DNA of 64,000 nt from a bacterium (GTDB taxonomy: Bacteria; Krumholzibacteriota; Krumholzibacteriia; LZORAL124-64-63): contig PIVY01000002.1 of NCBI GenBank assembly GCA_003353795.1, positions 12,552 through 76,551 of the forward strand, read 5' to 3'. Position numbers and translations under genes: made by a program. Within the stretch, counting starts at the first letter, position 1. Every line of letters begins with the position of its first letter. The notes under the pieces are model-generated. The model searched no databases. It saw nothing but the letters and a program-made list of their open reading frames with translations, and had not been told where the DNA came from. This document shows, piece by piece, positions 1-64,000 of the stretch.

Positions 1-4
1 CAAC

Positions 5-2104
5 GTGGAGATCGATCCGCTGGGCATCCCGGTGGGCGTGACCACGCCGGTCACCATCATCGTGACCGATCCCGACACCGGCGACGGCATGGACGTGATG
101 ATCGACGTCTCCGGTTTCGGCTTCGACGCTACGGCCGTGCAGACCGATGCGTTCGGACGCGTCACCATCGATGTCACTCCCGAGTATGGCGAGACGCTGG
201 TCGTGCGCGGCCAGGAGGTCGGCGCCACCTACTTCATGTTCCACGAGGATCTGGTGGTCACCGGCGCCGGCGTGCTCGGCGATCCCGCCGTGACCGCGGG
301 CGTGCCGGCCATCGGTCTGGACGGAGCGCTGACGCCGCACATCGAGGGCGAGATCACGGCCTCGATCCGCAATCAGGGCTTCACGCTCTTCCTCGCCGGG
401 GGCGGTCGCAACGACGTGTACGAGTCGCCGGGCACCAGCCTCACCGTTCCGTTCACGCCCACCGACCTGAGTGACGTGACGGCCACCATCGCGAGCCCCG
501 GATTCGGCATCTTCCAGCAGCAGATCGCCGTGGTGGAAGCCTTCGGCACGATCAGCGGAACCGTGGTCGACGCGGATGCCGGTCAGGCGCCCGTCGAGGG
601 CGCGCGGGTTTCCGGGTTCGCGCAGGGAGCCGATCCCCAGGGCGTGCCGCTGTTCGATCTGGTGAGCGGCGTCGACGGTTCCTTCGCCTTCGCCGACGAC
701 CTGGCGGTGGGCTACTACGACCTCTACGTGGAAAAATTCGGCTACCTGTCGCACCAGGAGATCTACTTCCAGACCTACGGGGCGGCGACCCACGGCGTGG
801 CCTTGAATCAGGCCCCGTCCGGGACGCTGTCCGGCGTGGTGACCTCGGCCGATCTGGGCACCCCGCTGGCCGGCGAGGTGAGCATCTTCCGGTCGGACAA
901 CGGCGACCTGTATGACTCGGCGACTGCCGATGTCCTCACCGGCGCCTACACCACCGGCCCGTTGCCATTCTTCGATTACGAGGTGCGCGTGACCGCGCCA
1001 GGCCATATGCCGCTCGACGAATCGGTGACCATCGCCGCAGTGAACGTGACTGCCGACTTCGCCCTGGCCGGAACGGTGGCCGACGTGCTCGTGCTGGACG
1101 ACAACAGCGCCGAGCCGCGACAGGTGCCGGCCAAGTTCGCCGCCGACGGAGCCTTCCTCGCGTCCGGCTATCCGGCCGCAGCCGACCGTGCTGCCGGCGA
1201 CCTGGTCGCGGCGCTGGAGTACCAGGGCTACGCGGTGGTGCTCGAAAGCGCCGCGGTCAGCGATCCGGCGACCTGGACCCAATACGGCATGGTGCTCGTG
1301 TCGGCGGGTTCCAATACCGGCGCCCTGGGCAGCGCCACCTTCCGCGCCGACCTGAGGACGTACTCCGAGGCGGGTGGCCGACTCATGGTCGAGGGCGGCG
1401 AGGTGGCCTACAACGTCAACTACAGCGACGTCGATTTCATGAACGAGGTGCTGTACGTGTCTGCCTGGAACGGCGACCAGAGCGGGGCGGTGGCGGTGGA
1501 GGATCCGCTGCATGCGGTGGTCACCGTGCCCAACGCCGTGACCGGTACCATCGCCAACAACTACTCCGGCTACGGCGACGCCGACCGGGCCACCCCCGCC
1601 GATCTCGGCCACATGGTGTGCGACTGGACCACCTATGCCGGCACGGCCAGCGTCATCGTCCACGACGACGACGCCGATCCGGCGTTCGGCCAGTTCGTGT
1701 TCTTCCTGTTCAACTACAGCTCCATGGGCAGCGGAGCCGCCGAGTTGCTGGAGAACGCGGTCCACTACCTCGTCGGCGCGCCGGCGCCCCTCGACACCAC
1801 GCCGGTGGACGACCAGCGCATTCCCACGGCGCTGGCCCTGCACGGCAACCATCCGAACCCGTTCAATCCGAAGACGGTGATCCGGTTCGCCCTGCCGGCC
1901 ACCGCGGACGTGACCCTCGCCGTCTACGACGTGCGCGGTCAGCGGGTGCGCACGCTGCTGCGGGATGCCCTCGAAGCCGGTCAGCACGAGGCGGTGTGGT
2001 TGGGGCGGGACGACACCGGTCGTCAGGTGGCCAGCGGCGCCTACTTCTACCGTCTCACCGCGGGGGGCGAGCAACTGGTGGGCAAGATGCTACTGGTGAA
2101 ATAG
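5..2104 (+). CDS. Secreted multidomain protein with N-terminus off-window; carboxypeptidase-regulatory-like beta-sandwich repeats plus a C-terminal T9SS-type (FlgD-Ig-like) sorting domain
   Basis: The frame is open to the window edge, so the track start GTG at 5 is arbitrary. Two CarboxypepD_reg-like stretches are present (GTISGTVVDADAG...YYDLYVEKFGY; GTLSGVVTSADLG...YEVRVTAPGH). The last ~85 aa (HPNPFNPKTVIRF...VYDVRGQRVRTL...SGAYFYRLTAGGEQLVGKMLLVK) match the C-termini of 18242-19909, 22422-24290 and 33724-37026. Confidence 0.7.
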   Translation: MEIDPLGIPVGVTTPVTIIVTDPDTGDGMDVMIDVSGFGFDATAVQTDAFGRVTIDVTPEYGETLVVRGQEVGATYFMFHEDLVVTGAGVLGDPAVTAGVPAIGLDGALTPHIEGEITASIRNQGFTLFLAGGGRNDVYESPGTSLTVPFTPTDLSDVTATIASPGFGIFQQQIAVVEAFGTISGTVVDADAGQAPVEGARVSGFAQGADPQGVPLFDLVSGVDGSFAFADDLAVGYYDLYVEKFGYLSHQEIYFQTYGAATHGVALNQAPSGTLSGVVTSADLGTPLAGEVSIFRSDNGDLYDSATADVLTGAYTTGPLPFFDYEVRVTAPGHMPLDESVTIAAVNVTADFALAGTVADVLVLDDNSAEPRQVPAKFAADGAFLASGYPAAADRAAGDLVAALEYQGYAVVLESAAVSDPATWTQYGMVLVSAGSNTGALGSATFRADLRTYSEAGGRLMVEGGEVAYNVNYSDVDFMNEVLYVSAWNGDQSGAVAVEDPLHAVVTVPNAVTGTIANNYSGYGDADRATPADLGHMVCDWTTYAGTASVIVHDDDADPAFGQFVFFLFNYSSMGSGAAELLENAVHYLVGAPAPLDTTPVDDQRIPTALALHGNHPNPFNPKTVIRFALPATADVTLAVYDVRGQRVRTLLRDALEAGQHEAVWLGRDDTGRQVASGAYFYRLTAGGEQLVGKMLLVK

Positions 2105-2141
2105 CCGTTCTCGAGAGTCTTTCGCGACAGTTTTGCGAGAC

Positions 2142-2175
2142 GGACCCCGGCCGAAATGGTCGGGGTTCGTTTTTT
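2142..2175 (+). terminator. Intrinsic terminator after the first gene
   Basis: GGACCCCGGCC (2142-2152), loop GAAAT, GGTCGGGGTTC (2158-2168). This gives 11 bp including two G-U pairs, followed by G + TTTTTT (2170-2175). Confidence 0.8.
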
Positions 2176-2293
2176 CTTTCTCGAATCGTCGCGGGCTATT
2201 GATCTTGTGATGCCGATTAACGAAATTCATCGGCGTACTTCACGCCGCGCGCGATGCGCGGCTCGTCCGACAACATTCCGAGGGGGAGAACCC

Positions 2294-2914
2294 ATGTCTC
2301 GCCATTGCCTCGTCCTGCTCGCCATCATCATCCTCGCCACCGCCGCCCACGCCATCGACGAACCCGAGGATCTGGGTTTCGGCGTCCTCGGCGTCTTCAC
2401 TGCTCCCGAGGTCGGCGACGACGTCTACGACTACCACATCGACGTGTCGGCCGGCCAGCCGGTCGACCTGTACTTCACGCTCTATCACCATCGCCTGGCC
2501 AGCACCCAGATGGGTGGCTTCGAGTTCACCTGGGAAGTGCTGCCGGGCAACCTGGACTACCTGGTCCTCGACGCGGAACTGCTGGTCTGGGACTCCTTCA
2601 ACTTCGGAGACTCGAACAACCTGATCGTGGGCGTGCGCCTGCCGACGACCTACAACTTCAATCCCATTCCGCTGGTCAAGGTCACGATCATGTTCACCGA
2701 GGCTCCCGACGGTGCGTCCATTCGCCTGCAGCCGTCGTGGCTGGAGTCCATCGCCGGCGAGATGGCCTACGCCGGCTACCGCCTGCCCGACGACCTGCTG
2801 ATCATGCGGCCCAACAATGCGAACCAGTCACTGGACGATCCCGTGTTCTGGTTCAACCCCAGCGTTGCCGTTGAGAATCACAGCTTATCAAGCGTGAAGG
2901 CGCTGTTCGACTAG
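2294..2914 (+). CDS. Secreted hypothetical protein (206 aa)
   Basis: Track ORF 2156-2914 trimmed to ATG 2294, which follows GGGGGAG. The N-terminus MSRHCLVLLAIIILATAAHA is a signal peptide. No recognisable domain; compositionally normal. Confidence 0.55.
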   Translation: MSRHCLVLLAIIILATAAHAIDEPEDLGFGVLGVFTAPEVGDDVYDYHIDVSAGQPVDLYFTLYHHRLASTQMGGFEFTWEVLPGNLDYLVLDAELLVWDSFNFGDSNNLIVGVRLPTTYNFNPIPLVKVTIMFTEAPDGASIRLQPSWLESIAGEMAYAGYRLPDDLLIMRPNNANQSLDDPVFWFNPSVAVENHSLSSVKALFD

Positions 2915-2935
2915 CCCGCTCCGGTTCCGACACGA

Positions 2936-2972
2936 AGGGCCCGCTCTCGGCAAGAGCGGGCCCTTTCTCTTT
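2936..2972. terminator. GC-rich hairpin terminator between convergent genes
   Basis: AGGGCCCGCTC (2936-2946), loop TCGGCAA, GAGCGGGCCCT (2954-2964), then TTCTCTTT. The stem is perfect at 11 bp. Confidence 0.75.
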
Positions 2973-2990
2973 GGCGATTGTCGCCGCGGA

Positions 2991-3605
2991 TCAGGCGAGC
3001 TGGAGGTCGATCTCGCCGCACTCGATGAGCGGGTGCACGTCCAGGCGGTTGCGCAGGTCAAGGACCAGATCGAAGCGTCCGGCCAGGATACCCGAACCGG
3101 TGGATTCGAAATCGTGCACCGCCGTGTACGACTCGATTCCCTTGGCCTCCGGGTCCGTCTCCACCTTGCGTTCGAGATCCGTGAGCTTCACGCCGCGCGG
3201 CAGATCCTTCAGCAGGATCTGGACCTCATCGTCGTAGCGCTTGGCATACGTGTGATACCGCACCTCGGCCCGCGCCTGCTTGATCCGCTTGACGGCGACC
3301 ACCACGCCGATCCCCTCCGCGGCGATGCGGCGTGTGGCGGCGCGCAGCACCTTGGCCAGCGGCGCTTCGACCACCGCCCGCACCTCGGAGACCGGCAGCA
3401 GGTGCAGCTTTTCGGCGGCGCGGCGCATGGAGGCCGACCGGTCGCCGGGAGCGATGTCCTCGTCCTGGTGGTACCAGCAGCAATGCTCCAGGTCGTGCCC
3501 CAGAGACAGGCCGGCGATCAGACCCCGCACGGCCTTGGGCGAACCCTTGATGACCACCTCGTAGTAGGCGGCCGCCGGCGTCCTCGTCTTGATGTTCTTG
3601 GCCAT
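2991..3605 (-). CDS. Hypothetical cytoplasmic protein (204 aa), co-transcribed with the upstream permease
   Basis: ATG 3605 lies behind GAGGAG, 16 nt after the permease stop. There is no signal peptide or TM segment. Two beta-alpha-beta-like halves (YYEVVIKGSPKAVRGLIAGL..; AEVRYHTYAKRYDDEVQILLKDL..) are visible. I cannot assign a family. Confidence 0.6.
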   Translation of the reverse strand: MAKNIKTRTPAAAYYEVVIKGSPKAVRGLIAGLSLGHDLEHCCWYHQDEDIAPGDRSASMRRAAEKLHLLPVSEVRAVVEAPLAKVLRAATRRIAAEGIGVVVAVKRIKQARAEVRYHTYAKRYDDEVQILLKDLPRGVKLTDLERKVETDPEAKGIESYTAVHDFESTGSGILAGRFDLVLDLRNRLDVHPLIECGEIDLQLA

Positions 3606-3621
3606 GACGTCGCTCCTCGGG

Positions 3622-5169
3622 CTACAGGAAGAAGACGAAGGTCACCAGCACGAAGGTCGGGAGCAGGTAGACCAGCGCGTACTTGAACAGGTAGCCGAAG
3701 AAGCTGGGCATGGGGATGCCCTGTTCCTCGGCGATGGACTTGACCATGAAGTTGGGCGCGTTACCGATGTAGGTGTTGGCGCCCATGAACACCGCGCCGG
3801 CCGAGATGGCGGTCAAAGTCTTGATGAAATCGGGGTTGCGCGCCGCCTCGTCGGCGTAGCCGAGCATGTCGTCGACCATGGACTCGGGCATGCCGAGTTG
3901 GCCGAGGGCCGCGTTGAAGAAGGTCAGGTAGGTGGGGGCGTTGTCCAGGAACGACGAGAGCCCGCCCGTGACCCAGAAGTACTGCCAGGGCTCCTGGACC
4001 GCGGTCACCAGGCCGGCGAGGGCACCGTCGGCGCCCGCCTTCAGGATGGCCAGCGCCGGGATGATCGTCATGAAGATGCCGAAGAAGAGGTAGGCCACTT
4101 CCTGGATCGGGAACCAGTTGAAGCCGTTGGCCTCGCGCAGCATCTTCTTCGTGGTCACCAGGCTCAGCACGCCCATGCCCACGAGGATGAGATCCTTGAT
4201 GATGTTGCCCAGGGGGATCTCCACGTGTCCGTAGACGTGGACGGACGGCAGGCCCTTGGCCATGGCGCTGCCGCTGAAGACCACGCCCGCCATGACACCC
4301 AGCAGGAACAGGAAGTTGTGGGTGCCCTTGAGGGCGATGCCCAGGGTCCCGGAGGGCTTGGGCTTGGTGGTCTCGCGATTGTAGTGGTAGCGGTCCAGGA
4401 AGTAGAACATCACCAGCAGGATGACGACCACGAGGGTCATGTGCTTGAACAGGCCCGTGGTCACCCAGAAGAAGGGCACGCCGTGCAGGAAGCCGAGGAA
4501 CAGCGGCGGGTCGCCCAGGGGCGTGAGGCTGCCGCCGACGTTGGCGACCAGGAAGATGAAGAAGCAGATGATGTGGACCTTGGAGGATCGCCATTCGTTG
4601 GCGCGCAGCAGGGGCCGGATCATCAGCATGGCGGCGCCGGTGGTGCCGATCCACGAGGCCAGGAGCGTGCCCACCAGCAGCACCATCAGGTTGGCCTTGG
4701 GGGTGCCGCGCAGGTCGCCCTCGAGCACGATGCCGCCAGAGATGGTGAACAGCGCCCAGAGCAGGATGATGAACGGCACGTAGTCGGCCAGCATGATGTG
4801 CAGGATCGATTGGGCCGCGTCGCCTCTCATGATGATCAGGAAAGGCACGGCGAAGATCACCGCCCAGGCGAAGCTCACCTTGGGGAAGTGGCGGTGCCAG
4901 AAGTGGGGGGCCACCAGCGGGCCCAGCGCGATGCTCAGGAGCATGCCCACGAACGGCAACACGGTCCACAGGGGGAGCTGGCCCACGGGGTCGACGTGGT
5001 GGTCGCCCACACCGTGGGCGTCCACGCCGTGTCCGTCGTCGACCGCTGCGGCGTGTTCGCCGTGTTGCTGCGCGTGGGCGGGATCCAGAAGGGATCCGGC
5101 CCACAAAATGACGGCGGACAGGGTGACCAGGACGAGGATCCTGATCGTGAAGGAGCGGGGTGATTTCAT
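3622..5169 (-). CDS. Polytopic permease of the NhaD/ArsB/CitMHS ion-transporter superfamily (usually annotated sodium:proton antiporter) with a His-rich N-terminal loop
   Basis: Track ORF (to 5502) trimmed to ATG 5169 (MKSPRSF..) preceded by GGGAGG. There are many hydrophobic helices and motifs such as GSLTPLGDPPLFLGFL and GANTYIGNAPNFMV. Residues 32-58, AHAQQHGEHAAAVDDGHGVDAHGVGDHH, contain 7 His. Confidence 0.75.
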   Translation of the reverse strand: MKSPRSFTIRILVLVTLSAVILWAGSLLDPAHAQQHGEHAAAVDDGHGVDAHGVGDHHVDPVGQLPLWTVLPFVGMLLSIALGPLVAPHFWHRHFPKVSFAWAVIFAVPFLIIMRGDAAQSILHIMLADYVPFIILLWALFTISGGIVLEGDLRGTPKANLMVLLVGTLLASWIGTTGAAMLMIRPLLRANEWRSSKVHIICFFIFLVANVGGSLTPLGDPPLFLGFLHGVPFFWVTTGLFKHMTLVVVILLVMFYFLDRYHYNRETTKPKPSGTLGIALKGTHNFLFLLGVMAGVVFSGSAMAKGLPSVHVYGHVEIPLGNIIKDLILVGMGVLSLVTTKKMLREANGFNWFPIQEVAYLFFGIFMTIIPALAILKAGADGALAGLVTAVQEPWQYFWVTGGLSSFLDNAPTYLTFFNAALGQLGMPESMVDDMLGYADEAARNPDFIKTLTAISAGAVFMGANTYIGNAPNFMVKSIAEEQGIPMPSFFGYLFKYALVYLLPTFVLVTFVFFL

Positions 5170-5337
5170 GGTGCCTCCCGAAGAGGGTGACGAGCAGGCC
5201 GGAATCCCGGGGCCGGCGCGGGCCGGCGGCGGTGTCGGTCGCGTGCTGGTGCCCGGCAGGAACCTAGAATATGATGCAGTGGCTGTCAAACTCAGCCTGA
5301 CGAGGCTGCAAGGTCGTTGCCGGAAGGCCCGGAAGTC

Positions 5338-6483
5338 ATGCGAATCGCCATGTTCAGTTCGCAGATGGCGTACTACGGAGGCGAGGTCCACCTGAGGGAT
5401 CTCGCTCACGGTCTGCGCGAGCGTGGTCACGAGGTCGTCGGATTCGTGAGGCCCGGCAGCGCTCTCGAACGACGTCTGCAGACCGACGGCCATACCGTGC
5501 ACGCGTTGCCCCTGGTGGACTGGTACGAGCCGCTGGGCATGGTCAGGTTGGCGCGCCGCCTACGCCGCCTGCAGCCGGACATCCTCCACACCCACAATCC
5601 TCGCGACTACTACGTGGCGGCTGCTGCCACCCTGGGCACCGGCATCCGCAATGTGGGCACGCGACATCAACTCCGGCCCATCACCTGGCCGGGTCTCAAG
5701 CGACCGTTCCTGGACCGGTTCTCCGCCATGATCGCCGTGAGCGAGGCGGTGCGCGACGGCTTGCTGGCCTCGGGCCTTCCGGCGCGCCGCCTGGTAACCG
5801 TGCCCAACGGCATCGGTACGCCGGGGGCCGGGCCGCCGGTGGCGGAACTGCGTCGGGAACTGGGCCTGCCGACGGCGAGCGGTCCGGTGGTGGGATTCGT
5901 GGGGCGGCTCTGTCCCAGCAAGGGGCCCGACACACTGCTCTGGGCCGCGTCGCTGCTGCGTGGTCGCTGGCCCGGACTCCAGGTCGTGCTCGTGGGGGGC
6001 GACACCGGTGATGGCGCCTACACCCGGCGTCTGAGAGAACTGGCCGCCGATCTGCGCCTGCAGGTGCACTTCTGCGGCTATCGCGACGGGGCGGTGCGGC
6101 TGCTGCGCGCCTTCGATCTGCTGGCGGTGCCGTCGCGGGCCGAGCCCTTCGGGCTGGTCACGGCCGAGGCTCTGGCGCAGGCAGTGCCGGTGGTGGCCAC
6201 GCGGTCGGGCGGCAGCCGCGAGGTGGTGCGCCACGAGGAGGACGGTCTGCTGGTGCCGCCGGGCGATCCGGAGGCGCTGGCCGCAGCCGTTCATCGCCTG
6301 CTGGTCGATTCGGCGTTGCGCGACCGTTGCCGCCACGCCGGGCCGCGCCGGGTGGCGGCGCACTTCACCCTGCAGCGGCAGGTGGCGGCCACCGAGAAGG
6401 TCTACGCTCTGGTGCTGGCCGACGCGCCGTTGCCCGCCGATTTCCCGGTGAACGATGCGCTGACGGCCCGCGGCGAGGGCTAG
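5338..6483 (+). CDS. Glycosyltransferase family 4 (GT-B, group 1)
   Basis: MRIAMFSSQMAYYGGEVHLRDLAHGLRERGHEV.. is a GT4 N-domain. VPSRAEPFGLVTAEALAQAVPVVATRSGGSREVV..DGLLVPPGD is the EX7E-type C-domain. The start could also be TTG 5317. Confidence 0.85.
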   Translation: MRIAMFSSQMAYYGGEVHLRDLAHGLRERGHEVVGFVRPGSALERRLQTDGHTVHALPLVDWYEPLGMVRLARRLRRLQPDILHTHNPRDYYVAAAATLGTGIRNVGTRHQLRPITWPGLKRPFLDRFSAMIAVSEAVRDGLLASGLPARRLVTVPNGIGTPGAGPPVAELRRELGLPTASGPVVGFVGRLCPSKGPDTLLWAASLLRGRWPGLQVVLVGGDTGDGAYTRRLRELAADLRLQVHFCGYRDGAVRLLRAFDLLAVPSRAEPFGLVTAEALAQAVPVVATRSGGSREVVRHEEDGLLVPPGDPEALAAAVHRLLVDSALRDRCRHAGPRRVAAHFTLQRQVAATEKVYALVLADAPLPADFPVNDALTARGEG

Positions 6484-7133
6484 GACGTCAGGCTGCGGAT
6501 CACCGGCCCGATGCCGTCGATCACCAGTTGCACGGCGATCACCGTCAGCAGCAATCCCATGAGCTTCTCGATGATACGCAGGCCGGTGCGGCCGAGGCGC
6601 CCGAGCACGCGATCGGCGCCGGCGAGGATGAGCCCGGTGATGATCAGGATCAGGAGGACCGCCGCGGTCACCAGGAGGGCGCCGGTGGGGCCTTCCACCT
6701 GGGGGCGGAGCACCATGACGGTGGTGATGGAGCCGGGCCCGGCCAGTAACGGGATGGCCAGCGGCGTGATGGACGGATCCTCTTCTTCGTCCTCTTCCTG
6801 GGCCGCCTCCTGATCGCGGGCGAAGGCGCGGTTGATGCCCGTACGCCAGCGCCGCGGCTGGCTCTGCAGCATGTCCAGGCCGATGCCGAAGAAGATCACG
6901 CCGCCGGCGATGCGGAAGGCGTCGATGGTGATGCCGAAGAGGTGCAGCAGTTGCGGCCCGAACCAGACGAAGACCGAGAGCACGCAGAAGGCCACGACCA
7001 GCGCCCGCCAGAGGGTGCGGCGCTTCTGGCCGTTCTTCATGTGCGACGTCAGCCCGCTGAAGAAGGGGATGCACCCCAGCGGGTCGATGACCGCGAAGAG
7101 GGAAGAGACCGAGAGCAGGACGAATGTGATCAT
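6480..7133 (-). CDS. MarC family (UPF0056) integral membrane protein
   Basis: Trimmed to ATG 7133 (MITFVLLSVSSLFAVIDPLGCIPFF..). About six TM helices. Its stop shares the CTAG at 6480-6483 with the convergent GT4 gene. Confidence 0.8.
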   Translation of the reverse strand: MITFVLLSVSSLFAVIDPLGCIPFFSGLTSHMKNGQKRRTLWRALVVAFCVLSVFVWFGPQLLHLFGITIDAFRIAGGVIFFGIGLDMLQSQPRRWRTGINRAFARDQEAAQEEDEEEDPSITPLAIPLLAGPGSITTVMVLRPQVEGPTGALLVTAAVLLILIITGLILAGADRVLGRLGRTGLRIIEKLMGLLLTVIAVQLVIDGIGPVIRSLTS

Positions 7134-7299
7134 TTGCGGACCTCCAGGGCCTGCGTGCCACCATCTGGCGGCGCAAGATAGCCAACGGCCCGCGCCGGGC
7201 AAGGGAAATCAGCTCGGGGCCCTGCGTCGTGGTCGGAACTTGCCGTCGGTGGCGTTCCCGGTTTCAATGGCCGAGTGCCCTCTTGCCCGGAAGGTGACC

Positions 7300-8070
7300 A
7301 TGAATCGCATCGCTCGAGTCCTCGGTTTCTGCTTTCTGACGGTGCCGGCACTGGTGGCCGCGGTGGAGCGGCCGCTGGTCTCCGATCGTCCCACCCAGAC
7401 CTTCAGCGCACTGACCGTGCCCGCGGGGCGGGTCCAGAACGAGTTGGGCTATTCCCACGACCAGACCGGCGACGTCACCCTCGACAAGGTCGGCGAGTGG
7501 TACTTCCGCTGGGGCGTGGTCCGTGACTTTGAGATCTTCGTGGAGATCGGCAGCCTCGCCTGGGAGGAGACGGCAGGCGCCGGAACCGTCCACGGCTGGA
7601 CCGACGGCGGACTCGGTCTGCGCTGGACCAGTCAGCACGGCGAGGGGGCTCGGCCCACCGCGGCGCTTCTAGCCAGTACGACGTTGCCCACCGGAGGCGC
7701 GGACTTCAGCGAGGACACGCTGCAGCCGGAGGTCATCATCGCCATGGAGTGGGGACTGGGAGGCGGCGTGGCGCTGTCGTCGAACGTGGCCTGGGCCTGG
7801 GCCAGCGAGGACCTGGAACGGTTCGATCGCTGGTGGGGCAGCCTGGTGCTCGACGTGAATCTGGGCCGCGGATTCGGGCTGTTCACGGAGGGGTTCGGTT
7901 ACCTGAGCGAGCGGCCGGACGGCCCTTCCACCGGATATCTGAACGCCGGAGTCAGCTATCTCGTCTCGTCGCGGGTCTTGCTGGACGCCAGGGTCGAGCT
8001 GGGGCGCAACGGCCTCGATGACGACTGGCTCGTCGGCGTGGGAGCGTCGTGGCGGTCGGCGGGTCCGTGA
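7300..8070 (+). CDS. Outer-membrane beta-barrel of the MetA-pathway/transporter-like family
   Basis: Trimmed from 6832 to ATG 7300 (MNRIARVLGFCFLTVPALVAA, a signal peptide). ERPLVSDRPTQT.. and the alternating amphipathic strands are typical of this barrel family. Confidence 0.6.
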   Translation: MNRIARVLGFCFLTVPALVAAVERPLVSDRPTQTFSALTVPAGRVQNELGYSHDQTGDVTLDKVGEWYFRWGVVRDFEIFVEIGSLAWEETAGAGTVHGWTDGGLGLRWTSQHGEGARPTAALLASTTLPTGGADFSEDTLQPEVIIAMEWGLGGGVALSSNVAWAWASEDLERFDRWWGSLVLDVNLGRGFGLFTEGFGYLSERPDGPSTGYLNAGVSYLVSSRVLLDARVELGRNGLDDDWLVGVGASWRSAGP

Positions 8071-8326
8071 TCGATGGCGATGGTCGTGTCGGCCCATTCC
8101 ATGCGGCCGAGTCCGGCCACGGCGATCACCGCCCGGAATACGGGTGATTCGTCCCAGGACATGAATTCCATCCCCCAAAAAGTCGTCATTCAAAGGTGTC
8201 GTTGTCTGGTTTCCCCCCGACCGCGCGAGTCGGCGCGGATGTCTGAATTTAGAGACCAGCGAGACCGGGTCAAGCGGCGTAACGTATTTTGCGGATAACA
8301 CTTAGTTGATAACGTGGGGATATCGG

Positions 8327-9355
8327 TCAACCGGCTTCGAAGCCCGTGAGATCCCGCACGCCGCCGAAAAGCGCCACGCTCTCAGCCCCTGCCCGCAGCG
8401 CGCCGGCGACGGCTTGGGCGAGGTCCGCGTCGGTGGGCAGGTGGGGCAGGTAGAGGCCCGCGTGGAGCGGTCGCGCGCCCGCCAGGGCGACCACGCCTTC
8501 CCGCACCGCCGATTCGATCCAGGCGACGTCCTGCTCGTAGAACCCGTGGTAGACCATGGGCAGCACGGCGTCCAGATTCCAGCGAGGCCAGTCCTGCCTG
8601 ACGAGGCGTCGGGCCAGGGTCGGGGTGGGGAAGACCGCCGCGGTGATCTGCTTGTCGCCATCGTGGACCGCGGCCGCGAGGCGGTTCACCAGGGTCGTCA
8701 CCCGTTCCCAGCGAAACTGTCGCCAGGCCGCCGATGCGGTGGGGTCGGCCAGCGCCGCAACATCACTGCCGGTCTCGGCTGCGAAGGCGGCGCGACAGGT
8801 ATCGCAGTAGCAGAAGTCGAACTCCGGCAGCTCGCGGTCCTGGACCAGGCCGTACTTGTCCCAGAGGCCGCGGGGGAGGATGACGTCGGGGTAGCGTACG
8901 TAGTCGAGGTGGACACCAGCGAGGTCATCGTTGGCGGCCAGTTCGGTGACCTGCTGCTCGAGGTGCGCCGCCACTTCCGGCCGCGATGGGCAGAGGAATC
9001 GGTAGTAGGGCACGTACGGAGGATGATCGCGGGTGGACTTGCCCTCGCGACTCACGGCGTAGCAATCGGGGAGTACGTCCATGAGATCGCCGCGGCAGAG
9101 GGTCCACATCCAGGCATGGACTTCGAGTCCCGCTTCCCGCGCCAGGGCGTAGGCGGCCGCCGAGCCGCCGCCCACCAGCACGCGCGCGATTCCGGCGGCG
9201 CGCAGCTCGGCGAATCGGCGACGCAGGTCGGCCGGGTCGGCGTCACGGCGAGCATTGATCCAGGCCCAGTGGCGCCGGGCGGCGCCGGCACGGGCCGTGA
9301 CGGCCAGACCCAGGACGCCGCAGCTCACGAGGTACAGGAAGTCGCGTCGATCCAT
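8327..9355 (-). CDS. Tat-exported glycoside-hydrolase-like family 10 (GHL10/DUF187-type) protein
   Basis: MDRRDFLYLVSCGVLGLAVTARA is a twin-arginine signal. GVHLDYVRYP is a TIM-barrel motif shared with the paralog at 16157-17332. Confidence 0.7.
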   Translation of the reverse strand: MDRRDFLYLVSCGVLGLAVTARAGAARRHWAWINARRDADPADLRRRFAELRAAGIARVLVGGGSAAAYALAREAGLEVHAWMWTLCRGDLMDVLPDCYAVSREGKSTRDHPPYVPYYRFLCPSRPEVAAHLEQQVTELAANDDLAGVHLDYVRYPDVILPRGLWDKYGLVQDRELPEFDFCYCDTCRAAFAAETGSDVAALADPTASAAWRQFRWERVTTLVNRLAAAVHDGDKQITAAVFPTPTLARRLVRQDWPRWNLDAVLPMVYHGFYEQDVAWIESAVREGVVALAGARPLHAGLYLPHLPTDADLAQAVAGALRAGAESVALFGGVRDLTGFEAG

Positions 9356-9401
9356 GATCGGTCGATTCTAAACCTGCGCGGCCGCCGGGTCTATGAAACA
9401 C

Positions 9402-9431
9402 CGACGCCGCCCCCTGGAGGAGGCGGCGTCG
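9402..9431 (-). terminator. Candidate hairpin terminator downstream of the MCP gene
   Basis: CGACGCCGCC (9402-9411) and GGCGGCGTCG (9422-9431) form a perfect 10-bp stem. On the minus strand only a weak GTGTTTC tract follows. Confidence 0.4.
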
Positions 9432-9450
9432 TGACGATCTTCGCGGTGTC

Positions 9451-11598
9451 TCAGAAGTCGGCCAGGTCGTCGTCGTCGAGGCCCAACACGTCGCAATCGA
9501 GATTGCCTGCGGGCACCGGCACCGGAGCCGGAGCCGGGGCAGCCGCCGCCGCCGGGGCCGGTCGTGAGGCCACGGGCGCCGGCCGGGGTGCGACGACCGC
9601 GCGGGCTGCGCCGGTGATCGCGGGGGCCGCTGCCGACGCACCGCCGTCGACCAGGCGTCGCAGGTCGTTCACCGAGTTGTGCACCATGAGGGCCTGGTGT
9701 TCGAGGGTCTTGCTGGCGGCGGCCGATTCCTCGCTGCTGGCAGCATTGCCCTGGGTCACCTGGTCGAGGCGGGAAACGGCGCCGTTGATCTCGCCGATGC
9801 CGTCGGCCTGCTCCTTGCTGGCCGACGCCACGTCGCCCACCAGTTGCTTGGCCCGATCCACACTTCCGGTAATCTCGCCCAGGATCTCGCTCACCTGTTC
9901 GGTGGCCTTGACGCCGCTGTCGGCCGACTGCTGGCTGGCCTCGATGAGCGTGGCCGTGCTGCGCGCCGCCTCGGCCGACCGCTGCGCCAGGTTGCGCACC
10001 TCCTCGGCCACCACGGCGAAACCCTTGCCCGCCTCGCCGGCCCGGGCCGCTTCCACGGCGGCGTTGAGGGCCAGCAAGTTGGTCTGAAAGGCGATCTCGT
10101 CGATGGTCTTGAGGATGCGCGCGGTCTCGTCGCTGCTGGCCTTGATGTCGCCGATCACGGACGACATCTGCTTCATGGCGTCCACGCCCTTGCGCGCTGC
10201 GTCGGCGGCCACGCCGGTTTCGCGGTCGGTTTCCGTGGCGTTGGCGGCGGTCTGCTGAGTGCCTGCGGACATCTCCTGCAACGAGGCGGCGATCTCCTCG
10301 AGGCTGGCGGCCTGTTCCGAGGCTCCGTCGGCCATCAACTGGCTGGTGGAGGCGATCTCGCCGGACGAGTGTCCCAGCTGGTCGGACGCGCTGCCGAGCT
10401 GGTCGGCCATGCCGTTGAGCTGCCGGCTCACGCTGCCGGCCAGGAGGAACCAGAGCACGCCCACCAGCAGCAGGGTGATGCCGCCGGTGATCAGGATGGT
10501 GATCATGTTGGCCCGGCCGAGGTCGGCCACGGCCTGCTCGGCAGCCATGAATTCCGACTCGTAGGATCCGGCGCCGATGACCCAATCCCAGGGTGCGAAG
10601 TAGGTGAGGCGCGCCACCTTCATGCGCGGCTCGGCGTCGCCCTTGTTCTGCCAGGGGTACCACTGCTCATCGATGTCGCCGGCCGGCAGGGCCTTGGCCT
10701 TGGCGATGATCTCCTGGATGAAGAGCACGCCGTTGCTGTCCTTGGCCTGCAGGATATTGTCGCCGTCGCGCTTGCCGCCGGCGGAGATGACGTAGTTGCC
10801 CTTGCTGTCCAGCACGTAGACATAACCGGTCTGGCCCACCTTGGTGTCCATGATCGACTGGCGTAGCGCCGTGGCCGATTCCATGGGTACGCCGAAGTAG
10901 CTGATGCCGACCACGTCGCCGCTCGATCCCTTGATGGGCTCGTAGGCGGTGATGTACCAGCGGTCCACTACGTAGGCCTTGCCGCGGAACGTCTGGCCGG
11001 ACATGACGGTCTGGATCACGGGGTTGGGCTGACCGTCGGGATTGATGGCCGGAATGAAGGTGCCGATGGCGCGATTGCCGTCGGTCTTCATCACGTTGGT
11101 GCACACGCGCAGCATGTCGCCGCGGTCGTTCATGCGCTGGAAGATGGTGGCCGTGCCGCCGACCATGTCGCGGGCCTCGTCCACCACGGGGCTCGCCGAC
11201 GCAGGGCTGCGGTTCTGACCCAGCCACTCGCCGCCCACCAGCATGCGCGGCAGGGCGAGCTCGGTGCTCGCCTTGGTGTACTGATTCACGGCTGTCCACT
11301 TGGCGGTGGCGTCGTCGAAGGTGACCTCGCCGTGATTGTTCATGGTCGCGCGCATGGTCGACAGCCCGTGGTTCACGTGCTCCTGGAGTACGGCCTGTTG
11401 CGCCGCGCACATGTTGTAGATGCCCTCGACGATGTGGTCGAGGTCGGTGAAGGCCAGCACGCGGCACTCTTCGGCCGCGGCAGCCCGCATCTGGTTCTGC
11501 TTGACCATCACCACGCCGGTGATGACGACCAGCGGGACCAGGATGACGACCATGCCGGTGGTCAGCAGGCGTGTGCGGAGAGACATGTTGGCGAACAT
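9451..11598 (-). CDS. Methyl-accepting chemotaxis protein with a periplasmic Cache (Cache_3-Cache_2-like) sensor
   Basis: Start at ATG 11598 ([12 protein letters not shown].., AAAGGA upstream). Order is TM1, Cache region ([21 protein letters not shown]...[14 protein letters not shown]), TM2, HAMP, then the signalling domain with the hairpin tip motif [38 protein letters not shown]. Confidence 0.9.
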
Positions 11599-11845
11599 TG
11601 GCGAGCGTCCTTTCACCGAAACGGATCCTGCGGCATGCCCATCCCCCGACATCTCCCGAACGCCGCTGTCTTTCGATTCAGATCGGCGGATTCAATTCGG
11701 GCTTGAGGGCGGTTGCGAGGATTTTTGAACAAACTCCGTCCGCTGTTCACGAAGAGGGTCAAGGTCGATCTTCTTTGGCCGATATACGGAATGACAGATG
11801 CGACGGGAAGGATCCCGTCAGGGTCATCCGGAGAAGGAGCCAGTC

Positions 11846-12352
11846 ATGGATTCCATTCTTTCCACTTCTCGCAACGTGGCCGCGCCGGAGCCAAGGCCGA
11901 TGGTGCCCAGCCCGAGTACGGCGGCGCGGGAGCCCGATCAAGACAAGCCGGCCCGGCGTCTCGATCATTCGCGCAACCACGGCAAGCACCACGAGCGTGG
12001 TCGCTCGCACGTGCAGCAGGGCATGCGCCACATCATTCGCGACATCCGTCACGCCATTCGTGACGAGGTGAAGGCCGGGGTCAAGTCCGGCGAGATCGAC
12101 CTCGAGACCATGGGCTCGATCCGCGACCTCCAGCGCAGTTTCCGTCGCGATCTCCAGGGCATGTTCCTGGATGCCGGCCAGAAGGGCGGCGTCGATCGCA
12201 ATCAGGTGCTCGAGGGCATGATCGAAGCGCTGCAGAGTCTGGCGGCTGGACTGCGGGAGATCACCGGCAACGAGCCGGAGCCGGCCAAGCTGGACCCCGA
12301 GATCCCGGTCGTGAGCAGCGAGCCCGGATCGTTGCTGGACCTCACGGTCTAG
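11846..12352 (+). CDS. Hypothetical protein (168 aa), basic/His-rich N-half
   Basis: ATG 11846 follows GAAGGAG. Contains HSRNHGKHHERGRSH and RHIIRDIRHAIRDEV. No recognised domain. Confidence 0.5.
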   Translation: MDSILSTSRNVAAPEPRPMVPSPSTAAREPDQDKPARRLDHSRNHGKHHERGRSHVQQGMRHIIRDIRHAIRDEVKAGVKSGEIDLETMGSIRDLQRSFRRDLQGMFLDAGQKGGVDRNQVLEGMIEALQSLAAGLREITGNEPEPAKLDPEIPVVSSEPGSLLDLTV

Positions 12353-13457
12353 GCGCGGTCGGTGCAGCCAGCGCGGCGGCCATCTCGGCCACCAGCGCAT
12401 CCGCGAGATGACGCCCGTTCACGGCGTCGTGATTGAGGATTGCGCCAGACACCGTCACGTCCAGCGACGGGACGTGGAAGGCGAACGTGTTCCAGAACCC
12501 CTGGTGACCCCAGGCCAGGGATCCGCCTAGCTCCATGCACATCAATCCCAGTCGATAGGGCGGCGTGCCCGAACCGGTCATGGCGGCCAGGGTCGCCTCG
12601 TCGTGCAGCACCGTGCCCGCCAGGAGCGCGCGCATGAAGGCGGCCAGGTCGCGCGCGTCGCAGACCAGACCGCCGCCGCCGTAGAGGTCGAACGAGGGAT
12701 GGAAGTCGGTGCAGTCGACCTCGCCATAGTACTGGTGCGCGCGGGGGCCGGCCGTGGTGGGTTGCGGCTCCAGGGTCTCCCACCAGGTGGCGTCGAGGCC
12801 GAGACGCCGGTAGTCGATCAGGTCGCGAGTCGCCTCGCCGAGGTTGCGACCGGTGGTGCGCTCGATGATGGCCCCGAGCAGCACGTAGCCCGTGTCGGAA
12901 TACTTGTAGCGCTCGCCGGGCGCTCCCACCGGATCGAAGAGTTTCACGCACATGGTGAGCACCTCGTGCCGCGTCCAGTGGTGCTGAGGCTCGGCGAAGA
13001 TGCGCTCGCCGTAGGTGTCGCCGTCGCTGTGATCGGCGAGACCGGCGGTGTGGCTGAGTACGTGGCGCAGGGTGATGGCGTCGAGGTCGTAGCCGTCGCC
13101 GGCCAGGAGGGCACGCTCTTCGACCATGAGGTGTCGGCCGAGGGGGTCGTCCAGTCCGAGACGACCCTGCTCCACCAGGCGCAGCATCGCGGCGGCGGTG
13201 TAGGTCTTGGTGTTGCTGGCGATGCGCACGGTGTGGTTGGCCGCCAGGGGCGTCGGATCGTCGTGAGAGACGGTGCCGGCGGTTCCCGTCCAGTCGAGAT
13301 CGAGGCCAGGACAGGTCACGTGGACCACGATCCCGGGGGCGATCGGATTCTCGGCGAGGGTGCGGTCGACGACGGTCTGCAGGTCGCCGACGATACCCGC
13401 AGAGGCGGCCGTGGCGGAGATCAGCAGCAGGAAGAGGCTCGTGGCGCGGAGGTTCAT
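12342..13457 (-). CDS. Secreted serine hydrolase of the beta-lactamase / DD-peptidase (class C-like) family
   Basis: Trimmed to ATG 13457 (MNLRATSLFLLLISATAASA, a signal peptide). The SxxK motif is in VRIASNTKTYTAAAML, and YSDTGYVLLG is a Y-x-N-like region. The start overlaps the sfsA stop (ATGA). Confidence 0.85.
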   Translation of the reverse strand: MNLRATSLFLLLISATAASAGIVGDLQTVVDRTLAENPIAPGIVVHVTCPGLDLDWTGTAGTVSHDDPTPLAANHTVRIASNTKTYTAAAMLRLVEQGRLGLDDPLGRHLMVEERALLAGDGYDLDAITLRHVLSHTAGLADHSDGDTYGERIFAEPQHHWTRHEVLTMCVKLFDPVGAPGERYKYSDTGYVLLGAIIERTTGRNLGEATRDLIDYRRLGLDATWWETLEPQPTTAGPRAHQYYGEVDCTDFHPSFDLYGGGGLVCDARDLAAFMRALLAGTVLHDEATLAAMTGSGTPPYRLGLMCMELGGSLAWGHQGFWNTFAFHVPSLDVTVSGAILNHDAVNGRHLADALVAEMAAALAAPTAPRP

Positions 13458-14272
13458 GCTCGAACTCCCGGAAGGTTGGTGGGATCGGTGATCACGGCAA
13501 TGGAGCCGGCAGGTTCGACACCGGCCGGGGAGACGCGGGCCAGCAAGCCGCAGCAGGCCACGCCGGACAGCGCGGCCTGGTGCAGGGCGACGGCGTAGTC
13601 GGGGTCGATGTCGGCGGCGGCCGCCACGCAATGGGCGTCGCCGCGCTGGACGCAGAGCACGAGTGCCGCGCGCTGGCCGCGATCCACGCACCGTGCCAGG
13701 TCGGCCAGATGCTTGCGGCCGCGCTCGGTGGGCGCGTCGGGAAAGCCTGCCACGCCGCCACGGGTCCAGGTCACGTTCTTGATCTCGACCCAGACCGGCG
13801 CACCGGCCGGGTCGCGCAGGAGCAGGTCCGCGCGGCTCCGGGGGGCGATGTCGGCGGGGTAGCGGGCTTCCTGGCGATCCAGGGTACAGTCTGCCAACTC
13901 GGCGATGAGGCCGGCCTCCAGGGCGGCGATCACGATGCCGTGCGGCGCCGCGGTATTCACGCCCACGAGCACCTGATCCGGCGCCGGTGCCGGTGCGTCC
14001 AGGGGAATCGGCGCTTCAGGCGCTGAGGACGAGGCAGCCATGCCGTTGGGCCAGGCGGGAGCTTCCATGACTTCCAGGGTCCAGGGCAGCTTGCGGCGAG
14101 GATTCGACGCCGGGCTCAGCCAGCATCGGGCGCCGGGTTCGCCGCAGCCGGTGAGGCGGCCGGTGTTGTTGGTGTGCACGGTCACCCGCTCGCCGCCGGC
14201 CAGTTCGGCATGCACGGTGAAGCGTTTCTCGCGCCCGAGGTATCGCGCCACGGTCCAGGGTGCGTCGGCCAA
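13454..14272 (-). CDS. sfsA: Sugar fermentation stimulation protein A homolog (SfsA nuclease-fold family)
   Basis: TTG start at 14272, 5 nt after GGGAGG; the track ATG at 14425 adds 51 junk codons. Diagnostic stretches are ARYLGREKRFTVHAEL..VTVHTNNTGRL, WVEIKNVT and GFPDAPTERGRKHL. Confidence 0.85.
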   Translation of the reverse strand: MADAPWTVARYLGREKRFTVHAELAGGERVTVHTNNTGRLTGCGEPGARCWLSPASNPRRKLPWTLEVMEAPAWPNGMAASSSAPEAPIPLDAPAPAPDQVLVGVNTAAPHGIVIAALEAGLIAELADCTLDRQEARYPADIAPRSRADLLLRDPAGAPVWVEIKNVTWTRGGVAGFPDAPTERGRKHLADLARCVDRGQRAALVLCVQRGDAHCVAAAADIDPDYAVALHQAALSGVACCGLLARVSPAGVEPAGSIAVITDPTNLPGVRA

Positions 14273-14419
14273 GCTGGCCTCCCGTTGGCGGCTGTTGTGC
14301 CGCGCCAGATCCTGGGTTAAGTTCCAACGGTGCCGGCCTTGCCGGGCCGGTCCCGCGCGAACCCCACAACCCGCGGGTCGCGACGCTTCGTGCGACGCGA
14401 GTTCCGCTTCCGGGATAGC

Positions 14420-15274
14420 ATGCAACTCGGTAACTGGACCTTCAAGATCTTCAGCGACGGCTTCTTCCGGCTGGACGGCGGCGCATCCTTCGGGATCGTG
14501 CCCAAGCCCATGTGGGAAAAGCAGATACCGGCGGATGGCCGCAATAGAATTCGGGTGGCCCTTCGCTGCCTATTGGCCGAGGGCCACGGCCGCCGCGTCC
14601 TCATCGACACGGGAATCGGCGATCGCTGGGACGCCAAGCAGCGCGAGATCTACGGCATGGACCGCCGCGCCGGTCAGCTCCTCACCGAGTTGGGCGACGC
14701 CGGTATCTCGCGCGAATCCATCACCGACGTGGTCCTCACCCACCTGCACTTCGATCATGCCGGCGGCGCTTGCCTGGATATGGCCAGCGGCATGGCCCCG
14801 GCCTTTCCCCGCGCCCGCTGGTGGTTGCAGCGCGCCCACTGGGAATGGGCCCGCAACCCCAGCGAACGCGACCAGGGCAGCTTCCGTCCCGACGACTTCG
14901 AGGCCCTGGCCGACACCGATCGCCTCGAACTGGTGGAAGGAAACGTGGAGATCCTGCCCGGACTGCGCGTCAGCCCCGTGGGCGGACACACACCGGGCAT
15001 GCAGATCCCCGAGTTTCACACCGAGGACGGCACGCTCGTGTTCCTGGCCGACCTCATCCCTTCGGTGGCGCACATCCACCTGCCGTGGGTGGCGGGATTC
15101 GATCTCAACCCGCTGCTGACCCTCAGCGAGAAACGCCAGCTCCTGAGCCGCGCCGTGGAGGACGACTATCTGCTTGTCTTCCAGCACGATCCCGACCACG
15201 AGGCCTGTCGGGTCACGTTCCAGGACGGCCGTTTCCAGGCCCGCGAGACCCTGACGCTGAATCAGTCGGAATAG
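14420..15274 (+). CDS. MBL-fold metallo-hydrolase
   Basis: Trimmed to ATG 14420 (MQLGNWTF..). The zinc motif is VVLTHLHFDHAGGA (HxHxDH). Confidence 0.85.
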   Translation: MQLGNWTFKIFSDGFFRLDGGASFGIVPKPMWEKQIPADGRNRIRVALRCLLAEGHGRRVLIDTGIGDRWDAKQREIYGMDRRAGQLLTELGDAGISRESITDVVLTHLHFDHAGGACLDMASGMAPAFPRARWWLQRAHWEWARNPSERDQGSFRPDDFEALADTDRLELVEGNVEILPGLRVSPVGGHTPGMQIPEFHTEDGTLVFLADLIPSVAHIHLPWVAGFDLNPLLTLSEKRQLLSRAVEDDYLLVFQHDPDHEACRVTFQDGRFQARETLTLNQSE

Positions 15275-15287
15275 AAAGGAGCGCTCC

Positions 15288-16160
15288 TTGAGCCCACGCA
15301 TCACCGAGCGCAAACCCGATTGGTTGCGCATGCCGCGCCAGGGTGGCGAAGCATACAACCGCATGCAGCGGCTGCTGCGCACGGCGTCCCTGAGCACGGT
15401 GTGCGAGTCGGCCAATTGCCCCAACCGAGGCGAGTGTTTCGCCAGCGGTACGGCCACCTTCCTGCTCATGGGCCACACCTGCACCCGCCACTGCACGTTC
15501 TGCAACATCCCCGGCGGTCGTGTCACCGCGCTCGATCCCGACGAGCCGCGCCGCGTCGCCGACACGGTACAGCACCTGGGCCTGGAGTTCGCCGTGGTGA
15601 CCAGCGTGACCCGGGACGACCTGCCCGACGGTGGCGCCGCCCACATCGCGGCGGTCATCGGTGAGATCCGCCGGCTCAATCCCGGCTGTGGCGTGGAGGT
15701 GCTCATTCCGGATCTGCGCGGAGAGCATCGCAGCCTGGAGACCGTGTTCGAGGCCGCGCCCGACGTGCTCAACCACAACCTCGAGATCGTGCCACGCCTC
15801 TACCCGGCCATGCGGCCCCAGGCCAGCTACGACACCTCGTTGCAGGTGCTGCGCCGGGCGCGCCGGTCGGGGACCATGACGGTGAAGACCGGGATCATGG
15901 TGGGCGTGGGCGAACGCCGCGACGAGGTCACGAGGGTCATGAGCGACGCGGTCGATCACGGTGTGGAGGTGTTCACCATCGGCCAGTACTTGCAGCCGAG
16001 CCGCGCGCACCATCCCGTGGAGCGGTACGTCGAGCCCGCCGAATTCGACGAGCTGGCGGCCCTCGGTCGCGAGCTCGGCCTGATCTGGGTGGAGGCCGGC
16101 CCCATGGTCCGGTCCAGCTACCACGCACGTCAGCAGAGCGAAGCGGTGGGTCGATCGTGA
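15288..16160 (+). CDS. lipA: Lipoyl synthase
   Basis: TTG start 7 nt after AAAGGAG. Both cluster motifs are present: CESANCPNRGEC and the radical-SAM CTRHCTFC. Confidence 0.95.
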   Translation: MSPRITERKPDWLRMPRQGGEAYNRMQRLLRTASLSTVCESANCPNRGECFASGTATFLLMGHTCTRHCTFCNIPGGRVTALDPDEPRRVADTVQHLGLEFAVVTSVTRDDLPDGGAAHIAAVIGEIRRLNPGCGVEVLIPDLRGEHRSLETVFEAAPDVLNHNLEIVPRLYPAMRPQASYDTSLQVLRRARRSGTMTVKTGIMVGVGERRDEVTRVMSDAVDHGVEVFTIGQYLQPSRAHHPVERYVEPAEFDELAALGRELGLIWVEAGPMVRSSYHARQQSEAVGRS

Positions 16161-17332
16161 CGCGTCCGGCCCGGATCGCGGTGCTGATCATGGTGGCGTT
16201 GCTCGCCGGTTGTGCGGGCTCGCCACCGCCGCCCGTCGAACAACCGGGATTCGAACCCGAACCCGAGCCGGAGGTGGCCGCCTTCCGTGGACTCTGGATC
16301 ACCCGCTGGGATTACCGCACCGCCCAGGACGTGGAGCGCGCCATCGACGAGTCCGCGGACCTCGGCGTGACCGACGTTTTCTTCCAGGTGCGCGGACAGG
16401 CCGACGCGTTCTACCGCAGCGATCTCGAGCCCTGGGGCCATCAGCTCGGCGACGACCCCGGCTACGATCCTCTGGCCCTGGCGGTGGTGCGCGCCCATCA
16501 CCGGGGATTGCGGCTGCACGCCTGGGTCAACGTCTATCCGCTCTGGAAGGGCCTCGACGAACCCACCAATCCAGAGCATCCGTATCTGGTCCATCCCGAG
16601 TGGCGTCTCCACGACGAGACCGGCGCCGAGCAGCCCCGGAGCGAGTACTACGTGGTGGCCGATCCCACCAATCCGGAGGCCCAGGAGCACATCGCTGCAG
16701 TGATGCGCGACATCTGCAGCCGCTACGAGATCGACGGCTTGCACCTGGACTACGTGCGCTTCGTGGGCGAGACCCTGGATCAGGGGCATCTCTGGCCCGG
16801 CGACGCCGCCAGCATCGCGCGCTGGCGCGCTGCCGGCGGCACCAGCGACCCGAACACGCCGGACGGACGAATTCTGCATCGGGCGTGGGTTCGCGCCGAG
16901 ATCTCCGCGCTGGTCATGCGTATCGGCCACGAGTGCCGTGCTCTGCGACCCTCGCTCGCCTACACTGCCGCGGTCCTGCGAAATCCCGACATCGCTCGCG
17001 ACACATACTTGCAGGACGCCGCCGCGTGGGTCCGGGACGGTCATCTCGACCAAGTGTTGCCCATGATCTACACCACCGACGAGGCCGCTTTCCGCGTCGA
17101 TCTCGATGCCTGGCGCGCCGCCGCGCCGCCCGATCGCGTCGTGGCCGGCATCGGCGTCTACAAGCACGCGGCCACTGATCTGGGTCCACAGATCGCGGCC
17201 AGCGCCGGGACCGCCGGGTGGTCGTTGTTCGCTTACAGCTCGCTGCTCGAGAGCGCCAATCCCGAGCAGGATCGCAGCGACGAGGCCCGCGAACTGAGGC
17301 GCCAGCTCCGGGCGGTTCTCGGCGCCCCTTGA
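16157..17332 (+). CDS. Lipoprotein, glycoside-hydrolase-like family 10 (GHL10/DUF187-type)
   Basis: The GTG start overlaps the lipA stop (GTGA 16157-16160). Lipobox is VALLAGC. FRGLWITRWDY.., VNVYPLW and GLHLDYVRF mark it as a paralog of 8327-9355. Confidence 0.75.
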   Translation: MTRPARIAVLIMVALLAGCAGSPPPPVEQPGFEPEPEPEVAAFRGLWITRWDYRTAQDVERAIDESADLGVTDVFFQVRGQADAFYRSDLEPWGHQLGDDPGYDPLALAVVRAHHRGLRLHAWVNVYPLWKGLDEPTNPEHPYLVHPEWRLHDETGAEQPRSEYYVVADPTNPEAQEHIAAVMRDICSRYEIDGLHLDYVRFVGETLDQGHLWPGDAASIARWRAAGGTSDPNTPDGRILHRAWVRAEISALVMRIGHECRALRPSLAYTAAVLRNPDIARDTYLQDAAAWVRDGHLDQVLPMIYTTDEAAFRVDLDAWRAAAPPDRVVAGIGVYKHAATDLGPQIAASAGTAGWSLFAYSSLLESANPEQDRSDEARELRRQLRAVLGAP

Positions 17333-17359
17333 CGTTGCCTCGCCTCCTGGAGGAATCGA

Positions 17360-18166
17360 TTGTCGGCCTGGTCGTATGCTCGCAAGACCATCTTCAATGG
17401 ACGCTCGCGGGCGTGCTTCTGGAAGCATCCGGTGCGGGCGGCGAGCATGGTCCTGGGCGCCGGGGGGAACCGACTCCTGGATTTCGAGGAGCGATTCCGA
17501 TCGCGACACGACCAGACCTGCCCCGTGTGTCGCTGGGAGGGGCGCCGCTTCCGGACCTTCGTGTCACCTGACGTGGTGATTCCGGCGAGCATCTGTCCGG
17601 TGTGTGGATCATTCGACCGACATCGCCACCTGGTCCTGGGCATGCGCGAGGTGCTGTCGGACCAGGATCGGGTTCCGCGCACCTTACTGGGCCTCTCTTT
17701 GGCACCGGCCATGAGCTATCTGCTGGCCCACGAGGGTCTGGGTCGGTGTTTCAAGAGCGACTACGACGGCCGCGATCCTCGCCACGAGCACGAGGTCATC
17801 GCAGACCTGGCGCGGGCAGGCTTCGGCGATGCGGTATTCGACTGGGTGGTCTGCAGCCATGTCCTGGAGCATGTACCGGATCTCGAGCCGGCGGTGGATG
17901 AACTGGTGCGCGTCCTGCGCCCCGGGGGGCTTGCCTGGATCCAGGTGGCCTACCAGCAGGGCCTGGTGCAGAGCTGCCGCATTCCTCTGGATCCCCACGA
18001 CTTCGACGCACACGTCTGGCGGTTCGGCACCGACTTCACCGCGCGCCTGGCGCGGCCGGGCTGGGAGGTGATCTGCGAACAGGCGGCCTCCCTGACGCCG
18101 ACCGCGCGGCAGCGCCACGGAATCCACCCGGTCGAGCGTTACTGGCTGGCGCGCAAGCTCCCTTGA
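17360..18166 (+). CDS. Class I SAM-dependent methyltransferase with an N-terminal Cys4 zinc-ribbon
   Basis: TTG start 5 nt after GGAGGA. CPVCRW...CPVCGS is the zinc ribbon. VFDWVVCSHVLEHVPDLEPAVDELVRVLRPGGLAWIQV is Methyltransf_11-like. Confidence 0.75.
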   Translation: MSAWSYARKTIFNGRSRACFWKHPVRAASMVLGAGGNRLLDFEERFRSRHDQTCPVCRWEGRRFRTFVSPDVVIPASICPVCGSFDRHRHLVLGMREVLSDQDRVPRTLLGLSLAPAMSYLLAHEGLGRCFKSDYDGRDPRHEHEVIADLARAGFGDAVFDWVVCSHVLEHVPDLEPAVDELVRVLRPGGLAWIQVAYQQGLVQSCRIPLDPHDFDAHVWRFGTDFTARLARPGWEVICEQAASLTPTARQRHGIHPVERYWLARKLP

Positions 18167-18241
18167 CCCGCGGTCCTTGTCCCCATGGCCGAAAAGCGGG
18201 ATAATCATGGGTGCCACCTCCGCTCTGTCCGGGAGAGACCC

Positions 18242-19909
18242 ATGCGTATCGCTCTCATGTTCGCCTGTTGCTGGCTCGCCGGCGCCGCCGCGGCCCAGCA
18301 GGTCCCGCTTCCCACCGCGCCGACCTGGATGTCGGACGAGACCGAATACAATGGGACGGGCCTCGACATCGGCGACGTCGACCTCGACGGCTGGCTCGAC
18401 CTTGCCGTGAGCAACGGCAACGACATCACCCAGTCGCCCAATCTGGTCTACCTCAACGACGGCACCGGCCACCCGCTCACCACGGCCGACTGGGCCAGCA
18501 CCGACGAGCGCTACAGCGGCCACTGCCAGCTCGCCGACGTCGACCAGGACGGCTATCCCGAGCTCATGGTGGCCAACTACATCGGCACCGCCTGGGGTCC
18601 TGCCCAGGTGCAGGTCTACAAGAACAACGGCGGTGTCCTCGAGCTGTGGCCCAGCTGGGAGTCGCCCAACGACATCCACACCTTCCGGGCTTCGTTCGGC
18701 GATCCCGACGGCGACGGTGACCTGGATCTGGCCGTGGCCACCGGCGAGTCGTACAACAGCTACGACGAGCAGAACCTGATCTTCTTCAACACGGGCGGTC
18801 AACTCGAGGCCACCGCGAGCTGGCGCAGCACGATCTACGACGCCTGCTACGACACCAAGTTCGTGGATTACGACGGCGACGGCGACCAGGACGTGGCCTT
18901 CCTCGGCGGCGGCGGCCGCACCACCATCTACGAAAATGTGGGCGGCGTGATCGCCACCTCGCCGGTCTGGATGACCGCCACCAACGACGACGGCAACACC
19001 TTCGACTTCGACGACCTCGACGGCGACGGTCGCATGGACATGCTCGTGGGATTCAACTCCCAACTCGGCGGCAGCGGACGCTTTGCCGTGTTCCTCACGG
19101 GCGGTGGCGACCTGCCCACGTCGCCCACCTGGACCAGCGACTTCATCGGCTACTGCTCGGCCGTGGTCTGCGCCGACATGGACCAGCAGAACGGCCCCGA
19201 CCTGGTGACAGGCGGCTGGTGGGAGCCCATGCGCATCTACCTCAACGACGGCAGCGGCGGCTTCGCCACCACGCCGGAGTGGGAGTCCGACGCAGCCTGG
19301 GAGTCAGTGGTGGAGAATATCGCCCTGGCGGACCTGGACGAGGCCGAGACGCGCCTCGAGGTCGCCAATTTTCCGGCGGGCGCGCAGTTGCTCGAACTGC
19401 CGGATCGGCATCTGCAACGCATCGTGAGGGTGAGCACGACCAGCGGTCCGATCCCGGGCGATCGCTGGTGCTCCAGCCTGCGCGACGGCTGGGTGTCGCT
19501 GGACGCTCCCCTGACCGAAGCGGGCACCGTGGAGTACGCCGTGTCCGACGCTCTCGACCTCGCGATCAGCAACTGGGACGACGCCACCTTCGTGTTCCAC
19601 AGCTTGCTGACCACGGCGGCCGTCGACGAACAGACTCCAGGCGTGGTGCTGACCGACGTGCGGGCCTGGCCGAATCCGTTCAATCCGCGGACCACCATCG
19701 GGCTGCGGCTCACGACGGACGTGGGCACGGCCCGGTTGCGGGTGTTCGATCTGCGGGGCCGACTGGTGGAGGTCTTGCACGACGGGCCGTTGCCGGCGGG
19801 CGATCATCGCGTCGATTGGATGGCGCGGGGTGTGCCGAGTGGAGTGTATCTCTACCGGCTGGAGGCGGGCGGCGAGGTCCAGAGCGGCAAGGTCGTGCTC
19901 GCCAAGTGA
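18242..19909 (+). CDS. Secreted FG-GAP/VCBS-repeat beta-propeller protein with a T9SS-type C-terminal sorting domain
   Basis: Trimmed to ATG 18242 (MRIALMFACCWLAGAAAAQQ). It has repeated D-x-D-x-DG-x-x-D calcium-type motifs (GDVDLDGWLDLAV, ADVDQDGYPELMV, GDPDGDGDLDLAV, VDYDGDGDQDVAF, DDLDGDGRMDMLV). The C-terminus is WPNPFNPRTTI...VFDLRGRLVEVL...SGVYLYRLEAGGEVQSGKVVLAK. Confidence 0.85.
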   Translation: MRIALMFACCWLAGAAAAQQVPLPTAPTWMSDETEYNGTGLDIGDVDLDGWLDLAVSNGNDITQSPNLVYLNDGTGHPLTTADWASTDERYSGHCQLADVDQDGYPELMVANYIGTAWGPAQVQVYKNNGGVLELWPSWESPNDIHTFRASFGDPDGDGDLDLAVATGESYNSYDEQNLIFFNTGGQLEATASWRSTIYDACYDTKFVDYDGDGDQDVAFLGGGGRTTIYENVGGVIATSPVWMTATNDDGNTFDFDDLDGDGRMDMLVGFNSQLGGSGRFAVFLTGGGDLPTSPTWTSDFIGYCSAVVCADMDQQNGPDLVTGGWWEPMRIYLNDGSGGFATTPEWESDAAWESVVENIALADLDEAETRLEVANFPAGAQLLELPDRHLQRIVRVSTTSGPIPGDRWCSSLRDGWVSLDAPLTEAGTVEYAVSDALDLAISNWDDATFVFHSLLTTAAVDEQTPGVVLTDVRAWPNPFNPRTTIGLRLTTDVGTARLRVFDLRGRLVEVLHDGPLPAGDHRVDWMARGVPSGVYLYRLEAGGEVQSGKVVLAK

Positions 19910-19926
19910 CGCTGTGATCGAGCTGA

Positions 19927-19947
19927 CAGGCGCCGGGGCGGCGCCTG
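19927..19947. terminator. Small GC hairpin between convergent genes
   Basis: CAGGCGCC / GGGGC / GGCGCCTG (8-bp stem). No U-tract on either strand. Confidence 0.3.
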
Positions 19948-19971
19948 CAGCTCATCACGCGACCGGGTGGG

Positions 19972-20655
19972 CTAGAAATCTTCCCCGATGGCATTGCAGA
20001 GGAACTTGAGCATGGGCTTCATGTCCTTGTAGAGGGCGCCCAGGCGGTCGGGGGCGTCGGCGGCGAGGACGTCCTTCTGGCTCAGGGGCACCCACAATCC
20101 CCAGTCCTTCCACTTCAATTCCTCGGCGGCGGGGTGGTCCTTGGGATACCCGGCGGGGACGCGTTGCAGGCTTTCGCTAAAACGCCTCATGCCGGCCAGG
20201 GCCGGGGCGTCGTTGATCTTGCGCCACTTCGCGTGGTTGCCGGCGACGGCCTCGCGGATGAGCCGGAGTTGCTCGGTGGGCGGTCGCCAGAGGCCGGCGG
20301 CGGCGCCGCAGTTGCCGGGCTCGAGATGCAGGTAGAGACCGGGAGCGTGGGCATCCTTGCCGGCCTCGTGCCGGAACTGCAGGGCGCAGTGGGTCTTGTA
20401 CGGGCTCTTGTCCTTGCTGAAGCGGACGTCGCGATAGATGCGGAAGAGCGCGCCGCCGGTGGGGCGCGGGTCGCAGACGATGTGTGGGCTCACGGCGCGC
20501 ACCTGGGGACCGAAGTCGGCGACGAAGCGCAGGGCGGGCTGTTTGAGCGACTCCTCGTAGCGCTCCTTGTTGGCCTGGAACCAGTCGCGGTTGTTGTTGG
20601 CGGCGAGGTCCTTGAGGAAGTCGAAGAGCGCCTTGGTGAAGTAGGGCTTGGCCAT
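19972..20655 (-). CDS. DUF2461 (TIGR02453-like) family protein
   Basis: Trimmed to ATG 20655 (MAKPYFTKALFDFLKDLAANNNRDWFQANKERYE..). FRIYRDVRFSKDKSPYKTH is the family signature as I recall it. Confidence 0.8.
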   Translation of the reverse strand: MAKPYFTKALFDFLKDLAANNNRDWFQANKERYEESLKQPALRFVADFGPQVRAVSPHIVCDPRPTGGALFRIYRDVRFSKDKSPYKTHCALQFRHEAGKDAHAPGLYLHLEPGNCGAAAGLWRPPTEQLRLIREAVAGNHAKWRKINDAPALAGMRRFSESLQRVPAGYPKDHPAAEELKWKDWGLWVPLSQKDVLAADAPDRLGALYKDMKPMLKFLCNAIGEDF

Positions 20656-20687
20656 GGGCGATTCCTTTTCTCGGTCGAAGGCCCGCT

Positions 20688-21446
20688 TCAGGGCAGGGCG
20701 ATGGCTTCGAAGCTGCGGTCGGGATAGGAGACCCACAGCTGATCGTCCACCACGGAGATGCCGCTGGCCTGGACGTCCTGGATGACGATGCTGTAGGTGT
20801 TGCCGCCGCCGTCGTGGCCCAGGATCAGCGTATTCCCATTCTCGTCGAAGCCCAGCTTCCAGAGCCAACCCGGCGACCAGGCCGCGGCGATCACGCCGGG
20901 ATCGGTGGCGAACTGCGGCCAGTAGTGCTGCACGGGTTCGCTCGACTCGCCCTCGAAGCCGGGGCCGTAGTTGAGCGTGGTGTAGCTCGCCGTTCCGGGC
21001 TGCCGGTAAATCACCACGAACGAGTCCACGTCGGCGCTGTAGGCCATGCCACTGGCCCGCTGGTCACTGCCGGCGAAGGGGTCGACGCGGGTCCAGTCCA
21101 TCTCGCCCACGGCGGACACGCGGAAGAGCTGACCGTTGTCGCGGGTCTGCAGGTAGACGAAGTCGCCGTCAGTGGCTGCGGCCAGGTAGCCCACGTGGTT
21201 GATGCCCAGATCGAAGCGATCCACGGCGAACCCGTCGGTGGCGAACTTGAAGAGGTCGACCTGGCTGCCACCGTTGCCGGAGCGGTCGTCGTTGGTGGCG
21301 AAGAGGTGGCCGTCGAGGGCCACGATGTCGCCGAGCGGGTCGCCGAGGGTGTCCTTGGTGAGGTCGACCTCGGGATCCTCGTTGCAGGCGGCCAGGGCCA
21401 GCAACGAGCAGGCGAGGAGCACAAAGAGCAGGGCACGATTCGTCAT
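20688..21446 (-). CDS. Hypothetical lipoprotein, probably a beta-propeller-like fold
   Basis: ATG 21446 follows AGGAGG. The lipobox is LLALAAC. No recognised domain. Confidence 0.6.
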   Translation of the reverse strand: MTNRALLFVLLACSLLALAACNEDPEVDLTKDTLGDPLGDIVALDGHLFATNDDRSGNGGSQVDLFKFATDGFAVDRFDLGINHVGYLAAATDGDFVYLQTRDNGQLFRVSAVGEMDWTRVDPFAGSDQRASGMAYSADVDSFVVIYRQPGTASYTTLNYGPGFEGESSEPVQHYWPQFATDPGVIAAAWSPGWLWKLGFDENGNTLILGHDGGGNTYSIVIQDVQASGISVVDDQLWVSYPDRSFEAIALP

Positions 21447-21589
21447 GTCGGACCTCCTGGTCGGTATCATTGAACGGCGAATCATCGGGTCCGTCAACCG
21501 GGCCCATCCCGCAGAGTTCCGTTTCGGCGGGAACTTCCGCGCCTTCCGCGCTATTATCCCTGGCGACCCCTGCCCGAAAGGACCCGATC

Positions 21590-22408
21590 ATGCGCCGCCT
21601 TCTCGCCCTCACGGCCGCTTTGCTCGCGGCCGGCCTCGTCATTGCACAGGACGAAACCGACCTGCCGGAAACACCGCCCGACGAGACCACCCCCATCACC
21701 AAGCTCGTCCTCGTGCCTGCCGGCGAGTTTACCATGGGCTGGCCCGGCAGCGACGAGATGCCCGCACATCGGGTCCGCGTGGATGCCTTCATGCTCGACG
21801 AGCACGAGGTCACCAACGAGCAGTACAAGGCCTACTGCGACGCCACCGGCGCCAAGCTGCCCGTCTACTGGGGCATGGAGGAGTTCCGCAGCGGCGACGA
21901 ATGGCTCGACCATCCTGTGGTGGGCGTGAGCCACGGCGCGGCGCGCAAGTACGCCCGCTGGGTGGGCAAGCGGCTGCCCAGCGAGGCGGAGTGGGAGTAC
22001 GCCGCCCGCGCGGGGACCAAGCTCAAGTACGCCGTCACCGACACCATCAATCCCGACCTCGCCAACTACAAGTCGAGCAAGCGCGGCGGCCCCGTGGCGG
22101 TGAAGAGCTACCCGGGCAACCCCTTCGGCCTCTACGACCTGATCGGCAACGTGCGCGAGTGGTCGGCCGACTTCTACGGCATCGTGCTGCCCGAGGGCGC
22201 GCTGATTCCCGACGAGGGCGAGGGCCCGCTGGACGGGGTCGTGCCGATGGAGAACCCGGTGAACATCGAGCGCAACAAGCTGGGCATCGTTCGGGGCGGC
22301 GGCTGGTACTCCGGCGGCGGCTGCAACTCGGCGTACGTGCGCAACGGGTATCCGCGGGGGTGGGGCGACTTCGCGGTGGGATTCCGCTGCGCGCGGAGCG
22401 TGGACTAG
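21590..22408 (+). CDS. Secreted formylglycine-generating-enzyme (SUMF1/FGE-sulfatase) family protein
   Basis: Trimmed to ATG 21590 (MRRLLALTAALLAAGLVIA). Family stretches are HRVRVDAFMLDEHEVTNEQY, RLPSEAEWEYAARAG, GNVREW and RGGGW...FRCAR. Confidence 0.85.
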   Translation: MRRLLALTAALLAAGLVIAQDETDLPETPPDETTPITKLVLVPAGEFTMGWPGSDEMPAHRVRVDAFMLDEHEVTNEQYKAYCDATGAKLPVYWGMEEFRSGDEWLDHPVVGVSHGAARKYARWVGKRLPSEAEWEYAARAGTKLKYAVTDTINPDLANYKSSKRGGPVAVKSYPGNPFGLYDLIGNVREWSADFYGIVLPEGALIPDEGEGPLDGVVPMENPVNIERNKLGIVRGGGWYSGGGCNSAYVRNGYPRGWGDFAVGFRCARSVD

Positions 22409-22421
22409 CTCGACTAGTCTC

Positions 22422-24290
22422 TCAGCGCGCCAGCAACAGTTTGCCCACAGCTGTCTCGTGGGGCGTGGTGATCCGACAGAAGTACACGCCCGACGCCACG
22501 GCGGAACCCCGCTGGTCAGTGCCGTCCCAGCGCCAGCTGCATCGGCCGGCCGCAATCGGGCCTCGAACCAGTTCACGCACCAGCATGCCTCGGGCGTCAT
22601 GGATTCGTACCTGCACCGTCGCGGCGCGGTAAAGGTCGTATTCGATGACGGTGCTGGGATTGAAGGGATTCGGGTGGACTCTCACGCCAGGCGCCACCAG
22701 CGGTGTCGAACCAACCGCCGTGGCGTATCCCTCATTGACCAGAGAAGTATTCGCGATGCCACGAACTTCAATGTTCACGCTGCCGATCTCCATGGGCGCG
22801 GCGAAGTCCAGGTAGAACAGGGTGCCGGGCTGATCGACCACTGCGTCCTCGCCGATGAGGGCGTAGGTGACGTCGAATGGGAACACGTCATCCAGGCCGT
22901 GGAAACCGACGCCGGCCAGTTGCTGGGCCAGAGGACCTTCGCGGCAATCCACGTCGCCCAGCGGTACGGGTCCCGTGAGGTGAAGGCCGATGAATCCCGG
23001 ACCCGGATCGATGACCTCGCAGAGCACCTCTGTGTCGCTGAACTGGGTGAGACGGACATCGGCGACCAGCGGACCGTCTATCGCCGGCCGCGGTTCGTAG
23101 GCGTAGATAGCGCCGAATCCGGTCGTGGCCAGCATCAGATCCTCGAAGTCGATGCGCCCGTCGGGAATCGGGAAGCCGTCGACGTAGCCGGAGCTGTTCG
23201 GGGCAATGTCGGCGATGGGCTCGAAGAGCGGGTCTCCGTCGCCGGTCGCGAACAGGTTGACGAAACGGCCGAGGTCGAACCAGTCCACGGCGCCGTCCTC
23301 GGCCGCGACGTCTCCGATGAGGTAATTGGTTCCGGCGTTCTCCGCGATCATCGCCGACGTGTACTGCTCGCCTGCCAGTTCGGTGAACAGCACGTAATGG
23401 TACCGACCACGCGTGACCAGGACGTCCTCGTAGTAGACGACGTGCGCCGGCACGGTATTGACCAGTTCCCACAGCGGCGAATCTACGGCGTCCTGGCGCG
23501 AGCTCGGATTGACGGGAACGACGGCATCGGGATGGCGCTCGTAGAGAGGGTACGCCGACGCGCCGTCCGGTGTGGCCACGACGGCGCGGTAGATCTCCGT
23601 GGCCACGATCTCGACCCCGACGGGATTGACCCAGTCGAGCACGATCCGACCGTGACGGGGAGAGACGGCGAGCCGGGGAATGGACGTGTCGGTCACCGCG
23701 ACGAAGTCGTAGGCGACGGATGCCTCAGCCGCCGAGCCGCCCACGAAGCAGGCCATGGCCAGACCGCCGGTCGTGTACGGCGGAGCCCAGGAATCGAACG
23801 TGAGGGCAAGCTCGCCGTCAATGGCCGCGGTGAACGATTGGCCTTGCGCTTGGACCTCGATGTCGAACCATTGCAGGTTGAACGCCGGTGGCACGTCCGC
23901 GTTGGCAAGCAGAGTCGAGTTACCGCCGGCGACCCAGTAGAGCCTGATGTCGTCGAAGGGCGTCGTGCGATAATTGAGGTGGTAGTGGTCGCCCGTCTCC
24001 TGCATCAGGAAATTCATGATATGGTTGGCGCCGACGTCAGACCGCATGCGATAGGAGACGACGAAATCTACGTCGAGGACGTCGAGATCGGTGATCGCCT
24101 GTGACAGGGTTCCGGAGCCTTGAATCGAGCAACGCGCGGCTCCGGCGCTGACCGACCAGCCGGTGTCGCGATAGAAGAACGGACCGAAAGTGCCGTCCTC
24201 GAAATCGACCATGCCGATCCAGCCTGCCGTCGATGGTCCCGCGGCCGCAAAGAGGCTCACCACGAAAAGGGCACCAATAGACATACGCAT
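22422..24290 (-). CDS. Secreted protein with an N-terminal LamG/ConA-like jelly-roll and a T9SS-type C-terminal sorting domain
   Basis: ATG 24290 follows GGGAGGAGG. The signal peptide is MRMSIGALFVVSLFAAAGPSTA. The C-terminus is HPNPFNPSTVIEY...IHDARGMLVREL...SGVYFCRITTPHETAVGKLLLAR. Confidence 0.75.
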   Translation of the reverse strand: MRMSIGALFVVSLFAAAGPSTAGWIGMVDFEDGTFGPFFYRDTGWSVSAGAARCSIQGSGTLSQAITDLDVLDVDFVVSYRMRSDVGANHIMNFLMQETGDHYHLNYRTTPFDDIRLYWVAGGNSTLLANADVPPAFNLQWFDIEVQAQGQSFTAAIDGELALTFDSWAPPYTTGGLAMACFVGGSAAEASVAYDFVAVTDTSIPRLAVSPRHGRIVLDWVNPVGVEIVATEIYRAVVATPDGASAYPLYERHPDAVVPVNPSSRQDAVDSPLWELVNTVPAHVVYYEDVLVTRGRYHYVLFTELAGEQYTSAMIAENAGTNYLIGDVAAEDGAVDWFDLGRFVNLFATGDGDPLFEPIADIAPNSSGYVDGFPIPDGRIDFEDLMLATTGFGAIYAYEPRPAIDGPLVADVRLTQFSDTEVLCEVIDPGPGFIGLHLTGPVPLGDVDCREGPLAQQLAGVGFHGLDDVFPFDVTYALIGEDAVVDQPGTLFYLDFAAPMEIGSVNIEVRGIANTSLVNEGYATAVGSTPLVAPGVRVHPNPFNPSTVIEYDLYRAATVQVRIHDARGMLVRELVRGPIAAGRCSWRWDGTDQRGSAVASGVYFCRITTPHETAVGKLLLAR

Positions 24291-24488
24291 GACGGACCTC
24301 CTCCCAGAGACATTCGGGCAATGAACACAGCATATCATGATTGGCGGCCCGCTTCAACGGTGTCCGTTGGTGGCTCACTTTCGATTCATGGGCGCGCGTG
24401 TTATCTTCCTGCGGCCCGTAGGGCGATTCTGTGGGCCCGAACTCGAACCCAAACTCGTTCGACCAGAACGAAAAAGGACCAATGACCC

Positions 24489-25970
24489 ATGGCCGACATC
24501 ACCAAGCGCTCCGAGGACTACAGCCGCTGGTACCAGGACGTCATCCGCGAGGCCGAACTGGCCGACAACTCGCCGGTACGCGGCTGCATGGTCATCCGCC
24601 CCAACGGCTACGCCATCTGGGAGAACATCCAGGCCACCCTGGACAAGCGCTTCAAGGAGCTCGGCCACGTCAACGCCTACTTCCCGCTCCTGATCCCCAA
24701 GAGCTTCCTGGCCAAGGAAGCCGAGCACGTGGATGGGTTCGCCAAGGAGTGCGCCATCGTCACGCACCACCGGCTCAAGCAGGTCACGCGCGACGGCAAG
24801 GTCGACCTCATCCCCGATCCCGATTCGAAGCTGGAGGAGGAGTACATCATCCGCCCCACCAGCGAGACGGTGATCTGGGACATGTACCGCAAGTGGATCC
24901 AGAGCTACCGCGACCTGCCCATCCTGATCAACCAGTGGGCCAACGTCATGCGCTGGGAAATGCGTACGCGCATGTTCCTGCGCACCACCGAGTTCCTCTG
25001 GCAGGAGGGCCACACCGCCCACGCCACCGAGAAGGAAGGTCGCGACGAGACCCTGCAGATGCTCGAGACTTATCGCTGGTTCGCGGAGGACATCCTGGCC
25101 ATGCCCGTGATCACCGGCACCAAGACCGCCAACGAGCGGTTCGCCGGGGCGGTGGAGACGTTCTCCATCGAGGCCATGATGCAGGACAACAAGGCGCTGC
25201 AGGCGGCCACCAGTCACGACCTCGGTCAGAATTTCGCCAAGGCCTTCGACGTGAAGTACCAGCCCGCCGAGGGCAAGGTCGACTACGTGTGGGCCACGAG
25301 CTGGGGCATGTCCACGCGTATCGTGGGCTCCTTGATCATGGTCCACAGCGACGACGACGGCCTCGTGCTGCCCCCGAAGATCGCCGGCACCAAGGCCGTG
25401 ATCGTGCCCATCTGGAAGAGCGACGAGGAGAAGGCCGCGGTGTGCGAGGCGGCGCAGAAGCTGGCGGCCGAACTGCGCCCCGTGATCGGCCCTGTGCACA
25501 TCGACGACCGCGACAACCTGCGCCCCGGCTGGAAATACAGTGAGTGGGAGCGCAAGGGCGTGCCGCTGCGCCTGGAGCTGGGTCCTCGCGACCTGGCCGG
25601 CGAGTCGGTCATGCTCAAGGCGCGGCACGACCGGGCCAAGAACATCGTGCCCTTCGCCGATGTCGTTGCGGGCGTGCAGGCCGAACTGGACCGCATCCAG
25701 CAGGACCTCTACGACCGCGCCAAGCAGCGCATGGTCGAGAACACGCACGTGATCGACAGCTGGGACCAGTTCACCGACCTGTTCGAGAACAAGGACGGCG
25801 GCTTCGCCATGGCTCACTGGTGCGGCGACGGCACTTGCGAACAGACCGTGCAGGACAAGACCAAGGCCACCATTCGCAACATCCCCTTCGAGCGGGACGA
25901 GACCAAGGGCGAGTGCGTGCACTGCGGCAACGAGTCCATCGGGCGGGTGGTGTTCGCGCAGGGGTACTAG
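24489..25970 (+). CDS. proS: Proline--tRNA ligase (archaeal/eukaryote-like short form)
   Basis: MADITKRSEDYSRWYQDVIREAELADNSPVRGCMVIRPNGYAIWE.. The class II motifs are present (FRPTSETV-like IIRPTSETVIW; RTTEFLWQEGHTAH). The C-terminal zinc-type CGDGTCE...CVHCG is also there. Confidence 0.95.
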   Translation: MADITKRSEDYSRWYQDVIREAELADNSPVRGCMVIRPNGYAIWENIQATLDKRFKELGHVNAYFPLLIPKSFLAKEAEHVDGFAKECAIVTHHRLKQVTRDGKVDLIPDPDSKLEEEYIIRPTSETVIWDMYRKWIQSYRDLPILINQWANVMRWEMRTRMFLRTTEFLWQEGHTAHATEKEGRDETLQMLETYRWFAEDILAMPVITGTKTANERFAGAVETFSIEAMMQDNKALQAATSHDLGQNFAKAFDVKYQPAEGKVDYVWATSWGMSTRIVGSLIMVHSDDDGLVLPPKIAGTKAVIVPIWKSDEEKAAVCEAAQKLAAELRPVIGPVHIDDRDNLRPGWKYSEWERKGVPLRLELGPRDLAGESVMLKARHDRAKNIVPFADVVAGVQAELDRIQQDLYDRAKQRMVENTHVIDSWDQFTDLFENKDGGFAMAHWCGDGTCEQTVQDKTKATIRNIPFERDETKGECVHCGNESIGRVVFAQGY

Positions 25971-25994
25971 GCGCGCTGATCGACGAATGAATCA

Positions 25995-26030
25995 GGGCCC
26001 CGGCCATCGCGGCTGGGGCCCTTCGTTCTT
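25995..26030 (+). terminator. Intrinsic terminator after proS
   Basis: GGGCCCCGGCC (25995-26005), loop ATCGC, GGCTGGGGCCC (26011-26021), then TTCGTTCTT. Confidence 0.7.
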
Positions 26031-26042
26031 GTCGGTGCGGTG

Positions 26043-27302
26043 TCAGGCCAGCGTTTCCCGCCCGACCGGCAACGTCATGCACCGGCACCCGCCCCCGCCG
26101 CGCGCCAGCTCCGACCCGTCGATGGTGATCACGCAACGCTCGTGCGCCTCGATGTCGGCCTTGCCGGCGATCACGTCGGGCGCTGCGAGGACGGTGAAGC
26201 CCCGGCGGTCGAGCTCCTCGATGGTGTGCACGTTGCGCGCGTAGCCGATGACCTTGCCGGGAGCCAGGGCGAAGAAGTTGGTGCCCGAGTGCCACTGCTC
26301 GCGCTCCATGAGCCAGCGGTCGTCGCCACCGCCGCAGGGAATCGCCTCGAGGTCGAAGTCCAGGTCGCGCAGGCCGTCCATGAGGCAGTCGATCTCGCGG
26401 ATGCGCTTGACCTCGCCGCCTTCCACGTGGATGTGCACGGTGGGGAAATGGTTGTGCTCGGTCACCAGCGGCGCGTAGACCACGCAGGCGTTGCGGTCGA
26501 CGAAGGTGAAGACCATGTCGAGGTGGATGAACGACTCCGGTTTCTCGGGCATGACCTGCACCAGGAGGTGCCGCGCCACACCGTGGGCCTTGAGCCGCTC
26601 GATGAGGAAATCGACGCCCTCGGTGGACGTGCGCTGGCCCACGCCGACCATGAGCACGTCCTCGCGGGCCACCAGCACGTCGCCGCCCTCGATGGTCACG
26701 CCGGGCCCGGGGGCGCCCAGGCGCACGGGGTTGACGGTCTCGGTCTCGAAGCCCGGATGGTGATCGAAGATGGCCTCCATGATGAGCGCCTCGCGCTCGC
26801 GGACGGCGCTGGCCATGCGGCCTACCAGGATGCGATTGCCCACCGCGGCGGCGGCGTCGCGCATGAAGAAGAAGTTGTGCAAGGGCGGCAGGGAGAAGCG
26901 GTCCTCGCTGAGGAAGCGCGTGAGATTGTCGCGTACGATGGGCACGCCTTCGATGAGGGCGCGGGTCAGGTCGACCGGCTCGAGTTCGCGCAGGGCGTCA
27001 CGGATCAGGCCGGCCTTTTCCTGGACGCAGATCCGGCTCACGACCGACTCGCGGACCCGGTCGTTGGCCAGGATGTCGGTGAGCAGGTCGCGCACCTGGA
27101 ACGTCGTGGTCCAGCGCTCGAGCACGCCATGGAGCTGGTCGTACTGGGTCTCGGCCACATCCAGATTGAGGATGTCGCTGTAGAGGGCGCGTTCGGCCGT
27201 GGCCGGGGTCATGGCGGCCACTTCGGGGCCGGGGCGGTGCAGGATCACGCCGGTGAGGCGTCCTACCTCGCTCTGGACGTCGACGGTGAACTTCTGGGTC
27301 AT
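26043..27302 (-). CDS. Arginine deiminase family (guanidino-group modifying enzyme)
   Basis: Trimmed to ATG 27302 (MTQKFTVDVQSEVGRLTGVILHRPG..). FFMRD is present, and the C-terminal catalytic-Cys context GGGGCRCMTLPV. No arcB/arcC neighbours. Confidence 0.8.
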   Translation of the reverse strand: MTQKFTVDVQSEVGRLTGVILHRPGPEVAAMTPATAERALYSDILNLDVAETQYDQLHGVLERWTTTFQVRDLLTDILANDRVRESVVSRICVQEKAGLIRDALRELEPVDLTRALIEGVPIVRDNLTRFLSEDRFSLPPLHNFFFMRDAAAAVGNRILVGRMASAVREREALIMEAIFDHHPGFETETVNPVRLGAPGPGVTIEGGDVLVAREDVLMVGVGQRTSTEGVDFLIERLKAHGVARHLLVQVMPEKPESFIHLDMVFTFVDRNACVVYAPLVTEHNHFPTVHIHVEGGEVKRIREIDCLMDGLRDLDFDLEAIPCGGGDDRWLMEREQWHSGTNFFALAPGKVIGYARNVHTIEELDRRGFTVLAAPDVIAGKADIEAHERCVITIDGSELARGGGGCRCMTLPVGRETLA

Positions 27303-27580
27303 GGTCGGCTCGATCTCCGTTGAAGGTGTCGAATGATGCCCCGGGCGCCGGCGCCGATCCTGACGAACACGCCCTGGCAGGGAATCGCGCGCCACGCTAC
27401 CACAAGACTGCCGTTCTCGGCGAGTATCGTCGGCGCCGACGGCTGCGGCCGTACTTCCAAGATAAAGCTTGCGTACCGGTATTCGAGGAGATAATCGTGC
27501 GGACAAATAGATGGTGGTCGGTCCGTTCGGACCACGATCGGCCGCGCTTCCGGAACGGGCCACGACGAAAGGATCATAGC

Positions 27581-28426
27581 GTGCGTATCAAGCACCTCGC
27601 CCGCCTAGTCGCTCTCTGTTTCTGTTTCCCCCTTCTGGCGTCAGTCGCAACGGGCCAATCGGTCACCGCTTCCGATTTCCGCAGCGCCGGTCGCTTCCTC
27701 GAGTTCAGCTACGGCACGGCTACGCCGAAGTTCAAGGGCATGGATGGTTCGTTCGCCAGCCTGGGTATCCTGGAATTCAAATCGGGCTACAGTCTCCGCG
27801 ACAGCGTCACCGCGAACGTGATCGGCATGGACGACTTCTATTCCTTCGGCAGCTACATGGACGAAGACCTCCGGGCCTTCGGTACGACCGGGGCCGACGA
27901 GGACGTGGCTCGGCTCGGTCGGTTCGGAATCGGCAACCGGATGGGCTACGGCTACGACTGGCAAGGCACCGCTCTCGAGCTGTACAACCAGAACTCCATC
28001 AACTGGACCACCCTGCACGCGGACCACTATCCGGACGCCTCGGACGACGCCCAGGCCATCTTCGACCGCTACGGTACCCAGCTCCGGTTCGGACAGCTCA
28101 TGGAAGCCGGCGCGAAGTTCCACGTGTCGCAGACTGTCGCATTCACCGGTGGTATGGAGGGTGCGGTGATCTTCCCGCGGTACGTGTTCTGGCCCTGGCT
28201 GGGAAGCGTGGCGATCTACTCGATCGCCGAAGGTGCTGTCGAGCTGATCGCCGATCAGATCATGGAGTCCAACCCGACCATTGGTCCCGTCGCCTACTTC
28301 TTGCTCAAGAACGGACTGTCGCTCGCCTACTACTCGCTCCTGCGCGGCGACATGGCCTGGCCCTTCAACTACGAGCAGCCGCTCACCGTGGAGTCATTCA
28401 AGCTGGGGTTGAACCTCACGTTCTAG
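27581..28426 (+). CDS. Hypothetical outer-membrane protein
   Basis: GTG 27581 follows AAAGGA. The signal peptide is ..ALCFCFPLLASVATG. The C-terminus FKLGLNLTF has the terminal-Phe OMP signature. Confidence 0.5.
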   Translation: MRIKHLARLVALCFCFPLLASVATGQSVTASDFRSAGRFLEFSYGTATPKFKGMDGSFASLGILEFKSGYSLRDSVTANVIGMDDFYSFGSYMDEDLRAFGTTGADEDVARLGRFGIGNRMGYGYDWQGTALELYNQNSINWTTLHADHYPDASDDAQAIFDRYGTQLRFGQLMEAGAKFHVSQTVAFTGGMEGAVIFPRYVFWPWLGSVAIYSIAEGAVELIADQIMESNPTIGPVAYFLLKNGLSLAYYSLLRGDMAWPFNYEQPLTVESFKLGLNLTF

Positions 28427-28446
28427 CGGGATCGTCGACGATCGTT

Positions 28447-28471
28447 CGGGCCCGGCGCCATGCCGGGCCCG
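28447..28471. terminator. Perfect 10-bp GC hairpin between convergent genes
   Basis: CGGGCCCGGC / GCCAT / GCCGGGCCCG. No clear U-tract. Confidence 0.4.
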
Positions 28472-28478
28472 AGCAGAG

Positions 28479-29330
28479 TCACGGTGCGGGGACCGCCAGT
28501 TCGTGGAGGCGCCGCTGCGCCGATTCCAGGTCCGGACATCCCGCGACTCCCAGTGCCCCACTGTCGGTTTTCCGCATGACCACCACTCCCTGATAAGGGA
28601 TCTCGCGCCACGCGACCACGTGGCCGCCGTCTTCCTGCACGTGCCACTGGCGGGAGATGGTGGCGAAGGGGTCGCCGCCGGCCCGCATGGCGAACACCTG
28701 GTACGCCTGTCCCGAGTCCGGATCCTCGTAGTCGGCGTGGAGGCAGTTGCGCAGGTCGGCCAGGCCGAGGTAGTCGCGACCGGTGTAGGCGACCGAGCCC
28801 GGAACACGATCGGCGTTGGGAATCAGGGCGAGTTCGGCGGGCGGGGAGTCCGCTCCTTCCAGGCCCGCGGCCGCGGCGGCGAGGATCTCGCGCAGCAGCG
28901 TTTCGTCGACATCGCCGCCGCCGGCCTCGACCTTCACGTAGAAGCGGTCCTTGTACATGAGGCCCTGGTAAGGCGGCTGCAGGATCGCACCGGCGCCGGG
29001 TTCGTCGAGGATCTCCCGATCGGCGGGACTCTCGCGCTCGAAGATGCCGAAGGCGCTCATGGGGTGGCCCATGTCGTAAACGCTGAGGGTGGCGTACTGG
29101 TCGCCGCGTTCGAGGTCGCGCACCGCCAGTTCCCGGAAGTTGTAGGTGAGATAAAGCTCGGCCGCGCCGTTGATGTACTCCCAGAGGTTGTCGGGACCGT
29201 AGCGATATTCCTGGTCGGGGGCGTCCCAGCCCTCGGGGATGGGCACGATGTTCTCCTCGCCGGTCGTCTGGGCGACGACCGACGAGACGGTGCAGGCGGC
29301 GATCAGGATGGCCGCGAAGATGGCGCGCAT
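28479..29330 (-). CDS. Secreted hypothetical protein, last gene of the DUF362/polyferredoxin/AKR operon
   Basis: The signal peptide is MRAIFAAILIAACTVSSVVAQ. Contains NLWEYINGAAELYLTYNF. It starts 12 nt after the AKR stop. No family assigned with confidence. Confidence 0.6.
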   Translation of the reverse strand: MRAIFAAILIAACTVSSVVAQTTGEENIVPIPEGWDAPDQEYRYGPDNLWEYINGAAELYLTYNFRELAVRDLERGDQYATLSVYDMGHPMSAFGIFERESPADREILDEPGAGAILQPPYQGLMYKDRFYVKVEAGGGDVDETLLREILAAAAAGLEGADSPPAELALIPNADRVPGSVAYTGRDYLGLADLRNCLHADYEDPDSGQAYQVFAMRAGGDPFATISRQWHVQEDGGHVVAWREIPYQGVVVMRKTDSGALGVAGCPDLESAQRRLHELAVPAP

Positions 29331-29342
29331 GTCGATTCCTTC

Positions 29343-30725
29343 CTAGGCCATGGTGAGCAGGCCGTGAGCCTCGAACAGACGGGCGGGCACCGCCACGCCG
29401 CGGGAGCAGGCTCCCACGCAGGGGGCGTCGCAGTCGAGGCAGACACCGGCGTTGCGAGCGCCGAGCTTGGCGTACTTCTGCATGGCGTGCTTCTGCCGCC
29501 CCTGCTTCTGGTAGTAGTAGGCGTAGCGCATGATGGTGCTCACGGGCAACTGCTCCGGGCAGGCGCCGAAACACTCGGTGCAACCGAAGCGGCAGTCGCG
29601 TGCAGCGTAGGCCGCGGCGTACTCCTCGAGCAGGCGGGCGCCGCTGTCGGAGATCTCGGTGCCGGACAGTGGCAGGAACTTGTCGAGCATGTCGAAGTTG
29701 GGCATGGACGGCACGATGGTGTGAGCGTCGGGATTGCGCAGCACCCACTGGAGGCTGGCGTAGTCCAGCTCGTCCTGGGTCTTGATGCCGTGCTTCTCCA
29801 TGAACGGCTTGGCCGCCGCCACGCCCTTCTCGAATTCCGGCTTCTGCCGCTCCATGTAGGTGCGGATCCGCTCGATGGCCTCCTCGCGGGTGGCGCCGGT
29901 GCCCATGACGTAGTCGATCCAGCCCTGGACCTGCTCGCTGGGGTTGTCGGGATCGAGGACCGGCATCTCAAGCAGCCCCGTCACCGACTTCATGATGGTG
30001 GTGCCGATGTCCTTGTCCTTGCAGACCTTCAGGATGTTCTCGCCCTCTTCCTGGTTCGTGAAGCCGTAGCTCAGCAGCATGACGTCGAAGCGACCGTCCT
30101 CGGCGGCCAGGCCGAGCACCTTCTCCATGCTGTCGGGCTCGTCGCCGCGGGGGCCGTGGCTGGAGATGCCGGCGTGCTTGAGCCTGCCGTCGGCCTTGAG
30201 CTTGGCCACCGCGATATGGAAGGGCTCGTGGGTGATCAGCTTCACGTCGGCGATACCGTGCATGTAGAGCGCGTCGGCGTAGGGGGTCTGCAGGCGCTCG
30301 AGGCTCTTCATGTAGCGGTCGATGATCTCCTGCTCGTCGGGGTACTCGTCGATGCCCATCTTGGTGACGATGAAGATCTTCTCGCGGTCCATGTACTGCA
30401 TGGCCTGGCCGATCTTGGTCTCGGAATCGCCATTTCCGTAGCTCTCGGCGGTGTCGAAGCAGTTGATGCCGTGGTCGTAGGCGTAGCGGATCACGTTGGG
30501 GTCGGCGATGGAACCGCAGCCCATACCCAGGTCGGAAACCTGGAACTCGGTGCGACCGAGGCGGCGGTGGCGTGTGACCTTGGCGACGGCGGGCTCCGCG
30601 GCGGCGACGGGGTCGGACTGCGCTTCGGGCTTGCTGCCGCAGCCCGCGGCGGCCAGGCCGAGAGCGGCGGTGCCTCCCAGCTTGAAGAACGCGCGGCGGT
30701 CGAGCTTGCTCTGTTCGGTCTTCAT
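29343..30725 (-). CDS. Tat-exported (possibly lipidated) aldo/keto reductase with a C-terminal Fe-S cluster-binding extension
   Basis: Trimmed to ATG 30725 (GAGAGGG upstream). The Tat motif is DRRAFFKLGGTAALGLAAAGC. The AKR core is YDHGINCFDTAESYGNG..IFIVTKMG. C-terminal Cys clusters are CRFGCTECFGACP and CLDCDAPCVGAC. Confidence 0.8.
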   Translation of the reverse strand: MKTEQSKLDRRAFFKLGGTAALGLAAAGCGSKPEAQSDPVAAAEPAVAKVTRHRRLGRTEFQVSDLGMGCGSIADPNVIRYAYDHGINCFDTAESYGNGDSETKIGQAMQYMDREKIFIVTKMGIDEYPDEQEIIDRYMKSLERLQTPYADALYMHGIADVKLITHEPFHIAVAKLKADGRLKHAGISSHGPRGDEPDSMEKVLGLAAEDGRFDVMLLSYGFTNQEEGENILKVCKDKDIGTTIMKSVTGLLEMPVLDPDNPSEQVQGWIDYVMGTGATREEAIERIRTYMERQKPEFEKGVAAAKPFMEKHGIKTQDELDYASLQWVLRNPDAHTIVPSMPNFDMLDKFLPLSGTEISDSGARLLEEYAAAYAARDCRFGCTECFGACPEQLPVSTIMRYAYYYQKQGRQKHAMQKYAKLGARNAGVCLDCDAPCVGACSRGVAVPARLFEAHGLLTMA

Positions 30726-30742
30726 GATCTCGCCCTCTCTTT

Positions 30743-32389
30743 TCAATAACCTAGATCTTGGCCATAGGGATCGTTGCCGCCCGGCAGGACGGGCTGGTTG
30801 TCGGGATGCCGATCCTCGCCGGCACTGGTGACGCGGATCGCGGCCAGGTCCTGGAACGGACACTTGGTCTCGCAGATGCCGCAGCCGGTGCACAGGTCGG
30901 GATCGACCACGGGAAATTTCAGGGTGCGCGAGGAACCGTCACGCAGTTCGACGTCGCGCAGTTCGAAGGTGATGGCCTTGGTGGGGATGGGACAGTGCTC
31001 CTCGCAGACGATGCACTCGCGGTCGTAGGCGAAGGGCAGGCAGCGGGTGGTGTCGATCACCGCCAGGCCGATGTTGGCCTTCTTCTTCACGTCCAGAGTC
31101 AGCGGCTCGATGGCCTGCGTGGGGCAGACCTGTCCGCAGGCGTGACACTCGAACTCGCAATAGCCGATGGCCGGCACCAGCACCGGCGACCAGAGGCCCT
31201 CGAGGCCCGCCTGCTCCCAGGCCGGTTGCAGCGCCGCCGTGGGGCAGACCTGCATGCAGAGGCCGCACTGCACGCAGCGTTGCAGGAATTCGCGCTCGGC
31301 ACGCGAGCCGGGCGGGCGGATGAGCGCCGGATTGAAGGTCTTGCCGTGGGCCTGCGGCGTCATGCGCATGAGCGCGAGGCCGCCGGCGCCGGCGACCAGC
31401 GAGGTGATCAGGCGGCGTTTGCCCACATCGAGCGTGCCGCTGGAGGTCTTCGCCGTGGGCAGATGCCAGGTGAAGTCGAGGCTGCCGTTCTTGCACGCGT
31501 CCACGCAGTTCCAGCAGCCGAAGCACTCGGTGCCGAGCCACTGGTCGGGCTTCTCGGGCTGGGCAGCCGCGGGGCAGCTGAGGGTGCACTTGCCACAGCT
31601 GTTGCAGCTCTCGCTGTCGCTGGTCAGGCGCAGGAGTGGTCGGATGGAGAAGGCGCCAAGCAGACCGCCCAACGGGCAGAGATAGCGGCACCAGAAACGG
31701 TTGCGCACCAGGTTCAGGGCCAGCGCGGTCATGAAGATCAGGAAGATGAAGCCGGCGCCGGAGAAGACGCGCAGTTCGGTGGCCGTGACCTGGTTGCGCC
31801 ACCAGGTGTAGACCGGTTCGGTGAGGTCGCGCAGGTGCAGCGCGCCCAGGTGCGGATCGCCCATGTAGATCGCGTTGGCGACGGCGCCCACGGCCACGTC
31901 CAGGGCGGGGACCACGGTGAGGGAGAGGCTGCGGTAGAGGAGGGAGAAGGGGTCGAGGACCCCGATCCAGTTGGCGCCGCAGACCGCGAGCAGGAGAAGC
32001 GCGGCGAGGATGTAGTACTTGCCGCGTTGCCAGCGGCTGTAGCCCTCGACGCGCGGCGTGATGCGGCGGAACTGGTCGCGAAGGGAACCCACCATGTTGT
32101 GGAGCGTGCCGAGGGGGCAGAACCAGCCGCAGAAGACCCGGCCGAACACGAGGGTGACGGCGATAGTCGCCAGGCCCAGCAGCGACGCGCCGGCCAGGGT
32201 GTGGGTCGACAGCCAGGTGGCAATCATCACCAGCGGGTCGAGATCGAAGAACACGCCGACCGGTGCGTCCGGCGCCAGGCCGGTGGTGGGGCGGTTGGCG
32301 GCGAGCAGCACGACGAACAGCAGAAGCGCGAGGCCTTGGACCGTGCGGCGCGTCCAGATGAGGCGGCGGGCTCGCGCGTGGGCGCTCAC
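30743..32389 (-). CDS. Integral-membrane polyferredoxin (NapH/CcoG/NosR-like membrane domain plus multiple 4Fe-4S motifs)
   Basis: GTG 32389 overlaps the DUF362 stop (GTGA); the track N-terminal 99 codons are discarded. Membrane CxxxCP motifs are FCGWFCPLG and FWCRYLCPLG. Ferredoxin motifs are CNSCGKCTLSCP, CFGCWNCVDAC, CVQCGLCMQVCP, CHACGQVCP, CIVCEEHCP and CTGCGICETKCP. Confidence 0.85.
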   Translation of the reverse strand: MSAHARARRLIWTRRTVQGLALLLFVVLLAANRPTTGLAPDAPVGVFFDLDPLVMIATWLSTHTLAGASLLGLATIAVTLVFGRVFCGWFCPLGTLHNMVGSLRDQFRRITPRVEGYSRWQRGKYYILAALLLLAVCGANWIGVLDPFSLLYRSLSLTVVPALDVAVGAVANAIYMGDPHLGALHLRDLTEPVYTWWRNQVTATELRVFSGAGFIFLIFMTALALNLVRNRFWCRYLCPLGGLLGAFSIRPLLRLTSDSESCNSCGKCTLSCPAAAQPEKPDQWLGTECFGCWNCVDACKNGSLDFTWHLPTAKTSSGTLDVGKRRLITSLVAGAGGLALMRMTPQAHGKTFNPALIRPPGSRAEREFLQRCVQCGLCMQVCPTAALQPAWEQAGLEGLWSPVLVPAIGYCEFECHACGQVCPTQAIEPLTLDVKKKANIGLAVIDTTRCLPFAYDRECIVCEEHCPIPTKAITFELRDVELRDGSSRTLKFPVVDPDLCTGCGICETKCPFQDLAAIRVTSAGEDRHPDNQPVLPGGNDPYGQDLGY

Positions 32390-33327
32390 GAGAGGACGCG
32401 ATCCACGGGTGCCAGCGAGGCGTAGTCGATGGTGCCCAGGCCGGCGGCGACCGCGGCGTTCAGGGTGCTGATCGCCGTGGGGTCGTGCCCGAGGAGCGTG
32501 GACCCGAAGGCGTCGAGGGCCACGATGTCGGTGCCGGCGGCCACGATGCCGTGCACGGTGACGTCGCCCGGGTCGCCGCCCTGGGGACCGTGGGCGTCGA
32601 GTACGCGCACCGCGTCGATCACCGTGAGGCGGGGACGCATGAAGCGGGTGATGTCCACCAGACAAGGATCCATGTGCTGGTGCCAAGCGGTGCGCTGGCC
32701 GCCGATGGTGCCCATGTAGTTCTTCATGGCCAGCGACGCGTTAGTCAGGCCGTGGTGCTTGACCACCGGCACGTTGATCACCAGGTCGGCCTCTGCGATC
32801 TCGGTGTAGACGGGCCACGTCTCGAGCCGGTCGCCGCCCAGCTCCATGTCGCGGAAGCGGCGCTCGTCGAGGTAGACCACCTGGCCTCCGCCCGCCTTGG
32901 TGGCTGCCGCGATGCCGCTGGTGCGGTAGGCCTGCTTGGCGGGATGGCAGGGGTGATCGCCCACCTTGACGGTCTTGGCGCCGGCCTCGACACAGAGGCG
33001 TACCAGGGTGCCGACCACGTCCGGGTTGGTGTTGGCGGCCAGCTCGGGGCGGCGATTCCAGCCGATGTTGGGCTTGATCCAGACCACGTCGCCCTTGCTG
33101 ACGAATCGGGTCATGCCGCCGATGGACGACATGGCGGCCTCGGTGAGGCGAGTGGCGGCCGCGGTGAGATCGGCGTCGGCGAGGGCGGCCTGGTCCCAGC
33201 GGGCGATGGCCATCTGGGCGGGGTCGTCGGCGGCTCGAGCGAGACGGATCAGCGGATCGGAAAGGGCGATGGCGCCGGTGGCCAGGGCCGCGTTCCGCAG
33301 GAACTCGCGACGGTCGCAGCGGGGCAT
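32386..33327 (-). CDS. Tat-signal DUF362 domain protein
   Basis: The twin-arginine signal is MPRCDRREFLRNAALATGAIAL. VWIKPNIGW..., VINVPVVKHHGLT and DIVALDAFG are typical DUF362 blocks. Confidence 0.8.
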   Translation of the reverse strand: MPRCDRREFLRNAALATGAIALSDPLIRLARAADDPAQMAIARWDQAALADADLTAAATRLTEAAMSSIGGMTRFVSKGDVVWIKPNIGWNRRPELAANTNPDVVGTLVRLCVEAGAKTVKVGDHPCHPAKQAYRTSGIAAATKAGGGQVVYLDERRFRDMELGGDRLETWPVYTEIAEADLVINVPVVKHHGLTNASLAMKNYMGTIGGQRTAWHQHMDPCLVDITRFMRPRLTVIDAVRVLDAHGPQGGDPGDVTVHGIVAAGTDIVALDAFGSTLLGHDPTAISTLNAAVAAGLGTIDYASLAPVDRVLS

Positions 33328-33723
33328 GATGCCTCCTCACAGGTGGTCGGGCGAGCCGGGCAGCTCGCCGACAGGTGCTGGCGAGCATACGGCGTTGATT
33401 CTAGCGCGGTTGCAGGGGATGTGTCCAGGGGGCGACAGGATCGGTCGTCGATCTACGAGGAATCCGCCAAGAATCCTAAACCTTGAACTCACGCTTGGTG
33501 AAGTTCTCGCTAATTGACCGATGATTATCGGCGTTCTATTGTGCCCTGGCTGGCGAATCTCCCGAGTATCGCAACGTGGGTCGGCAACGGCGAGATCTTA
33601 TTCAAGTTGTTTATTTGATACCAGTTATCGTTTCAGTGTCTCGACAAAGGAGGCCTCTCTGTCGCCTCTTCGATCAACTCGCCCGTTCCATTTTCCGGAT
33701 CGATCAATGAGGAGGATTCCGAC

Positions 33724-36700
33724 ATGAATCATCGCCCAACCCGACTGATCATCGTGCTGCTCACCTTGTTTGCCATCGTCCTCTCCGCGTCGTCGGCGCT
33801 GGCGGCGCTGGAGTGGGAGAAACGGGCCGCCATCGATCACGGCCTCGTGTGGCTGGCAACCAACCAGTCCATCAACGGCGACCTGGGATACTGGAGCTAC
33901 TCCAACGACGGCACCCTCGCCTGCACCGCCGCTGCGGCGCTGGCATTCATCGAGGAGGACTTTCTGCCCGGCGAGGACGTTGTCATCGACGACATCAACT
34001 ACGGCGACGTGGTGGGCTTCGCGCTCAACTACGTCTTCAATCACGCCGTCGCGGACTCGCGATTCGGCGTGGAGTACGCGGTCTACGAGCGATATGCCGA
34101 GGACTACGACAACGACGGCATCTACGACGACGGTAACGACCAGGCCATCTACTTCGATCCGGGGAATCCCAACCGGCGGGTCTACACCACCGGCATCTGC
34201 GTGCCCATGGTCTTCGCTCTGGGCGAACGTCTGGGAATCAATACCGTCATCGGTCGCGGCTCGGCGGTCGTCAGCGGCATGACCTACGCCGAGGCCATGC
34301 AGGATCTCATCGACTGGTTCTGCTTCGCCCAGGTCGAGCCGAATCGCGGCAACTACCGCGGAGGCTGGCGCTACGATGCGAACTACCCCGACTCGGACAA
34401 TTCCACCGCGCAGTGGGGATCCCTTCCGTTGCTCTACGGCGATTCGTGGGGGCTGGGAGCGCCCGACTACGTGTTCGCCGAACTGGAACTCTGGGTGAAC
34501 TACATCCAGAACGCCAACGGCGGCTCCGGGTATTCCAATCCCGGTAACTACGTCAACGTGGCCAAGACGGGCGGACTCCTGCTCGAGTTGGCGGCCATCG
34601 GCGCACCGGTGAGCGACGCACGGGTGCAGGCGGCGATCGGCTTCATCAACGGCCGCTGGAACACCGGGCCGTCTGGCACCTGGTACGGCAACCTGAATCA
34701 TCCCTATGCCATGTGGGCGGTCTTCAAGGGGCTCGAGGTCTATGACCTCATGGATACCATCACTCTGGATGATCTCGAGATCCTCTTCGGTTTCGGAATG
34801 TCCGCTGCACCTGGCGGCTTCCCCATCGGCACCGTCGACGACTTCGTCATATCCGAGAGTGGCGATTGGTACTCGCACTACTGCGACTACCTCGTGGGGA
34901 TCCAGAACGGAGATGGGGGCTGGAACGGCTATCTGCACTGGGTCGGCGCCATGGCGACCGGCTGGTACATCAACATCCTCGATGGCATCCGCGTGCCGGG
35001 AATCGGCAATCCGGCCATCAGGCTGGTCTCCGAGATTCCCGATGCTTGCGCCAATCCTGGCGACCCGGTGCTCCACACCGCCGCATTCTGGTACGGCACG
35101 CCGGGCTTCCCCGATCCCGACACGCTGCCGGCCGAGAACGTCGAGGTGCTGCTCACCCTCAATCAGCACATGACGTTCGTCGCAGCCAGCGATGGCGGCA
35201 CCTACGACGTGGGCGCCCATACGGTCACCTGGTCCATCGGTGAACTGGCCGACGGAGAGGTGGATACGGTCACCGTGGACGCGGTCGTCGCCGGCACGGC
35301 GCCTGCCGACGCCGAGCTGATCACCGAAGTCGACGTGAGTGCGACCAACGTACAGGAGGAGGACTGGGGCCACGACGAGACGGAGGTTCTCACCTGCGTG
35401 TCCACCTGCGTCTGGAACGTCGCTACCGACGTGGTCGAGCGCGGCGCCACCCACGGCGTGGCCTGGGGCGATTACGACAATGATCAGGACCCCGATCTCC
35501 TGGTCACCGGCAGCGGCTTGAACCACCTGTACGAGAACGTGGACGGCGTGCTCGTGATGGTCGAGGGCTGGTGCGAAGACGAGGAGCCGTCCTACGGAGC
35601 CGCCTGGGCCGACTACGACAACGACGGCGATCTCGATGTCTACGTCGTGAACTCCCTGGTGGCCAACGCGCTCTACAACAACGACGCCGGCGTGTTCACC
35701 CGGGTCGCCGCCGGCGATGCCGAGGACGCCGGAGACGGCTACAATGCCGCCTGGGCGGACTTCGACGGCGACGGCGATCTCGATCTCTACATCTGCAACC
35801 GAGACGGCACCAACCGGTTGCTCGAGAACGACGGCGGCATGTTCACCTCGGTGGGCGGCGTGACCGAGTACACGGGCATCACCCGCGGCTGTGCATTCGC
35901 CGACTACGACAACGACGACGATCCGGACCTCTACATCAGCGTCTACGGCGACAACATGCTCTTTCGCAACGACGGCGGCGTGTTCGTCGACGTCTCGGCC
36001 CCGCCGATGAACGACGGCGGCGAGGGCAAGGGCGTGGCCTGGGCCGACTACGACAACGACGGCGATCTGGATCTCTACCTGGTCAACACCCACGGCGCCA
36101 ACAAGCTGTTCCGGAACGACCTCGATGCCGGCTTCGTCGACGTGACCGACGCACTTCTCGGCGACGAGAACAACGGTCGCACGTGCGCCTGGGCCGACTA
36201 CGACAACGACGGCTGGATGGACCTCTTCTTCACCAACATCACCAGCGGTCGGAACATCCTCATCGAGAACGACGAGGGTGTGTTCACGGATGCCAATTGC
36301 GGTGTGCTCGAGGACACGGCGACGCTGGAATCGTGGGGCTGCGCCTTCGCCGACTACGACGGTGACGGCGACCAGGATCTGGCCATGGCGGTGCGCACGC
36401 TCAACGGTCCGAGCAAGGTGTTCCGCAACGATCTGACGTTCGGCGAGCCGGCGAACTGGCTGCAGATCGACCTGCGCGGCGTGGCCAACAATCGCTTCGG
36501 TGTGGGCGCCCGCATCGTGGTCGATACCGGCGAGCAGACCCTGATGCGCGCCGTGAATGCCAACGGCGCCTACCTGGGGCAGCAGCCGCTCACCGCCAGC
36601 TTCGGGCTGGGCGCGGCCACGCACGTGGATCTGACCGTGCACTGGCCCAACGGCGAGGTCCAGACCCTGGCGAATCTGCCGGTGAACCGCCGGCTGGAGA

Positions 36701-37026
36701 TCGTGGAAGCCGCCGGCGCGGTGGGCGTGGACGAGTTGCCGACGTCGCCGCTCCTGACGGTGACCAACTATCCGAATCCGTTCAACCCCAGCACGACCCT
36801 GGAGTTCTCGCTGCCGCGCAGCGCCGAGGTCGAGTTGAAGGTGCTGGATGCGCGCGGTCGGCTGGTCAGGACGTTGCTGGCCGGCGAGACCATGGTTGCC
36901 GGCGTGCATCGCGTGCGGTGGCAGGGCGGCAGCGACTCCGGTCGGGATGTGCCGTCGGGCGTGTACTTCTATCGGTGCGGTGCGGGCGGTGAGGTCGTGA
37001 CCGGAAGGATGGTGCTCTTGAAGTAG
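33724..37026 (+). CDS. 1100-aa secreted protein: alpha/alpha-toroid repeats, DUF11-like Ig domain, 7x FG-GAP/VCBS propeller, ASPIC/UnbV (CRTAC1-like) domain and a T9SS-type C-terminal domain
   Basis: GAGGAGG lies upstream. The signal peptide is ..LSASSALAA. Toroid repeats include GGWRYDANY, NGGSGYSN and QNGDGGWNGY. There are seven xAWADYDNDGDLDLY-type repeats. GARIVVDTGEQTLMRAVNANGAYLGQQ..HWPNGEVQ is ASPIC-like. The C-terminus is YPNPFNPSTTLEF...VLDARGRLVRTL...SGVYFYRCGAGGEVVTGRMVLLK. Confidence 0.9.
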   Translation: MNHRPTRLIIVLLTLFAIVLSASSALAALEWEKRAAIDHGLVWLATNQSINGDLGYWSYSNDGTLACTAAAALAFIEEDFLPGEDVVIDDINYGDVVGFALNYVFNHAVADSRFGVEYAVYERYAEDYDNDGIYDDGNDQAIYFDPGNPNRRVYTTGICVPMVFALGERLGINTVIGRGSAVVSGMTYAEAMQDLIDWFCFAQVEPNRGNYRGGWRYDANYPDSDNSTAQWGSLPLLYGDSWGLGAPDYVFAELELWVNYIQNANGGSGYSNPGNYVNVAKTGGLLLELAAIGAPVSDARVQAAIGFINGRWNTGPSGTWYGNLNHPYAMWAVFKGLEVYDLMDTITLDDLEILFGFGMSAAPGGFPIGTVDDFVISESGDWYSHYCDYLVGIQNGDGGWNGYLHWVGAMATGWYINILDGIRVPGIGNPAIRLVSEIPDACANPGDPVLHTAAFWYGTPGFPDPDTLPAENVEVLLTLNQHMTFVAASDGGTYDVGAHTVTWSIGELADGEVDTVTVDAVVAGTAPADAELITEVDVSATNVQEEDWGHDETEVLTCVSTCVWNVATDVVERGATHGVAWGDYDNDQDPDLLVTGSGLNHLYENVDGVLVMVEGWCEDEEPSYGAAWADYDNDGDLDVYVVNSLVANALYNNDAGVFTRVAAGDAEDAGDGYNAAWADFDGDGDLDLYICNRDGTNRLLENDGGMFTSVGGVTEYTGITRGCAFADYDNDDDPDLYISVYGDNMLFRNDGGVFVDVSAPPMNDGGEGKGVAWADYDNDGDLDLYLVNTHGANKLFRNDLDAGFVDVTDALLGDENNGRTCAWADYDNDGWMDLFFTNITSGRNILIENDEGVFTDANCGVLEDTATLESWGCAFADYDGDGDQDLAMAVRTLNGPSKVFRNDLTFGEPANWLQIDLRGVANNRFGVGARIVVDTGEQTLMRAVNANGAYLGQQPLTASFGLGAATHVDLTVHWPNGEVQTLANLPVNRRLEIVEAAGAVGVDELPTSPLLTVTNYPNPFNPSTTLEFSLPRSAEVELKVLDARGRLVRTLLAGETMVAGVHRVRWQGGSDSGRDVPSGVYFYRCGAGGEVVTGRMVLLK
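35602..36213 (+). repeat. Coding nucleotide repeats (FG-GAP blades)
   Basis: gcctgggccgactacgacaacgacggc(gatct) recurs identically at 35602, 36037 and 36187, inside the propeller region. It encodes AWADYDNDG. Confidence 0.9.
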
Positions 37027-37094
37027 GCGGCATCTCCAGCAGGAGAATCGATCCGCAATCGTAATGGGCCCGGGGCGTCAGCGCTCCGGGCTCG

Positions 37095-39887
37095 TCATCG
37101 GGGGAGATGTCCGACCTCCAGTTCGTAGGTCAACCAGGTGAGGTTCGCCCCGGAATCTGCTGCGATGTGGCGGCGGCGGACCTCGCTGAGCGCGTCCCAC
37201 GCGCCGGTCAGCCCCGCGCCGCGGGTGCGTGCGAGGAACTCGCTCATGAACGCCGCCGCGGCGGCGTCCTCGATGGTCCAGCGGGCGGCGATCACGCCCG
37301 CAGCGCCGGCGTCCGTGAAGGCATCGGCGAGGGACGGTCCGGTCACGGTTCCGATCGCGTGGCCCGAGGCGCTCCGGCAACTGGAGAGCACCACCAGCTC
37401 GCAGCCGGAGAGGTCCCGGCCCAGGATGTCGGCAAAGGTGAGCCGGTCACCGACGGGATCGTGATCGGCCGGGTCGGCGGCGCAGGGCAGGTAGCTGCGG
37501 TAGGGCATCTCCGGGTCATGGGTGGCGTGGCCCGCGAGGTAGATCATGCGGGCCCGGGGCAGGTGCTCGAGGATGGCCTGCTTGCGGGCGGCGGCGTCCA
37601 TCAGCAGCACGGGGTCGGGCAATCGCGCGGCGGCCAGCTCGGCCTCGACCCGGACGTACGGCAGGGAGCGGAGCGATGGGCGCTCGCGCTTCAGGGACGA
37701 CGAAAGCTCCGGCACGCCGACCACGCAGCTCAGGCGGTTGTCGCTTGCCGCGGTGGGCCCGTCGTCCACGAGCCGCAGGTAGGCCGTCTGCCAGCGCGCC
37801 GCGAGGGGCTGATAGTCCGCCGGATCGCCGAGATTGCAGGCCTCGAGCGCCAGCGGATCCACTGCTGCGGTGGTGGCGATGAGCAGGCGGCCGCCCGTGT
37901 CGGCCCGCACCCAGTCCGGCATGAGAACCTCGGTGACCTCGGCGAGCTCTCGCGCCAGCTCGCGGGATACGGGCGCGTGCGGCGTGGCTACCCCCTCGGC
38001 GAGGCGTAGAGGTACCACTGCCAGCAGGGGCGCCACGGCGTTCGCCGGGATCGAGTCGCAGGCGACGCTGCCGTCGATGATCTGCCAGCGGAGCACCTGG
38101 TCGCCGAGCCGGGCATACACCAGCGCCCGGTCGTCGCCGGTTCGCGTCCAGTCGGCGAGCTCGTCGGCCTCGCTGCGGCCAAAGGCCAGCAGGCGCTCCA
38201 CCGTGCCGCCTGCGCCGGTGACGTGGTGGGTGGTCGCGTATCGTCGGAGTTGTCGCCACGCCAGTTCGACGGCGAGGCCGCCGCGCGGATCGTCGGCGAA
38301 GTGGCGGTGGAGCTGCTCACGGAATCCGTCGAGGCGGCTCAGCATGAGGTACACCTCGACCCGCTCGCCCCAGGCCGAGAGCCTGGTCAACAGGTCGGCG
38401 AGAGCCGCGTCCGCGTGCACTGCAGCGAGGCTGGCGTCGCCCTGCAGCTCGGCGATCTGCAGCGCGAGGCGGCTAGTCTCGAAGCTCGGCGGCCCCGCGT
38501 CGACGGACCTGGCCAGGTGAATCGCGGCGCTGTCCGCCCGTCCCGCCGCCACGTGGCCCGACGCGATGATGGTGTGGAGGCGGCGGCCGTGGTCGCCGAG
38601 GCCTTCCCGCCGGACGTAGGCGAGGCCCTCGTAGGCAAGGGCGATGGCGCGGCGGTGCTCCCCCCGCTCGACGAGCCAGGATGACCAGTCGGCCAGGACG
38701 GTGGCGTAGTCGTAGTTCCGCGGCAATGAGGTCGTCAACTCGGCGAGGCACGCGTAGACCGAGTCCGCCGCGGCATGCCGACCCACGTGTGTCAGGTAGC
38801 CAGCCTGGGTGCGGAGGGTGACCGCCAGGTAGCTGGCCTGCCGCGGTTCGGCATTCAGGAGCGTGACCTGCCCGAGCAGCAGTTCGGCCCGCGGCAGTCT
38901 GCGGCCGACCAGGTCCCAGCAGCCGAGGTCAGCGTGGAAGGCGAGCCTGGCCGCCAGGAAGCGGACCTCGATGTATCCGGCGTCGAGCCGGCGCGCCACG
39001 GCCACGGCCTCGTCGTAGTGCTCGGCCGCCAGGCTGAGCTCGCCGCGACCGCGATGGTAGGCGGCCAGGATGGTGTGGATCCGGCCGGCCTGGGCGGGGA
39101 GTCGGGCTGCGAGGGCTAGTTCGAGGGCCTCGTCGGCCAGCAGCATGGCGGTGTCCCGGCGGCCGGCAGCGAGACGGTCGTCGCAGAGCGTTCCGAGCAT
39201 ATGGCTGAGCTGGGGCGTGAGTCCCGCCTCGCGAGCGAGGCGGATTCCGCGGTAGAGGTGCGCCCGCTTGCGGTGGTCCTGGCCGGCGTCGGCGGACAGT
39301 TCGACCATCCGGCTCTCGATATAGGTCTCGGACCAGGGGCAGCCGGCGAGGGAATCGGATAGGGCCTGCATGGCTCGGTACTTCTCGTCGACCGGGGCGT
39401 CGGTGGTCCGGTGGACGCGCATCACCTCATTCTTGAGGCGGGTCACGCGCAGGCCTTCGCTCGTCGGGTGCTCGCGCAGGTAGCGGACCAATGTCTGTGG
39501 ACCCTGCGAGTGACCGCGGTCGGCGACGATGGCGGCCAGGCGTTCGATGGCCGGCATCGTCTGCGCCAGTGACGATTCGTAGGCTGCGAGAGAGGTGTCG
39601 TCGATCGAGTCGATGATCAGGCCGACGTGGTCGATGAGCTGATGCGCATCGAGCGCGTCGCAGACCGCGGCGAGCTCGTCGTCGGTGCCGGAGACCAGGG
39701 CGTCGGCGAGGCGGGGGTCGAGGTTGGGCGCATGGCGGATCAGGATCGCGCCGGGAGCTTCGGCACCGGTGAGGCGCATGAGGACGATCACGGCCACGAC
39801 GACCACGATCGACGCGGCGGCGATCGACCATTTCGAAAGGGAACCGTGCCGGTGGGTGAAGGCCATCATCACGGGGTCACGGTTCAC
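37095..39887 (-). CDS. Membrane-anchored TPR-like / CHAT-domain (caspase-fold) protease
   Basis: GTG 39887 overlaps the anti-sigma stop (GTGA). There is one N-terminal TM (SIAAASIVVVVAVIVLMRL) with basic residues before it. About 590 aa of helical repeats follow. The C-terminal CHAT domain carries the His/Cys dyad contexts MIYLAGHATH and LVVLSSCRSASG. Confidence 0.85.
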   Translation of the reverse strand: MNRDPVMMAFTHRHGSLSKWSIAAASIVVVVAVIVLMRLTGAEAPGAILIRHAPNLDPRLADALVSGTDDELAAVCDALDAHQLIDHVGLIIDSIDDTSLAAYESSLAQTMPAIERLAAIVADRGHSQGPQTLVRYLREHPTSEGLRVTRLKNEVMRVHRTTDAPVDEKYRAMQALSDSLAGCPWSETYIESRMVELSADAGQDHRKRAHLYRGIRLAREAGLTPQLSHMLGTLCDDRLAAGRRDTAMLLADEALELALAARLPAQAGRIHTILAAYHRGRGELSLAAEHYDEAVAVARRLDAGYIEVRFLAARLAFHADLGCWDLVGRRLPRAELLLGQVTLLNAEPRQASYLAVTLRTQAGYLTHVGRHAAADSVYACLAELTTSLPRNYDYATVLADWSSWLVERGEHRRAIALAYEGLAYVRREGLGDHGRRLHTIIASGHVAAGRADSAAIHLARSVDAGPPSFETSRLALQIAELQGDASLAAVHADAALADLLTRLSAWGERVEVYLMLSRLDGFREQLHRHFADDPRGGLAVELAWRQLRRYATTHHVTGAGGTVERLLAFGRSEADELADWTRTGDDRALVYARLGDQVLRWQIIDGSVACDSIPANAVAPLLAVVPLRLAEGVATPHAPVSRELARELAEVTEVLMPDWVRADTGGRLLIATTAAVDPLALEACNLGDPADYQPLAARWQTAYLRLVDDGPTAASDNRLSCVVGVPELSSSLKRERPSLRSLPYVRVEAELAAARLPDPVLLMDAAARKQAILEHLPRARMIYLAGHATHDPEMPYRSYLPCAADPADHDPVGDRLTFADILGRDLSGCELVVLSSCRSASGHAIGTVTGPSLADAFTDAGAAGVIAARWTIEDAAAAAFMSEFLARTRGAGLTGAWDALSEVRRRHIAADSGANLTWLTYELEVGHLPR

Positions 39888-40744
39888 TCATCACCGTGAC
39901 GCGCGAGGATGGCCGCCGCGCGCGCGGCAACGGCCGATGGCGCGTGTCCGGCAAGCTGCTGGAGTGTCGGCAGGGCGTCGTCGGCATGGCCCAGGTCCAG
40001 CTGCACGATGGCCAGGTTCAGCAGCGTGGCTGGCTCCGTGTCGCCCGCCGCGATGGCGTCCTGTAGGAGAGCCTGCGCCCGTTCGAACTCTCCGCCGCGG
40101 TAGGCGACCACGGCGGCTGCCACAAGGACGGTCTCCGCGTCGGGGTAGCGCCGCAGGGCGTCCGTGGCAAAGGTGCGGGCGGTGGAGACCTCGTCCAGGG
40201 CGAGGTAGCCGCCGATCAGCCACATCGCGGCCGAGGGGTCGTTTGCCGAGTCGTGGTAGCGGTCGGCCAGGGCCTGCACGGAGGCCACGAGCGCCGAGTC
40301 TTCGGCGATGCCGCGCAGCGCCGGGCCGGCCTCGGGTTCGCCGACGGCGCCGGGGAAGACCATGGCGCCACCGTGCCGATCGGCCAGGACCCCGGCGATG
40401 GGGCCGACCAGTTCCGGCGCCAGCGGCGGCGGGTCGACGACGGGCGATACGATCAGGAACACCAGCACTGCGGCCATTGGCAGTCCCACGATCGCCGCCC
40501 AGCGCCGACGGGCCACGCGGGGTCTGACGCTGCCGCTCGTGCTGGCCAGAATGGTCGCCACCATCGAGGCCGGCGCGGCGAGCCCCTTCCGGGCGCGGAA
40601 TTCACGGCTCGTCGCCTCCGCCTCGAATACCGCATCCCGGCAATGCCGGCAGGACGCGAGGTGATCGCGTTGCCCTCGGCTCAGGCCGGACTCGCCGTGA
40701 TCGGCCAGCCGCGCCAGGAGTGCCGGGGACAGGTGCACGTTCAC
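39884..40744 (-). CDS. Zinc-binding (HxxxCxxC) anti-sigma factor with one TM and an extracytoplasmic TPR domain
   Basis: GTG 40744 overlaps the sigma stop (GTGA); the track N-terminal 230 codons are discarded. The ZAS motif is HLASCRHC. The TM is WAAIVGLPMAAVLVFLIVSPVV. The C-terminal TPR-like repeats are ..EFERAQALLQDAIAAGD..LNLAIVQLDLGHADDALPTL. Confidence 0.8.
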   Translation of the reverse strand: MNVHLSPALLARLADHGESGLSRGQRDHLASCRHCRDAVFEAEATSREFRARKGLAAPASMVATILASTSGSVRPRVARRRWAAIVGLPMAAVLVFLIVSPVVDPPPLAPELVGPIAGVLADRHGGAMVFPGAVGEPEAGPALRGIAEDSALVASVQALADRYHDSANDPSAAMWLIGGYLALDEVSTARTFATDALRRYPDAETVLVAAAVVAYRGGEFERAQALLQDAIAAGDTEPATLLNLAIVQLDLGHADDALPTLQQLAGHAPSAVAARAAAILARHGDE

Positions 40745-41640
40745 GACTTTGCCTCCAGCCCGAGGACGAGACGGCCGGCGCTGACGCCGTCGGCGACGCC
40801 GAAGGCCTTGCGGAGCTTCCGCAGGGCCCGTTCGACCACGGTGTAGGCCTGCCGCTGGTTCTTCAGCTTCATTTCCGACGCGATCTGGCGGGCCGACAGG
40901 TTGCGGCCGAAGCGCATGGCCAACGCCTGGCGCTCCTGCTCGTCGAGGCGGGCGAGTTCCGCGCGCATCCTGCTGAGCAAGTGGTCCCGCTCGTCGGTGT
41001 GCGACTCCGCCTCCGGCTCGATCTCGACGGTTCGGGACGAGGCCTCGTAGCGCACATGGTCCACGTACTCGAGCCAGCGACCCGAGGGCACGCCGAGGCG
41101 GTGGGCCTGGCGGTCGAAGCGCAGTCGACGGCGCGCACGGTGGTCCAGCTGTCCGTCCATGTCCGAGAGCAACGACAGGAAGTCTTCGTAGTCGAGCCGT
41201 GCGCCTTCCGATTGCATCCGGCCGTAGACCGCTTTCGACGGCCAGCCCTGGACGAAGAACAGCTCGAAGACCCGCTGGTCCGTGGCCGGACGGCGCAGGA
41301 TCGGTGCGGGCAGGCGCACACGGCCGCGTTCGCGGCGGAGGCGGTCGACGGCCGCGTTGCGGACGATGAGTACCAGCCAGGTCCCGAAGGACGAGCGGCC
41401 GTCGAACTGCTCGAGCTTGCCGCGGAAGAGGCACTCGAATACGTCGGCCACGACGTCGCGGGCGAGGTCGTGATCATGGAGATGTCTATGGGCGACGGAT
41501 AGGGCGAGGCCCGTATAGTCCGTCACGAGGTCGCGCCAGGCCTCCGTGGAGCCAGAGACGGCAGACTGGACCTGGGCGAGATCCTGGTGTCCTTGCAAGA
41601 GTGGTATCGCTCCGGTAGCTGCGGGGTTCGGCGCCGGCAA
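40741..41640 (-). CDS. Sigma-70 family (ECF-like) sigma factor with an unusually long sigma2-sigma4 spacer
   Basis: The sigma2 region is WRDLVTDYTGLALSVAHRHL..ARDVVADVF...FGTWLVLIVRNAAVDRLRRE. The sigma4 HTH is LDEQERQALAMRFGRNLSARQIASEMKLKNQRQAYTVVERALRKLRKAF. The start is assigned to TTG 41640 (uncertain). Confidence 0.8.
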   Translation of the reverse strand: MPAPNPAATGAIPLLQGHQDLAQVQSAVSGSTEAWRDLVTDYTGLALSVAHRHLHDHDLARDVVADVFECLFRGKLEQFDGRSSFGTWLVLIVRNAAVDRLRRERGRVRLPAPILRRPATDQRVFELFFVQGWPSKAVYGRMQSEGARLDYEDFLSLLSDMDGQLDHRARRRLRFDRQAHRLGVPSGRWLEYVDHVRYEASSRTVEIEPEAESHTDERDHLLSRMRAELARLDEQERQALAMRFGRNLSARQIASEMKLKNQRQAYTVVERALRKLRKAFGVADGVSAGRLVLGLEAKS

Positions 41641-41660
41641 ACGCCGTGGTTCCGCGACGA

Positions 41661-41689
41661 TTGTAACACATACTCGCCGTGCGTGTAAT
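41661..41689. promoter_or_regulatory. Promoter-like element of ambiguous orientation
   Basis: Plus strand reads TTGTAA (41661-66), 17 nt, TGTAAT (41684-89). The minus strand reads ATTACA, 18 nt, TACAAT pointing at the sigma gene. Both readings are plausible. Confidence 0.4.
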
Positions 41690-41695
41690 CCTCGG

Positions 41696-41784
41696 GACTC
41701 GTCCGTCTATAGCTACCATAGTTGGGGGATGAGGGAGAGACGCCGTCGGGACCGTCCAGCCATCGGGGCTGGGCGGTCCTTTTT
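41696..41784 (+). ncRNA. Candidate ~90-nt small RNA (promoter-like element to intrinsic terminator)
   Basis: It is defined only by the plus-strand reading of the 41661-41689 promoter and the strong terminator at 41749-41784. No convincing ORF is present, since MRERRRRD.. has no spacing to its G-run. Confidence 0.25.
41749..41784 (+). terminator. Strong intrinsic terminator with no annotated plus-strand gene upstream
   Basis: GGACCGTCCAGC (41749-41760), loop CATCGGG, GCTGGGCGGTCC (41768-41779). This gives 12 bp with one G-U, then TTTTT (41780-41784). Confidence 0.7.
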
Positions 41785-41816
41785 GGTATCGGCACGGGAA
41801 TCGATCCTGATTGGTC

Positions 41817-41845
41817 TTGACGGATCGCGCTCGTTGTCGTAATAT
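41817..41845 (+). promoter_or_regulatory. Sigma70-type promoter of the trp leader/operon
   Basis: TTGACG (41817-41822), 17-nt spacer, TAATAT (41840-41845). It sits in a locally AT-rich patch, ~50 nt upstream of the leader ATG. Confidence 0.6.
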
Positions 41846-41896
41846 TAAACATCAAATTCAAGCGCGCCGAGGTGCGCGCCCCGTCCGGAACCCGGA

Positions 41897-41986
41897 ATGG
41901 ACCCGATGACCCGCATCCGCAGCATCCTGATCGCGACCGACAGCCACCGTTATTGGTGGTCCTGGCGCGATCTGCCTTGCGGATAG
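41897..41986 (+). CDS. trpL: Tryptophan operon leader peptide (29 aa from ATG 41897, or 26 aa from in-frame ATG 41906)
   Basis: It encodes MDPMTRIRSILIATDSHRYWWSWRDLPCG*. UGG codons lie at 41954, 41957 and 41963. The stop TAG (41984-86) is embedded in attenuator segment 2. The ORF is too short for the ORF track. Confidence 0.65.
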   Translation: MDPMTRIRSILIATDSHRYWWSWRDLPCG

Positions 41987-42057
41987 GGGTCGTTCCGGAC
42001 ATCGAGACCAGCTGACAGACAGCCACCGGAACCGAAGCAGACCCGCTATCCGCAAGG
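41908..42057 (+). promoter_or_regulatory. Attenuator alternative pairings (segments 1, 2, 3)
   Basis: Segment 2, CCTTGCGGATAGGGGTC (41975-41991), pairs with segment 3, GACCCgCTATCCGCAAGG (42040-42057), over 17 bp with one bulge. Segment 1, GACCCGCATCCGCA (41908-41921), is a degenerate copy of segment 3 and can also pair with segment 2 (7 + 5 bp). Confidence 0.7.
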
Positions 42058-42072
42058 AGCGCGGGTTTTTTT
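42041..42072 (+). terminator. Attenuator terminator (segments 3:4)
   Basis: ACCCGC (42041-46) pairs with GCGGGT (42061-66). The upper stem is TCC-GCAA-GGA with a GNRA loop. A T7 run follows at 42066-42072, 27 nt before the trpE SD AAGGAG (42099-42104). Confidence 0.8.
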
Positions 42073-42111
42073 GTGCCCGGCAATGGCGCCGGGCGAACAA
42101 GGAGCGACCCC

Positions 42112-43590
42112 ATGGTCACGCCCGGCCTCTCGGACTTCCTCGATCTCGCACGCGACGGACGCACGGCGCCCCTGCGCCGCCGCATCCCCGCCGACCTGGA
42201 GACGCCGGTCTCTGCGTATCTCAAGCTGGCGCCCCTCGGTGCGGTCTGTCTGCTGGAGAGCGTGGAGCAGGGGATCCAGGTGGGGCGCTACTCGTTCATC
42301 GGCCTGGCGCCGCGATGCGCGGTCACCATCGAGGGCGACGCGGTCACCGTTGAGCGGGGCGGCGTCACCGAAACCAGCGACCTCGATCCCGCCGCGCCCT
42401 TCGCCGCCATCCAGGCCGAGCTCGAGCGGGCGCTGGACCTGGCCACCGGTGATCTGCCCGGCCCTCTCGGCGCGGCCGTGGGCTACCTCGGCTGGGAAAC
42501 CGTCCGCTACTTCGAGCGTGTGCCGCTGCCCACCGAAGGCCACGACGGTCTGCCCGATGCGCGCTTCGTGTTCCCGTCGCAGCTGGTGGTGTTCGACCAC
42601 GTGAAGAGCGAGATCGAGGTGGCGGTGCTGCCGCCGACCGAGCTTGCCGCGGAACCGGGATACGCGGCGGCGCAAGAGCACCTCGACCGTCTGCTCGCCG
42701 CCCTGCGCAGCCCGCTGCCGGCCGGCGCCATGCCCGAGCCGTGCGACCCGCTGGAGCCGGCGTCGCCCGAGATCCCGCGCGAACGTTTCGAGGCCTCCGT
42801 CGAGACCGCTCGCGAGCACATCCTGGCCGGCGACGCCTTCCAGATCGTGCTCTCGCAGCGTCTGCGTGGCCGCACGGCGGCGCATCCGTTCACGGTCTAC
42901 CGCGCGCTGCGCATCCTGAATCCTTCGCCCTACCTCTTCTACCTCGACTTCGGCGACTCCCAGCTCATCGGTTCGTCGCCCGAATCGCTGGTGGCCCTGG
43001 AGGGCGACCGCGCCCAGGTCTGCCCCATCGCCGGCACGCGGCCTCGTGGCGCCACGCCGGCCGAGGACAGCGAACTGGAAGCCGAGCTGCTGGCCAGCGA
43101 GAAGGAGAGGGCCGAACACCTGATGCTGGTGGACCTCGGCCGCAACGACCTCGGTCGCGTCTGTCGGCCGGGGACGGTCCGTCCGTCGAGCTTCCAGCAG
43201 GTGGAGCGCTACAGCCACGTCATGCACCTGGTCTCGCGGGTGGACGGTCGATTGCGGGAAGGTCTGGACGGCTGGGACCTGCTGCGCGCCACCTTCCCCG
43301 CGGGCACTCTCAGCGGCGCGCCGAAGATTCGCGCCATGGAGATCATCGGGGAGCTGGAGGACCGTCGGCGCGGTCCCTACGGCGGCGCGGTGGGCTACTT
43401 CGCGCCCGGCGGCGACCTCGACCTGTGTATCGCCATCCGCACCCTCGTGATGCAGGGCGACCGCTGGTGGGCCCAGGCCGGCGCCGGCATCGTGGCCGAC
43501 AGCGATCCCGCCTTCGAGTACGAGGAGACCCTGCACAAGCTGCAGGCCGTGACCCGCGCGGTGACCCGCGCCGAAGGAGGTCTGGAGTGA
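42112..43590 (+). CDS. trpE: Anthranilate synthase component I
   Basis: ATG 42112 lies 7 nt after AAGGAG; the track start 42073 falls inside the terminator. Family stretches are LLESVEQG..GRYSFIG, SPYLFYLDFGD, GTLSGAPKIRAMEII and RGPYGGAVGYF. Confidence 0.95.
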   Translation: MVTPGLSDFLDLARDGRTAPLRRRIPADLETPVSAYLKLAPLGAVCLLESVEQGIQVGRYSFIGLAPRCAVTIEGDAVTVERGGVTETSDLDPAAPFAAIQAELERALDLATGDLPGPLGAAVGYLGWETVRYFERVPLPTEGHDGLPDARFVFPSQLVVFDHVKSEIEVAVLPPTELAAEPGYAAAQEHLDRLLAALRSPLPAGAMPEPCDPLEPASPEIPRERFEASVETAREHILAGDAFQIVLSQRLRGRTAAHPFTVYRALRILNPSPYLFYLDFGDSQLIGSSPESLVALEGDRAQVCPIAGTRPRGATPAEDSELEAELLASEKERAEHLMLVDLGRNDLGRVCRPGTVRPSSFQQVERYSHVMHLVSRVDGRLREGLDGWDLLRATFPAGTLSGAPKIRAMEIIGELEDRRRGPYGGAVGYFAPGGDLDLCIAIRTLVMQGDRWWAQAGAGIVADSDPAFEYEETLHKLQAVTRAVTRAEGGLE

Positions 43591-44180
43591 TGTTGCTCAT
43601 GATCGACAACTACGACAGCTTCACCTACAACGTGGTGCAGGCGCTCGGCGAACTGGGCGCCGAGGTGACCGTGCGGCGCAACGACGCCGTCTCGCCGGAC
43701 GAGGCGGCGGCCCTGGCGCCGGCGGGCCTCATCATCTCGCCGGGCCCCGGCACGCCCGCCGACGCCGGCGTCTCCGCCGCGCTCATCGAGCAGTTTGCCG
43801 GACGCGTTCCGGTGCTCGGCATCTGTCTCGGCCACCAGACCATCGTCGAGGTCTTCGGCGGACGGATCCAGCGGGCCGAGCGGGTGATGCACGGCAAGAC
43901 CAGCCCGGTCTACAACGACGGCCGCACCATCTACTCCGGTCTGGGCAATCCGTTCACGGCCACCCGGTACCACTCGCTCATCGCCGTGGAGGGCGACCTG
44001 CCCGAAGCGCTCGAGATCAGCGCCTACACCGCCGAGGGCGAGATCATGGGCGTGCGCCATCGCCAGCTCGCCATCGAGGGCGTGCAGTTCCACCCCGAAT
44101 CGGTGATGACGCCCGAGGGCGCCCAGCTCCTTGGCAACTGGCTGCAGATCTGCACCGCGACGGGAGCGGTGGCGACATGA
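43590..44180 (+). CDS. trpG: Anthranilate synthase component II (glutamine amidotransferase)
   Basis: MLLMIDNYDSFTYNVVQ.. The triad context is GICLGHQ plus GVQFHPES. The start overlaps the trpE stop (TGATG), and GAAGGAGG lies upstream. Confidence 0.95.
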   Translation: MLLMIDNYDSFTYNVVQALGELGAEVTVRRNDAVSPDEAAALAPAGLIISPGPGTPADAGVSAALIEQFAGRVPVLGICLGHQTIVEVFGGRIQRAERVMHGKTSPVYNDGRTIYSGLGNPFTATRYHSLIAVEGDLPEALEISAYTAEGEIMGVRHRQLAIEGVQFHPESVMTPEGAQLLGNWLQICTATGAVAT

Positions 44181-45223
44181 ACGAGAATGTGATGAACGAC
44201 CTCCTCGCCGGACGTAGCCTCGATGCCACCGGCGCCGAGGCCCTCATGGGCGACATCATGACCGGCGCTCTGGACGCGGCTCGTCTCGGCGCCGTGCTGG
44301 CGGCGCTCCAGGTTCGGGGCGTCACGGCCGTCGAGCTCGGCGGCTTCGCCCGGGGCATGCGGGCCCGCGCTGTACCGGTCACCGCCGACTGCATCGACCG
44401 CGCCATCGACACCTGCGGCACCGGCGGCGACGGTCAGGGCACCTTCAACATCTCCACGGCCGCGGCGCTGGTGGCCGCCGCTGCGGGTGCGCCGGTGGCC
44501 AAGCACGGCAATCGCGCGGCCAGTTCCCTGTGCGGATCGGCCGATGTGCTCCAGGCCCTGGGCGTGAATCTGGACCTGGAGCCGGCCGCTCTGGGCCGCC
44601 TGCTCGACGAGGTCGGCATCGCCTTCCTGTTCGCACCGAATCACCACCCGGCCATGCGCCATGCCGTGCCGGTGCGGCGGTCGCTGGGCGTGCGCACGGT
44701 GTTCAACCTGCTGGGGCCGCTGACCAATCCAGCCGGCGTCCGTCGACAACTCCTCGGGGTGTACGCGCCCGAACTGGTGGACCTCATGGCCGGCGCCCTG
44801 CTCGAACTGGGCGCGGTGCGGGCGCTGGTGGTTCACGGCCACGACGGTCAGGACGAACTGGCGCTCACCGGCGAGACGCTGGTGGCCGAGATCGCGGACG
44901 GCAGCGTGACGCGACACACGGTGACGCCCGAGGATGCGGGACTGCAGCGGTGCGCCGCGGCCGACCTGGCCGGCGGTGACGCCGCGGCCAATGCCGACCT
45001 GATGCGCGGCGTGCTGACCGGCGAACCCGGACCGCGTACCGACGCCGTCCTTTTCAACGCGGGAGGCGCGCTCATGGCCGCCGATCTCGCCATCGATTTG
45101 CGCGAGGGCGTGGGTCTCGCGCGCGCGGCCGTGGGCGACGGCCGCGCCGCGACGCTGCTGGCCGATCTGGCCGCGGCTACCCACGACCTCGCGCGTGAAT
45201 CCAACGTGGGAGGCGAATCGTGA
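44177..45223 (+). CDS. trpD: Anthranilate phosphoribosyltransferase
   Basis: CGTGGDG.GTFNISTAAA..VAKHGNRA is the signature. ATGA overlap with trpG. Confidence 0.95.
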   Translation: MNENVMNDLLAGRSLDATGAEALMGDIMTGALDAARLGAVLAALQVRGVTAVELGGFARGMRARAVPVTADCIDRAIDTCGTGGDGQGTFNISTAAALVAAAAGAPVAKHGNRAASSLCGSADVLQALGVNLDLEPAALGRLLDEVGIAFLFAPNHHPAMRHAVPVRRSLGVRTVFNLLGPLTNPAGVRRQLLGVYAPELVDLMAGALLELGAVRALVVHGHDGQDELALTGETLVAEIADGSVTRHTVTPEDAGLQRCAAADLAGGDAAANADLMRGVLTGEPGPRTDAVLFNAGGALMAADLAIDLREGVGLARAAVGDGRAATLLADLAAATHDLARESNVGGES

Positions 45224-46026
45224 ACGGATTCCTGGAACGCGTCCGGGCCCAGAAGGAGGCCGAGGTCACCGTCGGTCAAGCCGGCCGCAGCCTGGCCGAT
45301 CTGCGCGCGGGGGTCGCCGACATGGCGCCGTGCCGCGATTTCCGCGGGGCGCTCACCGCGGGCAGCGACCGCATCATCGCCGAGGTGAAGCGCCGGTCGC
45401 CCAGCGTGCCGCAGTTCCTGCGACGGGAGCCGCCCGCCGAACTGGCCGCTCTTTACCACGAGGCCGGCGCCGCCGCGCTGTCGCTGGTGACCGACCGGGC
45501 CAATTTCGGCACGGGTCCGGCCGACATCGCACCCATGCGAGCGGCGGCGCCCCTGCCGCTCATCGCCAAGGACTTCATCATCGACCCCTGGCAGGTCCTG
45601 GCCTTGCGCGCCGCGGGCGCCGACGCCGTGCTACTCATCGCTCGATTGCTGGAGCCGAACCAGCTGGCCGACCTCCACGGACTCGCGCACGAGCTGGGTC
45701 TCGCCGCACTGGTGGAATGCCACACGGCGGGCGACCTGCGCGCCGCCCTCGCCGGCGGCGCCGACCTGGTGGGATTCAACAATCGAAACCTCGATACCTT
45801 CGAGGTCTCCCTGGACGTGAGCCGAGCCCTCCTGCCACAGGTGCCCGTGGGTTGCGCAGCCGTGGTGGAAAGCGGGCTGGCCGGACGGGCCGAGGTGGCG
45901 GCGCTGCAGGGCCTGGGCGCCACGGCGTTCCTGGTCGGCGGGTCGCTGCTCCAGTCGGATGATCCGGCCGCGATGCTGCGGGCCCTGCGAGGCGCCGACG
46001 ATTCGCGCCGCGAGGAGGTGTCGTGA
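45220..46026 (+). CDS. trpC: Indole-3-glycerol phosphate synthase
   Basis: The GTG start overlaps the trpD stop (GTGA). Family stretches are IIAEVKRRSPS, LSLVTD..F.G, LIAKDFIIDPWQV and VGFNNRNL. Confidence 0.93.
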   Translation: MNGFLERVRAQKEAEVTVGQAGRSLADLRAGVADMAPCRDFRGALTAGSDRIIAEVKRRSPSVPQFLRREPPAELAALYHEAGAAALSLVTDRANFGTGPADIAPMRAAAPLPLIAKDFIIDPWQVLALRAAGADAVLLIARLLEPNQLADLHGLAHELGLAALVECHTAGDLRAALAGGADLVGFNNRNLDTFEVSLDVSRALLPQVPVGCAAVVESGLAGRAEVAALQGLGATAFLVGGSLLQSDDPAAMLRALRGADDSRREEVS

Positions 46027-46682
46027 TGCGACCGCTCGTGAAGATCTGCGGCCTGACCCGGCCCGAGGACGCGCGCCTCTGCCGCGACGCCGGCGCCGAT
46101 CTGCTCGGCGTCATCTTCGCCGATAGTCCGCGCCAGGTAACCGTTGGACAGGCCGCCGACATCCGCGCCGCCTGTAGCCACGCGCCCCTGGTCGGCGTGT
46201 TCACCGACGGAACGCCCACGGCCATCGCCGAGGTGGTGGCCGCCGTGGGGCTCGACCTGGTGCAGTTGCACGCCTGCGACGACCCTGCTCGCTGGGAGGC
46301 GGTGGGCCGGGCGTCCGGAGTGTCGGTGCTGCCGGCGGTCACGGCCGACCGTGCCGACGACGCGGTCTCCGCCATGCTCGCGCGGCCCGACCTCTTGCTG
46401 GCGGGCCTGCTCCTCGACCTCCCCAAGCGTACCCGCGACGCCGGATCCGACGGCCGGGTCACATTGATCGAGACGGCGCGGCGTTGCCGCGATCGCGGTA
46501 TCCGCGTCATGCTTGCCGGCGCGCTCGATGCTGCTACCGTGCCGCTCGCCATGCGCGAGGTGAAACCGTTTGGGTTGGACGTTTGCCGCGGCGTGGAATC
46601 GGCGCCCGGTGTGAAGGATCCCGAACTGGTCGCACGATTCCTCGCCGCCGTCGATCATCCGGAGGTGGATCATGTCCACTGA
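46023..46682 (+). CDS. trpF: Phosphoribosylanthranilate isomerase
   Basis: [24 protein letters not shown]. The start is GTG 46023 (GTGA overlap) or ATG 46026. Confidence 0.9.
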
Positions 46683-47850
46683 GATTACTCGCGCCGGCCG
46701 CTTCGGCCCTTTCGGCGGACAGTACGTGCCGGAGACCCTCATGCCGGCGATCACCGAACTGGCCGCCGCTCACATCGAGGCGCTCGCCGACCCGGCGTTC
46801 GCCGCGGAACTCGATGCTCTGCTGGCCGACTTCGCCGGCCGGCCCACCCCGCTGTATCGCGCGCGCCGACTCGAGTCGGTGTTGCCCGGGGAAGCGCAGG
46901 TGTGGCTCAAGCGGGAAGACCTGGTCCACACCGGCGCCCACAAGCTCAACAACTGCCTCGGTCAGGTGCTGCTGGCGCGGCGCATGGGCAAGCGGCGCAT
47001 CATTGCCGAGACCGGCGCCGGCCAGCATGGCGTTGCCACCGCCGCGGTATGCGCCCACTTCGGCCTGGAGTGCACCGTCTACATGGGCGAGACCGACATG
47101 CAGCGGCAGCGTCCCAACGTGCAGCGCATGCGGCTGTTCGGCGCCGAGGTCCGGCCCGCGCTCACCGGCAGCCGCACCCTCAAGGACGCCACCAGCGAGG
47201 CCATCCGCGACTGGGTGGCCTCGGTGGCGACGACCCACTACATCATCGGATCGGTGGTCGGTCCGCATCCGTATCCGTCGCTGGTGGCCGACTTCCAGGC
47301 GGTGATCGGTCGCGAGGCGCGCGAGCAGATCTTCGCCGCCGCCGGCCGCCTTCCCAGCCACGCCCTGGCCTGCATCGGCGGCGGCAGCAATGCCATGGGA
47401 TTGTTCCGCGGCTTCCTCGATGACGGCGACGTCCGGCTGGTCGGCGTGGAGGCCGGCGGCGGTCCCGAGGGGCATGCTGCGACTCTCGGAAAGGGCGATC
47501 CCGGGGTGCTGCACGGCACGCTCTCGCTCCTGCTACAGGATCAGGACGGCCAGGTCGCGCCGGTGCACTCCATTTCCGCCGGCCTCGACTACCCGGGGGT
47601 CGGCCCCCAGCTGGCGCACCTCAAGGACAGCGGCCGGCTCGCCGTGGCCAGCGCCACCGATGCCGAGGCGCTGGACGCGCTGCGGTCGCTCTGCCGGCTC
47701 GAAGGCATCTTGCCGGCCCTGGAAACGGCCCACGCTCTGGCGCACCTGCAGACGCTCGCTGCCGATCCCGATGCCGATCTCATCGTGGTGAACCTTTCCG
47801 GGCGCGGCGACAAGGACCTCGACCACTTGCCCCCGGAGGTGTCGGCATGA
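46672..47850 (+). CDS. trpB: Tryptophan synthase beta chain
   Basis: [15 protein letters not shown] and [16 protein letters not shown] (the PLP Lys context) plus GGGSNAMG. It overlaps trpF by 11 nt, and GGAGGTGG lies upstream. Confidence 0.97.
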
Positions 47851-48650
47851 CCGCTCTCGAACGCGCGTGCCGCGACCGCCGCCAGCGAGGCGAGAAGGCG
47901 CTGGTGCCGTTCCTCACCGCGGGCTTCCCGGACGAGCGCACGTCGCTGGAACTGCTGGCCGCCTGCGCGCGGCGCGGCTGCGAGGTGGTGGAGATCGGCG
48001 TGCCGTTCTCCGACCCCGTGGCCGACGGCCCCGTGATCCAGCAGGCCAGCCAGGCCGCCCTGGCCGGCGGCATGACCCTGCGCCGAGCCCTCGACCTGGT
48101 GACCGAACTGAAGGACGAGGCGGTGCAGCCGGTGATGATGACCTACCTAAATCCGGTGCTGCGCCTGGGTCTGGACGAGTTCGCACGGCGGTCTGCGCGC
48201 GCCGGTTGCGCCGGCGTGATCGTGCCCGACCTGAGCAGCGAGGAAACGGCGCCGCTGCGCGACGCCCTCTCCGGCGAAGGCGTGGCCCTCGTCGACCTGG
48301 TGGCACCGACCACCACCGAGGATCGCATGGCCGCGATCACCGCCACCGCCGGCGGCTTCCTCTACCTGGTGGCGGTGGCTGGCGTGACCGGCACGACCAG
48401 CGCGAATGCTGCCGACCTGCAGTCCTTCACCGACCGCGTCCGCCGGCACACCGACCTGCCGCTCTACGTCGGCTTCGGCATCGACGGCGCCGTGAAGGCC
48501 CGCGAGGCCGTCCAGGCCGCCGACGGCGCCATCGTGGGCAGTGCGCTCATCCGGCGCCTGCTCGACAACCCGGATTCCGGCGGCGTGACAGCCGTCCTCG
48601 ACCTGGTCGACGAAATGCTCGCCGCCCTTTCCCGGAGGACCACCTCATGA
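47847..48650 (+). CDS. trpA: Tryptophan synthase alpha chain
   Basis: [11 protein letters not shown].., [17 protein letters not shown] and [17 protein letters not shown] overlap with trpB. Confidence 0.95.
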
Positions 48651-49699
48651 TGATCGTGACCATGCAGCCCGGCGCCTCGGTGGCCCAGATCGGCGCCGTG
48701 TTGCGGCACTGTCAGGAGCGCGACCTGCGACCGGTACCCAGCCACGGAACCGAGCGCACGGTGATCGGCGTCATCCATGCCGATCAACGCACCGACCTGT
48801 CCGCCGTGGCGTCCCTGCCGGGCGTGGACCAGGTCACGCCCGTGTCGGCCGCGCTCCAGCTGGTGAGCCGCGAGTTCCGCGACGAACCCACCGTGGTGCA
48901 CGTCGGCGGCGTGGCCATCGGCGGCCCCGAGTTCGTGGTCATGGCGGGCCCGTGTTCGGTGGAGACCGAGGCGCAAATCAATGCCTGTGCCCGTCAGGTG
49001 GGCGCCTGCGGCGGTCGCATCCTGCGAGGTGGCGCCTACAAGCCGCGCACGTCGCCGTACAGCTTTCAGGGACTGGGCGAGGAGGGGCTGCAACTCTTGA
49101 CCGCGGCCGGCCGCGCGGTGGGATTGCCCACGGTCACCGAGGTCATGCACCCCGATCTGGTGGAGACAGTGGCGAGGTATGCGGATATCCTGCAGATTGG
49201 CGCCCGCAACGTGCAAAACTACGCGTTGTTGTCGGCAGTGGGCAGGGTGCGCAAGCCCGTCCTTCTCAAGCGTGGGCTCATGACCACCATCGAGGAACTG
49301 CTCATGGCGGCCGAGTACATCCTGGCCGGAGGCAATGGACAGGTGATCCTCTGTGAACGCGGCATCCGCACCTTCGAGACGTCCGTGCGCAACACGCTGG
49401 ACGTGTCGGCCGTGCCGGTGATCAAGAGCCAGAGTCACCTGCCGGTGATCCTCGACCCGAGCCACGCTGCCGGCAAGCGCGAGTTCGTGCCGGCGCTGGC
49501 GCTGGCGTCGCTCGCCGCCGGCGCCGACGGCATCATGGTGGAGATGCATCCGGTGCCCGAGGAGGCGTACAGCGACGGTCGGCAGAGTCTCGACTTTCCC
49601 GGCTTCGCGGCGCTCATGGATTCGTTGCGGCCCGTGGGCGCGGCCCTGGGCCGACACGTGGCCGCGGTCCGGCCCGATCTGACGGAGGCGTCTGCATGA
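48647..49699 (+). CDS. aroF: 3-deoxy-7-phosphoheptulonate (DAHP) synthase, type I-beta, with an N-terminal ferredoxin/ACT-like domain
   Basis: ATG 48647 overlaps the trpA stop (ATGA), and CGGAGGA lies upstream. The core stretches are [43 protein letters not shown] and DPSH. The first ~85 aa ([19 protein letters not shown]...VTPV) are an extra domain. The track ORF 47867-49699 is a frame chimera. Confidence 0.92.
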
Positions 49700-51024
49700 G
49701 AGCGGTGGTGCGCGGCGCCCGAGGCGTGAACGGCGAGTTGAGTCTGCCGGGCGACAAGTCCCTGGCTCACCGCGCCCTCCTCTTCGGCGCGCTGGCCGAC
49801 GGCGAGATGCGCGTACGCGGACTGCCACCCGGCGGCGACGTTGCGAGCACGCGGAGCTGTCTCGAAACTCTCGGCGCACGTTTCGAGGACATCCCCGGCG
49901 GCGTGCGCGTGCTGCCGCCCGAGTCATGGCGTACCGGCGAGACGCTCGATTGCGGCAACTCCGGCACCACGACTCGCCTGCTCGCCGGCGTGCTCGCGGG
50001 CCTCGGCCTGGCGACCACCCTTGACGGCGACGCCTCGCTTCGCCGTCGTCCCATGCGCCGCGTGGCCGATCCGTTGCGCCTGCTTGGCGCGTCGGTGACG
50101 ACCCGCGAGGACGGCTGCCTGCCCCTGATAATCGCACCGCCGCGCGACCGGCTCGACGGCATCCGCGTGGAACTGGCCGTGGCCAGCGCACAGGTCAAGA
50201 GCGCGATCCTGCTGGCGGGATTGTTCGCCACCGGTCCGACCACCGTGGTCGAGCCGGCCCTGAGCCGCGACCACACCGAGCGCATGCTCGCGGCCATGGG
50301 TGTCGACGTGCAGCGCGACGGCCTGGCGGTGACCGTTCCCGGGCGACGCGACGACGGTGCCGCTCCCCGCCTTCACGGCCTGACGCTGGACCTGCCGGGC
50401 GACATCTCCACGGCGGCATTCTACCTCGCTGCCGGCGCCATGCGGCCGGGGTCGTCGGTGATTCTCCGGGGTGTGGGGATCAACCCGTCGCGCACCGGAA
50501 TCCTGGATGCCCTTCACGGCATGGGGGCGGCCGTGAAGCTGGCCAACGAACGCACGGCCGCCGGCGAGCCCGTGGCCGATCTGGCCACCGAGAGCTCGCC
50601 CATGCGGGGCATCTCGATCGGCGGCGACCTGGTGCCGCGCCTCATCGACGAGCTTCCCATTCTCGCAGTGGCGGCCACGGCGGCCGATGGCGCCACCGAG
50701 GTACGCGACGCCGCCGAGTTGCGGCACAAGGAATCCGACCGCATCGCGACCACGGTGACCCAGCTCGCACGCCTGGGCGCCGACATCCACGAACGGCCGG
50801 ACGGTTTCACCATTCACGGTCCTTGCCGCTTGCGCGGCGCCGAGGTGGATGCCGGCGGCGATCATCGTCTGGCCATGGCATTGGCCGTGGCGGCGCTGTC
50901 GGCCGAGGGCGAAACGGTGATCTCCGGCGCGGAGGCGGCCTCGGTCTCGCATCCCGACTTCTGGTCGGACGTGGCGCGCCTCGCCGGTCCCGATGCCGTG
51001 CGCCTCGAGGAGGAGAACGCGTGA
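49696..51024 (+). CDS. aroA: 3-phosphoshikimate 1-carboxyvinyltransferase (EPSP synthase)
   Basis: [30 protein letters not shown] and DHRLAMA. ATGA overlap with aroF. Confidence 0.95.
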
Positions 51025-51875
51025 CCGTTGGCGGCGCTTCCCGCGTATACGGCCTCATCGGCGACCCCGTGGCGCACAGCCTGTCCCCGCGCCTGATGAA
51101 CGACGCCTTCGCGCGGCTGGGCATCGACGCGGTGTACGTGGCCTGGCGCCTGGCGTCCGACTACGTGGGCTCGGCCGTGGCCGGCCTCGTGACCCTGGGC
51201 GTGGCCGGCGTCAACGTGACCTACCCGCACAAGGCCGCGGTGCTGCCTCACGTGGCGTCCCGCTCCAACGCGGTCGCAACGCTGGGCGCGGCCAATGTAC
51301 TGGCCCTCGACGCCGACGGTTTCCGGGCCGAGAACACCGACGCCGGGGGGACCGCACTGGCCTTGACCGAGTTGCTCGACTGGCCGGTGACCCACCGTCG
51401 CGTGGTGATCCTCGGCGCCGGCGGCGCGGGCCGGGCGGCGGCGCTGGGCCTGCTGGTCGCGGGAGCCGAGCGCGTCGACTTCCTGGTGCGCGACCGTTCG
51501 CGTGCCGAAGCCGGACTTGTCGGCTTGCGCGCGGCTCATGAAGCGGTCGCCGTCCACGTTCTCGACAGCCGCGACGCAGCCGGGTGCCTGGACGCTGCCC
51601 ACCTCGTGGTGCAGGCCACCCCGGTGGGTCTCGACGATCCCGGCGCTGCTTCCCTAATCGACCCGGCACAGGCGCCGAACGCCGCGGGATTCGAACTGGT
51701 CTACGGCGAACGCCCCACCGCGTTCGCCGCCGCCTGGCGCGGCGCCGGTCGACCGTGTCTCGACGGACGCGATCTGCTGGCGGCCCAGGCCCACCTGGCT
51801 CTTCATGTCTGGCTGAACGACGCGCCCGACCTGGCCGACATGCGCCGGGTCATTGCGCCCGAGGAGGTCGCGTGA
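51021..51875 (+). CDS. aroE: Shikimate dehydrogenase
   Basis: GTG 51021 overlaps the aroA stop (GTGA). Family stretches are YGLIGDPVAHSLSPRLMN, GVNVTYPHK, NTDAGG and ILGAGGAGRAAA. Confidence 0.9.
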   Translation: MTVGGASRVYGLIGDPVAHSLSPRLMNDAFARLGIDAVYVAWRLASDYVGSAVAGLVTLGVAGVNVTYPHKAAVLPHVASRSNAVATLGAANVLALDADGFRAENTDAGGTALALTELLDWPVTHRRVVILGAGGAGRAAALGLLVAGAERVDFLVRDRSRAEAGLVGLRAAHEAVAVHVLDSRDAAGCLDAAHLVVQATPVGLDDPGAASLIDPAQAPNAAGFELVYGERPTAFAAAWRGAGRPCLDGRDLLAAQAHLALHVWLNDAPDLADMRRVIAPEEVA

Positions 51876-53545
51876 CCACGACGAAACGCAACGTGGTGCT
51901 CACCGGATTCATGGGCACCGGCAAGACCGCCGTCGGCCGCGTTCTGGCCGACCTGCTCGGCCGCCCCTTCTGCGATCTGGATGCGGTGATCGAGGAGGCG
52001 GCCGGCTGTCCGGTGGCCGAGATCTTCGCGGCCGAAGGCGAGGACGGTTTCCGACGCCGCGAGCGGGAGGCCGCCGCCGCGGTTGGTGCCCGGCGCGGCC
52101 TGGTGGTCGCCACTGGCGGCGGCACCCTCATCGACCCGGCCAATCGCGAGGCACTCTCCGCCGGCGGCGACCTGGTCCTCCTGACCACTGCGGCGCCCGA
52201 ACTGGCCGACCGCCTCGGCGACGGCGCCGGGCAACGCCCGCTGCTGGCTGGCCACGATGACCTGCGCGCCCGCATCGCTGAACTCCTCGCCGAGCGCGCG
52301 TCCGTCTATGCCGGCTGCGACCACGAATTCGACACGACAGCGCTCGATGCCGACGAGGCCGCCGCCCTGCTGGCTGCGCGCCTGGCCACGCCGTTGACGG
52401 AGATCGACATCCCCGTTCCCGGCGCCGCCGGTCTGCCCGTGCTCGCTGCCCGCGAGCTCACCGGATCGCGCGTGGTCACCGGCCGCGGCACGGTCTGTCG
52501 GCTCGGCGCCGAACTGCGCGACCGCGGTGTCACCGGCCGCGTGGTGCTGGTCATGCCCGAGGTGGTGCGCGATCACTACCTTCCGCGCCTGGTCGCCTCT
52601 CTCGACGCCGCCGAACTGTCGTGGGGCCTGCTGGGAATTCGCGACGGCGACCAGGAGAAGACCTTCGCCCAGGTGGAGGATCTGGTGGACGCCCTGGCCG
52701 GCCTCAGCGCCGATCGTGGCACCTGCGTGGTGGCCGTGGGCGGCGGCGTGACCGGCGACCTGGTGGGCTTCAGCGCCGCGGTCTACATGCGCGGCGCGGC
52801 CCTGGCCATGGTGCCGACCACCCTGCTGGCCCAGGTCGACGCCCACATCGGCGGCAAGACCGGCGTCAACGGTCGCCGCGTCAAGAACCTGGCCGGCTGT
52901 TTCCATCCGCCCATTCTGGTGGTGGCCGACCCCTGCATGCTGGCCACCCTGCCGGACCGTGAGCTGGCCGGCGGCATGGCCGAGGTGGTCAAGTCGGCGC
53001 TCATCGGCGACCCCGCGCTCTTCGACCAGCTCGAGGCGGCGCTTGTCGATCCGGCCGAGAATCGCGACGGCGATCCGCGCCGCGACCCAGAACTGCTCGA
53101 GACCTGTGTGGCGGCTTGCGCCGCCGTGAAGGGCGGCGTGGTCAGTCGCGATCCCTGGGAACTGGGGGAGCGGCGCTTGTTGAACCTGGGCCACACTCTC
53201 GGCCATGCCCTCGAAGCCCAGAGCGCCTACGGTCTGAGCCATGGCGAGGCCGTGTCCATCGGCACCGTGGCGGCCCTGCAAGTGGCCGTGGCGCGCGGCG
53301 CCGCCGAGGCCGATCTCCTCGACCGTACCCGCCGCCTGCTGCAGGCCTGCGGGCTGCCCACCACACCGCCCGAATACGATGCCGCCGACCTCCTCTCGCG
53401 ATTGCATCTGGACAAGAAGCGGCGTGACGGTCGACAGTTCTTCGTGCTGCCACTCGCCGCGGGCGACGTGGTGGTCGTGGACGACGTCGACGATGACGAG
53501 GCCCTCGCGGCCCTGGCCAGGGAGCAAGCGTGCGCATCCTCGTGA
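51872..53545 (+). CDS. aroKB: Bifunctional shikimate kinase / 3-dehydroquinate synthase fusion
   Basis: GTG 51872 overlaps the aroE stop (GTGA). The N-terminal kinase has the GFMGTGKT Walker A and DGFRRRE. The C-terminal DHQ synthase has [32 protein letters not shown] and [12 protein letters not shown]. Confidence 0.9.
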
Positions 53546-53991
53546 TTCACGGACCGAACCTGAACCTCTTGGGCATCCGCGAGCCGGAAGTCTACGGCAA
53601 GACGACCCTGCAGGAGATCAACCGGAGCCTGCGGGCGCGCGGCGAGGAGATCGGCGCGGCCATCTCCGATTTCCAGAGCAACCACGAGGGCGACATCGTC
53701 GACCGCATCCAGGCGGCGGCCCTCGATATTCCTCGGGCCGACGGCATCATCCTCAACCCGGCGGGCTACACCCACACCAGCGTGGCCATCCGCGATGCGC
53801 TCACGGCGGTGAGCCTGCCCACCTGGGAGATCCACATCTCCGATCCGTCGAAACGCGAGAAGTTCCGCCACGTGTCGCTGGTGCGCGACATCTGCGTGGG
53901 CTGCACCGCCGGCCGCGGCTCGGGCGGCTACATCGAGGCACTGGACGGGCTCGTGGCACACTTGAATTCCGGCGGGGAGGCGTCGTCATGA
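53530..53991 (+). CDS. aroQ: Type II 3-dehydroquinate dehydratase
   Basis: The GTG start gives [30 protein letters not shown] and [11 protein letters not shown] are present. It overlaps aroKB by 16 nt. Confidence 0.93.
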
Positions 53992-55073
53992 GTAGCGTCT
54001 TCGGCCGCCTGTTTCGCGTGAGCACTTTCGGCGAGAGCCATGGCGCCGGCCTCGGAGCGGTGGTGGACGGCTGCCCGCCCCGGCTGCCCCTCTCGGTGAC
54101 CGACATCCAGGCCGCTCTCGATCGTCGGCGTCCCGGCCAGAGCGCGCTGACCACGCCGCGCCAGGAGCCTGATCAGGTGGAGATCCTCTCCGGCGTTCAG
54201 GATGGCGCCACCCTGGGAACGCCCATCGGCCTCCTGATCCGCAACACCGACCAGAAGCCGGCCGACTACAAGGACACCGACGAGGTCCCGCGGCCGAGTC
54301 ACGCCGACTACACCTACCAGATGAAGTATGGTATGCGCGCCCGCAGCGGCGGCGGTCGGGCCAGCGCTCGCGAGACGGCAGCCCGGGTCGCAGCCGGCGC
54401 CGTGGCCTCGCAGCTCCTGCGCTTGCGCTGGGGCGTGGAGGTGGTGGCCTGGGTGGACGCGGTGGGCGACGAGGATCCCGCCCTCGTGGATCCCGCGACC
54501 GTCACCCAGGATGCCGTCGATACCAATGCCGTGCGTTGCCCCGACATCGACGCGGCCGATCGCTTCACCGATCTGATCACCAGCGCCCGCGACGCCGGCG
54601 ATTCGGTGGGCGGCGTGGTGGCCTGCGTGGTGCGCGGCTGTCCTGCCGGCTGGGGCGAGCCGGTGTTCGAGAAGGCCGAGGCACGCCTGGCCGGCGCCAT
54701 GCTGTCGCTGCCGGCGAGCAAGGGATTCGAGATCGGCAGCGGATTCGCCGGCACGCGGTTGCGCGGCAGTCAGCACAACGATGCGTTCGTGGCGCGGGCC
54801 GATGGTTCTCTCGGCACGGCTACCAATCGCAGCGGCGGTGTGCAGGGCGGCATCACCAACGGGGAGCCGGTGGTCATCCGGGTGGCGTTCAAGCCGACGT
54901 CGACCATCGCCATGCCGCAGCCGACGGTGGACTACGAGGGCAAGGCGACGGTGCTGGAGGCGAAAGGGCGCCATGATCCCTGCGTGTTGCCGCGGGCGGT
55001 GCCCATCGTGGAGGCGATGGCGGCGCTGGTGATGGCGGATCTGGGGATGTTGCAGGCGGGGCGGGACGACTAG
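53988..55073 (+). CDS. aroC: Chorismate synthase
   Basis: ATG 53988 overlaps the aroQ stop (ATGA). Family stretches are [34 protein letters not shown] and GRHDPCV. Confidence 0.95.
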
Positions 55074-55476
55074 GGCCAGCCAGTGGGAAGCCGGGCGGCG
55101 GTCATCCGACCTGCCCCGCGATCTTGTAGAGTACAAAGGTCGAGCACCCCGTCCTGCCGCGCAGTGCCTCGAGCCGCACCTCATCGAGCTGAATCCGGCA
55201 CCGGCGCACGGACTGCAGTTTCCGCCAATTGGGGGCGTCATTGTTGCGGAGCCAGGCCGTTCGGGCTCCGATTCCAGCCTGTGAATCGAAGGCACACTGG
55301 GCAGGGCGCGCACTCGTCGGCAAGCCTGGTCGGCGTCATCCGGTTCATTATGTAACTCATATAACAACAAAGTTTTGCGGTTGCCGTGGGACGTGTCGTT
55401 CACGATGGCACGACCGCTGCTTTGCCGGCTGGTGAAGCAACGGTTCCTCAACCATCGACTCTGTGGAGGCAACACC

Positions 55477-56160
55477 ATGCAATCCTTCGTCGCAGAATTC
55501 TTCCGCTCCGGCGGCCCCCTCATGTGGGTCATCCTGGCGGTCCTCGCGGCGGCCGCCGCAGTCATCGTCGAGCGACTGCACTTCTACCTGGTGGTCTGCC
55601 GCGACGACGCCGACCACCTCGCTACCGGCGCCATCCGCCGGCTCAACGGCGGCGACTTCAAGGGTGCTCTCGCCCAGGTCAGCGGCCGCCGCAGCCCGGC
55701 GGCCGCGATCCTCGGCCAGGCCGTCTCGCGCTTCAATGCCGGCCACTCGCTCACCGAGGTCCGCCACGGTGTCGAGGAAGTGGCCATCCGCGCGGTGCCG
55801 CTCTACGGACGGCGCGTGGGCTACCTTGCCATGCTCGCCAACATCGCCACGTTGACCGGTCTGCTGGGCACCATCTTCGGGTTGCAGAAGAGCTTCAGTT
55901 CGCTGGCCATGGTGGAGGCGGCGGAGAAGGCGTCGGTGCTGGCCGGCGGCATCAGTCAGGCCATGAACACCACCGCCTTCGGCCTCATCGTGGCCATCCC
56001 CTGCCTGGTGGCCTACACCCGGCTGTCCAGCCTGCAGTCGCGCAAGACCGAGGAGTGCGACGCCGCGGCCGTGAAGCTGCTCAACTACCTGGAGGCCCGT
56101 CAGGACGCCGACGATGTCGAGACCGAGACCGTGCGCTCCCTGCAGCGCGCGGCGGTGTGA
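55477..56160 (+). CDS. exbB: MotA/TolQ/ExbB proton-channel protein
   Basis: Trimmed to ATG 55477 (GTGGAGG upstream). Contains LANIATLTGLLGTIFGL and GGISQAMNTTAFGLIVAIP. Confidence 0.9.
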   Translation: MQSFVAEFFRSGGPLMWVILAVLAAAAAVIVERLHFYLVVCRDDADHLATGAIRRLNGGDFKGALAQVSGRRSPAAAILGQAVSRFNAGHSLTEVRHGVEEVAIRAVPLYGRRVGYLAMLANIATLTGLLGTIFGLQKSFSSLAMVEAAEKASVLAGGISQAMNTTAFGLIVAIPCLVAYTRLSSLQSRKTEECDAAAVKLLNYLEARQDADDVETETVRSLQRAAV

Positions 56161-56165
56161 TCACC

Positions 56166-56672
56166 ATGAGCGCGCGCCAGGCATCGATCCTCTCGCGGCG
56201 GCCGACCGCACTCGGTGATTCCGTCGAGATCGACGTGACCCCCATCATGAACATGTTCATCATCCTGATCCCCTTCCTGGTGAGCATGGCGGTGTTCACC
56301 CACCTCGCGACGCACACGTTCAGCCTGCCCGCCGAGGATGGTCCGAGCCAGGCCCGCACCGCCGACGAGGTGCCGCTGACGGTGGCCGTCACTTCCAGTG
56401 CCGTGGCCGTGGTCTGGGGTGACGTGGAGGTGGCGCGCTTCGTCGTGGCCGCCGACGGCTCTTTCGACACGGTCGCCCTCGAGACCGTGCTGGCTGCCGA
56501 GCGCACGCGCCGCCCCGAAGTGGACCAGGTGGTGGTCGCCGTGGACGACGGCGTGATCTGCGCCGATGTGGTGCGCTGCCTTGATCATTGCAAGGCCGCC
56601 GGATACCGGGACGTGGGGCTGGCTGCCGGCGCCAATCTCGGCTCTTCGCAGGACCCGGAGGTGACGCCGTGA
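56166..56672 (+). CDS. exbD: Biopolymer transport protein ExbD/TolR (copy 1)
   Basis: ATG 56166. IDVTPIMNMFIILIPFLVSM is the TM, followed by the periplasmic ExbD fold. It lies in the frame of track ORF 55386-56672. Confidence 0.85.
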   Translation: MSARQASILSRRPTALGDSVEIDVTPIMNMFIILIPFLVSMAVFTHLATHTFSLPAEDGPSQARTADEVPLTVAVTSSAVAVVWGDVEVARFVVAADGSFDTVALETVLAAERTRRPEVDQVVVAVDDGVICADVVRCLDHCKAAGYRDVGLAAGANLGSSQDPEVTP

Positions 56673-57133
56673 TCGCCGCCCGCAACGCCCTGCCGCGTTC
56701 CCGGCCGAAGACCAACGGTATTGCGCGGCCTCAGCTCACCTCGCTGGTCGACATGATGGTCATCCTGCTGGTGTTCCTGCTGAAGAGCTTCTCGGTGGAG
56801 GGCCAGCTCGTCACGCCGTCGCCCGATCTGCACCTGCCCGAGTCCGCCGCCACGACGCCGGTGGAGTCGGCGTTGAGCCTGGAAGTGACCACCGGCGGCA
56901 TCGTGCTCGACGGTCGCCACGTGGCCGACCTGCCCACGGCGAGCACCGACAGCCTGCTCATCGCGCCGCTCGCCAGCGCGCTGCGCGACCTCGGGCCCGG
57001 TGGCGAAGGCCAGGCGCTCTCCATCCAGTGCGACCGTCGCGTGGACTTCGCCGTGCTCAAGCGGGTGCTCTTCACCTGCGACCGCACCGGACACGACGAC
57101 CTGTCGCTGCTGGTGATCCGGGAGGATGCGTGA
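56669..57133 (+). CDS. exbD: Biopolymer transport protein ExbD/TolR (copy 2)
   Basis: GTG 56669 overlaps the copy 1 stop (GTGA). Contains QLTSLVDMMVILLVFLL. Confidence 0.85.
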   Translation: MIAARNALPRSRPKTNGIARPQLTSLVDMMVILLVFLLKSFSVEGQLVTPSPDLHLPESAATTPVESALSLEVTTGGIVLDGRHVADLPTASTDSLLIAPLASALRDLGPGGEGQALSIQCDRRVDFAVLKRVLFTCDRTGHDDLSLLVIREDA

Positions 57134-57936
57134 TGTCGGCCCATGCGAGCAAGCTCGCCGTCTACGCCCAGCCGGCCGCCCGCCACGGCCGCGGCGGATT
57201 CCTCTCCGGCAGCCTCGGCACGAGCCTGCTGATCTTCGGGGGTCTCGGTCTGTTGCTACTGGCCGTGGACCTGCCCGAGGTGGTCCGCAGTCCCCAGCGG
57301 GTCGCCCATCGCATCGCTTTCCACGCGCCGACGCCGGCACCGGCGCCGGTTCCCGACATCAAGCCGGTAGTGGCCGAGATCGTTCCGGATACCCGGCTCG
57401 CGCAACCCATCGACCGACCGGCAACCGTGCCGGTGATCGAAACGCCCGTGGTGGCTGCACCGGATCCCGAGCCGGTGCCCACCGCGCCGGCGCCTCGTCG
57501 CGTCTATGGCGTGCGCAAGGTCATGGCCCGCGGCCTCGGCAGCGGCAGCGGCGCCGGGTCGGTGGGCCTGGTGACCAGGCGCGGCAACGTGCTCGACGGC
57601 GTGGCCGACACTCTCACCGCCACCGCCGGCGACCTGCGCGGCGATCTGGCCGCCCTCAGCACCGTGGAGCGCGCGCCCGAGCCCGTGCACCAGGTGAAGC
57701 CGCGCTACAGCGAGGCGCTCATCGCCGCCCGCGCCGGCGGCGTGGTCACCGCCAAGCTACTCGTCGACGCCGAAGGATCGGTGGCCGACGTCGTGGTGCT
57801 CGAGCACATCGGCCACGATTCGGCCCAGCTCGCCGCCGACGCCTTCCGGCAATTCCGCTTTCACCCCGCACTGCGTCACGGTGAGGCCGTGGCGGTGTGG
57901 ATCGTCTATCGCATGCGTTTCGAGTTCCAGAAGTGA
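57133..57936 (+). CDS. tonB: Energy transducer TonB
   Basis: ATG 57133 overlaps the exbD stop (TGATG). Order is an N-terminal TM, a Pro-rich spacer (PTPAPAPVPDIKP..PDPEPVPTAPAP), then the TonB-C domain KPRYSEALIAARAGGVVTAKLLVDAEGSVADVVVLE...FRFHPALRHGEAV. Confidence 0.85.
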   Translation: MSAHASKLAVYAQPAARHGRGGFLSGSLGTSLLIFGGLGLLLLAVDLPEVVRSPQRVAHRIAFHAPTPAPAPVPDIKPVVAEIVPDTRLAQPIDRPATVPVIETPVVAAPDPEPVPTAPAPRRVYGVRKVMARGLGSGSGAGSVGLVTRRGNVLDGVADTLTATAGDLRGDLAALSTVERAPEPVHQVKPRYSEALIAARAGGVVTAKLLVDAEGSVADVVVLEHIGHDSAQLAADAFRQFRFHPALRHGEAVAVWIVYRMRFEFQK

Positions 57937-57944
57937 GCCAGAAC

Positions 57945-60599
57945 ATGATGCTTCGCACCCTGATCCCCGTCGTGCTCCTGCTGGCCCTGCCTGCCATGGC
58001 GACCGCGCAGGACGATGCTCCCGAGATCCTCGAACCCGACGTGGCTCCCACGCTGAGCCACTTCGCCGAGGCCGTCTATCCACCGGTCGCCCTGCGCGAG
58101 GGACGCGAAGGCGCCGTGTTGCTGGAGATGCTGGTCCTGGAGACCGGCCGGGTCGACTCGGTGATCGTGGTCGACGGCCTCGCGCCTGACCTCGACGCCG
58201 CCGCCGCGGCCGCCGTCGCAGAGTTCGTCTTCACGCCGGCCGAGGCCGGCGGCGAGCCCGTACCCGTCTGGGTGCAGTTCGAGTACGTCTTCTCCATCAG
58301 CGAGCAGACCCGATTCATCGCCGAGTACGTCAACGTCCGTGGCCGGCTGCGCGAGATGGGCACTCGGGTGCCGCTGGCAGGCGCCATGGTGGTTGCCGCG
58401 TTTCCGGATTCGTTGGCGCGCCCGGCGCTGGACGTTCCCTGGGACGCGTACCTCGACCGCATCGGACACTTCGCCGGCCAGTACCTGGAGGAGGGCCGGC
58501 TCGTCGCCTTCACTGACGATGACGGGCGCTTCTCGTTCAAATCGCTGCCGCCCGGCGAGGTCGTGTTCTCCTTTCCCAACGCCGGCTACGAGGCTTTCCA
58601 GGAGACCGTCCTGATCGCGGCGGAAGAACTCGTGGAGGTGGATTCCTGGGCCCGCCGCAGCGCCTACAACGAGTACGAGGTCGTGGTCTACGGCCGCGGC
58701 GAGGAAACCGAAGTCTCGCGGCAGACCCTGTCGGTGACCGAGGTCGAGCGCATCGCCGGCTTCGGCGGTGACGTCATCAAGAGCATCCAGGCCCTGCCCG
58801 GCGTGGCTCGGCCCACCATGGAAAATCCCGCGGCCATCGTGATCCGCGGCAGCGGCAACTACGACACCCGCTTCTTCCTGGACGGCATCGACATCCCGTT
58901 GCTCTTCCACTACGGCGGCCTCAAGTCCACCTACAACTCGCTGTCACTGGGTAGCGTCGACATGTATCCCGGCGGCTTCGGCACCTCGTTCGGCAACGCC
59001 ATCGGCGGTGTGGTGGAGCTCAAGGGTCGGCCCGGTCGCAAGGATCGCTGGCGCACCGTGCTCGACGCCAGCATGCTCGACGCCAGCTTCCATACCGAGG
59101 GGCCCCTGGGCGACAAATTCTCCCTCACCCTCAGCGCCCGCCGCAGCTTCATCGGCGAAGTCATGGACGCCGCACTCTCGGGCAACGACGATTTCAACAT
59201 GGCCATGGCGCCCTACTACTGGGACGCGATCGGCCGGCTCGACTACGACCCGGCACCGGGCCACCACCTCTTCGCCACGGCCTTCGCGGTGAAGGACAAG
59301 ATGTCCATGGTGGTGGCCGACGCGCAGGAGGGCAGCGCCTCGGTCAACGCGGCCACCGACGAGGTCGCCATGGACATTCGCTTCAGCCGCTACATCCTCG
59401 GCTACGACGCGCGGCTGGGCGAGCGTGTCCAGAATACATTCCGCGCCGCCTACGGCCGTCAAAGCGAATCCGGCCACGTGTTCGGCCACTTCGACTGGGA
59501 GGGCGGGGGACCCTTGTGGCAGCTGCGCGACGAGCTGTCGGTGTCGTGGAATCCCTGGCTGGCCACCGTGGTGGGCGGCGAGTGGATCCGCACGCCGTAC
59601 ACCTATTCGGTGGCCGCCGAGGGCTGGCGTCGCAGCACCGTGGAGCAGACGTTCGGGCTGCAGGGCGTCTGGGCCAATCTCGAGCTGCGCCCCACCAAGA
59701 ATCTTCTGCTCATCCCGGGCGTCCGCTACGACTACTACGACCACCTCGACAAGGACGAGGTGTCCTACCGGTCGAGCGCCCGCTGGCGCTATCATCCCGA
59801 CCGCTCCTTCACCGCGTCCTACGGAACCTACAACCAGATGCCCGCTCCCTCCGGCCAGTCCACCGATCCGGTCTTCGGCAATCCCGACCTGCCGCCCACG
59901 CTGGCCCGCCACGCGACCCTGGGCCACGAGTGGCGCATCAACGACCGCCTCTCGCTCAAGGTGGAGGGCTACCACAACACCCAGGAACTGATCCCGTCGG
60001 AGACCGACAGCCTTGGCCTGAACTTCGCGCCCGACACCGACGCCCGCATGTACGGCTTCGAGTTCATGCTCCGCCACGAACCCAGCGAGCGTTTCTTCGG
60101 CTGGATCAGCTACAGCCTCGGTCGTAGCGAGCGCCAGTACTCGCGCCGACCCAGCACCTCGGTGACCGAGTGGGATCCGGCGGACTGGATCCTCTTCGAG
60201 ATGGACCAGACTCACCACGTCGAGGCCGTGGGCTCGTGGAACCTGGGACGGAACTGGAGCTTCGGCACCCGCATCCAGTACGTCAGCGGCGTGCCCGTGA
60301 CCCCGCTGCTCAGCTATTCCTCGGGTCTCTTCGAGTTCGACGCCGACTCCGGCGAGTACATCGAGGTGGGCGGCGAGTACCTGTCCGACCGTATGGAGCC
60401 GTACTTCCGCACCGACCTGCGTCTCGACAAGAAGTGGATCAACAAGCGCACCATCTGGACGGCGTATCTCGATCTGCAGAACGCGAACTACTTCGTCCAC
60501 AACAGCCCCGAGGGCTTCACCTACAACTACGATTACTCGGAGCGCGAGGAGTACGGCTGGATCTTCATGCCGTCTCTCGGGCTGCGCGTGGAATTCTAG
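57945..60599 (+). CDS. TonB-dependent receptor with an N-terminal TonB-C-like domain and a carboxypeptidase-regulatory-like domain
   Basis: ATG 57945, with signal peptide ..LLLALPAMATAQ. Residues ~35-115, AVYPPVALREGREGAVLLEMLVLETGRVDSVIVVDG..LDAAAAAAVAEFVFTPAEAGGEPV, are TonB_C-like. RGRLREMGTRVPLAGAMV is CarboxypepD_reg-like. The TonB-box-like element is YEVVVYG. The plug is DVIKSIQALPGV...IVIRGS. A long barrel ends in the OMP signature LGLRVEF. Confidence 0.88.
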   Translation: MMLRTLIPVVLLLALPAMATAQDDAPEILEPDVAPTLSHFAEAVYPPVALREGREGAVLLEMLVLETGRVDSVIVVDGLAPDLDAAAAAAVAEFVFTPAEAGGEPVPVWVQFEYVFSISEQTRFIAEYVNVRGRLREMGTRVPLAGAMVVAAFPDSLARPALDVPWDAYLDRIGHFAGQYLEEGRLVAFTDDDGRFSFKSLPPGEVVFSFPNAGYEAFQETVLIAAEELVEVDSWARRSAYNEYEVVVYGRGEETEVSRQTLSVTEVERIAGFGGDVIKSIQALPGVARPTMENPAAIVIRGSGNYDTRFFLDGIDIPLLFHYGGLKSTYNSLSLGSVDMYPGGFGTSFGNAIGGVVELKGRPGRKDRWRTVLDASMLDASFHTEGPLGDKFSLTLSARRSFIGEVMDAALSGNDDFNMAMAPYYWDAIGRLDYDPAPGHHLFATAFAVKDKMSMVVADAQEGSASVNAATDEVAMDIRFSRYILGYDARLGERVQNTFRAAYGRQSESGHVFGHFDWEGGGPLWQLRDELSVSWNPWLATVVGGEWIRTPYTYSVAAEGWRRSTVEQTFGLQGVWANLELRPTKNLLLIPGVRYDYYDHLDKDEVSYRSSARWRYHPDRSFTASYGTYNQMPAPSGQSTDPVFGNPDLPPTLARHATLGHEWRINDRLSLKVEGYHNTQELIPSETDSLGLNFAPDTDARMYGFEFMLRHEPSERFFGWISYSLGRSERQYSRRPSTSVTEWDPADWILFEMDQTHHVEAVGSWNLGRNWSFGTRIQYVSGVPVTPLLSYSSGLFEFDADSGEYIEVGGEYLSDRMEPYFRTDLRLDKKWINKRTIWTAYLDLQNANYFVHNSPEGFTYNYDYSEREEYGWIFMPSLGLRVEF

Positions 60600-60611
60600 G
60601 AGGCGCGAGCC

Positions 60612-61769
60612 ATGAAGACCCTGCTGACCGCGATCCTGCTCGTGTCCGCATTGCTGACCGGCTGCGGCGACGGCTTCCCCGGCCAGGAGATGAGCCTGGG
60701 CACCGAGGACAAGACCCGGCCCTACGCCGTCACCGTCGAGCCGCCCGAGGTGGCGCCCGGCGACACCGTGACCGTGCGCCTGCGGTACCAGGCGGCGCGA
60801 CCCAGCGACGTCGTGTCCACGTGGCGCGTGGCCCTCGACTACGCCACCGGTCCCTACGAGGCCGACGAGATCGAGCGTAGGCTGGTGCCGCTGCCCGACG
60901 TGGCGCCGCCGGTGGTCGACCAGTTCGGATTCATGACCCAGGTCTTCCAGTACGCGGTGCCCGATTCGGTGCCGCTGTGGTCGACCGCCATTGCCGACGT
61001 GATCACGGACCCGTCCATGCTCTACATCCTCGACCTCCTGGAGCCCGACGGCGTCGGCGAGCCGCCGCACAAGACCGAGGTGGACGCCTGGTTGCGCGGC
61101 CTCACTCCCGACGACCTCGCCGCCATGAACCCGCTCGAACGCACGGCCACCCAGCGCCTGGCCGACCTCTTCAGCTGCTCCATCCGGTTCCGCGTCACCC
61201 TTGACGCCAACACGTCGGTGGACGTGACCCGCAACCTCACCGTGCGGTACAGCAGTCGGCTGGGCAGCGACAACGTCAACGTCAACGCCGAGATTACGCG
61301 GTTCGAGATCGGCGTGATCCCGGCGCCCGACGTGGACATCTCCGATCTCGAGGAGTGGGAGGACCGGATCGTGTGGTACGCCTTTGATGGTACGTCGGAG
61401 AACGGCCTGCCCGAGGCGCGGGTGCCCAACGAGCCGGGTAATACCTACCTCGTAAGCGTGCGACAGGATCCGCAGCTATACACGTCGCCGTTCGAACTGG
61501 ACCAGACGCTCGAGGAGCAAGGTGACTACCGCTGGTACTTCCTGCGCCTCGACGCGCCCGAATCCGGCCACGATCTCTACGTGGACGAGGAGGGTGAGCC
61601 CACCGAGATGTTCATGCTGGACGAGGATGTCCGGATGCTGCTGCCGGGAGGCGACTCGAACTTCCGGCTGCTGTCGGTGGTGTACGACAAGCGGCCCGAG
61701 TGGATCCAGTACGCGGCCGTGCCCGGGGCTACCGTGACGGTGGGGGAGGTGGTGTTCGAGGCGCCCTGA
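60612..61769 (+). CDS. Hypothetical lipoprotein downstream of the TonB-dependent receptor
   Basis: TAGGAGG lies upstream. The lipobox is SALLTGC. There is no recognisable domain. It starts 12 nt after the receptor stop. Confidence 0.65.
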   Translation: MKTLLTAILLVSALLTGCGDGFPGQEMSLGTEDKTRPYAVTVEPPEVAPGDTVTVRLRYQAARPSDVVSTWRVALDYATGPYEADEIERRLVPLPDVAPPVVDQFGFMTQVFQYAVPDSVPLWSTAIADVITDPSMLYILDLLEPDGVGEPPHKTEVDAWLRGLTPDDLAAMNPLERTATQRLADLFSCSIRFRVTLDANTSVDVTRNLTVRYSSRLGSDNVNVNAEITRFEIGVIPAPDVDISDLEEWEDRIVWYAFDGTSENGLPEARVPNEPGNTYLVSVRQDPQLYTSPFELDQTLEEQGDYRWYFLRLDAPESGHDLYVDEEGEPTEMFMLDEDVRMLLPGGDSNFRLLSVVYDKRPEWIQYAAVPGATVTVGEVVFEAP

Positions 61770-61796
61770 TTCCGGACGCCCCGATGATGTTCGGAA

Positions 61797-61824
61797 AGAG
61801 CCCCCGCCGGTCGGCGGGGGCTCT
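61797..61824. terminator. Perfect 12-bp hairpin between convergent genes
   Basis: AGAGCCCCCGCC / GGTC / GGCGGGGGCTCT. TTTCC follows on the minus strand and TCGTG on the plus strand. Confidence 0.65.
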
Positions 61825-61846
61825 TCGTGCAATCGTCGGTCGCGGA

Positions 61847-63118
61847 TCAGTGGGCGATCTCGTAGCAGACGACCGCTGGCAACGCGGGCTCGCCGTCCTC
61901 GCCGCCGTAGGTGCTGCCGTCGCCGAACTGGGCGGCCAGGGATTCGAAGTAGCTCTCGATCACCAGGATGCGATCCGGTCCGGCCAGGACGATGCCCACC
62001 TCGCTGGCCCGGTGCGGCGCCTTCAGCGCCACCTGCTCGGCAAACTCGCCGCTCGGCTCGAACACGTCGTACACGGCCATCACGCCGGGCGCGTCGGGTC
62101 GCGCGCCACGGCCGCTGAGGACCCAGAGGCGTCCGTCGACAGCCACCTGGATGCCGCGGGCCAGGCTCATGACGGCGGCCTCCTGACGCTCCACCTCGAT
62201 GCGGACCTCCATGGGCATCCCGGTCATCGCCGTCTCGATCATGCCGTAGAGCGCCCGATACTCGCGATCGGTCCGTTGCAGCGGCTCGTAGTCCCGTTCG
62301 ATGACCCGGCTCACCGAGCCGTCCGGCGCGTGGACCGTGATTGCGTAGCGGTCGCGGTCGTGGACCGTGTAGACCGAGCCGTCGGCGCCGGCGGCGAAGC
62401 AGAACCAGAACGGGGGCAGGTGCTCGCGCTCATCGAAGACGAAGTCGTTGAAATCGTACTGGGAAAGGGCGCTCACGAAATGGGCCTTCAGCGTGCTGTC
62501 GGAGTCGTAGCTCTCGAGAAAGTTGTCGCGAAGACTGATACCCGGGCCGCCGTCGCTCTGGTGGGTTCCCGAGAGCACGACCCGATCGCCGGCGCCCTGG
62601 CAGGCGGTGAGACTGTGGGCGCCGCCGTCGGTGCCGCCGACCCTCAGACGCCCGGCCGGCAAGCCCTCGCCGTCGACCATCACCACCATGCCGGGAAACT
62701 CCTGGATCAGCCCCACGCGACCGTCGTCGAGCAACAGCATGTCGCGCGGCCGCCGTACCTCGCCCGGTCCCTCGCCCTCGCGGAACAGGGTGCGCACCAG
62801 CTCGCCGTCGGTGTCGTAGACGGAGACCTGGCAGAGCTGAGAGTCGAGGACGTAGGCATGGCCGCTAGCGTCGGCGGCGACGCGGGGGATGAGCCCGAAG
62901 AAAGCATCGTCGTCCTCGCCGCCCACGCGCCAGACTTCACGCAACTCCACGGTGCGCAGGCCGTCGCGGGATTCGGCGCCGTTGCGGACGTGGGGGACGC
63001 CGTCGATGATCGTCGTCTCGGCGGCCCTGGTAGGCTCGACGAGGCCGATGATTACGAGGTGGATGAGCAGCAGTCCGGCGAGCCATGCCGTCAACTGGGC
63101 GGAGACGCGGGGATTCAT
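61847..63118 (-). CDS. Hypothetical N-terminally anchored/secreted protein, probably a 6-bladed beta-propeller (NHL-like)
   Basis: ATG 63118 follows AGAGAGGA. The N-terminus is hydrophobic (LTAWLAGLLLIHLVIIGLV). Strand-rich periodic motifs recur (..VYDTDGELV.., ..VYTVHDRDRYAITVHAPDGSV.., ..VYDVFEPSGEF..). Confidence 0.55.
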   Translation of the reverse strand: MNPRVSAQLTAWLAGLLLIHLVIIGLVEPTRAAETTIIDGVPHVRNGAESRDGLRTVELREVWRVGGEDDDAFFGLIPRVAADASGHAYVLDSQLCQVSVYDTDGELVRTLFREGEGPGEVRRPRDMLLLDDGRVGLIQEFPGMVVMVDGEGLPAGRLRVGGTDGGAHSLTACQGAGDRVVLSGTHQSDGGPGISLRDNFLESYDSDSTLKAHFVSALSQYDFNDFVFDEREHLPPFWFCFAAGADGSVYTVHDRDRYAITVHAPDGSVSRVIERDYEPLQRTDREYRALYGMIETAMTGMPMEVRIEVERQEAAVMSLARGIQVAVDGRLWVLSGRGARPDAPGVMAVYDVFEPSGEFAEQVALKAPHRASEVGIVLAGPDRILVIESYFESLAAQFGDGSTYGGEDGEPALPAVVCYEIAH

Positions 63119-63188
63119 GGTGGGTCCTCTCTGCGGTCGGTCGGTGATGGAACATCACCGAGACGCACCGCCGCCATACCGGGTTGCA

Positions 63189-63503
63189 TCAGGTGAGGAG
63201 ACTGAGCAGCCAGAGCGCCGCCATCCCCGCCGCGAGCGTGGCGAAGATGCTCCGAGTGCGTACGGCGGTCACCGTCGCCAGCACTGCGGCCACGGGCCGA
63301 ATCCAGCTTGCCCAGTCCGCGGCTCCCGCGCCGGTGTCCGGCACCACCGCCGGCACGACCAGCGCCGCCAGCACCGCCGCCGGCACGAGCCGGAGGATCC
63401 GTTGCACGAGCAGCGGTACGTCTCCACGCACCAGGGCCAGGAACGAGAGCCGCAGCAAGAAGGTGCCGGCGCCGGCGACCAGCATGAGAGACCAGGGGGT
63501 CAT
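63189..63503 (-). CDS. azlD: AzlD-family small membrane protein (branched-chain amino-acid export accessory)
   Basis: Trimmed to ATG 63503 (MTPWSLMLVAGAGTFLLRLSF..). It is 104 aa with 3-4 TM. ATGA overlap with the azlC stop. Confidence 0.75.
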   Translation of the reverse strand: MTPWSLMLVAGAGTFLLRLSFLALVRGDVPLLVQRILRLVPAAVLAALVVPAVVPDTGAGAADWASWIRPVAAVLATVTAVRTRSIFATLAAGMAALWLLSLLT

Positions 63504-64000
63504 GCCGCCGACCTCCGGGATTCGGTCGCCTCGACCGCCCGGGTGCGGTTCTCGACCAGCAGCCCGACCGCAATGCCCACCACGGCCGCCACGATCAACC
63601 CGAGGTTCCAGGGCAGTCCGCGCCCCACGAGCGCCACGGCGCCTGCGACACCGGCGGTCACCAGGCTGGCGCGGTCGCTGACCAGCGGCACCAGCAACGC
63701 CAGGAACGCCAGCGGCACCGAGAAATCCAGATGCCACGACGCCGGCACCAGCGAGCCCACCAGCACGCCGACCACGGTGCCGGTCTGCCAGGTCAGCCAC
63801 AGCGAGATCGCGGCGCCGAAGTAGTACCACGGCAATCCGGCCGCGTCGGGGCGGCGCCGTTGCCGGGCCACGGTGACGGCGAAGGCCTGGTCGGTGATCA
63901 GGTAGGCAAGCACCGCCTTGATGCGAAGGGGCAGGTGCGACAGCCAGGGCGCCAGCACGGCGCTGTACATGACGAAGCGCAGGTTGATCACCAGGATGGT
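63500..64000 (-). CDS. azlC: AzlC-family permease, 5' end beyond the window
   Basis: LRFVMYSAVLAPWL...AYLITDQAFAV... matches the AzlC C-terminal half. The frame continues to the window edge. Confidence 0.75.
   Translation of the reverse strand, partial: TILVINLRFVMYSAVLAPWLSHLPLRIKAVLAYLITDQAFAVTVARQRRRPDAAGLPWYYFGAAISLWLTWQTGTVVGVLVGSLVPASWHLDFSVPLAFLALLVPLVSDRASLVTAGVAGAVALVGRGLPWNLGLIVAAVVGIAVGLLVENRTRAVEATESRRSAA

Follow-up and report, generated by a model that had tools for sequence, protein, structure and literature searches.

A spacer-free cluster of tryptophan and shikimate pathway genes behind a leader-peptide attenuator and its occurrence in related contigs

The window, a 64-kb stretch of DNA, contains a genuine spacer-free cluster of trp and shikimate pathway genes located behind a leader-peptide attenuator. 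On the + strand, this unit extends over 12,962 nt from the ATG of trpE at 42112 to the TAG of aroC ending at 55073, and is composed of trpE-G-D-C-F-B-A followed by the DAHP synthase gene (aroF), aroA, aroE, aroK::aroB, aroQ and aroC. Its features suggest, with some reserve on our part, that it is probably expressed as one long, translationally coupled trp/aro supraoperon under a tryptophan attenuator. The novelty resides in this particular composition, since clusters of this kind are already known from DAHP synthase genes found after trpA (PMC2395257) and from mixed trp/aro supraoperons (PMC1173090).

Gene content and junctions

The 13 ORFs encode 14 catalytic domains and none of their translations is interrupted by an internal stop. 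Genes were assigned using Pfam domains together with NCBIfam equivalog or subfamily cut-offs, the latter being passed by trpE, trpG, trpD, trpB, trpA, the DAHP synthase gene, aroA, aroQ and aroC, while trpC, trpF and aroE fall under the equivalog cut-offs although they clearly belong to the right families. The trp branch starts with trpE (42112-43590; anthranilate synthase component I), which displays the Chorismate_bind and Anth_synt_I_N domains and scores 530.7 bits with TIGR00564 (cut-off 517.7), and trpG (43590-44180; glutamine amidotransferase component II, GATase). These are followed by trpD (44177-45223; anthranilate phosphoribosyltransferase, Glycos_transf_3, TIGR01245 392 bits), trpC (45220-46026; indole-3-glycerol phosphate synthase, full-length IGPS, 4e-61), trpF (46023-46682; phosphoribosylanthranilate isomerase, PRAI, 3e-26) and the genes for the beta and alpha subunits of tryptophan synthase, trpB (46672-47850; PALP, TIGR00263 563 bits) and trpA (47847-48650; Trp_syntA, TIGR00262 226 bits).

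The shikimate part begins with a type I-beta DAHP synthase (48647-49699; DAHP_synth_1 and DAHP_snth_FXD, NF006421 470 bits). The ferredoxin-like N-terminal regulatory domain that had been claimed for this enzyme is present, the protein aligning end to end, regulatory domain included, with the Thermotoga maritima enzyme (1RZM/3PG9; E = 7e-104), which makes feedback at the enzyme level a reasonable idea. Next are aroA (49696-51024; EPSP synthase, EPSP_synthase, TIGR01356 367 bits) and aroE (51021-51875; Shikimate_dh_N, 2e-21). By its scores, the latter is the least certain assignment of the 13 genes, with 163 bits for an equivalog cut-off of 248 and NCBIfam matches that all belong to the shikimate dehydrogenase family, two of them being quinate/shikimate dehydrogenase models. 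A single 557-aa ORF, aroK::aroB (51872-53545; SKI, DHQ_synthase and DHQS_C), fuses shikimate kinase to 3-dehydroquinate synthase, the aroB score being at the NCBIfam cut-off (304.8 vs 305 bits); this fusion also occurs in the relatives described below and in the contig L038. The unit ends with aroQ (53530-53991; type II 3-dehydroquinate dehydratase, DHquinase_II) and aroC (53988-55073; chorismate synthase, Chorismate_synt, 460 bits).

Overlaps were found at all 12 junctions, by 1 nt (TGATG) for trpE/trpG, by ATGA for trpG/trpD, trpB/trpA, trpA/aroF, aroF/aroA and aroQ/aroC, by GTGA for trpD/trpC, trpC/trpF, aroA/aroE and aroE/aroK::aroB, and by 11 and 16 nt for trpF/trpB and aroK::aroB/aroQ, respectively. 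Every start is preceded by a GGAGG-like, Shine-Dalgarno-like site (AGGAG at 42100-42104 for trpE), which lies within the upstream gene at each of the 12 junctions. ORF translation, Pfam domains and re-derivation of the junction types thus agree exactly with the earlier note, in which the gene order, its coordinates and length, 12 overlapping junctions with zero spacer, and seven shikimate plus seven Trp-branch activities had been described.

A leader peptide and attenuator upstream of trpE

The region located 5' of trpE (41817-42072) carries a promoter, a leader ORF and a classical 1:2 / 2:3 / 3:4 attenuator, with the attenuator proper occupying 41906-42072. The sigma-70-like promoter (TTGACG-17-TAATAT; 41817-41845) is the sole promoter-like match on the + strand between 41000 and 56500, and equivalents (TTGACR-N17-TAnnnT) are located 5' of the leaders in the related contigs L001, L004 and L084. 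The leader ORF (41906-41986, + strand) has 26 codons, MTRIRSILIATDSHRYWWSWRDLPCG*, and includes the motif RYWWSWR, in which Tyr is encoded at 41951 and Trp at 41954, 41957 and 41963; its stop codon is at 41984-41986. W-rich leaders with 3-4 Trp codons each occur at the same position in L001 (RWWYWR), L084 (SWWYWP), L002 (TWWWWH) and L004 (GWWWWR), together with an antiterminator and a terminator.

Three mutually exclusive helices can be formed. In the 1:2 hairpin, or anti-antiterminator (41914-41984), which was obtained in minimum-free-energy folds of the full leader (z = -5.1 vs shuffles), early leader coding sequence pairs with the Trp-codon region and CCTTGCGGAT. In the 2:3 antiterminator (41975-42057; -43 kcal/mol), region 2 (41975-41998), which spans the leader stop, pairs with region 3 (42026-42057), which holds the 5' arm of the terminator. 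The 3:4 intrinsic terminator (42040-42072; -16.4 kcal/mol) consists of a hairpin at 42040-42067 and a T7 run at 42066-42072. Both of the last two helices covary in five sequences, with 3 compensatory pairs each and 89% of cells paired for 2:3 (slid controls 35-46%) and 98% for 3:4 (slid controls 37-54%). The full leader folds as 1:2 plus terminator; with a ribosome halted at the Trp codons in the simulation, the antiterminator formed as a 24-bp helix, and with the ribosome at the stop codon the terminator formed alone. The attenuator announced in the earlier note is real, although it lies outside the coordinates given there, but calling it Trp-specific is slightly too strong because a Tyr codon adjoins the three Trp codons in Y-W-W-S-W.

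Conservation of the unit in related contigs

The same gene order occurs in five further contigs, so that it is not confined to the window: L002, L003 and L004 are complete except that L003 lacks trpE and trpG because of the contig end, and L082 and L083 are partial. Protein identities between these contigs and the window range from 41 to 81%, the closest named relatives being Krumholzibacteriia. In four relatives, matching junctions are mostly identical 4-, 11- and 16-nt overlaps, with the exception of a few 1-4-nt gaps and, in L002, of two larger apparent gaps. Judging from these contigs, the layout is real and conserved among related uncultured bacteria. An assembly or binning chimera that fused separate trp and aro operons, which the earlier note would have suspected had the order been unique to this contig, was rejected because five contigs derived independently from various assemblies and metagenomes show the identical order, and its probability is negligible; the 4-nt trpA/DAHP synthase overlap shared by the window and L001 to L004 and the uniform GC content of the unit also argue against it. 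No evidence supporting such a chimera was found. Genes flanking the unit show no conservation among the relatives.

Two sister contigs, L084 and L001, carry leader-trpEGDCFBA-DAHP synthase and encode a chorismate mutase::prephenate dehydrogenase fusion (CM::tyrA), either directly after the DAHP synthase gene with a 4-nt overlap (L084) or nearby (L001). Chlamydiales contigs display trpEGDC(F)BA-DAHP synthase, which together with the sister contigs indicates that a DAHP synthase gene joined to trpA is a recurrent arrangement. Given the sister contigs, in which this block is followed by CM::tyrA, the older core is probably a trp operon that already contained DAHP synthase. The canonical trpEGDCFBA operon would then have grown at its 3' end by acquiring first a feedback-regulated DAHP synthase and then the other six shikimate pathway activities.

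As stated in the earlier note, neither chorismate mutase nor pheA nor tyrA was detected in the 64-kb window, and none was found within 10 kb of the unit in L002 to L004. This might suggest an organism without Phe and Tyr branches that imports both amino acids and uses chorismate almost only for Trp, in which case it would make full sense for a Trp sensor to govern the entire route; the W-only leaders of L002 and L004 point in the same direction. Such a lifestyle is nevertheless very unlikely, as the window's leader retains a Tyr codon and as the CM::tyrA genes of L084 and L001 indicate that the clade does make tyrosine.

Alternatively, the aro genes of the unit may represent a second, Trp-dedicated set, with housekeeping paralogs elsewhere feeding Phe, Tyr and cofactors. 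There is a precedent for such duplication (PMC1173090) and the sequence analysed represents 64 kb of the genome. This explanation is rather improbable, however, since tblastn located each gene of the unit just once in the window, the DAHP synthase bears a general feedback domain and, a weak argument, the four related assemblies have one type I-beta DAHP synthase locus each among the 80 matches retained in a genome scan. Furthermore, an orthologous aroC (68% identical) adjoins the operon on the opposite strand in L001 and other aro genes are missing from the 10 kb downstream in L084, which looks like one set rearranged rather than duplicated.

Expression of the unit

In the supraoperon that we favour, transcription would start at the sigma-70-like promoter and the 26-codon leader would be translated. 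When Trp-tRNA is plentiful, the ribosome would reach the stop codon and mask region 2, so that the terminator hairpin and its T7 run would end most transcripts. When Trp-tRNA or, to a lesser degree, Tyr-tRNA is scarce, it would stall at Y-W-W-S-W (41951-41965) and open the 1:2 hairpin, region 2 would pair with region 3, and RNA polymerase would enter all 13 genes. These would be co-transcribed as a 13-kb mRNA along which the 1-, 4-, 11- and 16-nt overlaps and the Shine-Dalgarno sites in upstream genes would couple translation. Basal read-through would suffice to supply the chorismate needed to make Phe, Tyr, folate and quinones, and an effector acting on the ferredoxin-like/ACT-type domain of DAHP synthase may restrain flux into the pathway at the level of the enzyme.

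A competing explanation is that one or more promoters within trp coding sequence, either constitutive or responsive to Phe/Tyr, drive the aro half, which would then not be subordinate to the Trp attenuator, as might be expected from the need for chorismate in the other pathways just cited. Among the leaders compared, a W-dominated one over shikimate genes is genuinely unusual, since the DAHP synthase genes of other phyla sit behind mixed W/F/Y and not W-only leaders; as a sensor for the common pathway it would perform poorly, an argument for another input. Internal promoters are also frequent in long operons, as exemplified by the weak or non-canonical trp p2 of the E. coli trp operon. On the other hand, a consensus-based scan of the + strand, which weak or non-canonical promoters escape, revealed no sigma-70-like site within the unit even at a threshold relaxed to 8/12 matches. 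The leader promoters of the window, L001, L004 and L084 are near consensus, so that similar internal sites would be detectable. The unit has an even GC content with no AT-rich island (lowest 40-nt window at least 47.5% GC), and the overlaps mostly shared by the relatives leave no conserved non-coding spacer to hold a promoter. Internal control of the aro half thus appears unlikely, yet it is the most serious of the competing explanations.

Scanning 42112-55073 on the + strand revealed no terminator-like hairpin with a T-run, in agreement with the earlier note. No clear intrinsic terminator was found in the ca. 300-400 nt non-coding stretch located 3' of aroC, an observation that was counted against the single-operon reading.

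Comparison with known systems

The trpE-G-D-C-F-B-A order, the short leader with clustered Trp codons, and the exclusive 1:2, 2:3 and 3:4 helices with a U-tailed terminator shortly 5' of trpE resemble the E. coli-type trp operon with trpL. The window differs by six genes covering all seven shikimate activities, added after trpA without spacer, and its leader differs by the Tyr codon beside the Trp codons and by yielding no leader-family match at the Rfam gathering score (best sub-threshold, Leu_leader). A trpL-trpEGDCFBA operon with a leader-peptide attenuator has also been reported in Corynebacterium glutamicum (PMC11802643).

The Bacillus subtilis aro supraoperon (aroF-aroB-aroH-trpEDCFBA-hisC-tyrA-aroE) is likewise a large cluster in which trp genes and genes of the common pathway share one orientation (PMC1173090). 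There, however, the trp operon is inserted in an aro operon that includes only part of the common pathway, together with tyrA and hisC, and regulation relies on the TRAP protein, whereas the window has a putatively ribosome-mediated attenuator, no tyrA and, as the earlier note had contrasted, all seven common steps downstream of trp. Trp and common-pathway genes are also mixed in the Nostoc/Anabaena "redundant" supraoperon, which is limited to tyrA and the first two common steps and all of whose genes have paralogs elsewhere, and in Desulfovibrio vulgaris, in which aro, phe and tyr genes (aroA'-aroB'-pheA-aroF-tyrA) lie upstream of the trp operon (PMC1173090).

A DAHP synthase gene directly after trpA on the same strand is shared with Sargasso Sea contigs (PMC2395257), with the Chlamydiales contigs (L064, L067 and L075) and with L001 and L084, but these units end at this gene or run into CM::tyrA (L084) while the window adds aroA, aroE, aroK::aroB, aroQ and aroC. 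A similar layout of the aro block is that of a Desulfarculaceae-type cluster (L035, L038, L039, L044, L045, L111 and L117), in which a leader and terminator precede trpE-trpG and then DAHP synthase-aroA-aroE-aroK::aroB-aroC-aroQ. As in the window, trp genes and, before them, a leader-peptide attenuator precede the whole common pathway, and the cluster has the same aroK::aroB fusion and a nearly identical block order. This cluster is nonetheless split in three units with their own leaders: the first leader mixes W, F and Y (VWFYWW), the second (FFYFYYF) precedes DAHPS2-CM::pheA-tyrA, and the third unit, trpDCFBA, lies behind two tandem W-rich leaders, whereas a single W-dominated leader stands ahead of everything in the window. 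Finally, a DAHP synthase gene under ribosome-mediated attenuation also occurs in the aroR-aroF operon of C. glutamicum, whose Phe-Tyr-Phe leader senses Phe (PMC11802643), while the presumed sensing codons of the window are three Trp and one Tyr.

Gene content and organisation of the trp/aro unit

The unit spans 12,962 nt (42112-55073) on the forward strand of the window, whose GC content is ca. 68-72%, and consists of 13 ORFs that all translate without interruption. The first seven, trpE (42112-43590), trpG (43590-44180), trpD (44177-45223), trpC (45220-46026), trpF (46023-46682), trpB (46672-47850) and trpA (47847-48650), are co-oriented, occur in the canonical order and encode all seven catalytic domains of the tryptophan branch. 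They are followed by genes for a DAHP synthase (DAHPS, 48647-49699), aroA (49696-51024), aroE (51021-51875), an aroK::aroB fusion (51872-53545), aroQ (53530-53991) and aroC (53988-55073), with which the seven activities of the common pathway are complete (DAHP synthase, DHQ synthase, DHQ dehydratase, shikimate dehydrogenase, shikimate kinase, EPSP synthase and chorismate synthase). All products were assigned by Pfam, and the equivalog or subfamily cut-offs of NCBIfam were passed by TrpE, TrpG, TrpD, TrpB, TrpA, DAHPS, AroA, AroQ and AroC, the AroB part of the fusion scoring right at its cut-off. TrpC and TrpF, which both passed the Pfam cut-off, scored below their NCBIfam equivalog cut-offs, as did AroE (163 versus 248 bits); all matches of these three were still to the expected enzyme family, but shikimate dehydrogenase is, because of this score, the least certain of the seven shikimate steps.

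Translation and Pfam searches recovered the gene order and length described in an earlier note made from the sequence alone, and the overlaps that it had listed for the 12 junctions were found exactly as given. At each of these 12 junctions, a GGAGG-like site located within the upstream gene precedes the downstream start. The absence of an internal hairpin followed by a T-run, also reported there, was confirmed by a terminator scan of the forward strand of the unit. No intrinsic terminator was detected after aroC, the region 55060-55380 folding no better than shuffled sequence (z = +0.7).

The DAHPS is predicted to be a type I-beta DAH7P synthase with an N-terminal ferredoxin-like/ACT regulatory domain of the Thermotoga maritima type. 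Its product combines a DAHP_synth_1 barrel (PF00793, 1.7e-76) with an N-terminal PF18152 domain (3.5e-16) and matches NF006421 with 470 bits for a cut-off of 335. An alignment with the T. maritima enzyme (1RZM/3PG9, E = 7e-104) pairs residues 2-336 of the DAHPS with 1-335 of that enzyme, regulatory domain included, and its end-to-end extent establishes the presence of the N-domain that the first reading had proposed. Inhibition by Tyr and Phe is known for the enzyme of T. maritima, and a similar response of the DAHPS described here would provide feedback at the enzyme level.

A putative ribosome-mediated attenuator upstream of trpE

A promoter scan located a site resembling a promoter (TTGACG-17-TAATAT, 41817-41845, forward strand) 5' of trpE, and translation of the region that follows revealed a leader ORF of 26 codons (41906-41986, forward strand) encoding MTRIRSILIATDSHRYWWSWRDLPCG. 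Its aromatic codons are a Tyr codon at position 16 and Trp codons at positions 17, 18 and 20, with no Phe codon. When the entire leader was folded, the minimum-free-energy structure was composed of a hairpin between regions 1 and 2 (41914-41984), corresponding to an anti-antiterminator, and of a terminator hairpin between regions 3 and 4 (42040-42067), also detected by the terminator scan and associated with a run of seven T (42066-42072) that lies 39 nt ahead of the trpE ATG; this fold has a z-score of -5.1 relative to shuffled sequences. Masking the leader to ca. 41971, which mimics ribosome stalling at the Trp codons, led to the pairing over 24 bp of region 2 (41975-41998) with region 3 (42026-42057), an antiterminator that uses up the 5' arm of the terminator. 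Region 2 begins 10 nt past the last Trp codon and spans the stop codon of the leader, and masking to ca. 41999, which mimics a ribosome at that stop codon, left the terminator to form alone.

Both alternative helices are supported by covariation. An alignment of the leaders of five contigs, a small sample that nonetheless gave a consistent result, showed 89% pairing and three compensatory pairs for the antiterminator (35-46% pairing in slid controls) and 98% pairing and three compensatory pairs for the terminator (37-54%). Since columns 143-157 are common to both helices, the two structures are mutually exclusive. A search of the entire window gave no Rfam match at gathering score, and the best hit of a permissive scan of the leader was Leu_leader with 13.8 bits for a gathering score of 50; the leader would therefore qualify as an attenuator by its architecture rather than by membership of a curated Rfam family. 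On these structural grounds it is best described as a predicted leader-peptide attenuator of the trpL type. The Trp-specific attenuator that had been proposed for this unit was thus found as an architecture, just 5' of the interval 42112-55073 given in the earlier note, but the specificity needs qualification because a Tyr codon adjoins the three Trp codons. This single codon may add a minor Tyr input; alternatively, it may serve structure, since it contributes to the UUAU loop that the inner 1:2 hairpin forms.

A second strong terminator-like hairpin, of 14 bp (10 G-C) with a TTTTTGG tail, occurs on the forward strand at 41748-41786, ca. 35 nt 5' of the trp promoter. No obvious gene of that strand ends there, the adjoining gene (40741-41640) being on the reverse strand, and the hairpin could either shield the trp promoter from transcription arriving from upstream or correspond to the end of a small RNA.

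Predicted transcription of the unit

The reading that these data support best, and which is considered fairly probable, is that the whole unit would be transcribed into a single polycistronic mRNA, with coupled translation, in amounts determined by ribosome-mediated attenuation at the Trp codons. Chorismate required for other uses would then derive from basal read-through of the terminator, with feedback at the enzyme level exerted by the DAHPS. The strongest rival is a promoter within the unit that escapes consensus scans and drives the aro genes, given that the leader is poorly suited as a sensor for a trunk pathway. Such a promoter is nevertheless rather unlikely: scans for the sigma-70 consensus, from which weak or non-sigma-70 promoters can escape, detected no sigma-70-like site on the forward strand of the unit, even when relaxed to 8 of 12 matches. 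The most AT-rich 40-nt stretch of the unit has a GC content of 47.5%.

Another explanation would be that the aro genes form a redundant, Trp-dedicated set, as described for the supraoperon of the Nostoc/Anabaena type in which every gene has a paralog elsewhere (PMC1173090). No paralog of any gene of the unit was found within the 64-kb window, and this explanation is regarded as improbable.

Conservation of the unit in related contigs

Scans with the DAHPS protein returned at least 80 genome loci and at least 80 metagenome loci, onto which the 14 domains of the window were mapped by tblastn. A survey of synteny, which the earlier note had recommended, revealed that the order found in the window recurs completely in three contigs (L002, L003 and L004, with L003 lacking trpE and trpG at its contig end) and partly in two others (L082 and L083). 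Proteins of these relatives are 41-81% identical to those of the window; in a further contig, L085, the trpA-DAHPS junction is present and the DAHPS is 90% identical. The closest loci, L004 and a sister contig with a shorter operon (L001), are labelled Candidatus Krumholzibacteriia. T9SS-type sorting domains, present in other parts of the window, are consistent with an organism of the FCB group. The occurrence of the same order in other contigs excludes an assembly chimera.

Nearly all junctions in L001, L003 and L004 display the same 4-, 11- or 16-nt overlaps, and L002 has two larger apparent gaps. Comparison of the proteins flanking the unit with those of the relatives gave a single match, a partial ExbB located ca. 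4.4 kb 3' of aroC in L004; since the flanks are not conserved, the conserved module is the unit itself and does not extend further. Two of the relatives differ locally, as the trpD frame is open through to the trpF stop in L002 (5025-7730) and L004 (5514-8012), with a trpD-trpC spacing ca. 200 nt larger than in the window. These long frames may represent an open-frame artefact of high GC content, an assembly frameshift or a real insertion.

Wherever sequence 5' of trpE is available, the relatives all carry a W-rich leader ORF there together with antiterminator and terminator helices, and a hairpin comparable to 1:2 also appears in the folds of their full leaders. The leader peptides are homologous to that of the window and contain three or four Trp, ending with TTRWWYWRGLSSG in L001 and STSWWYWPGLSSG in L084 (a second sister contig) and including STWWWWHG in L002 and TTGWWWWRS in L004. 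A Tyr codon occurs in the leaders of the window, L001 and L084 and is absent from those of L002 and L004. Folding energies were compared to see whether terminators of the 13-gene type are systematically weaker, as a deliberately weak terminator would require. Those of the window (-16.4 kcal/mol) and L002 (-16.2) are weaker than those of the shorter operons of L001 (-21.5) and L084 (-23.6), but L004 (-26.5) breaks this trend.

Putative origin of the unit

Both sister contigs L001 and L084 present a leader followed by trpEGDCFBA and DAHPS with no other aro gene in the operon. In L084, a gene encoding a chorismate mutase::prephenate dehydrogenase (CM::tyrA) fusion (8035-9159) overlaps the end of DAHPS by 4 nt; in L001, an orthologous aroC adjoins the operon on the opposite strand and is followed by the same CM::tyrA fusion (12179-13465). 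The trpEGDC(F)BA-DAHPS arrangement was further found in three Chlamydiales contigs (L064, L067 and L075), and Kagan et al. described DAHP synthase genes 3-20 bp past trpA in Sargasso Sea contigs (PMC2395257). Because of these cases, trp plus DAHPS preceded by a Trp leader appears to be the recurrent core, which the type found in the window would have extended by aroA-aroE-aroK::aroB-aroQ-aroC, the direction of this change being the one suggested by the comparison. A different association was observed in a contig labelled Candidatus Peribacteria (L074:5788-12913), where DAHPS lies inside the trp operon (trpE-G-D-C-DAHPS-trpB-trpA).

The CM::tyrA genes of the sister contigs indicate that the clade has a tyrosine branch, which weighs against chorismate serving Trp only. 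An organism devoid of both the Phe and Tyr branches, for which a Trp-controlled common pathway would raise no difficulty, is for this reason a very remote prospect. The leaders of both CM::tyrA-bearing contigs have a Tyr codon interspersed with the Trp codons (WWYW), and leader composition may therefore follow operon content.

Leaders and aromatic gene clusters in other lineages

Leader ORFs were also found in more distant lineages. Among the matches listed, ca. 50 loci of Syntrophales and related Thermodesulfobacteriota (for example L005, L016, L017, L020 and L096-L099) have a conserved leader ORF ca. 210 nt 5' of DAHPS, such as MATKILSNNWYWFYYFYAPVCPLLRRT and of the general type M…NWYWFYYFYAPVCPLLRRT, in which W, Y and F codons are mixed. 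This leader precedes DAHPS-aroB-…-aroA-(aroK)-aroC, and a separate leader of the NWWWWN type is located between aroC and the downstream trpE.

Contigs of the Desulfarculaceae type (L038:1070-17613; L035, L039, L044, L045, L111 and L117) carry nearly all aromatic amino acid genes on one strand, distributed in three units, each preceded by a leader of its own. In the first unit, a …FGVWFYWWRSP… leader and a terminator precede trpE-trpG-DAHPS1-aroA-aroE-aroK::aroB-aroC-aroQ. The second starts with a leader containing DVFFYFYYFTAV (…FFYFYYF…; from 9668 in L038) followed by DAHPS2-CM::pheA-tyrA, while the third has two tandem W-rich leaders (12849 and 13009 in L038), each with a terminator, ahead of trpDCFBA. 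We know of no published description of this three-unit cluster. The motif TTATTGGTGG (Tyr-Trp-Trp) is common to the leader of the window (41950-41959) and to three leaders of the Desulfarculaceae type (L038:12870-12882, 13042-13052), and the cores of the leader peptides are alike (RYWWSWRD in the window, FYWWRWRD in L038). This could reflect shared descent or leader transfer, or else a structural constraint imposed by the pairing of UGGUGG with CCACC.

Leader codon composition generally tracks the downstream products across the lineages compared, with mixed-aromatic leaders ahead of DAHPS. A Phe-Tyr-Phe leader (aroR) likewise controls a DAHPS operon in Corynebacterium glutamicum (PMC11802643). 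The leader of the window, with three Trp codons, one Tyr codon and no Phe codon ahead of the entire common pathway, is therefore a true outlier, and the unit represents an informative exception to the pattern seen in the Desulfarculaceae- and Syntrophales-type loci. This contrast accentuates the paradox pointed out in the earlier note.

Comparison with known systems and significance

Mixed trp/aro supraoperons have already been described in B. subtilis, D. vulgaris and Nostoc (PMC1173090). The contrast with the B. subtilis aro supraoperon that had been drawn from the sequence holds: there, trp genes are nested inside the aro operon, with aro genes upstream and hisC-tyrA-aroE downstream, whereas in the window all aro genes lie 3' of trpA, neither tyrA nor hisC is present and a divergent sigma-factor gene sits 5' of the leader. 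Control probably differs as well, since B. subtilis relies on TRAP-mediated attenuation via (G/U)AG leader repeats while the leader of the window has a complete ribosome-mediated architecture. No arrangement with all seven common-pathway activities placed after trpA and behind a Trp leader is described in the literature surveyed, which included part of the subscription literature, and a search for work on how Krumholzibacteriota make aromatic amino acids gave no specific result.

Trp leader attenuators, whole-pathway trp operons, trp with an appended DAHPS and mixed trp/aro supraoperons are all known, and the unit reveals neither a new regulatory principle nor a new enzyme. Its components and its device are classical; what is unusual is the composition, the total absence of spacers and the wiring of a trunk pathway to the sensor of one branch. 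This last feature, regarded as a "regulatory paradox" in the earlier note, can be taken to a stricter form in which the distal part of the trp mRNA would be the sole transcript for the clade's only copies of the seven shikimate activities. Charging of tRNA-Trp at three leader codons would then set, at the level of transcription, all aromatic carbon entry, including that for Phe, Tyr, folate and quinones, with basal read-through and DAHPS allostery as the only relief. This stricter form is put forward tentatively and is somewhat doubtful. If true, it would amount to a design with a single input and would reverse the hierarchy usually seen, where control of the common pathway is either independent of the branches or placed upstream of them.

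Overall, the route from PEP and E4P to Trp is encoded here by 14 catalytic domains with all junctions overlapping behind one putative attenuator, in a poorly studied uncultured lineage. To our knowledge, no other arrangement for tryptophan would come closer to "one mRNA, one pathway". It offers a clean natural setting in which to test the behaviour of a shared trunk pathway wired to a single-branch sensor and, in practical terms, a compact and naturally balanced 13-kb cassette for chorismate-to-tryptophan production.

Other features of the window

The 13 proteins of the unit contain less W (0.49% versus 1.79%), F (2.2% versus 3.5%) and Y (1.25% versus 3.0%) than the products of the other ORFs of the window, a contrast that is probably inflated because outer-membrane and secreted proteins are abundant in the comparison set. 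A gene for a 930-aa CHAT-domain protein (37095-39887, reverse strand) adjoins that of a sigma-70 family protein with regions 2 and 4 (40741-41640, reverse strand); both genes, located 5' of the trp leader and in opposite orientation to it, appear unrelated to the trp/aro unit. Finally, an ORF of 900 aa (57897-60599, its start being a crude ORF call) encodes an N-terminal TonB_C domain combined with CarboxypepD_reg and Plug domains and a TonB-dependent receptor barrel, and is found 3' of genes for ExbB, ExbD and a separate TonB_C protein. The fusion of TonB_C to a receptor is an unusual architecture.

Follow-up and report, generated by a model that had tools for sequence, protein, structure and literature searches.

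A TonB-dependent receptor with its own N-terminal TonB_C domain, encoded in a six-gene operon with a Ton motor, TonB and a lipoprotein

In outer-membrane transport, it is an open question how a small number of TonB proteins select their partners from many receptors, and how receptors display or hide their TonB boxes. Published overviews of the N-terminal architectures of TonB-dependent receptors name STN, CarboxypepD_reg and AMIN domains, and no TonB_C (PMC6434023; review PMC11658791; bioRxiv 10.64898/2026.07.30.741596). In transducer-type receptors (FecA, FpvA, FoxA), the periplasmic stretch before the TonB box includes an additional globular domain, the STN signalling domain (PF07660). The Oar/SusC class, which has many members in the FCB group and in Myxococcota, combines a large barrel with a preceding CarboxypepD_reg N-terminal extension (NTE), for which a part in assembling the transporter-TonB complex has been suggested (PMC6434023, PMC10350073); an Ig-like extension has likewise been proposed to help build the transporter-TonB-ExbBD complex (PMC10350073). 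The AMIN-domain extension is reported to bind peptidoglycan and defines a cyanobacterial class of transporters (CctA) that was uninvestigated until a 2026 study (bioRxiv 10.64898/2026.07.30.741596). Finally, Bacteroides thetaiotaomicron TonB7 and TonB11 combine CarbopepD_reg_2 and TonB_C in one small protein of ~250 aa, and are classed with the TonB homologues, not with the receptors (PMC10350073).

We analyzed a locus in which the receptor itself begins with TonB_C. Within the window (the whole 64-kb stretch of DNA analyzed), six intact genes occupy positions 55477-61769 of the plus strand in the order exbB, exbD, exbD, tonB, receptor, lipoprotein, with successive junctions of +5, -4, -1, +8 and +12 nt. 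The first gene (exbB, 55477-56160; 227 aa) encodes the proton-channel subunit of the Ton motor (Pfam MotA_ExbB, E 1e-24). Two ExbD paralogues follow: exbD1 (56166-56672; 168 aa; Pfam ExbD, E 1.4e-13) overlaps exbD2 (56669-57133; 154 aa, GTG start; E 3.7e-10) by GTGA, and the exbD2 stop codon shares the sequence TGATG with the ATG of tonB. The tonB gene (57133-57936; 267 aa) encodes the true TonB of the operon, comprising an N-terminal membrane anchor, a Pro/Ala/Val-rich spacer and a C-terminal TonB_C domain (aa 185-267, 57685-57933; Pfam TonB_C, E 2.6e-11, 44.3 bits). Eight nucleotides downstream lies the receptor gene (57945-60599; 884 aa), followed by the lipoprotein gene (60612-61769; 385 aa), the last of the operon. 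Rechecking of the ORFs and junctions bore out the gene order, and the overlaps or gaps of 12 nt or less, described in an earlier sequence-only reading. As in the HasB-HasR system, TonB is encoded in the operon of the receptor that it presumably serves, but here the whole motor (exbB-exbD-exbD) belongs to the operon as well.

From N- to C-terminus, the receptor comprises a signal peptide, a TonB_C domain, an Ig-like CarboxypepD_reg-type domain, a TonB box, a plug and a BtuB-sized 22-strand barrel. The signal peptide (MMLRTLIPVVLLLALPAMA/TAQ; aa 1-21, 57945-58007) reads as cleavable by its AMA/TAQ motif and is modeled at pLDDT <50. The TonB_C domain (aa 35-118, 58047-58298) is followed by the Ig-like domain (aa 128-237, 58326-58655), predicted as a β-sandwich over aa 129-236 (pLDDT ~90), which is conserved in the family alignment and includes a conserved helical insertion at ~aa 150-180. 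This region scores 23.2 and 21.9 bits against the CarboxypepD_reg-type models PF13620 and PF13715, under their cut-offs of ~32 (32.3), and many receptor homologues have precomputed CarboxypepD_reg matches. Next come the TonB box YEVVVYG (aa 244-250, 58674-58694), the plug (aa 254-372, 58704-59060), which forms a strongly conserved alignment block and matches PF07715 over aa 254-356 (25.1 bits, cut-off 23.9), and the barrel (aa 373-884, 59061-60596; TonB_dep_Rec, PF00593, E 2.6e-19), which ends in ...RVEF with an aromatic C-terminal residue. An AlphaFold2 model of the whole receptor, built on a 66-sequence alignment, has a mean pLDDT of 85 and a strand pattern that fits a 22-strand barrel. The best Foldseek matches to this model are BtuB, FptA and FepA (E ~1e-23), and BtuB is the closest solved fold with a target-normalised TM-score of 0.75-0.80; at the sequence level, phmmer with the complete receptor gave no match in the PDB at E <=0.01. 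Judged by its plug, barrel and TonB box, the receptor is a TonB-dependent transporter.

The N-terminal domain matches Pfam TonB_C (PF03544) over aa 43-117 with an E-value of 1.5e-14 and 54.6 bits (cut-off 24.6), a higher score than that of the operon's own TonB, and TIGR01352 also recognises it (37.1 bits, cut-off 27.1). When a profile of the receptor-domain family was compared with the PDB, all 17 sequences found were TonB, TonB2 or HasB, with 2k9k as the best match (E 1.6e-11), and hhalign relates the family to the C-terminal domains of operon TonBs at 99.7%. The domain is modeled with pLDDT >90 in a β-β-α-β pattern, and it keeps the canonical YP motif where the operon TonBs have Y(S/T). By these sequence features it looks like a genuine and working TonB_C. 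The sequence-only reading was thus correct in placing TonB_C at the mature N-terminus, in the residue range (aa ~35-115) and peptide strings that it quoted, and in the order of CarboxypepD_reg-type domain, TonB box, plug and barrel. The receptor has neither the N-terminal membrane anchor nor the long proline-rich periplasmic spacer of an energy transducer, and its TonB_C starts ~14 residues past the signal-peptide cleavage site. Receptor homologues are named "TonB family protein" in several databases, an annotation trap.

Compared with the systems above, the receptor resembles FecA, FpvA and FoxA in having an extra globular domain N-terminal to its TonB box, but that domain is TonB_C (PF03544) and no Pfam match to STN was found in the receptor. 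It differs from the Oar/SusC class in that TonB_C precedes the NTE and the barrel is small and BtuB-like. TonB7 and TonB11 join the same two periplasmic domains in one polypeptide, but in reverse order (Ig domain, then TonB_C) and with no plug or barrel. The AMIN transporters are likewise a lineage-restricted extension class, but the fold differs, and the TonB_C class spans FCB-like phyla and Myxococcota rather than cyanobacteria only. A further parallel comes from NF038079, the model of the myxochelin siderophore receptor MxcH: its positions 1-90 align to TonB_C domains, which suggests a TonB_C start for MxcH-type receptors as well. The window receptor matches this model at positions 1-90 only, with 58.8 bits where the cut-off is 925, and so belongs to a different transporter family; six Myxococcota relatives score 69-91 bits, on the TonB_C part only, and we rejected MxcH membership for them too. 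Unlike MxcH, the window receptor has no siderophore genes nearby. Our full-text search, whose scope did not include the original report on MxcH (Silakowski et al. 2000), turned up no account of a receptor that starts with TonB_C, and in the searchable literature we found no paper describing or testing the six-gene layout with a TonB_C-bearing receptor.

The lipoprotein has an LLTGC lipobox with the lipidation cysteine at position 18 (Cys18) and no match in Pfam or NCBIfam, in agreement with the earlier description of a 385-aa protein with no recognisable domain. Its gene is the conserved downstream neighbour of the receptor in all lineages surveyed, Myxococcota included, where homology is still detectable (hhalign 98.3%) and the lipoproteins again match no Pfam family. 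This lipoprotein family is a constant companion of the receptor family. A lipoprotein gene directly after the receptor gene is also the arrangement of SusCD and BtuB-BtuG, but we detected no sequence or fold relation to SusD (TPR-like) or BtuG (propeller), and the only matches to the predicted fold are generic Ig-like domains. We infer that this conserved family is a partner of the receptor: of the proposal that it serves as a surface-exposed substrate-capture partner, the partnership is supported by its conserved position and distant homology, and both surface exposure and substrate capture stay putative.

We found 217 homologues of the receptor, and at least 577 relatives among GTDB species representatives; PF03544 is retained in homologues as low as 43% identity. 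As the exact window receptor has no record on public contigs, genomic context was drawn from the loci of homologues. The layout is real, ancient and common to several bacterial phyla, and the receptor-lipoprotein pair is an ancient module of Krumholzibacteria, Eisenbacteria, Fibrobacterota, Raymondbacteria and Myxococcota. Where upstream sequence sufficed for counting, exbB...tonB lies directly upstream in 35 of 59 loci with a domain-bearing receptor and in none of eight with a domain-less orthologue (Fisher p = 0.0016; the counts are not phylogenetically independent). Adjacent ton genes are missing at the other 24 of the 59, and two Fibrobacterota assemblies each encode one ton-linked and one unlinked copy of the receptor, all with TonB_C (pairs L040 and L057; L061 and L031). 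Orthologues without TonB_C, or without both N-terminal domains, are interspersed among the domain-bearing ones. Since these still have the TonB box and the lipoprotein, TonB_C is dispensable for core transport. The family thus offers a widespread natural construct, a receptor bearing the type of domain that normally binds a TonB box, together with natural controls in the form of close orthologues that lack one or both N-terminal domains, which makes the question of its function directly testable.

Upstream of the operon, regulation appears to be of sigma-54 type. A -24/-12 motif, TGGCACGACCGCTGCT (55406-55421, plus strand), lies 55 nt before the exbB ATG; it has GG at -24 and GC at -12 in the spacing TGGCAC-N5-TTGCW, and no second match to TGGCAC-N5-YTGCW occurs anywhere in the 64 kb of the window, for which the expected number is 0.12. 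No sigma-70-like site was found within 55000-62000. At a relaxed threshold of >=9/11 consensus bases, 19 of 74 related loci have a similar motif upstream of the operon, compared with 25 hits among 1480 random segments. Response regulators with a Sigma54_activat domain adjoin the module in related loci (L001, L002, L005-L009, L028, L035, L038, L060), and in several relatives the module neighbours a gene cluster that pairs an NtrY-like histidine kinase with a HAMP domain and a response regulator of sigma-54 type.

Overall, we favor a reading, at a probability of roughly 0.55, in which the six genes form a dedicated import module powered by its own Ton system and the extra TonB_C is a periplasmic docking element. 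A sigma-54 type promoter would drive transcription of the six genes, which would supply their own Ton motor and transducer (ExbB, two ExbD paralogues and TonB) along with a small BtuB-sized TonB-dependent transporter and its outer-membrane lipoprotein partner. The operon's TonB would pull the receptor's TonB box, as in any TonB-dependent transporter, with TonB-energised substrate import as the most likely outcome. The receptor's TonB_C lacks a membrane anchor and a spacer and is therefore unable to transduce energy; it would instead tether the receptor to its own Ton complex, pairing with periplasmic parts of TonB and/or ExbD via the strand-pairing surface typical of the fold. Docking is consistent with the association with ton genes, the retained TonB_C features, the lipoprotein partner and the sigma-54 motif, and has a precedent in TonB7 and TonB11, which combine the same two domains. 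Against it stand the domain-less orthologues, the 24 of 59 domain-bearing loci without adjacent ton genes and the phylogenetic non-independence of the counts; against the import reading stand the absence of any substrate clue in the window and, for its sigma-54 part, the fact that no activator gene of that type was found in the window close to the operon.

More tentatively, and at well under even odds, the receptor-borne domain may be a TonB-box-binding module, for instance one that gates its own box, and would then represent an undescribed class of N-terminal extension; if so, it would be a new means of controlling receptor-TonB pairing. Self-gating in its specific form, in which TonB_C masks the receptor's own box ~130 residues downstream until binding of substrate or lipoprotein frees it, so that the real TonB engages only loaded receptors, we consider unlikely. 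It would account for the retention of the YP motif and of a complete TonB_C fold in the same chain as a canonical box, conserved as (Y/F)E(I/V/M)VVYG in 139 domain-bearing family members. Boxes vary more in orthologues without TonB_C, a contrast to which we give no weight because it is confounded by phylogeny. The existence of those orthologues speaks against self-gating, as does the AlphaFold2 monomer, in which aa 243-254 are disordered (pLDDT ~35) and pair with no strand while both N-terminal domains reach pLDDT >= ~90. This lack of pairing between TonB_C and its own box is the sole direct hint on the matter.

Somewhat less probable still is a role as a peptidoglycan anchor, in which TonB_C, held out beyond the Ig-like spacer, would bind the cell wall and so position or immobilise the receptor. 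The C-terminal domain of E. coli TonB has been reported to bind peptidoglycan, and the model places the receptor's TonB_C at the far periplasmic end of the extension, past the spacer. In the AMIN-domain transporters, moreover, there is already an N-terminal extension that binds the wall (bioRxiv 10.64898/2026.07.30.741596). Anchoring leaves unexplained, however, the association with adjacent ton genes.

We regard as improbable a signalling role in which TonB_C replaces STN and tells a sensor in the inner membrane whether the receptor is occupied, with the NtrY-like histidine kinase encoded beside the module in relatives as the candidate. TonB_C does occupy the position of STN in transducer-type receptors, and both the kinase-regulator clusters of relatives and the sigma-54 motif upstream of the operon would suit such a circuit. 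The same kinase-regulator genes, however, also lie directly upstream of receptors without TonB_C (L002, L009, L028), and no such kinase or regulator is found near the operon in the window. Along with the missing STN domain, Pfam reveals no anti-sigma or ECF sigma genes among the operon genes and the convergent downstream gene, and none was apparent upstream of exbB, where we read the translations only.

In a phylogenetic tree, receptor-borne TonB_C domains from all five phylum-level groups (Krumholzibacteria, Eisenbacteria, Fibrobacterota, Raymondbacteria and Myxococcota) group together, apart from the C-terminal domains of the adjacent TonBs, and the architecture thus stems from an ancient, selectively retained fusion. 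These results refute the idea that tonB and the receptor were joined artificially by misassembly or a frameshift, and equally a recent duplication of the tonB 3' end such as the sequence-only reading had considered: the sole support is that two TonB_C-coding stretches lie 8 nt apart, whereas tonB ends in a clean stop (TGA, 57934-57936) and the receptor has a new signal peptide, both as that reading had pointed out, together with a start codon of its own, the same two-gene boundary recurs in ~35 independent loci from several phyla, and the operon's two TonB_C domains share just 34% identity over 73 aa and fall in separate clades.

The operon is flanked by shikimate-pathway-like genes, as read by eye from their translations, and by a convergent gene with weak propeller-like features (61847-63118, minus strand). 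We saw no clue to the substrate within the 64-kb window. The stretch that separates the operon from the convergent gene contains a perfect, GC-rich 13-bp hairpin, AAGAGCCCCCGCC-GGTC-GGCGGGGGCTCTT (61796-61825), which is likely a terminator and was missed by a simple terminator scan because it has no T-run.

Six intact, closely spaced plus-strand genes lie within positions 55477-61769. exbB (55477-56160; Pfam MotA_ExbB, E 1e-24) is followed by two exbD genes with Pfam ExbD matches (56166-56672 and 56669-57133), the second of which begins with a GTG codon that overlaps the preceding stop as GTGA. The start codon of tonB (57133-57936; Pfam TonB_C at the C-terminus, E 2.6e-11) overlaps the stop before it as TGATG. 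The receptor gene (57945-60599; Pfam TonB_C, Plug and barrel matches) and a gene encoding a protein with a lipobox (60612-61769) complete the series, whose junctions from 5' to 3' measure +5, -4, -1, +8 and +12 nt. When we re-read the sequence, the coordinates and peptide strings of the sequence-only reading proved correct, as did its description of a clean tonB stop followed by a new receptor signal peptide.

A sigma-54 type -24/-12 promoter motif matching the consensus (TGGCACGACCGCTGCT; 55406-55421, plus strand) lies 55 nt 5' of the exbB start. No other site in the 64-kb window matches the consensus (expected number of matches, 0.12), and a scan of positions 55000-62000 revealed no sigma-70-like site. 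We scanned related loci for motifs sharing 9 or more of the 11 consensus bases upstream of the operon, or upstream of the receptor where ton genes are absent, and found sigma-54-like motifs at 19 of 74 loci, compared to 25 of 1480 random segments (p = 4e-15). At the other end, the lipoprotein gene is separated from a convergent gene by a perfect GC-rich inverted repeat (61796-61825; 13-bp stem, 4-nt loop). This hairpin is probably a terminator, and was missed by a simple terminator scan because it lacks a T-run.

The receptor's N-terminal TonB_C domain, proposed from the sequence alone, is supported by an HMM search (aa 43-117, E 1.5e-14; 54.6 bits against a Pfam gathering score of 24.6). We modeled the receptor with AlphaFold2 on a 66-sequence alignment (mean pLDDT 85). 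The model begins with a signal peptide, followed by a beta-beta-alpha-beta fold at residues 30-125 (pLDDT >90), which is the TonB_C domain, and a CarboxypepD_reg-type beta-sandwich with a conserved helical insertion at residues 129-236 (pLDDT ~90). Residues 243-254, including the TonB box YEVVVYG, are disordered (pLDDT ~35), and the remainder forms a plug and a 22-strand barrel. The plug and barrel expected after the TonB box are thus seen both in the model and in Pfam matches (Plug, 25.1 bits vs 23.9; TonB-dependent receptor barrel family, E 2.6e-19). The CarboxypepD_reg domain claimed in the same reading is supported by the predicted beta-sandwich, but its Pfam signal is sub-threshold, probably because of the insertion. 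This insertion, about 30 residues long with the conserved pattern L.VPW..YL.RIG.F.GQ, lies in the Ig domain at 58326-58655 (aa 128-237), and is kept in close orthologues that lack TonB_C and still have the Ig domain. Among solved folds, Foldseek places the receptor nearest to the small transporters BtuB, FptA and FepA (E ~1e-23; target-normalised TM-score for BtuB, 0.75-0.80). Several source databases name receptor homologues "TonB family protein"; we rejected this identity, as the signal peptide is cleavable and the protein has neither a membrane anchor nor a proline-rich spacer. We class the receptor instead as a TonB-dependent transporter whose N-terminal extension is of the TonB_C type.

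We built a profile of the receptor's N-terminal domain with sequences drawn from 26 loci. Its only PDB matches are C-terminal domains of TonB, TonB2 and HasB (best match 2k9k, E 1.6e-11), and hhalign matches its full length to the C-terminal domains of the TonBs in those operons (99.7%). The receptor-borne domain keeps the canonical YP motif, where the operon TonBs carry Y(S/T) (tonB C-terminal domain at 57685-57933 in the window, and the same region in the related loci L001-L046); the receptor's TonB_C therefore looks more canonical than that of TonB itself.

A search of 5.8 billion proteins returned 217 receptor homologues. One is labelled Elusimicrobia by its source, and the others come from Krumholzibacteria, Eisenbacteria and Fibrobacterota; homologues down to 43% identity retain PF03544 as well as CarboxypepD_reg, Plug and barrel matches. 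Scanning one genome per GTDB species gave at least 577 relatives, the best 79 of which add Raymondbacteria, Chitinispirillaceae, Myxococcota, Polyangia and Bradymonadia. Using HMMs built from the window proteins to map gene order, we found the full arrangement of exbB, exbD, exbD, tonB, receptor (TonB_C, Ig, plug and barrel) and lipoprotein in 24 loci, the window included, which rules against an assembly artefact; 11 more loci contain ton genes and receptor, with the lipoprotein undetected or the contig ending there. In the window, the receptor and TonB copies of TonB_C share 34% identity over 73 aa. In a neighbour-joining tree, the receptor-borne domains group in a single clade whatever the phylum, and the operon TonB domains in a separate one, with broadly parallel branching order. 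A recent duplication of tonB, raised earlier as a possibility, is rejected by this identity and by the two clades; with the parallel branching, they indicate an old fusion that was passed down along with the operon.

We also queried 1.84 billion representative proteins with the N-terminal extension alone, using phmmer, and obtained 44 matches at E <=1e-30. Roughly 65 of the top 150 matches are single matches spanning both domains near the N-terminus; about half of these proteins are 850-1010 aa long, and the shorter ones look like fragments. The same search listed many proteins with 3-8 tandem TonB_C domains (P0212, P0218, P0219, P0230, P0246 and others), including one of 1017 aa with 8 matched stretches and one of 2103 aa with 6, which represent another unusual use of this domain.

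Close orthologues with 55-62% identity lack TonB_C and start at the Ig domain, and others lack both N-terminal domains and start just before the TonB box. In a plug and barrel tree these shorter forms are interspersed among full-length receptors, suggesting several independent losses. Counting only loci with 3 kb or more of sequence upstream of the receptor, ton genes immediately precede 35 of 59 domain-bearing receptors and none of the 8 that lack the domain (Fisher p = 0.0016; these loci are phylogenetically non-independent). On one short contig (L034), tonB directly precedes a receptor without TonB_C. Two Fibrobacterota assemblies each contain a ton-linked and an unlinked receptor (L040/L057 and L061/L031), all with TonB_C, showing that some of the unlinked loci are a genome's second copy, beside one within the operon. 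Overall, the receptor's N-terminal TonB_C fold is ancient, well conserved and genomically tied to ton genes, and is apparently functional.

The lipoprotein comprises 385 aa with lipobox Cys18, directly followed by a strongly conserved stretch, CGDGFP.EEM.LG.EDK.RPYAV. Pfam and NCBIfam searches gave no family match, in agreement with the sequence-only reading, and none of its 61 homologous clusters, all of ~385 aa, has a Pfam domain or an informative name. Its gene follows the receptor gene whether or not the receptor has TonB_C. In Myxococcota and Bradymonadia, too, a 310-390-aa lipoprotein without a Pfam match is encoded directly after the receptor, and hhalign shows it to be homologous to the family of the window lipoprotein (98.3%, E 2e-14). 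This retention across lineages identifies the receptor-lipoprotein pair as the conserved core of the system. The operon encodes a private Ton system, a small transporter whose TonB box is intact and the conserved lipoprotein, all predicted to be co-transcribed.

Automated annotation had already detected this architecture, through precomputed Pfam matches, "TonB family protein" names and the NCBIfam model for the myxochelin receptor MxcH. The first ~90 positions of that model align to TonB_C domains, so an N-terminal TonB_C appears to be present in at least two receptor families; we rejected MxcH identity for the window receptor and its Myxococcota relatives (59-91 bits vs a cut-off of 925). 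In the literature we found no description or test of TonB_C at a receptor N-terminus. A survey of 34,893 transporters distinguishes five N-terminal architectures, none with TonB_C (PMC6434023), the passages searched in a 2024 transporter review do not describe it (PMC11658791), and TonB_C occurs nowhere in a 2026 study of transporters with AMIN domains, where only STN and AMIN are named (bioRxiv 10.64898/2026.07.30.741596). The window receptor is an ordinary member of a widespread, uncharacterised family. The two domains of the receptor N-terminus also occur together in TonB7 and TonB11 of Bacteroides thetaiotaomicron, and a proposed role of the Ig-like extension in Bacteroides transporters is to help the transporter-TonB-ExbBD complex form (PMC10350073).

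The most likely joint explanation is that the receptor-lipoprotein module imports a substrate, that the membrane-anchored operon TonB would do the pulling, and that the receptor-borne TonB_C, which would be unable to transduce energy, would act as a docking element keeping the receptor at its own Ton complex. The domain could instead bind the receptor's own TonB box in a form of self-gating; we consider this doubtful, because the AlphaFold2 model leaves the box disordered. Anchoring of the receptor to peptidoglycan, which analogy with AMIN-domain transporters would allow, seems improbable. In several Krumholzibacteria- or Eisenbacteria-like relatives, the receptor module adjoins a conserved cluster that encodes an Omp85-family protein, a protein with a weak DUF4390 match, an NtrYX-like pair of HAMP histidine kinase and sigma-54 activator-type response regulator, and sometimes a small beta-barrel (OMP_b-brl) protein (L001:1-4833 and L002:2225-7949; likewise L005-L009, L013, L028, L035, L038 and L060); the cluster is absent from the 64-kb window. 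Signalling by TonB_C to this neighbouring kinase is very unlikely, because receptors without the domain sit beside the same kinase.

Directly upstream of the operon (51584-55073, plus strand), ORF translations look like shikimate-pathway genes, and appear to encode a shikimate kinase/3-dehydroquinate synthase fusion, a type II dehydroquinase and a chorismate synthase. The convergent gene (61847-63118, minus strand; 423 aa) has weak beta-propeller/NHL-type matches only (DUF5128, E 0.002; ScyF-like, E 2.6e-6, far below cut-off), and no counterpart was noted in the full gene lists of L001 and L002. A CHAT-domain protein of 930 aa (37098-39887), a chemoreceptor with a Cache_3-Cache_2 sensor (9454-11691) and an arginine deiminase (26046-27587), all on the minus strand, have no evident link to the operon. 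Four large secreted-type proteins (2-2101, 18167-19906 and 33619-37023 on the plus strand; 22425-24353 on the minus strand) contain FG-GAP, CarboxypepD_reg, DUF11 and other domains and a FlgD_ig or Por_Secre_tail-type C-terminus. All four share the tail ...G(K/R)hhLh(K/R) (h, hydrophobic), which points to this organism using a type 9-like C-terminal sorting signal.
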